Source of the DNA: Nemertoderma westbladi
Lineage: Eukaryota; Animalia; Xenacoelomorpha
NCBI GenBank assembly: GCA_032718475.1
Contig: JAUCBJ010003180.1
Coordinates: 1-43,728 of the forward strand
Direction: 5' to 3'
DNA: 43,728 nucleotides
Both the position numbers and the translations under genes were made by a program. A model generated the notes under the pieces. That model was given only the letters and a program-made list of their open reading frames with translations, did no database searches and was not told the origin of the DNA. Of this stretch, positions 1 through 43,728 are shown piece by piece. How positions within the stretch are numbered: the first letter of the stretch is position 1; the number at the start of each line of letters is the position of its first letter.

Positions 1-120
1 TATTTTATGTAAATTTCATACTGCTTTATGAATTTGGAGGGGGGGGGGGGGTGTTCATATGAACCCCCCCCCCCCCGGGACTAATGGGGTAGGAAAATAT
101 GCCGGGACTGAGAGGGTTAA
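1..120. repeat. Probable terminus of a piggyBac-type MITE (partner end outside the window)
   Basis: Ends in AGGG-TTAA (113-120), the piggyBac-style CCC...GGG/TTAA end, preceded by a G-run/GTTCATATGAAC/C-run palindrome at about 40-76. A similar end (C-run...ATAGGG-TTAA) occurs at about 829-870. Confidence 0.3.
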
Positions 121-827
121 AGAGCAACACGACCGAATACAGCCGAACATACTCCAAAAACTGACGAACAAAATCGTACAGTCGAAAAATAATAGAGTTA
201 TTAATGTTCAAAATTGGACACTACAGAAAAAAGAGCGACAGAACGACAGGTTCATTAATGGGACCCATAAGCTAAGGCTCACCTTACTTCGTGGCTCGCC
301 CCACATAACTTACGGTTGACAGTAGCGCTGGTCCCAGATTGCATTCGTGTTGGTTCTTGAGATTGTGATGCGCCCGCGATCCCGGGGACAGTTTCCCCAC
401 CGCTGGATGAAATCGCGGGACTTTTGGAGACGTAAAGTTTGGAAGCATATAACTTTGTGTGGTGTGATGATATTACTTTAAAGTAAAAAGTTTTAGATAC
501 AACATTTATTCCTCTATTCAAATATGCCACACACTAATGCTGAAATATAATATTTATATACTATAATTATGTTTAAATTGATTTTAAATTGATATTAAAT
601 TGATTGAATTTTAAATTTCCCTCCTACAATAGTTCAGCAATAATATGACAGTTTCAGAGACAGGTCAGTTTACAAGTCATTTTCATGGTCATAAATAATA
701 ATATGAAAATTAATTTTTGTTTTAAGATAAAGAATAATAAATTTTAGGAAAAGTAACGGAATTTCACTTGCAATAAATGTGGTTTGGCTTTGAACCAAGC
801 AATCAAATAAAGTGCGTCTCCAAAAGT

Positions 828-858
<31 letters not shown>

Positions 859-2027
859 GGATAGGGTTAAGGTGTGCTACAAGAAAAGGCCATAGCAACC
901 AGCAAGTTGGATGGCAGTCTGTTAGAAAGACCGGTAAGAGTAGGCCTACACCAATAATAAAATTGTACCTACCGCTAATCTGTTCCGGTAATCTGGTAAT
1001 CCAATAATTGTATAATAGTAAATTTTTCTAGTCATTCAGCCATTGTTTAGGCCTATTGAGACTCTACAACGTTTATTGTCTGATTGTTAATACAGTAATA
1101 AGGTGAGTTTTATATTTTACATTTTTACATATTCTGCATTACATAACGTACCTTTGCAGCTAATTGCCTAGCGTGAGTACCGGTAAGTTGTATTCCAGTA
1201 TTCGTTCCCGTTCATATGATTGGCTACTTTTAATTAGCACATACCGGTATCAGGTATGGTTTAAGTGTGGTAAGTCATCAGAAACGGAACAGGCAATGTC
1301 AGTACACGACATGCACGTCGCCAATATAACGGTAACCCGATCCAATGAGGAGTCTCTTCAGCTGAGGTATGTCCCAAGGGACAATGTCCAGAACGAAGTC
1401 CTTTCGGTTCAACCATGATCCGTAATTGTCCCTCGTCGCCCCCCCCCCCCCCCCCCCTTACTTTTTTTTTTTACTTATTCGTTAGTTAGATACGTTAGTT
1501 AGATACATACAATTTTTTAGAAAAATTAAAAATTATAAATAAGTAAAAGTAAGTAATAAATTAACAGGGCAATACTAATACTGCCAAATGTACTTATCCG
1601 CACGTCGAAATTCCCACCTTGCTGGGATTTCTGTATATTTTCCACCGTGCTCCATAGCCCTATTGGTTCAAATGATTAACAGGAATATTCGTAATTGAAT
1701 TATTAATCTGAATATATTTAAAATATATAAAAAACTACCAGTAACCAAACGAAAATTACTCACTTTAAATTACTATTTTATATGTTATTAACCCTTAGTA
1801 GTAAAATCTGAAACGCTGATTACATTTTTATAGCCCAAAATAAACTGCGGAGTTGCGGGCCATTTATTTTATTAAATATTTTTATCATTGATAGGTAATA
1901 AGACTTTTTGGATTGCATGTTTTTATGCTATATGGTACTTATATTTTTTGCTCCATATACTTAATACATTAGGCCCTATAATTCTTATATGCAATACTTA
2001 TATGCACTACTTATGTAGCACTTTTAT

Positions 2028-2324
2028 GCCCACTTTGAAAAGCTCCTCAGTAATGACAGGGTATTGCCTGATAAGTTTATAGAAGTAAAAGTGTCTGAGT
2101 CTGTACTCCCAGATATTCCCATTGGCGATATCTCCTTTGCAGAAGTGAAGGCTGCTGCAAAGAGCATTAAGACCAATTGTGCCAGTGGAGTAGATGGTAA
2201 TCCCCCTGAGGTCTTTAAAATACCTGAGTGTTTAAAGCTCATCTATCCCATCATAGTAGACATGTACCGAACAACAAGGGTCCCACAAGAAATAAAAACA
2301 AATAAGTTGGTGCCAGTTCCCAAG
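2028..2324 (+). mobile_element. RTE-clade LINE fragment (linker/RT N-terminus), left half, interrupted by PA EVE
   Basis: Translates ...AAKSIKTNCASGVDGNPPEVFK...NKLVPVPK. It is near-identical to the minus-strand RTE sequence at about 18350-19010. Confidence 0.85.
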
Positions 2325-4476
2325 TAAAACACAACATATCTCTCGAATGGAGATTTATTTACTAGTAAATAACACAAATACTATTACAGTTTTAAATCGT
2401 TGGAACGATATCGTTAATCTGTGGTAGCAGAGATTTGTTGTATTGATCAGCGAGATAGAGAACCATTGGGTTCTGTATTATGGATTCGCTACATTTAGCC
2501 TCGGATCTCTCCCCTGGCAGCTGTACAACCAATCTCCCGTTGATGGTGGCACAGCCCATGATGTAAATCCTACGAAAATTTGCTAAAAAGCCCTCCAACT
2601 CATTATTGTTACACACAGCCTCAAAATATTTTCGGTGTGAATTAGTTTAGCGATGCCCTCTAACTTAGTTAGGGTACTAGGTAGATACTCTGCCCAATTT
2701 GTTATACCATCGGATTCGATTAGCTGCATGGCAAGGCAAAAGAGTGGATAATACTCGCAGTTTGTATACGGATTCTAGACAGACCACGATTATGTCTGAC
2801 TTTAACAGGCCATATCCCCAGTCAATAACAAATAACTGATATATCAGCCCTCACGCCATCTTCCGGCTCCTTGTAATGGAATATCGTACAATCGTGGTAA
2901 ACCTCTTTGGCTTTTATAGCAGCAGAACGACTAACCATCTGAAACACAACAAGGGGTAATTTCGCTGAGTCACTTGTTAAATGTGCTGGGCACTTTATTA
3001 CGGCCCCATGGAGCATTTGGGTACTCTCGGTTCCCACACCTTCAGCAGTAATTATAGGCAATACCACAACCCCATCATTTTGGTTGTACATGTATGAGGC
3101 GACTGGGCGTAACATCGCCTCATACATGCTTATGAACTCGTCCCCTATGCTTGGGCTAAATGTCGAAAGTATTTGGTCGCTTATATTAATGGCCTCATCA
3201 TCAACAGTATTGTACGATTTACGTCCTATAGACGGGGGTGTCCCTTCGGGATTGGCGCAGCCGAGATAGGATACAAATTCCTCTATTATAGGGTCAGCTT
3301 TAGCTGACGGTATTGTGAAATTATGAAGCGTCATCCCCTCGTCGATGAAGACTCGCTTTCTAGATTCTTTTGCGCGTCCGACGCCAAATAATTTCTTCTC
3401 TGCTCTAGACAGTAGATCGTTCGACCTTCTTGGCTCTTTAATGTTGTTCACCCAATAAGGTAAATACCTTCGTACAGTATCCAGATTAGGAACTAGACGC
3501 GATAATAGATTCTCACAAGCCTTTATGTTTGTTGTGTTGGTCTTTAAGGGTGCCTTCTTCATTCCGAGTGGGAACATTGTCTTCCATTTAATTTGACACC
3601 CCTCATTAAGCGGGGTTTTATTGGCATGCGTTAATAGATCGAAAGATTTCCTAGGAGTGTACATACTTTGGAGTGCAATTCGAAGATATTCATTCTTCAG
3701 ATCCATCCTCTTAGCCAGGCACCTTGGGGTCTCCTTGGTTGGGTCTACGGTCTGTTGTTTAGTAGTGGTAGCACTTCTTTAGGCATCTCAAGAACCTGCG
3801 GGACCTCATTGGCCCGGGCTGTAATACGTATCCGTGCACAGTCATAGTCTGACAGCTGCAGTTTGATTTTAATGAGTGCATCCTTGATATATGAGATCTG
3901 CTGGTTGTTTAACGAGTCCACATCGCCGGCCCATAATTTCCGGCTTAAAGAAATCGACAGCTATTATAGCAGTGATGTTCCTCACGCCTTTAACTATCAA
4001 TGTCTCTAGTTTTTGGTTGTAGGACCGTGTTGAATTCTCCACATAGGATATTGCCACCTCTATCAATTGTGGCTCGACCTCCAATTGTGCAAGAACTTTG
4101 TTCCTATTGTATTCCGTCCCATTGTCGATGAGCCCCTTTTTGATCAAATCAGGCATGTAATCCATTAGTCTTTCTTCCCATCCCGGAGGAGTATATAGCC
4201 GACGCGTTGAAATAGATGTCCCTCTGTCAAGACCTTCTAACACAACATATTCATTGACTATATGTCCTTTCTCCAGACTACCTTTTATCGTAAAAGAGTC
4301 ATGTATTTGAGAGCACACTATGTAATGAACGCACCACATCCACTTCATAAGGGACTGCTGCTCCTCGTTCCCCCTAAACCACCCTGGTCGGGTGGTGTCC
4401 GGAATTAGTGTAAGAATGCCAGCAGGTAAGGTGCTGAGTAGTTTAGATATGTTTTAATTAACCTCTTGCTATTGCT
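2325..4476 (-). pseudogene. PA: Endogenous orthomyxovirus-like PA (polymerase acidic) segment, copy 1, near full length, decayed
   Basis: ORFs 3869-4348, 2822-3706 and 2392-2616 are consecutive pieces. Endonuclease motifs WCVH / VLEGLDR / YMPDL / IEVAIS / YNQK match influenza H41, IIEGRDR (E80), FLPDL (D108), FIEIGV (E119) and K134. HGAVIKCPAHLTSD resembles YGFIIKGRSHLRND. The C-terminal ELEGFLANFRR...ESIIQNPMVLYLADQYN resembles QLEGFSAESRK...ECLINDPWVLLNASWFN. The start codon is mutated to ATA (4448-4450), with frameshifts near 3930, 3760 and 2620-2830. Confidence 0.9.
4460..4476 (-). promoter_or_regulatory. Viral segment terminus (cRNA/mRNA 5' end, promoter arm) of PA copy 1
   Basis: AGCAATAGCAAGAGGTT begins 26 nt upstream of the former start codon. 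It is identical in copy 2 (37196-37212), where homology stops at the same base, and it resembles influenza AGCRAAAGCAGG / AGCAGAAGCAGAG. Confidence 0.8.
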
Positions 4477-4491
4477 GGGTAATTAATTATG

Positions 4492-4774
4492 CCCAAGAAG
4501 GGCAACCTAACACTATATGGTTCTTTTCGGGGAATCTCATTGATCTCGATTGCTGCAAAGCTATACAATAGGATTCTATTAAATCGCATCAGGGATCCCA
4601 TTGAGAGACTGCTCCGTGGAAATTAGAATGGGTTCCGTAAAGGTCGTGGGACCATGGAGCCCATTTTGGCACTTAGAAGGATAATTGAAGAATTGTCAAA
4701 AAAGAAAGACAGGCATCTGGCTGTTATCTTTGTTTTTGGCACTTAGAAGGATAATTGAAGAATTGTCAAAAAAG
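4492..4774 (+). mobile_element. RTE-clade LINE fragment, right half (RT start), with terminal 41-bp duplication
   Basis: PKKGNLTLYGSFRGISLISIAAKLYNRILLNRIRDPIERLLRGN*NGFRKGRGTMEPILALRRIIEE continues the 2028-2324 piece. Bases 4664-4704 are repeated at 4734-4774. Confidence 0.85.
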
Positions 4775-5300
4775 TATTACACATATTAAACAAATATTCA
4801 GATTTAGCTTTTTTTATTTCCCGTTGGACAAGGTTTCTATATTTGCAGTAATTATTATAATCAGCTAAAACACGGTATTTCCTAAATTTATACAAAGAGT
4901 TATCTGTTTTTCTGTATATTACTAAGAATACCCGAGGTCATCCAGGGCTCAGTGCATTGTTTAAGACTAATTTCTTTAATTGGTGCTACAGTATTAAGTG
5001 CCTTTAGAAATATATCTTTAAAAACAGTGTATGCAAGGTTAATGTCAGCGGCTTTAAAACAGGGTTCCCAGTCAGAATTAACTAACAAACTTAAAAAGCG
5101 TTCCTTGCTGTAATTTTTCATAGACCTAACTGTTACTGTTTTATGATCCCCGAAAAAAGATTTTTGTGTCTTTCTTGTGCAGAAAACTATAAAATGATCG
5201 CTTAGACCTAAAACCCCCGATTGAGAAATAATATCGGTATTATTACAAAGGATGTGATCTAGTAAAGTAGAAGTTTCACTGGTAATTCTGGTAGAATCTC
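4775..5300 (-). mobile_element. CR1/L2-group LINE fragment (end of AP endonuclease plus linker)
   Basis: TRITSETSTLLDHILCN...GLSDHFIVFCTRK...NYSKERFLSLL..DW...ALNTVAPIK...PWMTSGIL. Confidence 0.75.
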
Positions 5301-5329
5301 GTAGGTATATCTAGTCTATTTAGACTCTC

Positions 5330-5545
5330 CAATACAGTACATAGATACAGTACTCGTTCAACTAACTACAAGTAACAAATATTTCATTCCTAGATTCAAT
5401 ACAGCTAGGGGCCAATTTTCGATACAATACCAGGGCCCTGTAATTTGGAATGAAATTCCAAACGATATATGCATCTTTCCTAAGAAATATCAATTCAACC
5501 GAGCTTTGAAATCGTGGCTACTATCAGAACATTACATAATTAACA
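5330..5545 (+). mobile_element. 3' end of ORF2 of an L2/Crack-like LINE
   Basis: HRYSTRS...IPRFNTARGQFS..YQGPVIWNEIP...FNRALKSWLL, the typical CR1-group ORF2 C-terminus, frameshifted. Confidence 0.6.
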
Positions 5546-6389
5546 TTGAAAATTTGCCTTCTATCATTCTATTCTCTTAATCACTGCTATGGACATCTTT
5601 CATTCTCAAAATTTTTCTATATAGGTCTATATAGGATCTATATCGGTACAAATGACTAATCTACTGTAATAACTAAATAAACAGGTGTTTTGTTTCATCA
5701 CTAGTCTTAATAACCCCTAATCATCACTCACTGCTCCTGTAGCGCTGTAGTTGTGTTTGCATGATCGATTATAACAGTAAGCTATAGATAGATTATAGAC
5801 CCTAGATATATAAACAAATCAACTATATATTATTATTACGGTATCACAATCACCATGGCATATTGTGTGATTATATTCACAACTGATCCGGATCATCATA
5901 TTAATGTCGAATATACTGGGGTTGTTTGCACTACGTGGCTGCAGCCAGGTCATAAAACTGTGGCTTACCCTGATTCAATCAGAGAAGTAATAGGAGTTTT
6001 TAATGATCTGATGTCTAAGCCGTTTTCAGATTTGAAATCCGCATTATTTTAAATTATACTCTAGATGCAATAAAATACAAATTTCTTAAATTTTTAGCGA
6101 GGGGGGTTACCCCCCCCCCCCCCCCCCCCCCCCTTAATATATAACAAATAAGTGAATTCATTTTTTAAACAAAAAAATATGATCACTTCAATCAGTCAAA
6201 TGTACTATACATATTTGCACATAAAATATAAAGCACTCTATCTATTATATTTAGATGAGTTCCCTAAGGACAGAAATATAATTGTCCTTTGTTTTAGCTA
6301 ATTTTATTAACTCAGTAAATTTCGTATGTAATGGCTCATGTAAGTCTTCCATGAGCTCCTTAATCCTCAACGATAATTCCGCTTTTGCT

Positions 6390-6866
6390 TCGTTACATAC
6401 TGTAACCACAGTAACCACTTTCTGACCAACTCGAGATACTGTTTCAACATTATTTGGGTCCATGGGAAAGCCGGAATCATCTCAGAAGTTCCAACAATTA
6501 GCAGGTTTATCTTTCAGATCAGTTGTATGAAAAATATTTTCAAGTTTATCGTAAAAATCATTGATGATGAAAGGGTTTTTTATTGCACTGACTCTCCCTG
6601 CTTGCATTGTTTTAGTTTTTTACTGCTTAGTTTATTCCGTGCCATGAACAATTGTAGCCAATCCCTTCCAGGACACCATATAGTAGAGGTGCCATGCTTA
6701 TAAATTTTCCCATTCCAAGCATACAGTAAGTTTCAACAATCCCGTGAATTTGCTTTTTTATCAGGGCAAAGCCCATTGCAGCCATGCTTTCCATACAGTT
6801 TGCTAAATCTGATTCCTGGGCATCACTTAATATTGAATGTCTTCCTTGGCTTCCTATAATACGCAA
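6390..6866 (-). pseudogene. pogo/Tigger-like transposase fragment (CENP-B HTH to first catalytic Asp)
   Basis: GRHSILSDAQESDLANCMESMAAMGF, then PGRDW..FMARNKLS, DFYDKLENI and WN.DDSGFPMDP across frameshifts. Confidence 0.7.
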
Positions 6867-7096
6867 TATAATAAAATAAATAACTCTACTAACTAATGCT
6901 AACTAGCGGTACCACGTACCCTCTTACTACTCTAACTCTACTAACTAACAGTACTACATACCCTCTTACTGCTCTAATTCCACTAACCAACACTAACTGG
7001 CGGTACCATGTACCTCCTAACTAACTAACTTACTAACTCTAATTATTTTTTTTATTTTGTTTAATTTTATGTGTGGGAAGGGCGTCTCGCCCTCAA

Positions 7097-9372
7097 TCCC
7101 ACCCCCCTCAGTCCAAAACTTGGACGACTAAATGCTACTAAACACCACACTAAATCAAGGTGCCCCCTCTAGCAGACAGCATTTCCCTACAGCTCTCCTG
7201 TAGGTTTTCCTGTCTTTCGCACCTATCTTGCCACCTATACGCACTTCTACCGATCGGACTCTTCCGTCCTCATCGGAGAAGTGCCCATAACTCTCGCCAA
7301 CCGCCATTGGTTGTTGATGATGGTATCATCCGTGATGATCACGAGATCCCACTCTCTTAACTCTCTGTTCGTGTTCCTCCACTTGCTTCTTCTATGAAGC
7401 GTGGGTAGGTATTCCTCAACCCACCTCCTCCAATACTCTGCGCTTATCGCCTTAGCGACTTTCCAACTCTGGCGGGAGTGTATGTCATCTGGGTCTACAC
7501 CCCGCATATCGATGGTCGCTGGCCTTTCCATTAGAAAATGGCTGGGCGTCAGCACATCTAGTGACTCAGGGTCATCATTCTCCGGATATAGCGGTCTGCT
7601 ATTAATGATACCCTCACACTTCGCAAGTACTGTTCTCAGGACGTCCTCCATAACCATATGGGTGTTCATCAACTTCGTCATAAGACGCTTCGAACTACCC
7701 ACGAGTCTCTCAACGCATCCTAGTGTATGCGGTGCATACGGTGTCCTCCTCTCCCACTTTACTTGTCGTCGTCTCATGGCTGCCCTGACTTCCTCCCCTT
7801 CTAAGACGTCCAAGGCCTCTGCCATCTCGTTCTCCGCTCCCACAAAGTTGGTTCCGTTGTCGGAGTATATTACTGCGATCGTCCCACCTTTGCGGTCTCT
7901 GAACCTCTCTAAGGCATTAATGAATGCCGATGCGGTTGCATCTTGGGCGAGTTCTATCCCTACCGCCTGCGTGTTATTGCATACAAAGATGATACTGTAG
8001 CGTTTCTCCGTGTGCCGCATCACCTTGATCTTTATCAGCCTGAACATGTCCACACCGCAATGCGTAAATGGCGGGTCGTGCTGTCTTACCCTACTCGCCG
8101 GTAGTGGTGCCATCTCCTGTATGGCTCGCTCCTTCTTCGCTCGTCGGCAGGTTTGGCACTGCCCCACTACCGCTTTTACCTTCTTCCTCAACTGTTTGAC
8201 CCAAAAGTTCCTCCGTATTTCCGTAAGGGTTCGGTTGGTGCCCCCGTGCAATATCGACTTGTGGGAGTCCCATATAATCTGGTGGACTATTGGCGATCCT
8301 GTGGGAATGATGATGGGTTTCGGTGGTACGACTATGCTGTTGTTGTATCCCACCCTAGAGTTCATTACTAGAATCCCGTCGTCATTAAGTTGTGGCGACA
8401 GCGTGATCAGCTCGCTGTCCCGTCGAAGATGCTGTTGTTTACCGACGCGTTCCACCTCGTTGCCATAGTTCTTCCGTTGTTCATAGCGGATTACTGCTTT
8501 GGCCGCTCCTTCCAGATCTATTGTTGTCCTAATCTTCATGTCTTTGCCAACTCCCCTGAGGAAATTCCCGAAGGCTCTCCAGTACGCCACTAATTTCTTG
8601 GTCTTGTACCAACTAGAGCTGTAGCTGAGGAGTTTATCCGTTGGGTTATCGCACAGTTCTCCTGGTTTTGGTTGCACGTCCCTTATCTCCCTCACCATCT
8701 GGGAGTATATCTCTTCTCCCTCTGAATCTCCTTCTTCATCCTCCAATACTGCTTCTCCTGAGCCCGGGTCCACCTTTCTCATCGGCGGCCAGGCCTCCCT
8801 GTCGCTCAGAAACTGTGGCCCGTGTTGCCACAATACTTCCTTTTTTAAGAAAGTGTGGCATGCCACGCCCCTCGATAACAAGTCCGCTGGATTCTCGTCC
8901 GTTGGGCAGTAGTGCCACCTTTCTAATTCTGTGGTCGCCCTTATTTCGTCCACCCTATTTGCGACGAATATAGGGTATCTCGTCTTCTCATTATGTAACC
9001 AGCCAAGTACTACCGTGGAATCCGTCCATTAGTGTGTCTCCACTATGTTGGGAATAGCGTCCATTAAGTAGGCTGTGGCCCTAACTCCTAGTCTCGCTGC
9101 TGTTAACTCGAGCTTCGGAACCGATGCTGAATCTGGTGGCGTTGACTTCGCCTCGCTGAAGGCAAGTCTGGGTTTGTGAGGCCCCTCTCGTTGTACTAAA
9201 TAGAGTGCCGCTCCGTATGTCTCTAGTGACGCATCGGAGAACATGTGCAGATCCAGATTCGTCATGTCCCCATCCGGGAAATACACTCGTGGCATGCTGT
9301 ATGTTCCCATATGCTCCAAACCTTCTGTCCACTTACACCACTGTTTCCTGATCTCTTCTGGTACCTCTACGT
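7097..9372 (-). mobile_element. BEL/Pao LTR retrotransposon A, 3' part (RNase H, integrase, PPT)
   Basis: RNase H motifs LHMFSDASLETYGA...VPKLELTAA...WTDS...WHYCPTDENPADLLSRG. Integrase motifs H-x3-H GG...CQTC, CGVDMF, IYSDNGTNFVGA, GCVERLV and a GPY/F-type tail ending RRAVGKCCLLEGAP* (stop 7155-7157). A purine tract lies at 7097-7109; sequence to about 6870 may be a partial 3' LTR. Confidence 0.92.
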
Positions 9373-11922
9373 TAGGGAGTGTCAAAAAATTTTTATTTTC
9401 GATAATAAAGTTTTCCTATCAGAAATGGGATGCCAAATTTATTAAAAATAACTACAAAACAAATGAAAACTTTTAATTTTTACATTTGACCCCCGCACGA
9501 GCCAACTTTGTTTCGAACGTTTTTTCGAAAATTTAATTTTTTGGAAATTTTTTTCCTTTGATATTTCAACTTACCCATATTTTATAGCATTCACGGTTTA
9601 TTAGTTATGTGTAAGAAATTATAATTTTCCAATTTCACATATATTCTACCCCCGCACCTAGCCACCAAAGTAGGTAGTCGCTTACTCAACAAATAATAGG
9701 CTTATCTGCAATATTATAATATTAAGCAGGAAATTTGAAACGGAAACGTTTCTGATTTATTCATAAAACGAAATAGTAATGTGCACCGGTAGGCCTATGC
9801 CTTTTCATACTTCACTACTAACTAATGTGCTAGTGTCTTACGTAGAGTAAATTAGATCTGTCAAACTAATTGTTAATAATTATTACTATGCTGCGATCTA
9901 AATCTACTTATGATTTTTTTGGTGTCTCATTAGAATTAAAGGGCTCGGTTTTACCAACCGGATTACAATGTATAAATGTTTCTGCGCGAGCAGAAAGTCA
10001 ATGGGGTCACAAATACAGACGAGGAATGTCGTAGTTGCGCTGCTTCAGTTCTTCAAATTTGGGCAATGGCAGGAATTCCGGCAGTTTCCTCGGTGACTCG
10101 TCTTGGTAGTCGCATCAAGGAACTCTTTGATCGTAGTCGTAAACTTAAAGAAATTCCCGTTTCTCGCAGAACCAATTTGGCGGTCAAACAACAGTTTGCC
10201 AAATATGAAGCGGAATTGTCTAAACTATTGGATGTGGCCGTTTGTAAATGCTATTTTGAAAGTAAATGTCTGTGTAAGCCGAACGACAAAGTCCCTGAAT
10301 GTGAACGAAACTTCTTATTAGATCAACGCGGTCAACGAATAATGATAATTTCCAATGCGGTAGATGTTACTGAATCGAAAATACGAGCGCAAAGGAGGAA
10401 GCGTAATGAATGTTCTATGTCTGGAGTCTCCCATATTAGTTGCGTATCCCTGGGCGATAGTGCTATTTTAGACAGTGGTACAGATAGCGATAATAATGAA
10501 GCAAATTCTGAATTATCCTGTTGCGAAAACTCATTGGAGAAGGTAATATTATACCAACCTACAACATCCACTCCAATTTCTAAAAGACTTCGTCTAACAA
10601 ACGTTGCAGAAATCTCTGATAGGTATAATCTTAGTAATCGCGCTGCTGCTGCAGTTTACAATTCAGCAATATGTGACTCCGGGTCATCGGCAGATATTGT
10701 TGATCATAATAAGATCAGAAGAGAGAGGCAGAAACTTAGACAAAATCTACAAATCGGATGCGGTTTAATTCAGCCCATTGGCTTGTATTTTGATGGACGT
10801 AAAGACCCCACCTTAACTGATGGAGGGCGGCAGATAATTAAAGAAGGGCATTTCGTGCTTGTTGGGGAACCTGGCTCTGCCTATTTAGGCCACGTGGCTC
10901 CAGCGACAGGAGCATCAGCTGATGTTACTTCTGCTATAATGGACTTCATCGATTCTAGGTTGGTAAGTTGTTGATATACTAATGTACCAGTATATATACT
11001 ATGTAGTAAATAAATATTGTAAATAAATAAATAAATATGTTGGTATGTTGGTGATATACGAATGTATGCTGTAGTAAATAAATATTGTATATAAATAAAT
11101 AAAAAAGTAAATACGAAATTAAAATTCGGAATGTAGGCTACTTTTAAAGTTTTAATCTAAAATCTAGAAACGTATAAATATATAAATAATTATATAAGTC
11201 AGTGTAAATGTGAAATGAAAATATGGACGTCGGACGTTACAAATGTATGTATATACTGGTTGGTACTTACTGAAATAATAAACGTACCTATAGAGGCCTA
11301 TAATGTATAGGCCTATAATAGGCGTATATATTTAGGCGCATTAAACTCAAACTGAAATGAACTACCGAAAAATCTAAATACAGTAGGCAATAGGAAAAGT
11401 TATGTAGAGGTATAACGGTATTTATTATTTAAAAATTATTGTTTACATTGATTTTTTTCAGTTGGATGCGATAGCACCAGCGTTAATACTGGCTGGAAAA
11501 ACGGAATAATTGTGAACCTCGAACGGAAACTAGAAACACCACTTCAACATGCGATATGCCTCCTTCACATCAACGAGCTTCCACTTCGACATCTGATAAT
11601 AGAACTTGACGGTACTACAACAGGAAGCAACACATTTTCGGGTCCAGTTGGGAAACTCCTTCATAATTGTCACAAATTTAGCCCTGTTATATTTGAGCCT
11701 ATTATCAATAATAATTTTCCCGAACTTGAACAGTCTGTTTCTTCCAAACTTTCGAGTGATCAGCGATATTTATTTGATATCTGCAATGCAGTAATATCTG
11801 GAGAACTATGTGAATCAACCGCCAATAAAACTCCAGGACCTATCAGTCACTAGGACTGCGTCAAGAATCCTTCGGCTTTATGTATCTACTGAAGATCCAT
11901 CTGATGTACTTTCCCGTCTTTC

Positions 11923-12993
11923 TTATTAGGAGCCCGCTTGACAGCGGGATACTTACTGTAAGAATCTCAGGGATACTTTCTGTAAAAATCTCAGGATACA
12001 TTACACTGACTGACATACTGACTGACATACTGACTGATAATTATCTAGGTTAAGGCACTTCCTGGCTGGCGATTTTGATGAAATTTTGCAAGTACATTGC
12101 TTTGGTGGTTCATAATCGCGTTACAAAATTTCAGATCGATTCTATGTATGGTATTCGATATATTTAGTTTTTTGACATTGTTTTGTCGCGAAATTAAAAG
12201 CAATGGTAAAATAACAGCTGGTGTTCATGATGAAATATGGCTTAATATGTTATACACAGTCATAGAAAAACGTGTTGGTTGCCAAGTTTTACTAGTGGGC
12301 TATAAGGAAAGGCAATGTTTACTCACACATAAGCTGTTGGTTTCTAATGTATTACCCCATAAGCTGATTGCTCTCCCAGTGCTTCCTAAGGGTATATCTA
12401 CAATAAGGTTACTCACTCTGCTATGTTAGGGGGTGGATCAGGAGAATGAATTTTAGTTACACAAAGCAGTGTGTTGTGTCCTATTGCAGTCGATACTCAC
12501 TGTGGATTGCAAAATGTTTTATAGTTGACCTACACTATAATACAGTAGTTGCATGCATTTAAGGAGCCCGCTCTGGCCTACCGCCTAAGGAGTACCTATA
12601 TTACATATTCACATAGAATTCACTGGGAAGAGAGATTCCGCTTGACGACGGGGTAATACCTATAGAAGGAAACTAAATTTGTTATTTGGCTCTATTCGTT
12701 GTTATTTATCTGGTTGTGCATCATGGGCATTTTTTATAAATATTCGGTAATCGCATCTTATATCTTGTAAACGTTCTTGATAATGAAATTATTTGCTTCA
12801 TATTATATTTTTGTTAGTGGTAGCTAAGTTGCATTTTTTATTATGTGGGGCGAGCCACAAAGTCAGCTAGCCTCACGCCTTGCAGTTTAGACAATTTTAG
12901 TTTACTTACTGCTGACTGACATAGTTCTTTGTAATAGTCTTGGCTAGGATTTTTCCCCCGGGCTCCTTCCAGCCAGCTTGCTGGCTTTCTAGT
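11923..12993 (+). mobile_element. Non-autonomous Helentron/DINE-1-like element (HINE)
   Basis: The 5' subTIR AGGAGCCCG (11928-11936) overlaps the hairpin CCCGCT-TGAC-AGCGGG, and a (CTGA)-type microsatellite lies at about 12006-12037. The 3' subTIR CGGGCTCCT (12959-12967) is followed by the hairpin AGCCAGC-TT-GCTGGCT and a CTAG-TT end. It is inserted in a T-rich site between transposase ...DVLSRL and FVIHIY... Confidence 0.8.
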
Positions 12994-13372
12994 TTTGTGA
13001 TACATATATATGCCCTTTCCTGGTTTAATATAAAGCGTAATTGGGAGATACAATACGGGGCTTTACACTTCCTCCATATGTTGATTTTGTGTGACAAGTT
13101 ACTCCTCGATAATGAAAAGACCATTATATTTCCAGTTCTCCGTCAAGGGGCATATTATGCTCACAGCGAAAATGTATTATTATCTTTGTTGTCATCTGAA
13201 GATAAGGACACTCTATTTCAGGCGTTTGATATAATACGTGACATTAGAATATCGAAGTTGATAACTAGTGAGCCAATCATTAGAGTGTTCCGTACCCCTC
13301 ACATATCATGTACCGAGATTACATTATTAGAGCTACTTGAAACTAACGAAGAGAAACATTAAGCCCCTTTAA

Positions 13373-14517
13373 GGGGGGGGGGGGGGGGTAGCGCATTTTC
13401 TGACCAAAAAGTCGAATTTTTGAAACATATCCTATCTGATGCGGAATTTCATGCTGAATCCAAATATGGAAACCGTTTTCCCATATCTTGCTTAGTTTTC
13501 GATATATATGGGATAGAAGATACTGGCTCCAATATATTGCGATATCGGTAAGGCAATGAAGTTTGGGGTTTGCATTCAATTTCTGCAAATTTCTGTGCTC
13601 AGTGGTGCTAATTGGATGTCTCCACGAGAAAGAGCACAAAATTTGAATAGAAGGTATTTTTTTATGATTATTGGACCTACTGAACAGTTTATAAGACAAC
13701 TTCAAGTCTACGGAATGAAGACGGGACTCGAATAAGCGACTCCACGGTCTTTGCGGGATTACACGGAATAGACTTATCGGTCATCAGAGATCTTCAAAAT
13801 GTATAATCTTCAGTTCTAGTGGTCGTACGGAGTTCGTTTAGGGCTCATTCGAAAGCTCTTTTCTCAGAAACCAAAGTTACCATTTGGTTTGGCAAACTCT
13901 TGAAAGCTGCCTGAGCAATCATAACTTGAACAAAATTTGCAAGGCATATTTTACCCAAATTCATGTTTTGTTGCTTTACAACCATTTTGTCTTAAATCAA
14001 ATGGTAACTTTGTTCTCTAAGAAAAGAGCTTACGAATGAGCCTAAAACGAACTTCGTACGACCACTAGAACTGGAGATTATACATTTTGAAGATCTCCGA
14101 TGACTGATAAGTCTATTCCGTGTAATCCCGCAAAGACTGCAGAGTCGCTTATTCGAGTCCCGTCTTCATTCCGGAGACTTGAAGTTGTCTTATAAACTGA
14201 TCAGTAGGTCCAATAATCATAAAAAAATACTTTCTCAATTAAAATTTTGTGCTCTTTCTCGTGGAGACATCCAATTGGCACCACTGGGCACAGAAATTTG
14301 CAGAAATTGAATACAAACCCCAAATTTCATCGCCTTACCGATATCGCAATATATTGGAGCCAGTATATTCTATCCCAGATATCTCGAAAACTAAGCAATA
14401 TATGGGAAAACGGTTTCCATATTTGGATTCAGCATAAAATTCCGCATCAGATAGGATATGTTTCAAAAATTCGTATTTTTGGTCAGAAAATGCGCTACCC
14501 CCCCCCCCCCCCCCCCC
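13373..14517. mobile_element. Non-autonomous foldback DNA transposon with TTAA TSD (Sola3/Kolobok-like)
   Basis: TTAA lies at 13369-13372 and 14518-14521, with poly-G/poly-C termini. Arms at about 13373-13890 and 13995-14517 are reverse complements around a spacer of about 100 bp. Confidence 0.85.
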
Positions 14518-15301
14518 TTAATAGCTAATAAATCTCTTACTGAGCTACAAATGTTACTGGAGAAAGGTCCTATGAAATGGGAAATTCCATGTCATTCCCA
14601 GAATGTGGAACAATTGGTTCAATGCGTGTCAACTGTATCCAAACGAGTCTGCGGTGTTAAGGAGAGAGATGGCTACATTAGAACTCAATTATCTAGTCGC
14701 CAAACAATGCCAAAATTTAATTCTAAGAAAGATTTTAAGCTAAAGATAAACCTTAATATCCCCAGTAGTACAGATGGTGTTTAGTTTGAGTTAATGGATT
14801 CTGATTTTTCTTATATTATTGTGTTGGTGTTGATTAATAAAGCATCTTGATAGTACTGACCTCGTCCAGACTAATTACAATGTTCACAGACCCAGTTCTA
14901 CTGTTTATTATCACAAATTTTAGGGATAAGTTGGTTAAATATACACAATGACAAACATAATGACATAAATAACGATATTTTTTTGCGTATTCGTGAAAAG
15001 CAACCTACTTTGGTGGCTAGGTGCGGGGGTAGAACATATATGAAATTGTAAAATTATCGTTTCTTACAAATAACTAACTAACCAAGAATGCTATAAAATA
15101 TGGGAAAGTTGAAATATAAAAGGAAAAAAATTTCATAAAAAATTTAATTTTTGAAAAAACGTTTGAAACAAAGTTTGCTTGTGCGGGGGTCAAATGTAAA
15201 AATAAAATGTTTTCATTTGTTTTGAAGTTATTTTTAATGAATTTGGCATCCCATTTACGATAGGAAAATTTAATTATCGAAAATTTTTTTGACACACCCT
15301 A

Positions 15302-16985
15302 CTCTACGTCCCACTCATCCTTCAGTTTGTATACTTTCTTAAGTATCTGTCTTCCCGTGACTAGTAGTGGGGATGCTAGGCCTAGGGGATTGTATATCCT
15401 TGCTATGTACGACACATAGCCCCTCTTTGTGTGGATGTCTGCGCCCTCCTGGCTCAACTGGTACTTCAGTTCATCCGTCTCTCTGTTCCATACGATTCCC
15501 AGCGCCTTTTGTTGGGACTCTATTCTCTTGTTCGCCATGTCCTGCCCCTTTGCTGTTGTGGGATTATCCATGGTCGATCCTGGTCTCTCATCTTTTATCG
15601 CCTCGATAAATTCCTTCGAACTGGATTGGAATTTGGTTAGGTTGAAGCCGGATCCTTTAAGGATGTCGTGAACCTCGCACCCTGTGTCCAGTAGCTCCTT
15701 AACCGTATTTCCAGACTCCATCCCGTCGTCTACGTAGAAGCCGCGTCGAATCATATTGACGGCTCTAACACTGTATTTATCTTTCTTTCCCTTTACTGTG
15801 TCTCTTACGGCCGTAGTCGTCGTAAATGAAGACGACTTGGCTCCCATATTCTGTACTATCATCTTGTACATCAGTATTGTCGACGGGTCCACGTCGCCGT
15901 TGTACCATAGGAAGCGTTGACTGTCGCTATCCTCTTCCGTCACACGGACTTGGTTGAACATGCCTTCTATGTCGCAGGTGAAGGCGTGTTTCCCGTTTCT
16001 AAATCTAAGTAGGACCTTCTAGCAGATAGTCATTTAGGCATTTTCCATTGGTCTTTGCCGACGCATCCACTACCATCCGCAGTTTACCTTTCTTCGGATC
16101 TAAAGCCACGTGGAGTGGCAGGTAATATGTCCTGTCCGTGTTCGGTTCGTCGACCGGTAACTCCACGGCCCATCCTTTCTCGACGTACTTTCTGATTGTC
16201 TTGTGGATGTACTCATTCTTTTCGGGGCTCCGTTTTAACGTCTGTTTCAACTTACGAAGCCTCGTGAGCACCATCCCTTTATTATCGGGCAGTGGTAGGT
16301 TTGGTAGCTTCCATTCCATTCCTATGGTATACCGCCCCTCTTCGCATCTCATAGACTCCTCTACGCTCTGCTGGGCCTGCTTGTCTTCTACCGAGGACCC
16401 GACCCCGGTTTCCTTTAGCCCCTCAAAATCTTGCCTGAGCAGTCTCTTGAGCTGTTCCTCCGCTCTCTCATCCTCTATTTCTTGCATAGTTCCCGCAAAC
16501 ATGCATCCCGATGTCTCCGACATCCTAAATGGTATCTTACTCTTAATTGGGCCGCTCAGTGTCCACCCGAACGGTGTCAAAATAGCCACCGGGTCACACT
16601 GCCTGTCTTCGCCGAAGACCGTTTGCATTCTCTCGTGGGCAATCCATTCCTACTATGATGGATACCTTCCTAACGTCCACCTCTGGGATTGAGAAGTCGA
16701 TATCATCCAGGTATTTATATTGTTCGACCTCGATGTTGGTTGGCCGCCTGGCATTGATATTTATTGACTCTATCACTTGGATGGGGTCGATGGTCGCCCC
16801 GTAGTCGCATCCTGGTGCCACCGCTGCAATCGCGCACCGTCCGGTCCTCATCTCCAGGACCTCATCTTTGCTAGAGATTGATGTTACCGCCATTCTACTT
16901 GGCCTCGTTCTCAATCCTATATCTTCGGCCACCCAATCCTCGACTAATGTGAAGGCAGCTCCACTGTCGACCAGCATCAGTGTGG
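15302..16985 (-). mobile_element. BEL/Pao LTR retrotransposon A, 5' part of pol (protease and RT)
   Basis: Protease LVDSGA, then AILTPFGWTLSGP, YYLPLH...KLRMVVDAS...LNDYLLEGP, DIEGMFNQV and FYVDD. It is contiguous with 7097-9372 once the hAT element is removed. Confidence 0.9.
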
Positions 16986-18340
16986 TCACAAAATATGAAC
17001 GGGAGATTATAAAGTTCTCGATGGCTGGTAGAGAATCTTCCCATTTCATCCACTTCTTTAATAATTCTCCCTTAAGTGGATCGTCCCATGAGTGGTTTTC
17101 AAGCCACATTTGTTGTACTAAACTCCGAGCAATCAATATAACTGGGCTAATAAATCCCAATGGATCGAAATAAGTGCTCAGTATACTTAAACAAATCCGC
17201 TTAGTCCGAACTGGATTATCTCGTTGTTTTAGTTGGAAAAACAGGATATCTCTTTCTGTGTCCCATTTCAAACCAAGGGTCTTAGTTTCTGGGAGATCAT
17301 CTTTTATTAGATCAAGATCTTTCGCTCCTCGATCTTCTACCGGGATCGACTCCAGAAACTCACGGGAGTTGCTGGTGAATTTAGTTAATCGAAATCCACC
17401 TCTTGTTAAGCACTCTACCGTTCCTTTAGCAATGTTAATGGCTTCTTCGACTGATGGAAGGGACTTTAGATTGTCGTCCATGTATATATCCCTCTTGATG
17501 TTGTCAATCACCTCTTTAGAGAAGGCGTCTCGGTTGTCATCCGCAGTGGTGCGCACCACGGAACAGGCGTTTGAAGGGCTCGAGATTATCCCAAAAGCCT
17601 GGATGGTCATCCAGTACTCCACCGGTTTCTGGTTGAGTTCTCCTTCAGGCCACCACAGAAATCGTAGGCTTTCTCGATCTCTATCCAGCGCCTTGACTTG
17701 TAAGAACATGCCTTCTATATCTGAGGCGAAAGCAATTGAATATTGTCTTAATCTTAAAAGTATTCCCAACAAGGATTGGAGTAAGTTGGGTCCGGGTAAC
17801 AATTCAGAATTAAGGGATTGGCCCACATAGAGGGCGGAGCCGTCAAACACCACTCGTACTTCATGGGGTTTACCGGGTTTGGGAACATAATGGTAAGTTA
17901 AATAATACGCTCTCTCAGTTATAGGTGTTTCTTCCGGTACTAGCTCCGCATATCCCTTGCTAATAAACTTCTTCAACTGCGTTTGATACATTTCTTTAGC
18001 TGAAGAATTTGCCGTAAGGCGTCGATGTAGTTGAGCAATTCTTTTCTCCGCCAAGGGTCTGTTGTTTACGAACTTTGGTTCTCGCTTTCGGAAAGGTAGA
18101 CCGATCTCATATCTACCTTGATCTTTAAGAAAACGTGTAGTTGTCTCTTGGATTTGCTTGGCTCTATCTTCCTCTACCGATAGGGCCTTATCGTAGGAAT
18201 TGGGCTCTACAGCCTCTTGAGTAAAGAATCGTACGGCGTGTTCGTCCCGAGTCTTGGCATTATAACGTTCAATGACTGGGTATATATATGTCATAATTAG
18301 TAATTGATTTTGGTTTGTAAATGTGCGGCAATGCAGTTGT
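16986..18340 (-). mobile_element. Fragment of a second, distinct BEL/Pao family (RT domain)
   Basis: RYEIGLPF...VRVVFDGSA...SLNSELLPGPNL...DIEGMFLQV...IYMDD...FDPLGFISP...ISRSYF. It is clearly different in sequence from the RT at 15302-16300. Confidence 0.85.
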
Positions 18341-18466
18341 TCCCCGAAAATTATCCGAAAAGAACCATAGAGTGTTAGGTTGCCCTTCTTGGGAACTGGC
18401 ACCAACTTATTTGTTTTCATTTCTTGTGGGACTCTTGTTGTTCAGTACATTTCTACTATGATGGGA

Positions 18467-18776
18467 CGCTATATAGCGAATGTGTGAACTGGGTGCGACG
18501 GCAACTGAGTTTCGCCTTGCTGAGGGCCTCGCTCATGTGCGTCTGTGGCTCTAGGTCTGCCCGTAAACGCCCAGCAGGCATATATCAGGACATCGCTCAA
18601 GCCTCCATCCGGTTGGCAAATGCCGATACAAGAATAAACTAATTTTGAAATACATTGTACAGTAGCGTGGTGGTGGGTGAGGTTTTTCTTATTTTTTATA
18701 ACTTTTATGCGTCTTTTTATATATTTGTCAAGTTTGTCATTAAAAATAAAAAAAGCACTAAGCAGCCTAAAAAAAA
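18467..18776 (+). mobile_element. 5'-truncated CRE-like (REL-endonuclease) non-LTR retrotransposon
   Basis: C-terminal motif YSECVNWVRRQLSFALLRASLMCVCGSR and an A-rich tail. A 12-bp TSD ACTATGATGGGA lies at 18455-18466 and 18777-18788. The clade call is from motif memory. Confidence 0.7.
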
Positions 18777-19097
18777 ACTATGATGGGATAGATGAGCTTT
18801 AAACACTCAGGTATTTTAAAGGCCTCAGGGGGAACACCATCTACTCCACTGGCACGATTGGTCTTAATGCTCTTTGCAGCAGCCTTCACTTCTGCAATGG
18901 AGATATCGCCAATGGGAATATCTGGGAGTACAGACTCAGACACTTTTACTTCTATAAAGTTATTAGGCAATACCCTGTCATTGTTGAGGAGCTTTTCAAA
19001 GTGGGCCTTCCAACTGATCGGATGGTGATTCAGCCTTAACCTTGGTGGTTGGTTGGCTTTTCCAGTAAGCAAGTTGATCGATTTCCATGCCTGGGAT

Positions 19098-19724
19098 ACT
19101 ACTACTACTACTAGGATCGGCATGCTGCATTGCAGCTGCATTTTTAAGAATGCTGTGCCGGCTTGTCAACAAAATTGCACTGCCACAACTCCCTATCACC
19201 CATGACATTTGCTAGATCATCCGCATCTTCAAGGCCAGTGTCCTTTAAGATGCGTCTCAAGAAAGTCATGGGCTGCCCACCATGCTTATTCACTCCATGA
19301 GGCTGCCAAAGTACAAAATTATGCACTGGCTGGTCCTCACAGCGAAAGAAATGTCCTGCAAAGCGGAGGCGATTTTGTTCTAGTGTCAAGCTTGGGGGAA
19401 CCAATGAGACACCTCCAATGTTATATAGTGTCTGGTTGGAGATGTGTGCATTCTACTTGACACAATGAACCCGGTGTGGCATTCTTGTGTAGGTGCCATC
19501 CAGAGATTTGGGGTCCTCAGCAGTTAGAGCCCAGCATGGACTCCCGTAGAGGAGTACTGGAACTACTGCTGCTCTAAATAATCGGACCTTAAGTTTCCGA
19601 TTAATTATTGGTGACTTCCAAATCCTGGAAAGTCTATTCAAGGCTGCCCATGCCTTTCCCTTACGTATTCGAAGGTCCTCACCTGACTTCCGGATCCATG
19701 ATCCCAGGTAACAGAAGTCGTCCA
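19098..19724 (-). mobile_element. 5'-truncated RTE copy with (TAG)n tail
   Basis: VDDFCYLGSWI...KAWAAL...VLLYGS...RLRFAGH C-terminus with a (TAG)n tail at about 19098-19113. A 12-bp TSD CATGCCTGGGAT lies at 19086-19097 and 19725-19736. Confidence 0.85.
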
Positions 19725-22314
19725 CATGCCTGGGATGATTGCCTGCTGTCGTCAGCATCATTGATGGCATCAACCTGTTGGTTTATTAGCTCCTGTAGAT
19801 TATCAGAGTACTGCCTGTTCAGGGACCTAGATGCAGCCTTAACTGCATTCTTGGCCATGTAGTCTGTTTGAGTGGGGACTCTTTCTGTGCCTTAGAGGTA
19901 CTTTCGGCACTTCTGAATTTTGTTGTCAGTCCAGGGGGCCCTTTTCCTGTTTCGAGGGTATACAGGAACTGTTTCAGCAGCTACTAACTAAACTGCTTCT
20001 GTGAAGGCAGTAGCCCTCACAGTGATCTGCCGCCTCAGAGGCAAGAACCTCATACATGATGCTCAGCTGTAGTGTGAAGCTGGATCTCACACTTGGCTGT
20101 TGCAACAGAGAGGACCAGTCATGCCGCAGCAAGGCGGATTTCGTTGTTCTGCTAGCATGCAGACTAAGTCTTACCTTGGCCACAATAAGGCAGTGATCAC
20201 TAGAGAAGGGTCGAAGTGTAAATGCATTACAGTCTTGTATAGAGCTCCTGTATTTCCTACGAAACAGGATATGGTCTATCTGGGACTTGTTACCACTGGG
20301 TCCACTATGACTATGAGTCCATAGCTTTCCAGTTCGCTTCTTGAACTGGGTTCCAGCCGAAATCAATCCATTTCCAGAGATAAAAAAAATCCTGAAGATG
20401 GATGGAATTTCGGTTAACACTATTGCTATTGACCCAGGGCAATTTAGGTGATTGATGCAGACTTCATTAAAGTCTCCCAGGAATGTTAAGAATGCATGTT
20501 GATCCACTCCATCAGTAGCTGCTTGTAGATTGTGGTAGAAATTGTCCACCCCCTCTACAGTGGAAACTCTAGTTGGAGAGTAGCACACAATCAGAACCAC
20601 CTTAGGAAACTTCTTAGCCAGTCTTCCAGAACATGAGAAGTGTCAACGGATGATGCGGTTACATATTTGGTCTATTTTCTCCAATGCTGCATGTGCAGTT
20701 GGATTAATCAATAGACCAATTAATTCCATCCTTGCCACTATCATCTGCTGTGTTCGGTTGATTGGTGGATCCGTAGGTAGTATATGTGAAGGAGGGTGTA
20801 GGGATGGGTGTAACGATGTGTTGGAAAAACTATTTTTGTTCCCCCTGTTAATCTCCCTGTTATACAATTTTCGACACAGCCGGGAATACGCAGTTTTCGG
20901 CGTAGCATTCTTGTGAATGTGCCATCCAGAGATTTGGTGTCCTCAGCAGTTAGAGCCCAGCATGGACTCCCGTAGAGGAGTACTGGAACTACTGCTGCTC
21001 TAAATAATCGGACCTTAAGTTTCCGATTAATTATCGGTGACTTCCAAATCCTGGAAAGTCTATTCAAGGCTGCCCATGCCTTTCCCTTACGTATTCGGAG
21101 GTCCTCACCTGACTTCCGGATCCATGATCCCAGGTAACAGAAGTCGTCCACATGCCTGGGATGATTGCTTGCTGTCGTCAGCATCATTAATGGCATCAAC
21201 CTGTTGGTTTATTAGCTCCTGTAGATTATCAGAGTACTGCCTGTTCAGGGACCTAGATGCAGCCTTAACTGCATTCTTGGCCACTGTAGTCTGTTTGAGT
21301 CGGGACTCTTTCTGTGCCTTAGAGGTCATTTCGGCACTTCTGAATTTAGTTGTCAGTCCAGGGGGCCCTTTTCCTGTTTCGAGGGTATACAGGAACTGTT
21401 TCAGCAGCTACTAACTAAACTGCTTCTGTGAAGGCAGTAGCCCTCACAGTGATCTGCCGCCTCAGAGGCAAGAACCTCATACCTGTTGCTCAGCTGTAGT
21501 GTGAAGCTGGATCTCACACTTGGCTGGTGCAACAGAGAGGACCAGTCATGCCGCGGCAAGGCAGATTTTGTTGTTCTGCTAGCATGCAGACTAAGTCTTA
21601 CCTTGGCCACAATAAGGCAGTGATCACTGGAGAAGGGTCGAAGTGTAAATGCATTACAGTCTTGTATAGAGCTCCTGTATTTCCTATGAAACAGGATATG
21701 GTCTATCTGGGACTTGTTACCACTGGGTCCACTATGAGTCCATAGCTTTCCAGTTCGCTTCTTGAACTGGGTTCCAGCCGAAATCAATCCATTTCCAGAG
21801 ATAAAATCCTGAAGATGGACAGAATTTCGGTTAACACTATTGCTATAGACCCAGGGCGATGTAGGTGATTGATGCAGACTTGCATTAAAGTCTCCCAGGA
21901 ATGTTAAGAATGCATGTTCATCCACTCCATCAGTAGCTGCTTGTAGATTGTGGTAGAAATTGTCCACCCCCTCTACAGTGGCAACACTAGTTGGAGAGTA
22001 GCACACAATCAGAACCACCTTAGGAAACTTCTTAGCCAGTCTTCCAGAACATGAGAAGTGTCAACGGATGATGCGGTTAGAGATTTGGTCTATTTTCTCC
22101 AATGCTGCATGTGCAGTTGGATTAATCAATAGACCAATTAATTCCACCATTGCCACTATCATCTGCTGTGTTCGGTTGATTGGTGGATCCGTAGGTAGTA
22201 TATGTGAAGGAGGGTGTAGGAATGGGTGTGACGATGTGTCGGAAAAACTATTTTTGTTCCCCCTGTTTATCTCCCTGTTATACAATTTTCAACACAGCCG
22301 GGAATTCGCAGTTT
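19480..22314. repeat. Tandem duplication, two units of about 1.42 kb
   Basis: About 19480-20897 matches about 20905-22314 (ORF starts 20600 and 22018, offset 1418). Each unit contains nested RTE pieces plus about 260 bp of unassigned DNA. Confidence 0.9.
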
Positions 22315-24069
22315 TCCTTTTATAACCCATATAGACGTAAACAAGTGTTTCGTGTCGTAGCAACAACAGGTTGCATACGGACCTGCTACACTTTTTGAAA
22401 ATACATTTTGATAATTTGGGAATTATAAATGTTGTCATATATAACGGTTGTCAAAAAACGGTATATCTCCTCAGTAAAGGGACTCACAAAATTGTTGGCA
22501 GCAGTCATCCCACTCCATACCACATCCCAAAAAAAATAGCAGGTGAATGGTCATCAATTATTGTCAAACTTTCACTAATAATTCGATTATGTTTGCATAA
22601 AAAACAGACATTAAGAAAATTTGGTTAGTATAATTATAAGTAGCTCAATGATGGTTCATTCACGTAAAATTCCTGAAGAGATTGATCACTTTAAAATTGC
22701 CATCCCTACCCAGCTGCAATACGCTGGACAACAAGGTAGATGAGATAAATGATATAAAATTGAGATAAATTATTATATAGGAACAAAATGTTCCAGAACT
22801 ATATATGTGTATTTATTTAATAGAATAATTTAATTATCACAACTACATTTAAAAATAAATGTATATAATTGTGTTAATTCTAATCATACCACAAACAGCT
22901 TTCAAATAAAAAAACTATTTAGGTAGAAGAATAACTGCAAATGTAACTTGGGGCAATATAAATATCACATTAAAAATCCTGACACGACCAAATGTATCTC
23001 ATTAAGATTTGTAAAAGAAAATTATAGGGATGAGAGGGTTTCCGAAAGAATTACTTTTCAGTAGCAGTTAGAAACATGAATTAATATAATATAATAGTAA
23101 TAATAATCATAAAATATGTAGTTAATTTCTTCAAACTTACTTCTAAATAAATTGAAGTGATAAAGTTTGTCCTTCTTTATGATGGATGTTGTTATATGGA
23201 ACCTGGCAGGTTCTACCTGCTCCGTAGCTGCATCTATTACAGCAGACTGAGCCCATCCAGATATCACCCAACCACCGCGATATCTTTTCAGTTCGTTACG
23301 GATGTGATTCCGTGCCTCATCATTAGTGACGGATTGATTGTGCCTGAGGCTATAAATAATTATTTATAAACTAAATAACTAAATAATTTGGTACTAGGAT
23401 GTTGTCAAGGATCTGAAGGTGCGAATAAGCAGACTAATGGAAATAATCACGTTACTGTGGCAGGTTATTACAACCAAAACAATTAAATAAGTCAATAGCA
23501 GGGGTTTCAGTTTATATGTATATTAATGACAAAAGATGAAACAAAGCTCTTAATAGCGTGGTAAAAGTCAGCACTTCTACAAAATACCCTATATTTCGGG
23601 CACAAAACTTACAGTGTAATAAAATGCGTTAACTAACATAACATAAGGTACATTATAGGTATCTGTACGCACTGATATGGGATTTGTGTCCAGTTTCTCA
23701 CCCTCTCCATATCTCGACGAGATACTAAAATATATGCCCGAGACCAATCTGATTGTGTGTATATTTACTTTGGAGTTAATGTTAATCTTTATTTGATATA
23801 TATACCAAATCTGTTACTTGAAGTACATCTTTAGAGAAGAATAACATCGGAAATTCAGTGTTCGAAAACATGTGTGGTATAATAATGTTATCCTCCTTAT
23901 TGATTATCATCTTGTCCCATTTAGGTCGAAACGAGACTACCCACTCCTTGTGAACTGTGCGAAAGCATGGGCATGGTTGAACTCTAATCAGCCCTTGCTC
24001 CCTTGCTGGCGCAAACATAATCCATAGAAATCTGTATCAAAAATATATTTATATTTATAATAAAATTTA

Positions 24070-24356
24070 GGTTCCACCTTGGTGTATTGGTTGCATTGAA
24101 TTCATATCTCCCGTAGGTCATGGGTTTGATCCTCACATGGGCCAGGGCAGTTTTCGTTACGGCACGAATGTGTTAAAGGGACCAGCCAGGGCGCATCTCT
24201 GCCTTGTATCCTTAAGTGGTAGCTAAATGAGTTATGGAGTTTCCTCTGGGGAGTAAAGTTCTGGGGGGACCGCACTGGAAATAAGTCGTCAGACTTTGTT
24301 GTAATCCCTGGCCTAGCGGCCAAAGAAAATTTACTTTACTTTACTTTTACTTTTTT
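24070..24356 (+). mobile_element. tRNA-derived SINE
   Basis: Box A-like TGGTGTATTGG (24080-24090), box B-like GGTTTGATCC (24123-24132), a (TTTAC)n tail at about 24330-24350, and a possible TSD AAATTTA (24063-24069 / 24357-24363). Confidence 0.7.
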
Positions 24357-24547
24357 AAATTTACTAGTATCATTAGCTATGCATTATACTAAGCCAGCAA
24401 AGTTTATATCCAAACCCAGAAAGTAATTAAAATTATTGATCAATATGGACTATTAAAATCGTCAAAAGTTATTCACAAATTAATTTTTCACAGATGATTA
24501 ACAGGGGTATAATACTTAATATCAAACAGTATACTATCAAGTCAACA

Positions 24548-24960
24548 TCACAGATTATTAAAGTCACAGCTAAATAATGAGTTCTTTTTCATGTTTTCTA
24601 GCTTAGCCCTGGCATATCGAATGCTCAGGAATAGTTGCTTACATTGAGCTTCCTTACGGCTTAGCTTATTCTGCATTGTCTTTGCTAAGAGAATTGCCCT
24701 TCCAGCTGCATCATTCACAACTTTAATGTTGTCTACAACATTTTTCACCTTTCTGTAGTCTACATCACTCTCCCATTCAACCACTGGTTTCATCACAAAA
24801 GACTTTCCCTCTATGCCCAATAGTTTGAACAATAGTCAAGACCCAGGTCCAAATAGATCTCAAAGCTGTGTAGTTGTAGCTGTGTATGCTTTGAAAGATA
24901 ATCATCAATCTGAACATGAGGTGACTAGATTGATATATCTCAACAAAGACCTGGATCTAA
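24548..24960 (-). pseudogene. C-terminal fragment of another hATm-related transposase
   Basis: LRDLFGPGS*LLFKLLG...PVVEW..D.DY...V.NIKVVNDAAGRAI, a degenerate VVNDxAER catalytic motif. Confidence 0.6.
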
Positions 24961-24971
24961 AGAATATCCAA

Positions 24972-27900
24972 TAGGGTGTAGTGAATTTTCGAAATTTCTG
25001 ATTTTCGTTCCAGAACTCAGTCAAAATATGAGGTTGGATATCAATAGCAACTATGCCATATATTTTTTCAATCTGAAAAGTAGAAATCATGTCTCCGTGC
25101 CACTGAAATTTTCAAATTAATTAACAAAAATGTCATATTTGTCTAAATCTAGATGGCTCCAGAAAGAGAACCAATTATCGGATTTTGTAGAAATCCTGTT
25201 TTTTGGAATCTATGGACAGAGTAGAATGCCATAGGAAGACACAAAATTAATTTTGGCAGAGTTGAAAAAATTTTATTTTTTAAAAATTTCAACTTTTTCT
25301 GAATTGTTGTTGGAATGTTTCTGAAATGGTAAATTGCAAATTAGGTAATAGCAAAAAAAAGGTTAATATGTGACAAAATACTTCAGTTGTGATGTTTTTA
25401 GAATATAATTAATTGTTTTCAGAAGACAAATGCTCTAATATAAGTTCAATGTTGTTAGGATACACCGTTTATGAATGCTAGGATTAAGACTATCTCATGT
25501 TATTTTCAGAATACAAATTGTTTCTTAGTGTTAAACGCTTTCCGTTGTTTCCTGGCATCAATCCTCGAAAGTATTAGTTTATCTCTCTCATTACTCCCAA
25601 CAACTTCCATCGACACTTCAGTCACGATTCGGACCATCCTTTCAACAACCTGAGTGTGACATGGGTAGTCAAGATTAGGAAGATCGAGATCTTTAGAAAC
25701 AAATATGCTACTGAGATCACAATCTAAAATATCCTTAGTCAATGGTGGTTCAGTGATGATGTTAACAGTCCAATCAATCAGACTGATGTAATCATTGGCT
25801 TCAAAATTGATCAATGGAGGCTCCAGCTTTCGAACATTGCTTGATAACTGGATGGAGTTTAAAACCTGAGCTTTCTTAATCTTGCATACAGCAAGCTTTC
25901 GAATGTGAACTCGCTGATCCATTAACATGGATATCAGTAGATTTTCAGAGTGTGCAAAGAATGCATTACGTTGGATTGTTGAATCGACTGTAGCTTTATG
26001 TTCACCATCGAGGTAGCGGGTCCACTTTACAAGTTGAAAAACGTTTAGTTATCCATCTTTAATACTATTGTGGCATTTAATCAGGAACCACATCGGAGAA
26101 TACACATTAATGATATATTTAACAATAACAGTAAGTCCCTCACTAGGTGAATGATCTGATATATATATGCGACATATACGATTTGCGGTGGTAACCCAGT
26201 TTGAATGACTGAGCTTACCAGGATCAAGTCGAGCCAATCTTTCATCACAATGTCCATCAATGATCGCGCATGTAATTAAATAAAGATATTTTTGATCCGT
26301 TGACAATTCCTTGATTACTGATTGTGGAAGTTTTGTGAAGGTTTCTGATGTGATCGGCATATATTCAATCACATCCATTCTTGGTAGATTACCATTTGCA
26401 ATTCGGTCTCCAATTAAACCTTTGAATGCTTTAGGACCTGAAGTAGGCCCATCAACTAAGGTAAATAGGTGGCGCAGGGGGAGTTCATTCATATGCAACA
26501 TGCAGATAGACCACTGTAAAGGTCTTTCAAGTTTCAATTCTAACAAATGAATCACACCAGCATGAACTCCAGTATTTAAAGGAGTACCATCACAACCAAC
26601 AACTACAATATCTGACAAAGACAAAGACCTTTCCTGGAAGAAATATAGTATTGATGTTAATATATCCTCGGCTCGGCCTCCCTTGGGACTAACATGACTA
26701 AGATAGCATCCTCCTGGTTCTGTCACCATTACATAATGTTCTTCTAATTTGGATTTTACATGGTTAGATGTGGATTCATCTTTTATTAGAGTTAAATCCT
26801 TTCGGCCATCAAAATATAATCCAGTGATTGATTCTGACCGAGAAAGTGATGATTCAAATATAGATGATCGACGTTTTGCTCGTTTTCTTCTGATATTGTG
26901 ATGATCAACAACATCTTTTGATGAGAAGCTCACCCCTTTTATGTCTTGAGATGTTGCTGAAATAATTGCAGCTGCAGCGCGATCGGGAATTGCATATCTA
27001 TCAGCTTCCCTACAAGCAGAAATGTACAATAATTCCTATTTTGAGATGTACTGGAATGGCTGGATGTTGATGGTTCAGGAGGAAATACATCCATCGGACT
27101 TTGATCTTCAGGTGGGTTAGAAGATTCAGTTACCGTAGAAGATTTGGCAACCCTTTCCTGTTCGATACACTGCCTCTTATTTTGAGCTTCCTCCCTTTCC
27201 GCCCTGCGTTCATATTTATTATGTTTTTCAGTAGCAATCCTTGCTGCATTACCATCTATACCTCCAATATGTAATAAACGTCCTGCTCTCTGATCCTCCA
27301 GAAAATCTACTTCAGCATCATTTGGTTCCTTGGCAATTTCAAATAATTTCTTAAAATGTTTCTGATATTCTACTAGTCGCTCAGAGTAAAACGTCTCCAA
27401 TTCTCGCGCCTTGGGTACTTTGCTAACATCATCACGAATATTGTCCAACTCACTCAAGATTTTCTTAGTCACTCCTATTAGGGTATAGGTGGGAATGCTG
27501 GCACGGATATAAACAGAAATAACATCCTTGGCAGCTAATTATGCAACATAGGATAGTTTTGGGTTGGAAGGAATTGATGCTTGCAACAATTTAAAATGAT
27601 GTAGAACATCACCAATAGTCGGAAGTTGGGTCAGTGGCAACTGTGTTGGACTCCCAAATAATGAAGTGTTAACCTTTTGACGAGTTCCTTTCGACATTTT
27701 AGAAATATAATTAAATCGTCAGAATTTAAAAGTCCTATATACTAGTCTATAGTTTACAGCAGTAGTAGCAGTTTAGTTTTTAATGCATACCGGTACAAAT
27801 CATATGAATGTCATAATGTCATAAATTAATTACACACTAAAGTATGTACTACTAAAGAATAAATGTGAAAGTAAAAGTAAATAAGTGTATGCCTAGCCCT

Positions 27901-28545
27901 TGTCCGGTACTAACATACAGATAGATTTTAGGACAGAAATAATAAATGCTTGTTGGGTTGATTTATCCAGACATAGAGGAGGGAATTTTGAAATCTATGA
28001 ATCAAAAGTTGTCATATTAAACGCTAGTTAGCGAGCTGTCATAAACTGTGTGTTTTCTTTAAACTATTCAATAAATTTAACTAATAAATTATTAATTAAA
28101 TCAAATTAATTAAGGCCTATTGGCAGTTGTATTCTAAAAACTCTTAGTTATTATATTCTATGAACTTCATTATCGTATTATAAGTACTTGTATATTTATT
28201 GGCATTTATTTATTTTGCAATTTAAATTTTTCCATTTTTGGAAAAATGTTAAAATTTTGAAAAAATAAAATTTTTTGAACTCGGCCAAATTTAATTAACT
28301 GTCTTCCTATGGCATTCTACTCTGTCCATAGATTCAAAAAAACATAACTTTATTTATTTACCTTACTTTTTATTTAAACAAATATGACATTTTTGTTAAT
28401 TAATTTGAAAATTTCAGTGGCATGGAGACATGACTTCTACTTTTCAGATTGAAAAAATCTTTTGCATTGTTGCTATTGATATCCAACCTCATATTTTGAC
28501 TGAGTTCTTCAAAAATCAGAAATTTCGAAAATTTACTACATCCTA
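24972..28545 (-). mobile_element. Second hATm-like DNA transposon
   Basis: Imperfect TIRs of about 320 bp start TAGG(G/A)TGTAGT(G/A)AATTTTCGAAATTTCTGATTTT and enclose a transposase. No matching 8-bp TSD is visible. Confidence 0.85.
25506..27697 (-). pseudogene. hATm-like transposase, intronless, with stops and frameshifts
   Basis: MSKGTRQ...QLPTIGDVL, FLEDQR, GLYFDGRKD, GCDGTPLNTG, WSICMLHMNELPLRHL and YPCHTQVVERMV. It is homologous to 9888-14784. Confidence 0.88.
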
Positions 28546-29799
28546 TTGAGTAACATTTGTTTCATGCTATTTACACATTTACTTCTAAACGTTTATTACA
28601 TGCCGCCCGCTTGGACAAAATAACATGAAAAATATATATTTATGGACGTGTCGCAAACGTATTTTCAAACGTTTGCCATGTTCAATAAAAATGTGATATA
28701 AACGTTAAAATTACAAGAAATTGTTATCAGGACAGGCTGGAAGCAGGTAAGATGTTTGAAATCTCTGTATTATGAACAGTAATATTAGGAAAGACACAGT
28801 CGAAACTCAGTAGGTGGAAATATGATACAGCTGTGGTGATGGAAACTTGCTTTAGAGCTATTAGTTAATGTTTGCCACTTGCAGATTAAAACTTGAGAGA
28901 ACAATTTACAGCAGAGTTGATGTTGAGTACAGTGGGTTGAGAAGAATTTAAATGGAAAGATGATGCCATATTCTGCTGAATTAACTGAGTGGAGGTACTT
29001 CTGGTGATCTTCATACATATGCAGATAAGGTTAGTGCGGTAGGTCCCTCTAGTGGGTGTAGTAATACAAATAGAACAGGTGTCATGGATTCAGTCGACTG
29101 TGGGCTTATTAGCCCATGCTCGATAGTCATGGAAGATCGATGTGATTTTGCTGCTGCTCTAAATTCAGCAAAAACGACTCTTTTTGCAAATTCTCCGAAT
29201 TCAAAATGGCCACGAAAGTGTGCCATATTGGAATCGGACAGTGAGCCAGAAGAAGATGCAATAATTGTGGATAATATTGTAGAACCATCTTATTGCTTTA
29301 AAGAAGGTACCGGTACAACAAAGGGGAATCTACAGAGGGAGGGGTACTATTAAAGATTCAGTGTGGATAGTTCCACTGAACCCTTACGATGGAAATCATC
29401 TTTAGAGCAGCAGCAGAAGACATCAAAAAAATGTATAGTAGATCAGTTGTATAAGGTCTCAAGAATGGCCTATCAAATACAAAAGGCCCAAAACAACGTT
29501 GAAATGGGTTTCAAGTGATTCCATTCAAATTCAACAAATCTCGGTAGCATTCATTTCATACTTTGAGTTTCAGCTTATGGAGACAGGATCCAATCGGACA
29601 TCTTTACTGCAGTTTGATAGTTTAAAACACACCCTGAAGGCCTTAGGAGATACCGCTCCAAGGTAGTCCGTGTCTGGGAAGCTACATAATCCCAAGCGAG
29701 GGAGATAGACTCCCTTCAGAAATTTCATGATATAAAACATGCGGATGCCTTAGAAGTGATAAATAAAAATGACATTTGAGATGCAGTACTTAAGGCACA

Positions 29800-30260
29800 G
29801 AAGCATTGCTTGAGTGCCGGTTATATGCAGAAATGTAAGAATGTCCTCGTTGTAAGACATCATCGCATGCAGGTGTTGTACTTGATGCAGATACGTTTAG
29901 TATGATTGAATCATATATTAAAACTATCAGAAACGAGTGGCTCAAGCAACTACTGGGGTCACCAAATTTGAATATGTATTCGTGAATTCCTGTGGCAATA
30001 TATATGGGTCTTCAGTAACACAGGAAATAGCAAGGCTCCATAATCATTTTCAATTATCATATTGTCCATCGGTAACCAATGTGAGAAAGGTAATGGAAAC
30101 GGCAGCCTCAGTAATTCCTTGTGATTCCACAAGGAATGGTCTAGCGAGTTACCTCTGCCATAGTGCAATAACCCGCGATAGGAACAACATATTTTCCACA
30201 AAAAAAAATGTAATGCCCATGACTTACTTAAGTCATTGGCCAAAACAGGGGAGCAACAAA
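29800..30260 (+). pseudogene. Tyrosine-recombinase (Crypton-like) remnant
   Basis: AGVVLDADTFSMIESYIKTIR, YVFVNSCG, SVTNVRKVMET and LASYLCHSAITRDR resemble the C-terminal YR pattern (T.xRK...T...LA..M.HS..TA..Y). It is degraded. Confidence 0.5.
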
Positions 30261-30815
30261 TGCAGGATGCTCATGATATGTTCGAGGGCCACTCTGCCCT
30301 TCACAAGGTCCTTAATAATAATACCAGAGCTGGGCTGGGGAGTGCTACATCCCTTGCTAACACTACAGCTGCATCTACCTCTGCTGCCATATCCAATAGT
30401 GCCACATCTAGTATGATTTCAAGCGAAGGAATTAATTCTGTATCAATCCAGAAATCACCATGTTCCCCACTTAAATCGCCATCACTGACAAAAAAAATGT
30501 CTGATTTTATGAGTTAAACGCTGGGGACTCCCCTTGTGAGCTAAACAGTGTTTACTTTCTTAAATCCGATCGATTTCCAGCTCTAGGCTCTTTATCAAGG
30601 TTTCAAATAATATAAATCAACAATACATAATATTTAATATTTAGAGCGTACGTACGTAGGTACCGGTATTAGTTATTAGTTATTTTTCGGGGGTAGAACC
30701 AACCCACGAGAGCGATCTGGGGAGGGGGCTGGCAACCTCGACGCCGATTGAGTCCGAACGGACCCCTAATAGACCTAGTGTAGCTAGGAACCTGTTTGGG
30801 GGTGGGACAGAGTCG

Positions 30816-33039
30816 TTGGCGGAAGTTAACCTAACGTGTGCGAGCTCCTACGAACGGGATTCGGATCGAAGCGGGGAGGAGGGGAATCGAGGGAACTCCA
30901 CCCCATGGAGGGTTCCAGAGATCGGACGGAGATACGAGGTGGATCGACGGCGAGTTCCGGAGGCGAGATCTATGCCGTTCCTGGAGCGGACGACTCATCC
31001 GCATGCGGACCTACCGCGTTTGAACTTTAGACCGTACGCTGTACCGTATAAGTGTCGGTATGTGACAGGAGCATGTCAGAACGATGATGTAGAACGCTTC
31101 ATCGCGGAATTACATAACGTTGCGGATCGGGACGCTTCCGAACCGAAACGTAAGCCGAATTTGACAGCAAATCAACGCGGGGAACTGAAGAAGTTGAAAC
31201 GGGACTCAACTCTAGCGGTAGTCCGAGGGGACAAGACGGGCAATGTAATCATTCTGGACGAAGATATTAGGAGACGGGAAATTAGTCGAGCACTGGAGGA
31301 TAATTCAACGTATGAGAAGTTACTTTTCGACCCGACAAATAAGTTTTCTGCAGAGCTGAAACGACTTTTAAAGGTCAACAACATCGGCGATAAGGAGCTA
31401 CAAGATTATATAGTGCCTAAGAGTCCCGCGATGGGCTATGTCTTCACGCTATTTAAGGATCACAAAGAACGCTCTGAGTGGATAGATTGGGGAGGAGGGA
31501 TGCTCGTACCGAAAGCGAGACTGATCATTTCAGCAACAGGAACAGTGTCCGAGCGCGCCGCTCAGTTTCTGAATTCAATTATCCAACCGATTTTGGAGAG
31601 GATGCCGCACTACATTCCGGATTCCGCCGCAGCGAGGAGAAGCTTACCGGTCGAACCACACGAGCAGGTGACGTTTCTGGCACTGGACGTGAGGGATATG
31701 TATCCTTCGGTGGATTTTAGTTTAGCGACTGATGCGATATCGGCCACTTTGAAGGAGAATCCAGACGTCATGGAGGACTCGGGGTATACAGTAGAGCAAA
31801 TTATTGTCTTACTACGATACGTCATTACTCATACATATTTTTGTGCAGAAGGGGGTTTCTATTTATTAATCAAGGGGCTAGCGATGGGGGGGCCGGCGGG
31901 GAAGTCGATTGCAGTGTTGACGGTAAATAGAGTACATATGCATATTAGTTTGATTACTTTAGTAGGCACTACCTTTTTTAAGACATTTGTGGACGACGGG
32001 GAGGGAATTTTTAATAGAGTATTAACAGAGGAAGAGAAGGGTGATATTAGGGTTAGGTACAACTCTGGCAGTGGGGAGGTGTTTGGGCGGGACTCTATTC
32101 AGTTTACCATTGAGTTTTCGCATGATAAATCCACCTTTTTGGATTCAGATTTGTTTATTAGGGGAGGGGACAACCGTATAGGTACTGCTGTTCACTTTAA
32201 AACGTTATCCAAGAAATTGCCTATCCCCTACAGTAGTCACCATGACAACGCAGTCCTACAGGGCATTGTGAAGGGCCAGATCAAACGATTTTGGCGTTTG
32301 ACGGGAGGGGGGACAGCGTTTGTGTCCGCCAGGGACCGATATTTAACGGACTGTTGGGCGGTTGGGTACCCTGAGGAGGTTCTAGAGGGATTACGGGGGA
32401 GTAGCGGTGGTAGGGGGATGGTTACCCGAGGGGAAGCGAGTGACAGAGTACGGGTTTTCCTTCCAGTGGATGGGCGAGTGGGGGGCGTCATGAAACCAGT
32501 GGTGTCGAAGTTCAAGGAGACTTTGGACCTATGGGGATTGTCTGTGGGGATATCGACGAAGAGTGGGTTAAACTTAGAGAAAATACTAGTGAGGAAGAGG
32601 GACCGGACAAATTGGAGGGGGAACAGGGCGTGTGGCAGGCCTCGGTGTATGACCTGTTCATGGATTCTAGATAGAGAGGACAACGCCATGGGGGGATAAG
32701 ATTACGGGTGCGTTTGATTGTTCTACAAGTAATATACTGTATTTTATTTGCTGTAAAGTACATCCGGACTCTTATTACATTGGGCAAACGGAACAACGTC
32801 TCCGTGAGAGGATGAACACTCATAGATCTGTAATAAATAATTTTAGGTTAGCTGCTGTGCCGGAGTACAATGAACATGATGAGTTTCTGTTGGTGGAACA
32901 TTTTAGGCGGTGCGAGATGGGAGATATTTGTGTTACTGTGTTTAGGGGATATAGGAACGACGGGGATAGGGTGCATGGGGAGGCCAATTATATCCATCGG
33001 TATAAGCCTCCATTGAACAAGAGCCGACCGACCATTTGA
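30816..33039 (+). CDS. Penelope RT and GIY-YIG endonuclease (one frameshift in the G-run near 32690)
   Basis: GDKTGNVII, FKDHK, ARLIISA, LDVRDMYPS, GLAMGG, FVDD, FLD and SSHH motifs, then a CGRPRCMTC linker, then CSTSNILYFICC...YYIGQTEQRLRERMNTHR...EANYI...PPLN. The true start is uncertain. Confidence 0.88.
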
Positions 33040-33063
33040 CCTGTTTGTAACCGGGTGCAATAG

Positions 33064-33500
33064 TAGGAGTCATACTGTACATATATTGAAATGGGGGTGA
33101 TGAAGTACACGGGAATTCGCGGGGGGTATCTAGGGGTAGTGTTTATATGTGGGTTTTTTTTATATATTTTGTACTGGGCAACTGTCATACAGGGGGGATT
33201 TGTGGCGTTAGGAGTCATACCGTACATATATTCAAATGGGGGTGATGAAGTACACGGGAATTCGCGGGGGGAATCTAGGGGTAGTGTTTATATGTGTGAT
33301 TCCTTTTTTTATATATTTTGTACTGGGAACTGTCATACAGGGGGGATCTGTGGGGTTAGGAGTCATACTGTACATATATTGAAATGGGGGTATGAAGTAC
33401 ACGGGAATTCGCGGGGGAATCAAGGGGTAGTGTTTATATGTGTTTTTATATATTTTGTACTGGGCAAGTGTCATACAGGGGGGATTTGTGGGGTGTAGGT
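33064..33500. repeat. Three tandem copies of a unit of about 145-148 bp in the Penelope 3' region
   Basis: Units start TAGGAGTCATAC at 33064, 33209 and 33357, with a partial start at about 33557. Confidence 0.9.
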
Positions 33501-34642
33501 AATTGGGATCACATAGGTTTAGTTTGTATTTGCTTAATTTTCTGATGGGGTAACATTAGGAATCATACTGTACAGAGATAGTGTACATGGCGTAGAGGAA
33601 CCGATTGGCAGATTGTGGTTAAAGTTTGGGGCGTAGACTGATATGAGAGCAATGTGTGTTAAATCTGGGGTTTACTAGTAGTGATACGCGTAGCCTACGT
33701 GTATGTAGGTAGGGGAAACAGGATTTGGCGTCCTCCCGCCTACCGGTAGGGTCTGGACCGCTCATTCCTGACTGGTGGAGGGACAGGAAGGTCCGAAAGA
33801 TGCTACTAGCGGGGGTTTCAGACTTTGGTGTATTGTGGTAGGCCTAATGCAGGATAGCAGTGGGCAGTAGGTGTCGGATTTCGGGTCGCGTGGGCTGATG
33901 GCGGCGGCCGGCAGGGCCGGGGGGGGGGGGGGGGGGGTGGTATCAGTTATGTATTTTGTGTACTTTTTATATTTCGGTTCTCTATTGTCTGATTGGTGGT
34001 GCGATACAAATAGATCTTTGGTACAGCGATATGCTATACTGCTATATGTTAATATTTCTGTAATTTTGGTGATTTTTCTACATTTTAGGTCTACTGCTCT
34101 ACCTATGTAAATAACTAATACCGGTACCTACGTACGTACGCTCTAAATATTAAATATTATGTATTGTTGATTTATATTATTTGAAACCTTGATAAAGAGC
34201 CTAGAGCTGGAAATCGATCGGATTTAAGAAAGTAAACACTGTTTAGTTCACAAGGGGAGTCCCCAGCGTTTAACTCATAAAATCATAATGTTCCAAAATC
34301 CCCTTAAGACGGCATGTCGTTCCATTTTAACGTTTAAAAAAAATGTCAGCAGCAAAGTTAGTTAGTTAGTTAGGTAGCGGCTGGAGCGCCGTTTATTTTC
34401 GTATACTATAATACATAAATCATATCATATTTAAATCATATCTAAATCGTATTGCTAATACTAATATTATAACTATAACTATACTAATAATACTAATTCA
34501 GCCATAAACAATATTACCAATAAAACCATATAAAACAATGTGTTTCACAGACATTTGTTAAATATAATGCAATATGAGGTTGAATAAATTGGTTATTGTG
34601 GCAGCAATTGACGATGTTGGATTGTCGCTAATAGGGTATGTA

Positions 34643-35425
34643 CTATTTTTTTGTTGGATCTGCTACATGAAGTGTGAAATGTTCATCGTCGATGTCTGGT
34701 ATGAGTATGATTGAGTTTTGCTGAGTCGTTGCATCCCAGGAACTTGTGATATGTCTAAGGGCAGCTGAAATATCCCACTCCTTTTGGTGTAGCTTTTTAC
34801 TTAATTCAATGGGGATGGTTATTGTGTGTGAAAACTGTATCTCCAATATTCCAAAGAAATATTCTATTATATGGTCACTGATATATAATTCTTTATCCCC
34901 TCTAGTTGTGATTGTTTTCTCTCGTGAAGTAGGATCAGGTATTTTTATTAGGTGTATTTCTCTAGGTAGGGGGGGGATTAGGGTTCTAGGATTGGTTCTC
35001 TTTGGTTTTGTTATGGCTTTGACGATTTCAGCTGTTGGCGCATTCTGCGTTGATGATAGGTTTTTTGAAGAATCGGCAAAAAAGCCCATTGACTCCTCTA
35101 TTTCAGATATGCTAATGTCGTTTAGAGTATCGCTGGTGGTAGAGAAGGTTACATTGATTTTGTTACTGTGTGTGTTGGATAAATTCTTTTTTTTTTGACT
35201 TCTCTTTTGGTTCCAAAGTTGAGGTGTTTTGTTTTGTATGTTCATGTTTTTTTGGAGCGTTGGTTGATGACATATATATTTTTTTTTTTTTTTTGTATTT
35301 ATACAGGTAGTCTCAGTTTGTATACTCGAACCCATCAGTCTGTTGTGACCCGTATTTTCCTCCATTGCGAGAGAGCCAGGTTCGGCTTCTTCATTTGGCG
35401 TCATCTGATTCAGAGGGTCAGACAT
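34643..35425 (-). pseudogene. Low-complexity ORF ending in a truncated Ulp1/C48-like protease domain, probably TE-derived
   Basis: YISDHIIEYF...IILIPDIDDEHFTLHVAD resembles the Ulp1 pattern WLxDxII...lIP....HW.L.v.D. The catalytic Q/C motif is not seen. Confidence 0.4.
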
Positions 35426-35598
35426 GTGACTGTCAGGTGGGGTAGGAGAAGGGCTGCCTCCAGCCAGGCGCTGGTGCGGGAGTGGTTGGGGTTCGTGGTT
35501 TGGTGAGTGCTGTACTGTACTGAACTGTCGTCAGGCCGTGATGCGCAGTTCACACAGTTATCGCGCCGCTCGTGGTCTGGTATATACTCCTTTCCGCT

Positions 35599-37212
35599 AG
35601 TGCAATCATGATATATCTCCTTTGCCTTTGAAGCAACCGCACAATCAACCATCTGGAAAACAATGAGTGGTAGCTTAGATGAGTCACTGACCAGGTGTGC
35701 GGGTCCCTTTACTACAGCGCCATGTATCATCCTAGTACTTCCGGTTCCTGTCCCTTCCGTTGTAATTATTGGCAACACTACTACCCCGTCGTTCTGATTA
35801 TACATATATGAGGCTACAGGCCTTAGCATGGCTTCATACATTCCGACATACTCGTCACCTATACTGGGACTAAACGTGGAGAGAATTTGTTTGCTGATGT
35901 TAACTGCCTCATCATCCACTGCGTTGTACGACCTCCGTCCTAACGGGGGGAGAGTCCCATTCGGATTTGTGCTGCCTAAATAAGCAACAAACTCTTCTAT
36001 TATTGGATCCGCCTTAGCTGATTGGATAGCGAAATTGTGTAAAGACATTCCTTCGTCTATAAACACTCGTTTCCTAGACTCCTTGGCGCGACCCACCCCA
36101 AATAACGTTTTTTCCGCTCCTGATATTAGATCGTTAGATCTTCTAGGTTCCTTCACGTTATTAGTCCAGTGGGGTAGACATTTTCGCACTGTTACCTCGA
36201 ATTCTTTACTAGTACCTTGGTCTGGTACTAAGTGTGAAAGGAAATTCTCACACGCCTTAACGTTGGATGTTATGTCTTTTAACGGGGCCTTTCGCATCCC
36301 TAGCGGGAACATTGTTTTCCATTTTATACTGCATCCCTCGTCAAGGGGAGTTTTATCTGCGTGAGTGAGTGCCTGGAAAGATTTTCTCGGGGTGTACATG
36401 TTCTGTAGAGCAATCCGAATACATTCATTCCGAAGATCCAAGCGTTTGATTTTACATCTTGACACAGCAATTGTTGGATTAACCTCTTTCTGATTAAACA
36501 GGGGTAGTACCTCCTTGGGCATCTCTAGAACTTGTGGGGCTTCATTAGTCCTGGCAGCTATCCTGATACGTTCACAGTCGTAATCCGACAATTGTAACCT
36601 AATATTCACCAACGCATTTTTGATATATAATATCTGTTGAGAATTTAACGCGCTAACATCCCCACAAAGAATTTCAGGTTGAAAAAAGTCTACTGTGATT
36701 ATGGTGGTGATATTCCTCACTCCCTTAACGATCAGAGCCTCCACTTTCCGGTCGTATGATTGCATTGTATTCCCAACATAAGATACCGCAACTTCTACTA
36801 GTTGGGGTTCGATATCTGGTTTCACAGGAGCTTGGTTGATATTGTACTCGGTACCGTTCTTGGTAATTCCTTTTTGGATTAAGTCAGGCATGTAGTTCTC
36901 CAACCTGTCGTCCCATTCGGGAAGAGTGTAAAGCCTGCGTTTAGAAATAGCCGTCCCTCGGTCTAATCCTTCAAGTACGATATATTCATCAACCATGTGG
37001 TTCTTTTCCAAGCTACCTTTTATCAAGAAGCAATCGTGAATTTGAGAACAAACAATATAATGAACACACCACATCCATTTTGCAATGGATTGTTGCTCTT
37101 CATTACCTCTAAACCACCCTGGACGAGTGGTATCGGGTATCAACGACAAAATTTTAGCTGGTATCGTGCTGAGTAGTTTAGACATTATTATTATAAACCT
37201 CTTGCTATTGCT
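35599..37212 (-). other. PA: Endogenous orthomyxovirus-like PA segment, copy 2 (5' terminus, UTR and 529 open codons, 3'-truncated)
   Basis: The terminus AGCAATAGCAAGAGGTT starts at 37212 with ATG at 37185 (MSKLLSTIP...). Motifs WCVH, VLEGLDR, YMPDL, VEVAVS, YDRK and HGAVVKGPAHLVSD are intact. Homology to copy 1 ends at YHDCT (about 35599). It lies within ORF 35410-37434. Confidence 0.9.
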
Positions 37213-39359
37213 AGTAACAATGATTGAAGCATAATTTCGCATTTGCATTTTCAGCATTTGGCATAATGAAGGAAGTAAACATACAGAAGTAACGACATTC
37301 ATCACACTGCAAGAGGCATGTGTCAATTGCTCGGAAGAATCAACCAATATTGTAATTTTGCCTCTAGAAGATTGCAATGATTCTGAAACTGAGCAGGAAT
37401 GCCGAGATGATGACATGAACTTCGGGAGTTTCAAATTTCCTACTGTAAAATGGGGCTACATCAACATCTTACATTCTATTACGATCTATTACATTTCTAA
37501 AATTATTTACATTGCCTTCCTTAGCTTGATCAAGCACAGGTTGTTGTCATATTAGTGTTTAATAGAGTTATCAAATTTCAATTTCAAGGCATTGTTATAG
37601 TATATTTGGGATATTTGTATCACAATTTCTTAAAAATTTCTGCTGTGTTTCAAGTAGCCCTATGGGGTTACTTGAAACAACACTTTGATTTCAACATATA
37701 TAGCTTCTATTTTAACAAATTATTGTTCTATTTTGGACAAGTAAGGGGCTTCATATATCTATGTAGAGGTAATTACTAAACTCCAGGCATTTCTGGATCA
37801 GTGTCCAAATGAGGGGTTTAATGCCATGATGCAGTATAATACCACATATCTATTAGCTATAGTTTTTCTGCGGATTGGGATACGTCGCAATCGCGCCGAT
37901 TTTGTGTTATGCGCCCTTTTTAAATTTGCCCTGCTATTTTATATACATGGGCATAAGCACTACCAAAAGATGGTGGCATACTACAGTACGTTACACAATG
38001 GCTGTGTTTACAACTGAAAGTTTTACAATTTTTGGAAAGTGGAACATCCTATAAACGGACGCCGACTTCGACCAACGACCGATTTACTACCTATTAGAAG
38101 GTATTCACCAAATGCTAAAACACTTACACCCCCATGGTGTACCACGCAGTATGGGTAAGTGGGAGGAATTGTATGGGTTGGTGTAAACGAGCTGCGGAGC
38201 ACTTTATTACAGATAAACAAATCAACTCTTGGTAAATATACTACAGCAGTACTTCCAATAGTATTGATAAATACGCCCATAATAAACATATGTCAGCAAT
38301 AGCTGATAAATGGCAGGAAGTTGTTTTATCTCTGACCCCGCATTACCTTCTCCACCACGGGGTGTTGGAGGTACAGACAGAGCTGTCATCGCAGTTTAAT
38401 AATGTTAAATCCGTTAGTAGTATAGAATGCTATGACACGGCATCAAGGTCACCCGTAGCCCATCATTACCATCCATTTCTAGTACTGCAGCCAATCAGAA
38501 GCCACCATTTCAACCTTTACCAGTGGTCGTTATTATTTCAACCAATCAGATGACAGCATTTCATCCGTAACCATGGTAACTTCTCAAGTTCCCGCTTATT
38601 CCGCTAGAGGCGTTATTAGTCACCCAACGCTAGTACAGCATCCAATCACCAACCTTTATTTTACAGGTGTTCGAGTGTCTACACTTAGCATCAGGTAACG
38701 TCTACTATTTTTCAAATCGCTATTTTTCAGCGACCAGTATTTTCATATTTACCAACCTTTATTTTACAGACGCTAGGGATGTCTACAGGTAACTTCTACT
38801 ATTTTTCACCAGTAACTAAATTTAATTTTGCAATTTTTCAGAGAACAAAATATTCAACAGGGTTCGAACCCGGGACTGATATAACTCCTCACAACTCACC
38901 AATCACTCTTCCATCCAACCTCGAGAGAAAAAGGCGATAAATATCTGAGTTATACCATAGTCATTGAATTCTTCATCTTCATCACTGGTAGCAGATGATT
39001 ATAAATAGCTTCTAGTTCCTTAACATAATTACTATAGCGTAGAATACATTAATTCGACTATTAATAATAATCGATTTCTTTTATCGATGTAACTGATCGA
39101 TCAACTAAGTTGAATATAAGTTAGAATGATAGGGCTAGCATTGATTACGTTGCATCTGTTACACGTTACTGCTATTTCACTCTCTAACTCACGCTAATGT
39201 AATAAATTTAATTGGACACGTTGCATCTGTTACACGAAGCAACTATATTCCTCACTGTAAGTCACTCTGCTGTATTAAAGCAACCATATAAACAGAAGTT
39301 TTACAATCTAATAATCATTTATTTAGTTTTTATTTTTCAAAATAGTTTTCATTCTAATT

Positions 39360-40403
39360 ATGGATTTATTTAAAAAAACTTCAAGCAATACTTGGAAATT
39401 TACATTTAATAAATATACCTGTAGTATTGTTTATGGCAAGTACTTTATATTACTCTCAAGCGATAGCAATGTAACAACGTGCTTCTCTTACCAGGATACA
39501 CTCTACCTTCTAGACGTCTTAGAAATATTATTCAACCGACAAAAGGAATCACCAGTTTCAAGAGGTAATATTTATCCTAATATAGAATTTACAAGAGGAA
39601 AGTTAAATATTTCCACCTGTGTTATTACTGAAAACGTATATATTCAGAAGCAAGGCAAATGTCAAATTCTAAACAAATCACTCATTAATTTATTGCTTCA
39701 GAGTAAGACAGAAATATTAGAATTGTTATCACCACCACTCGAAATAATAAATCAGTGTTATGTTGTTAATTTAACCAACCCATCTTTTGTTGGTTTTGTA
39801 AGCAAATATAAAGGAGCGACTTATATGGGACTATGGGAGATTTCAGCTAGATATTCTGATGCTATTGGTCTTAGGTATTATAATGGGTTTAACTTAACAG
39901 CATCGGAAGTAAATTCATTGTGGTATGAATGGAATTATGAAATTAGTAACGAAGGTGTCTTTTCAGAGCTAGATACGGATGATAAAGCTTTATCTGACCG
40001 ACTTAAAGTAAAAATAAATGTACAAGAAAAAAAAGTAATTATTACAGACAAGGAAAGCAAATATTTACAGTTACATTACGATAAAGACATACCATATATA
40101 GAGTTTCTCTACGATATGATGTTAAAGGTTTCATCAACTGATATAGCAGACGGTTTCACGATTCTATATCCACCAACTTGGAAGTTTAAGGTTAATAAGT
40201 CATTTCCAGAAGTAGTTTCATCCACATTTAATCCAAAGACATACATCGAAGAGACCTCGAGTGATAGAAAGCGCAGATCTACATCTCAATCATCTTCCAT
40301 TCCCAACAATGATTCTATACCTACAAAGAAAATAAAAGTTACAAAAGCAAGTGAAGAGGTAGCAGATTACAATAAGGAACATATAAAAACAGTATCAGAT
40401 TGA
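39360..40403 (+). CDS. 347-aa protein upstream of pPolB, possible PC4-like ssDNA-binding protein
   Basis: Long open frame in AT-rich DNA with a TATA-like CATATAAA about 70 bp upstream. VSKYKGATYMGLWE...GFNLTASEVNSL resembles the PC4 pattern. Confidence 0.55.
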   Translation: MDLFKKTSSNTWKFTFNKYTCSIVYGKYFILLSSDSNVTTCFSYQDTLYLLDVLEILFNRQKESPVSRGNIYPNIEFTRGKLNISTCVITENVYIQKQGKCQILNKSLINLLLQSKTEILELLSPPLEIINQCYVVNLTNPSFVGFVSKYKGATYMGLWEISARYSDAIGLRYYNGFNLTASEVNSLWYEWNYEISNEGVFSELDTDDKALSDRLKVKINVQEKKVIITDKESKYLQLHYDKDIPYIEFLYDMMLKVSSTDIADGFTILYPPTWKFKVNKSFPEVVSSTFNPKTYIEETSSDRKRRSTSQSSSIPNNDSIPTKKIKVTKASEEVADYNKEHIKTVSD

Positions 40404-40966
40404 TTTATTATTAACTAGAGACTTTTCTTTTTCAGTTTCACACTGACTTGTAAAGGTAACTTTTTATCACAAAGCGTGATTATTATAAAGTATTTGCATG
40501 TAAAGGTGACTTTATTGAGTAAATATTGGTGATAGTTTATATTTAATGTGAGCACGGGATTAGGTATAAAACATTCGCATGTAAATGCGTGAGTTTACAC
40601 CACCATAATAAAACATTTGCATGTAAAACCTACTTTATCAATGAAAATTAAAAACGCATTATGTACATCTTGGTTTAGACTTGATTTTATTATAAAGAAT
40701 TCAGTTGTAAACTTTATTGGCAACTTTATTTATGATGTTAGTTTCCCAATGAAACTGTTATTTATGATTGGTTGGTCTAAGTAGAAACTTGAAATATATA
40801 TATAAAGAGCTCAACTGATTCAATCGAGCTCATTCTGAAAATATTAAATTAATTAAAGTTTAGATATTATATTTTATTTGTGTTGAGTAGCTTATGAATT
40901 TTTTTTGATTATATATATATAACAATATTCATATTAATTTTAAATTGTTTTTAGGATAATAAAGAT

Positions 40967-43728
40967 ATGGATAAACAATTGAAATGTCCATTTTGTCCTC
41001 TTCAAATTTCTAAACGAAATTATTTAACACATTTGAAATCGCATTTTGAAGAATACAATTGTTTTAATTGTCATGTGAAATGTTCACGTGAAGAAATATG
41101 TAAACGACATGAAACGACTACGGGATGTAAAGAAATGAAGTTTTGCGTGTATGAAAAAACTTGCCCTACTTGTAATAAAGAGTATTTATATGATAATTAT
41201 TTACGTCACAACTGTCACCAACGTTATTATCATGTTAGACCACCACAACGGAATCAAAACAATACTGTCGCATCTAGAAAAAGACTGAAATCTGGTCAAG
41301 GTCCATCAATTTTTAGCATCGAACGATCCGCACACGATAACCGTTTAGAAATCTATGTTTACAATCTTCCAAATGATGAAGATTTTCCTGATATTCATTC
41401 ATCATTAATTAAAATTCTTCCCCATATTAAAAACTTATTATTAGGAAAACTTAGCGAAATGAATGTACTTAGACCCTGGCTAGGTGTGAATATACTCATG
41501 TATCGATCACATTTTTCAGAGGGTGATCAAGAAGAAGCTTTCTATTTTAGTTCTTCAGGTGGTGCAGTTAATACCGTAGATTCACATGAAAGTTTTGACA
41601 CATGGTTTGAGTATGTATTAGAAAAATTAATGCAAAAAATAGCCATGTTTAACACTCGTGGCTCAGGGTGGCGCGTTAAATCTTTATTAAGAGTGGAAAT
41701 TAAAGTAGCTGAATCCAAGTGTAGGTCACTGGAATATAAGGGACACGGTTATATGGAGTTACCTAAGGCTCTAGTGTGTAAACAATGTGTTATAAATATA
41801 CAAACGGTTGATAATGATTGTTTTAAATGGGCAATTATAGCCACAAAATTTAGTAGCAAAGTGAAGATAAACAAAAACCGTACTTCGCAGTACAAAAATT
41901 ATATGAATCATTTTATTTTCGACAACGGTAACAAAGATTATCCAACAGAATGGCCGCTTGCAATTAAACTTTTTGAAAAACAGAATTCAGCATATATAAT
42001 TAATTTATTACTCTACGACAACAATCGAGTATCTATATTAAGACAAGCGCCATTTAGTAAAATCACTCCAGATAAAGAGTTATTGAATATATTACTTGTA
42101 AAAAATAAGAATACGAGTAAACAATCACATTATGTTTGCATAACTAACTTGAATCGATTGATGAATACAAGAGGTAAGCATATTGGATGTAGGAAATATT
42201 GCGAACGGTGTTTGTCGCATTTCTACAGAAATGTTCTAGAACGTCACCGTCTTGCTTGTTATCGAGGAAAAAGTCAAGTTGAGAAGCTACCGTCTGAAAA
42301 AAGAACTCACATTAGCTTTAGAAATTTAGACAGAACATTACCAGCATTGTTTGTAATATATTTTGACATAGAATCTATTTTGGAGCCAGCCAGCAACAGT
42401 AAATTTATTCAGAATCATATTCCATGCGCTGTAAGTTATTTAATTGTTCCTAGTGCCGAATTAATCAATCCACCAAAATTTTATTTGAAGACCTTTACAA
42501 AAACAATCGACAACAACTGTATTCAAGACTTTTTAGACTCTGTATATAATGACATCACTCAATTATATAAGTGGTCGGAAGACCACACAAGAGAGAGAAT
42601 GATACTAAATGATGTAGATAAGTTAAGTTTTTGGAAAGCTAAAACTTGCTTTTATTGCAATGTTTTATTTAAGGATAAGTCTGAGAAAAACAAACATCAC
42701 TCACATATTACTGGTAACTATATAGCAGCCGCTTGTAACGCATGTAACCGTTCTTTATCGTTGAAACGACACATGTATATACTCGCTGCACACAACTGCA
42801 ATCTCTACGATTTGCATTTTCTTTTACAAGTTGGTTTTACCAACAATAAATATTCTGATTGGGATATAAAGGTAATCCCTAAAAATTCTGAAAGGTATAT
42901 TTCACTAAGCATGCATATACCTGTGAAAGACTCAACAACTAAGATCGAGCTACGTGTCTTAGACACATATCAATTTTTATCCTTTTCCCTAAGTACTTTA
43001 GTTGATTGTTCAACAAAGGATATAGACAGCGAGGATATAACATCAGTTCTACCAATTACTGAACAGCAAATGAAATATTTTTATCCAAATTTAAATAATG
43101 CAACAATTAAACGAAAAGGTATATTTCCCTACGAGTACCTGACAGATTTAAATAAATTCAATGATTCGAAATTACCATCAATAGACAAATTTTATAGTAA
43201 ATTAACACAAAATACCTGTACACCCGAGGAATGAATATAGTTTCGCCAACGCATCATGGAGTCAGTTTGACTGTGTGAATCTCAAGGATTATCTTTTAGC
43301 ATACTTAAAACTCGATGTTTGTCTCCTCGCTGATATATTTGAGAACTTTAGGAGAGTGTGTAGACAAAACTACGAATTAGAAGTAGTTTATTATTGCAGT
43401 ATCGCAGCTTTCACTTATGATTGCGCCCTGAAATACAATAAATGTAAGTTAGCATTAATAAAAGATTACCAAACATATAGAGATTTTGAAGCATCTATTA
43501 GAGGTGGGGTTTCATTCTGTCGAAAGCATTACATAGAATCAAATATACCAGATACTGATAATTATGATCCAAGCAAGGAAGAGTGTCATATTTTCAATAT
43601 AGATTTTAATTCCTTGTATTCTGGTAATTTAAGTAAAAAGCTACCTGTTTCAGGGTTTGAACAAGTCAACGTTACATATTTAGAGAATGCTGCTCCAGAA
43701 GAACTAATAAAATATTTATCAAATCTTG
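40967..43728 (+). CDS. Polinton/adintovirus-type protein-primed DNA polymerase B (runs off the window; frameshift near 43230)
   Basis: N-terminal C2H2-like fingers, GSGW, INIQTVDNDCFKWAI, ExoI YFDIES, an inserted HSHITG...CN module, ExoII HN...YD, LDTYQFL and RKGIFPYEY. After the frameshift come YLKLDVCLLADIFENFR, IRGGVS and DFNSLYS. Confidence 0.92.

Follow-up and report, generated by a model that had tools for sequence, protein, structure and literature searches.

Positions 2325-4476 of the minus strand in a 43,728-nt contig of Nemertoderma westbladi (JAUCBJ010003180.1; this whole stretch is called the window) are, with near certainty, an endogenous copy of an orthomyxo-like PA segment, that is, an endogenous viral element (EVE), here called copy 1. 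A sequence-only reading of this DNA had proposed, at the same coordinates and on the same strand, a near-complete endogenous PA of an undescribed Articulavirales lineage; profile, fold and junction evidence now bear this out, and we treat the identification as supported. The window also holds a second copy of the segment (copy 2), and the account that we hold to with considerable confidence is that copy 1 is a decayed PA EVE, likely set into a LINE fragment by target-primed reverse transcription, with copy 2 likely stemming from a separate event and a different, related virus.

Copy 1 spans ~685 codons between a 26-nt 5' UTR (4451..4476) and a 67-nt 3' UTR (2325..2391), both on the minus strand like all its parts, and so has the form expected of an Articulavirales PA/P3 segment, a single gene of ~620-720 codons with short UTRs. 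The 26 nt between the terminus at 4476 and the first codon position at 4450 had been given correctly by the earlier reading, as had the terminal stop (2392-2394), and its ~70-nt 3' UTR measures 67 nt down to 2325. Its count of three ORF pieces was too low: comparison with copy 2, an independent profile and a shuffle test divide the reading frame into five pieces; the frame shifts four times, near 3935 and 3755, at ~2750-2710 and near 2630. Pieces A-C were delimited by comparison with copy 2, and pieces D and E by a profile of four relatives from which the window sequence was excluded, D also by the shuffle test. Piece A (3938..4450) encodes residues 1-171 of the endonuclease domain and has no start codon at the position where copy 2 starts. 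Piece B (3757..3930; 57 codons, 77% identical to copy 2) carries the end of that domain and the linker in another frame, and piece C (2753..3751) holds the PA-C domain, with a premature in-frame stop at 2822-2824 and, near 3475, seven codons fewer than copy 2. Piece D (2625..2750), short and in the third frame, has a score reached by 7 of 2000 shuffles; the short piece at 2583-2774, weak on its own, outscores 1993 of the 2000. Piece E (2392..2630) encodes the C-terminal LEGF...NPMVL helices and the terminal stop. Copy 1 cannot make protein.

The motifs follow one another in PA order, as the sequence-only reading had described: the endonuclease residues H (4327), E (4237), PD (near 4153-4148), E (4060) and K (4012), then a strand with GxxIKxxxHL at about 3006-2975, followed by LEGF at about 2597 and NPMVL at about 2472. 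The strand had been written as GxxIKGxxHL; it is present, but of the two copies only copy 2 has the second G, while copy 1 reads GAVIKCPAHL, with a C that is replaced by G in all five other sequences, copy 2 included.

Copy 2 lies 33 kb from copy 1 and was absent from the earlier reading; a repeat search found it as a 69% identical stretch (35600..37212, minus strand). It has the same 17-nt terminus, a 27-nt UTR and a start codon at 37185, from which 529 codons run without a break inside a 681-codon frame; it then passes into a multi-copy repeat, the C-terminal ~160 residues (including the PB1-binding C-terminus) being missing. The two copies share 75% protein identity over 516 aligned codons, and 73% over residues 1-171. 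Adjoining the copy 2 terminus are ~250 nt of other sequence (37213..37465), ending ...TTACT on the minus strand, which gave no match in Pfam or NCBIfam scans and are possibly a piece of another segment.

A search of 1.84 billion representatives returned five hits, four of them PA proteins (E 7.8e-28 to 1.3e-8); the fifth, P0005, was dropped as a repetitive false match. The nearest sequences come from unclassified orthomyxo-like viruses (Xinjiang sediment, dog whelk and two metagenome contigs), at 20-27% overall identity. A profile of four PA proteins, built without window sequence, scored copy 1 at 186.9 and 73.5 bits, against a best domain of -7.3 in the reversed window, and found only copies 1 and 2 window-wide. 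The joint profile of relatives matched 37 PDB sequences, all of them PA/P3 chains. Its C-terminal two thirds matched Thogoto PA first (E 7.8e-38) and influenza C next (E 3.3e-18), and its N-terminus matched influenza B and A best. Piece E matched Pfam Flu_PA (E 5.5e-4, under the curated cut-off) and Thogoto PA (E 1.3e-9), and by sequence profile the C-terminal PA-C domain with its PB1-binding helices is present. The profile and structure comparisons that the earlier reading had called for thus both found PA/P3 similarity. Its label of influenza-like suits the endonuclease domain but not the remainder, since the C-terminal two thirds are nearer to Thogoto PA and the nearest sequences are unclassified; the protein is not closer to influenza PA than to other orthomyxoviral PA, the unclassified viruses and Thogoto PA scoring higher. 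With these higher non-influenza scores and intact catalytic residues, the source virus is, by the criteria applied, neither an influenza virus nor a thogotovirus.

Other searches returned less. Among six copy 1 pieces only piece E matched Pfam, and copy 2 was unmatched there; phmmer searches of PDB with pieces A, C and copy 2 gave chance matches only, and copy 2 as a single sequence found no influenza chain in PDB. Word-index protein searches with the copy 2 ORF, with alignment A1 and with piece E against longer proteins found no match, blanks that are uninformative because the A1 search missed even its own members. IMG/VR scans with alignments A1 and A3 found no relative, a metagenome scan returned only the contig of P0003 itself, which has no recognisable ends, and the ESM Atlas queried with P0003 gave no usable match.

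The fold of the N-terminal domain was tested on residues 1-215 of the unbroken copy 2 (model pLDDT 68, pTM 0.71), in which a PD-(D/E)xK endonuclease fold is predicted to be present. Foldseek with this model gave influenza endonucleases in every listed match, and in a structural search of 48,161 chains eight had Z of at least 8, all of them orthomyxoviral PA, the best at Z 12.7 with an rmsd of 3.2 over 155 residues. The top match among viral models was the PA of Wenling orthomyxo-like virus 1 (A0A2P1GNP8; E 2.7e-9, TM 0.64, 26% identity). The full-length model was poor (pLDDT 42), and its Foldseek matches, PA chains at TM ~0.2, carry little weight. Catalytic residues H42, E72, D101, E131 and K147 are present in both copies. 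H, both E residues and K align with residues of influenza A or C, and D101, in the PD motif, was placed by motif order across a longer loop rather than by alignment, the PD-to-E spacing being 30 residues vs 11 in influenza A. With none of the residues H, E, D, E and K lost, cap-snatching of the influenza kind is likely for the live virus.

At the 5' terminus the first 17 nt are identical in the two copies despite synonymous saturation between them, and a search with 12 of these letters, tolerating one mismatch, finds no third place in the window (chance mean 0.24). This shared stretch, likely a conserved terminus and promoter, is the best evidence that a true segment end is preserved; we take it to resemble influenza segment starts. 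Twelve IMG/VR contigs that matched the 17 nt did so nowhere at a contig end and were taken as chance. Of the two segment ends, the 5' one, which the earlier reading had called a segment terminus, is well supported by the identical 17 nt, but the 3' one is only plausible: the 3' UTR has two similar ...TTTACT ends, at 2323 and at 2364, the second 41 nt further inward and followed by a perfect 9+9-nt palindrome (2372-2355). Articulavirales segments have partly complementary ends that pair as a panhandle; in copy 1 such pairing of the 5' and 3' ends (-4.8 kcal/mol) is equalled by 43% of internal windows. Both candidate 3' ends finish in UACU, as do firefly orthomyxo-like segments (10.1101/237586), and the 3' UTR of copy 1 has no poly(A) and no A-run of five or more.

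The flanks of copy 1 are one LINE reverse-transcriptase frame on the plus strand, from a very high-copy host family, which is found before the insert (2028..2324) and resumes after it (4492..4734; RVT_1, E 0.0025). Another copy of this LINE, 95-97% identical to the flanks, preserves the empty target site (18350..18466, minus strand) and thereby defines the insert as 2325-4491, between two copies of CCCAAG (2319..2324 on the 3' side of the segment and 4492..4497 on its 5' side, plus strand); the empty joint is 2318>4492, where six letters fit both sides. The insertion made a 6-bp target-site duplication with no target sequence lost, and two letters of the duplication on the 3' side also complete the likely segment end, as a microhomology. 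The insert is 15 nt longer than the earlier reading had allowed, because 4477..4491 (minus strand) is neither LINE nor shared terminus: this extra leader, near-palindromic with the target site, would be filler DNA or a cap-snatched leader.

As the route of insertion we lean towards target-primed reverse transcription, by LINE machinery, of viral RNA in the antigenome sense. The virus would have infected the germ line and, by analogy with other orthomyxoviruses, replicated in the nucleus, as is established for influenza. The LINE endonuclease and reverse transcriptase would have primed on the two-letter microhomology at the 3' end of the viral RNA; the reverse transcriptase would then have copied the whole untailed segment, in antigenome sense, with 15 nt of fold-back filler added at the far end. 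Thereafter copy 1 would have decayed neutrally by ~1% (95% range 0.03-6%), as estimated from its one stop. LINE retrocopies usually carry a poly(A) or repeat tail as well as a target-site duplication; copy 1 has the duplication and no tail, and for want of the tail we do not file it as a classical processed-mRNA retrocopy. Integration by an LTR-element integrase is unlikely, because the insert lacks TG...CA ends.

Inverted stretches at either end of the insert would also fit break repair, in which end-joining at a double-strand break with a staggered cut, and not target-primed reverse transcription, took up the viral cDNA. We consider this unlikely, though a serious contender: the near-palindromic 15-nt filler at one end, the perfect 9+9-nt fold-back near the other, the two-letter microhomology and the missing tail all suit it, but the 6-bp duplication is clean and no target was lost, and a clean target duplication is the usual mark of insertion by an endonuclease and reverse transcriptase. 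We are more doubtful that the template was a run-off viral mRNA without poly(A) and the 15-nt leader a fossil cap-snatched host primer. The leader does stand directly before the terminus, the catalytic residues of the endonuclease are present, primers in influenza measure 9-13 nt (PMC11139864), and TiLV lacks an oligo-U polyadenylation signal (PMC10709604), as the copy 1 segment apparently does. Against this, 15 nt exceeds the influenza primer length, the leader folds back on the target and agrees at 9 of 10 positions with the reverse-complemented sequence of the neighbouring UTR, as filler does, and copy 2 has its ~250 nt of other sequence at that place. These two readings and target-primed reverse transcription overlap.

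The nature of copy 2 bears on whether the locus records one infection or more. Between the copies, pS is 0.83, i.e., synonymous sites are saturated, and pN is 0.14 (516 codons); nucleotide differences by codon position are 113/56/302, and 68% of amino-acid differences are conservative vs 49% for random base changes. Divergence mostly under purifying selection in live viruses makes two viruses and two insertions the likely history, and we consider it very probable that the copies are independent insertions. Copy 2 would then likely derive from a different, related virus, the sequences suggesting that the locus records two separate past infections, and it is likely the younger of the two. Trees put nearly all change on the copy 1 branch (0.28-0.36 vs 0-0.005 for copy 2); built from six rows, with long branches and lacking an outgroup, they establish no more than the sister relationship of copies 1 and 2. 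At polarised sites the state of the distant relatives is that of copy 2 in 38 columns and that of copy 1 in 23 (p 0.07), and from this together with the tree asymmetry, some of the difference between the copies may be decay.

That asymmetry, and the presence of the same segment on the same strand at the same locus, could also be read as one ancient insertion duplicated in the host, with the copies diverging as host DNA. This is very improbable given the contrast of pS with pN and the third-position bias, the absence of premature stops from copy 2 and the occurrence of just one in copy 1, and flanks that are unrelated outside the homologous segment, similarity ending exactly at the terminus. 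Domestication of copy 2 as a protein-coding gene of the host would be in line with its start codon and 529 open codons within a 681-codon frame, yet it is cut before the PB1-binding C-terminus and continues into a repeat, and an open frame is expected anyway at a decay under ~4%, so that this reading is scarcely credible.

Public sequencing runs bear on the reality of the insertion. Three of the six listed runs hold most of the copy 1 stretch. Of runs X1, X2 and X3, X1 may be the source sample, X2 comes from another sample and study, and X3 is from the same sample as X2. Single contigs of X1 and X2 span 2295-4521, with ~30 LINE letters at each end, and the empty joint 2318>4492 is present in contigs of X1, X2 and X3. 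Contigs of two studies therefore reach both junctions together with the LINE target, the support by genomic reads on which the sequence-only reading had made its proposal depend. The ~30 letters per junction fall just below the tool's 31-letter rule for bridging and are repeat sequence, so the contigs tie the insert to the LINE target site and not to a unique locus. Apart from two letters and, at 3475, a length difference of 21 letters that keeps the frame, X2 agrees with copy 1 in the window, so that the frame breaks are common to both studies. X3 holds a further allele within the insert, and the several alleles in X2 and X3 indicate an insertion old enough to be internally polymorphic. Viral sequence joined to host DNA, with inactivating changes, is found in the genomic data of more than one sample. 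Copy 2 and the adjacent ~250 nt are covered in X1, whereas X2, X3 and X5 lack coverage of them and X5 also that of copy 1, and no joining contig was seen; we do not read this as evidence of absence; no RNA run was among those listed for the stretch. An assembly artefact or viral contamination, to which flanks of very high-copy repeat and an X1 depth of 4.3 on the insert vs 35-56 on nearby pieces might point, has next to no credence in view of the target-site duplication, the breaks common to two studies, the several insert alleles in X2 and X3, and the classing of the runs with the insert as DNA (the tool's guess).

Transposons make up nearly all of the stretch around the two copies, and no further viral genes were recognised in the window among 79 ORFs scanned with Pfam or 7 with NCBIfam. 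Copy 1 is antisense to its LINE, and in so transposon-rich a setting a small-RNA role is possible; the present role of the insert, if any, may be as a source of antisense small RNA. An argument from a uni-strand piRNA cluster was dropped, the ORF strands putting ~7 elements on the minus strand vs 4 on the plus. The CpG observed/expected ratio outside the inserts (0.76) appears compatible with an invertebrate host.

Deep-branching orthomyxo-like viruses are known almost exclusively as RNA contigs, which have uncertain hosts and mostly lack segment ends, and the EVE places one such lineage in the germ line of a particular animal. The conserved 17-nt terminus, drawn from two copies, is a handle for finding the other segments of the virus by their ends. 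An apparently intact influenza-type endonuclease joined to a Thogoto-like C-terminal domain is relevant to the question whether the order started out with cap-snatching, which Thogoto and TiLV then lost, and the clean duplication with a missing tail is an unusually readable case of an untailed viral segment entering a genome. In its boldest form, which we rate as rather improbable, the locus would be the first fossil of an aquatic 'Metamyxovirus'-like branch of Articulavirales, a transposon-rich trap that archived one polymerase segment from two viruses end to end, preserving the promoter of a virus unknown in living form, a Thogoto-like protein body that bears a cap-snatching site of the influenza type, possibly a fossil cap-snatched primer in the 15-nt leader, and an antisense piRNA memory.

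The nearest relatives are collinear with the EVEs over the whole protein (636-674 aa), have the GxxxKGPxH strand and the EGFxANxRR helix in common with them and reach 39-51% identity in the C-terminal piece. They differ in their distance, the branch that leads to the two EVEs being 1.5-1.7 changes per site long, and in being known as RNA or metagenome records. The dog whelk and Wenling-1 viruses are presumably the whelk and lizardfish members of the provisional 'Metamyxovirus' clade, and the EVE may be linked to this clade. As defined by Petrone et al. 2023, it is aquatic, with whelk and lizardfish members (PMC10636315), although the names of the two viruses are absent from the searched text and four text supplements of that paper; the clade is also PB1-defined (PMC10636315), whereas the EVEs are known here from PA alone, with no PB1 in the window. 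The dog whelk PA has been described as Thogoto-like and its virus is outside the contigs that its authors flagged as EVEs (PMC6085071); unlike in the EVEs, neither the PD motif nor that of the second E is present in this PA in alignment A1.

With influenza A-D PA/P3 the EVEs share domain order and the endonuclease fold, but at only 12-17% identity in structural alignments and with ~19 extra residues from PD to E, and the oligo-U signal of influenza is not evident in the EVE segment. The influenza catalytic residues are H41, E80, D108, E119 and K134, and the endonuclease sites of TiLV, Thogoto and Dhori viruses are dead (PMC10709604, PMC11139864). Thogotovirus PA (PDB 8p0b, 8z85) is the best solved match for the C-terminal two thirds of the EVE, yet its N-terminal sequence match is not significant, and the Thogoto site is degenerate, with activity undetected (PMC11139864), whereas the EVEs keep H, E, D, E and K.

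Orthomyxoviral EVEs have been published from Aedes, from Ixodes and other ticks, and from a firefly (PMC10956553, PMC6580184, PMC10675110, 10.1101/237586), the firefly ones being covered also in PMC6191289; the available text of PMC11282168, PMC12770441 and PMC12548735 adds nothing further on such EVEs. Those of mosquitoes are quaranjavirus-like (PMC10956553), as are the tick ones in the available text, which derive from PB1 and NP (PMC6580184, PMC10675110). The Aedes EVEs comprise 180 NP, 6 PB1, 9 GP, 23 HP2 and 5 HP3, with none from PA in the available account, and some NP, GP and HP3 copies span a whole segment, with twelve whole segments in all (PMC10956553). In the firefly, 4 of the 30 pieces are PA, and pieces cover on average 22% and at most ~60% of a gene (10.1101/237586). 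Our literature search, centred on openly available papers, turned up neither a whole PA EVE nor any EVE from this lineage; the PA ones that it did find, in the firefly, are truncated. Copy 1 is thus a real, unusually complete and well-bounded EVE of an already known type, strengthened by copy 2. Like the published orthomyxoviral EVEs it is a broken viral gene among transposons, and it differs from them in that its PA is whole with its UTRs, its target duplication is clean, a sister copy accompanies it and its lineage is deeper.

The terminus of copy 2, the C-terminally truncated second PA insertion (35600-37212, minus strand), is immediately preceded by a stretch of about 250 nt (37213-37465) that may be part of another segment, in which case it would be linked head-to-tail with copy 2. 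Its minus-strand end, ...ATTGTTACT, resembles a segment end, and the stretch and copy 2 lie together on one single-depth contig of X1, a public sequencing run that is possibly from the source sample. A 106-codon Cys/acidic frame (37235-37555, plus strand) overlaps the stretch; neither had a match in Pfam, NCBIfam or PDB. At its truncated end, copy 2 is capped by a multi-copy repeat (34573-35599) that contains a 295-codon ORF (34643-35530, minus strand).

The 3' UTR of copy 1, the other PA insertion, holds a perfect 18-nt palindrome (2355-2372) followed directly by a small hairpin (2338-2354). It also presents two similar candidate ends, either of which could be the true one.

Mobile elements occupy nearly all of the surrounding sequence. 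Three plus-strand ORFs at 39327-43728 (358, 759 and 174+ codons), the last with a weak DNA_pol_B_2 match (E 8.6e-4), probably belong to the beginning of a Maverick/Polinton-type element. A Penelope-like element (30502-34285), with a 679-codon RT-like ORF, a GIY-YIG match (E 4e-5) and three 145-nt tandem repeats, lies between two inverted repeats of 176 nt with 99% identity to each other. Two minus-strand Bel/Pao retrotransposon pieces (7247-9675 and 15003-18441; integrase, Peptidase_A17) carry 300-nt inverted repeats (9373-9675 and 15003-15301), between which lies a 332-codon transposase-like ORF (9976-10974). The FDGRKD motif of this ORF recurs in a DNA transposon with inverted ends of about 330 nt (24969-28548), to which Pfam assigned no family; there it lies in a transposase-like gene that is split (25506-27538). 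A LINE endonuclease region is tandemly duplicated (19472-22316; 1.4 kb, 96%), and the LINE copy at 18350-19006 has an interruption of its own (18467-18776), accompanied by a 12-nt duplication. A fold-back element (13373-14513) has arms of about 520 nt, 93-95% complementary, around a 103-nt spacer.

Among the nearest relatives of the two PA copies, the unnamed metagenome proteins L001 (P0003) and P0002 each represent a full-length PA subunit with intact endonuclease motifs, from additional orthomyxo-like viruses that are likewise undescribed.

Follow-up and report, generated by a model that had tools for sequence, protein, structure and literature searches.

The window analysed here, a stretch of 43,728 nucleotides of Nemertoderma westbladi DNA, contains a copy of an orthomyxovirus-like PA segment that was inserted into an RTE-type retrotransposon, with a 6-bp target-site duplication and with 15 foreign nucleotides at the side that corresponds to the 5' end of the cRNA or mRNA. 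The locus is an orthomyxo-like PA endogenous viral element (EVE) made by retrotransposition, and the 15 nucleotides are only a candidate for a cap-snatched leader. Under this reading, they would be the 5' piece of a host RNA that was cut off by the virus polymerase and used as a primer, for which a probability of about 0.45 is estimated. This estimate, like the odds expressed below for junction filler and for a template jump, is the outcome of a weighing and was not computed.

The extra segment (4477-4491, minus strand) reads GGGTAATTAATTATG on the plus strand and CATAATTAATTACCC in mRNA sense. It is flanked by AGCAATAGCAAGAGG, which ends at 4476, and by CCCAAG at 4492-4497, and its location between the segment terminus and the right copy of the duplication, as described in the initial annotation, was confirmed from the window sequence. 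Its A+T content is 73 %, and its length of 15 nucleotides becomes 16 when the terminal A is counted. No word of at least 11 nucleotides from the 15-mer occurs a second time in the window. Public DNA contigs with the 15 nucleotides and one or both flanks were found in the runs X1, X2 and X3. Over the spanning contigs, the one from X1, which is possibly the window's own source, contains 0 other letters, that from X2 contains 2 (3687 and 3941, none in 4477-4491), and that from X3 contains 11, all listed ones of which lie outside 4477-4491. X2 and X3 represent one sample, which makes two samples in total with X1. Since the 15 nucleotides are unchanged in the contigs of X1 and of X2/X3, they are no assembly slip.

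The flanks of the insert are two halves of one high-copy retrotransposon. The left fragment (2028-2324, plus strand) matches the copy at 18.4-19.0 kb in 221/230 and 75/79 positions, the right one (4492-4734, plus strand) shows an identity of 41/44, and the flanks are 93-96 % identical to another RTE copy. The element is presumably of the RTE type, judging by features typical of such elements and by the initial annotation. The Pfam endonuclease match lies on a related RTE copy, not on the flanking fragment itself, and a named relative of the RTE is from a fish. An empty site in another copy of the retrotransposon (18350-18466, minus strand) reads through without the insert. The corresponding joint from 2318 to 4492, which skips 2173 positions and has 6 ambiguous letters, is present in 6 contigs of X1, 10 of X2, 8 of X3 and 1 of X6, a total of 25 contigs over 4 runs among the joints listed. 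The six letters CCCAAG, found to the left (2319-2324) and to the right (4492-4497) of the insert on the plus strand, fit either side of this joint. Because the empty sites in the window and in the contigs read through, the 6-bp duplication, a hallmark of retrocopies when accompanied by an empty site, is real, and the 15 nucleotides do not belong to the RTE. The occurrence of these nucleotides in other RTE copies had been named as a possible refutation of a host leader; the empty sites, including those in the 25 contigs from 4 runs, do not contain them. A further RTE-type element (19090-22182, minus strand) contains a 1.42-kb tandem duplication and has a (TAG)n tail in place of poly(A), which indicates that an enzyme independent of tails may exist here.

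Comparison with a second copy in the window and searches with PA families identify the insert (copy 1; 2325-4476, minus strand) as a 2.15 kb PA segment with its full coding span in a broken state. Its start codon is lost, two 1-nt frameshifts relative to copy 2 occur within 1.6 kb, and further stops are present in the 3' part. Copy 2 (35600-37212, minus strand) has 528 unbroken codons, is 3'-truncated, stems from a different virus strain and carries no obvious leader. A search of its frame against 1.84 billion representative proteins yielded 5 matches, 4 of them PA-like with identities of 26-30 %, and all 4 PA-like proteins match Flu_PA. A profile built from the five sequences matches Thogoto PA with an E-value of 7e-38 and also influenza A-D PA, and the C-terminal piece of copy 1 matches Flu_PA with an E-value of 0.004. 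Copy 2 alone gave no Pfam match and no PDB match as a single sequence, and a word-indexed protein search with it found 0 matches among 7,166 candidates. The single-sequence fold of copy 2 was unusable (pLDDT 32). The fold from five sequences was poor (pLDDT 44), and its Foldseek match to influenza PA (E-value 5e-7) is taken as supporting evidence only. The insert and copy 2 encode a PA of the orthomyxovirus type, with Thogoto and influenza PA as the best structural relatives. The nearest named relatives are the PA proteins of Xinjiang sediment orthomyxo-like virus 1 (E-value 8e-28) and Barns Ness dog whelk orthomyxo-like virus 1 (E-value 1.5e-8), both with an identity of 26-27 %, and the PA of the source virus is 25-30 % identical to its nearest database relatives.

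In the N-terminal region, the columns of His, Glu-Gly, Glu-Val and Lys can be aligned with those of influenza B PA, and both copies keep them. The PD aspartate is present within the PD motif, yet HMMER placed it elsewhere. Since these endonuclease residues are kept in both copies, a functional nuclease for cap-snatching is probable in the source virus. The two copies are 69 % identical at the DNA level and 73-76 % identical at the protein level, and their differences are biased towards the third codon position (37/19/93 and 64/32/173 for the first, second and third positions). Judging by this pattern of divergence, they diverged as viruses and were integrated separately. At position 3475, the window allele does not contain a 21-nt in-frame stretch that is found in the allele of X2 and in copy 2, which shows that copy 1 is polymorphic. 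Two contigs of more than 2.1 kb (2281 and 2191 nt) match the insert in several places with less than 90 % identity, and the listed differences of further PA contigs are mostly spaced by three.

Both PA copies lie on one strand of a transposon-dense stretch, an arrangement that might resemble a piRNA cluster. Pieces of Pao/BEL LTR retrotransposons are located at 7247-9028 and 15299-18441 (minus strand). A DNA transposon whose inverted ends are long and whose transposase is broken covers 24969-28548, and a related fragment lies at 9976-10974; the transposase has 275 relatives, with 38-53 % identity among the matches listed. Between 176-nt inverted repeats at 30502-34285, which include a 145-nt tandem repeat (33064-33499), lies a 679-aa frame without a Pfam match that by eye presumably resembles a Penelope-type reverse transcriptase. 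A 759-aa frame at 40955-43234 (plus strand), with no Pfam match at 1e-3, is taken by eye to resemble a DNA polymerase B of the Maverick/Polinton type, and a 358-aa frame (39327-40403, plus strand) lies beside it.

The terminus of the segment, which corresponds to the 5' end of the cRNA or mRNA (4460-4476, minus strand), is identical over 17 nucleotides to that of copy 2 (37196-37212), where the flank differs. The terminus of these copies reads AGCAATAGC. A terminus that starts with AGC is consequently shared over these 17 nucleotides by independent strains whose copies are otherwise 69 % identical. The terminus pattern gave 12 raw matches in viral contigs. For the segment ends of relatives, an alignment search returned 0 of 122 and a metagenome search returned 15 matches and 0 loci, and a string search of the literature with the terminus gave nothing relevant.

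With the insert alone as reference, contigs of X1 (9), X2 (8) and X3 (17) could be aligned; no contig of X5 covers the insert, which is not taken as evidence. Besides copy 1, at least five X1 contigs align to the terminus, none of which is the copy 2 of the window. Their alignments end at 4475, 4476, 4477, 4478 and 4478, where the end at 4477 and one of the ends at 4478 were derived by depth arithmetic, with agreement to the decimal for lengths of 19 and 21 letters. With the two copies in the window, at least seven PA lineages are present in one genome. Where shown, the letters that follow the terminus in the other copies are unlike those of copy 1 and unlike one another; GG directly follows it in two of them. 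As the flanks of the other terminus-bearing copies differ, the 15-mer is not the viral end. An extension shared with other EVEs, which would have made the 15 nucleotides viral, was not observed, the six other copies having at most 0-2 letters in common with copy 1. The 15 nucleotides are neither RTE nor viral end.

The junction of copy 1 reads CCC before the terminal A, and a CA end is favoured by influenza. Among the 6 copies with this terminal A, 4 have a C directly before it (p 0.016 with C at 19.5 %); when copy 1 is left out, the count is 3 of 5 (p 0.054). CC directly before the A is found in 3 of 7 copies, or in 2 of 6 without copy 1 (p 0.02), and the seventh copy aligns only to 4475, i.e. 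without the terminal A. These counts were read from alignment ends and depth arithmetic and are a hint only, and detection of the short pieces (19 and 21 nt) is favoured by agreement with the GG of copy 1. The initial annotation had recommended a search for heterogeneous leaders of 10-15 nt on other EVEs. The flanks differ, and the C in 4 of 6 copies may reflect an ascertainment bias; leader lengths are not readable from alignment ends, which give no insertion boundary, and the flanks of the other copies are not callable as leaders.

At copy 2, the motif ACTAGC is found at both junctions (35596-35601 and 37210-37215), the right one overlapping the viral AGC. Should this repeat represent a 6-bp duplication, copy 2 would be without a leader, and priming may have occurred at the 3' end of the vRNA. 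The flanks of copy 2 have GC contents of 0.37 vs 0.58, which speaks against one split element, and one flank starts with AGTAA. The possibility that the upstream flank of copy 2 is a second viral segment is not supported, as it has no Pfam match in 3 frames and no long frame that closes before the junction.

At the 3' junction of the insert, poly(A), which is the tail criterion for an mRNA retrocopy, is absent. A second terminus-like motif starting with AGTAA (2323-2334, plus strand) overlaps the left duplication by 2 nt and is without poly(T), and another at 2364 is the centre of a perfect 18-nt palindrome (2355-2372), one of 2 of such length in the window. AGTAA, with which the flank of copy 2 also begins, occurs 64 times in 43,724 window positions. 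Pairing with the 3' terminus amounts to 7.5 of 10 positions for the motif at 2323 and to 8.5 of 10 for that at 2364, and a pairing of at least 8.5/10 is reached at 734 of 43,713 window places. No U-run lies 16-22 nt from 2323 or 2364; U-runs were found 27-30 nt from 2364 and 32-34 and 36-38 nt from 2323. The missing poly(A) and the AGTAA terminus-like motifs suggest that the template was full-length, a genome or antigenome copy, and not polyadenylated. The stretch 2325-2400 contains a pair of similar terminus-like motifs separated by 41 nt, together with a 5-bp hairpin and the 18-nt palindrome. It is either a structured UTR or includes filler of about 39 nt past the true end.

If the 15 nucleotides are a leader, the virus polymerase would have cut the 5' piece from a host RNA and used it as the primer of a PA transcript. 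The leader would end in CCCA, with the A pairing with the template's terminal U, as is the case in influenza, and the 5' end of the donor RNA would read (C)ATAATTAATTACCC(A/G). A non-LTR reverse transcriptase would have primed at the left duplication by target-primed reverse transcription, copied the transcript from the 3' side up to the 5' end and continued through the leader, and the product would have become fixed in the genome. The template without poly(A) could have been a capped read-through RNA, a transcript of a virus without stuttering at a U-tract or an mRNA primed upstream of its tail. Such a special template, capped read-through or internally primed, is needed because poly(A) is missing, and it is an added assumption.

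Several observations support the leader reading. Non-viral sequence that is foreign to the RTE and to the viral end is located inside the duplication and exactly 5' of viral nucleotide 1, and the virus family appears to have a PA of the cap-snatching type. Extra 5' nucleotides occur in few L1/Alu insertions, whereas every transcript should carry a leader. The C that 4 of 6 copies show in front of the terminal A and the one copy without this A, both as in influenza, are a hint in the same direction. Against a leader stand the absence of poly(A) together with the terminus-like motifs at the other end, and a length of 15 nt (16 with the A) that exceeds the approximately 10-13 nt of influenza A, a range that may differ in this virus. 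The 18-nt palindrome at the opposite end is a hint of fold-back synthesis during the same event, and if the ACTAGC repeat of copy 2 is a duplication, that copy would be without a leader. The original proposal of an EVE copied from a viral mRNA with a host leader is partly supported, by the foreign 15 nucleotides and by the PA with endonuclease residues, while its mRNA step is weakened by the missing poly(A) and the terminus-like motifs.

A further point against the leader is that its first 10 nucleotides match the UTR next to them in inverted orientation at 9 of 10 positions, as had been stated before, and this is the basis of junction filler as the strongest alternative. In this scenario, a leaderless cRNA or vRNA was the template, and untemplated G's, a fold-back copy of about 10 nt of the 5' UTR, a slip and a join via a small RTE hairpin produced the 15 nucleotides. 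The UTR stretch at 4454-4463 (plus strand), 14-23 nt away, pairs 9/10 with 4477-4486 and encloses the 13 terminal nucleotides in a hairpin; in a second small hairpin (4490-4504, plus strand), the last 2 extra nucleotides and the CCC of the duplication pair with RTE positions 4500-4504. The two hairpins cover 12 of the 15 nucleotides; the folding z-score, about -2.3 to -2.6, counts rather against filler. When anchored at the junction, an inverted match of this quality is found for 287 of 87,426 window 15-mers and 84 of 20,000 shuffles (0.3-0.5 %). This value depends on the null model and ranges from 0.3 to 7 %, since an unanchored 10-nt inverted match arises by chance in 61-103 of 1,500 cases; the best exact inverted match is only 7 nt long and arises in 130-252 of 1,500. 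The match was also picked after the fact in AT-rich, palindromic sequence. Its single mismatch agrees with the age of the copy, as indicated by the two 1-nt frameshifts in 1.6 kb and the flank identity of 93-96 %. The fold-back point has no priming homology: the loop is 13 nt long, the terminal bases are unpaired, and the terminal GCT cannot pair beside the copied stretch. By eye, a short echo of the terminus in inverted orientation opens the flank of one other copy. Filler leaves the GG found in two further copies unexplained, and their next letters do not begin as an inverted UTR copy. Filler also accommodates the other end without poly(A), with its terminus-like motifs and its perfect palindrome, and untemplated additions at run-off are documented for R2 (PMC3774820). 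The snap-back alternative raised in the initial annotation scores about as well as the leader and is considered quite possible, if short of an even chance.

The reverse transcriptase could also have jumped from the 5' end of a leaderless cRNA onto the 3' end of an abundant cellular RNA, e.g. a tRNA ending in CCA, by single-base pairing, and then copied 15 nt of it. End-to-end template jumping is known for R2, the missing poly(A) agrees with it, and the CC found ahead of the junction A in 3 of 7 copies, or in 2 of 6 if copy 1 is excluded (p 0.02), would fit. Nuclear tRNA stems are unlike a sequence with 73 % A+T, as found in the 15-mer, ARAGORN detected no tRNA gene in the window, and one copy matches in only one G, which makes such a jump improbable. 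The GG after the terminus in two other copies could be taken as a sign that the 15 nucleotides belong to the virus end itself or to a variant of the RTE. The six other copies differ beyond 0-2 letters, the empty RTE sites are without the sequence, and no word of 11 nt or more recurs in the window. This reading is largely refuted and the least probable of all.

If the leader reading holds, its donor could in principle be a spliced leader. The match to nematode SL1 that had been pointed out is an exact match of 11 nt to SL1 positions 4-14 that ends at the junction, where a cut after A14, a plausible cut site, would fall. It was seen in 0 of 200,000 window draws and 56 of 200,000 shuffles, or about 0.008 when 30 SL consensus sequences are allowed for. 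While the match is as described, an SL-like donor is unsupported, as the first 5 nt of the 15-mer differ from the start of SL1, and so the 5' ends do not agree. None of 22 of the 30 SL consensus starts (PMC3795323 Table 1) begins alike, the relevant parts of PMC7986045 add nothing fitting, and literature matches to the exact string are irrelevant. The other copies are without the motif beyond CC, and an Rfam search of the window detected no SL RNA and no snRNA. The named relatives of the neighbouring transposase are from leech, insects, spider and snail, with no nematode among 120 of the 275 listed, most of which are nameless; this is not a test of the host. The SL1 match is regarded as a curiosity unless the host has an undescribed leader, and an SL1-like donor as a very improbable special case within the probability of the leader reading.

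Influenza A leaders have a length of about 10-13 nt with a slight preference for C at -2 and a stronger one for A at -1, and many influenza A mRNAs are without the terminal A (Koppstein et al. 2015, PMC4446424). Like them, the segment described here is foreign sequence 5' of viral nucleotide 1, has a CA junction and differs between copies. Unlike them, it is a single germ-line DNA record of 15-16 nt instead of about 10-13 and was read from DNA alone. Extra 5' nucleotides are present in 3.9-14.6 % of L1/Alu insertions (PMC2912911 Table 4), a rate that may not be that of RTE. In L1/Alu (PMC2912911) and R2 (PMC3774820), foreign nucleotides are likewise located between the duplication and the 5' end of the copied RNA; unlike in L1/Alu, the copied RNA here is of a kind for which a foreign leader of such a length is natural. 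Influenza A has capped RNAs that share the 3' end of the cRNA and are without poly(A) (Elshina et al., bioRxiv 2024.11.12.623191), and a capped cRNA of this kind would yield exactly a leader and a full 3' end without poly(A). Such RNA is described as an influenza A RNA only, and here it would have to be postulated with an uncertain 3' terminus.

Mammalian borna- and filovirus EVEs show a duplication and poly(A) (Katzourakis and Gifford 2010, PMC2987831). In its relevant passages, the same study describes no such hallmarks for insect EVEs and one orthomyxovirus EVE, and a host leader is unmentioned there. Like the borna- and filovirus EVEs, the insert is one viral transcript unit within a target-site duplication; unlike them, it has no poly(A) and comes from a segmented orthomyxo-like source. 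Divergent aquatic Articulavirales have been reported, without EVEs or termini in the pertinent sections (bioRxiv 2023.02.15.528772). A full-text literature search, with most subscription papers outside its scope, did not turn up any endogenous viral element described as carrying a cap-snatched leader.

The route by which RNA-virus sequences reach invertebrate germ lines, and the RNA species (mRNA, cRNA or vRNA) from which they derive, are mostly deduced from what is missing. If the leader reading is true, the retained leader would be positive evidence for a capped transcript as the template and, as far as the literature search shows, the first genomic record of cap-snatching. It would also demonstrate cap-snatching in a deep, uncultured orthomyxo-like lineage and reveal how long its primers were and which cut sites it preferred. 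An extended version of this reading, considered unlikely, is a fossil cap-snatching library in which several independent PA insertions of different strains each carry a different host primer that ends in C or CC before the terminal A, some of them derived from capped, non-polyadenylated transcripts. In that case, leader length, cut preference and donor RNAs of an uncultured virus would be readable from host DNA, and the donors would possibly include an undescribed spliced leader. Even if the 15 nucleotides are filler, the locus is unusually complete for an orthomyxovirus fossil: the PA segment is full-length, its end is intact, the duplication is clean, and there are at least six sister insertions.
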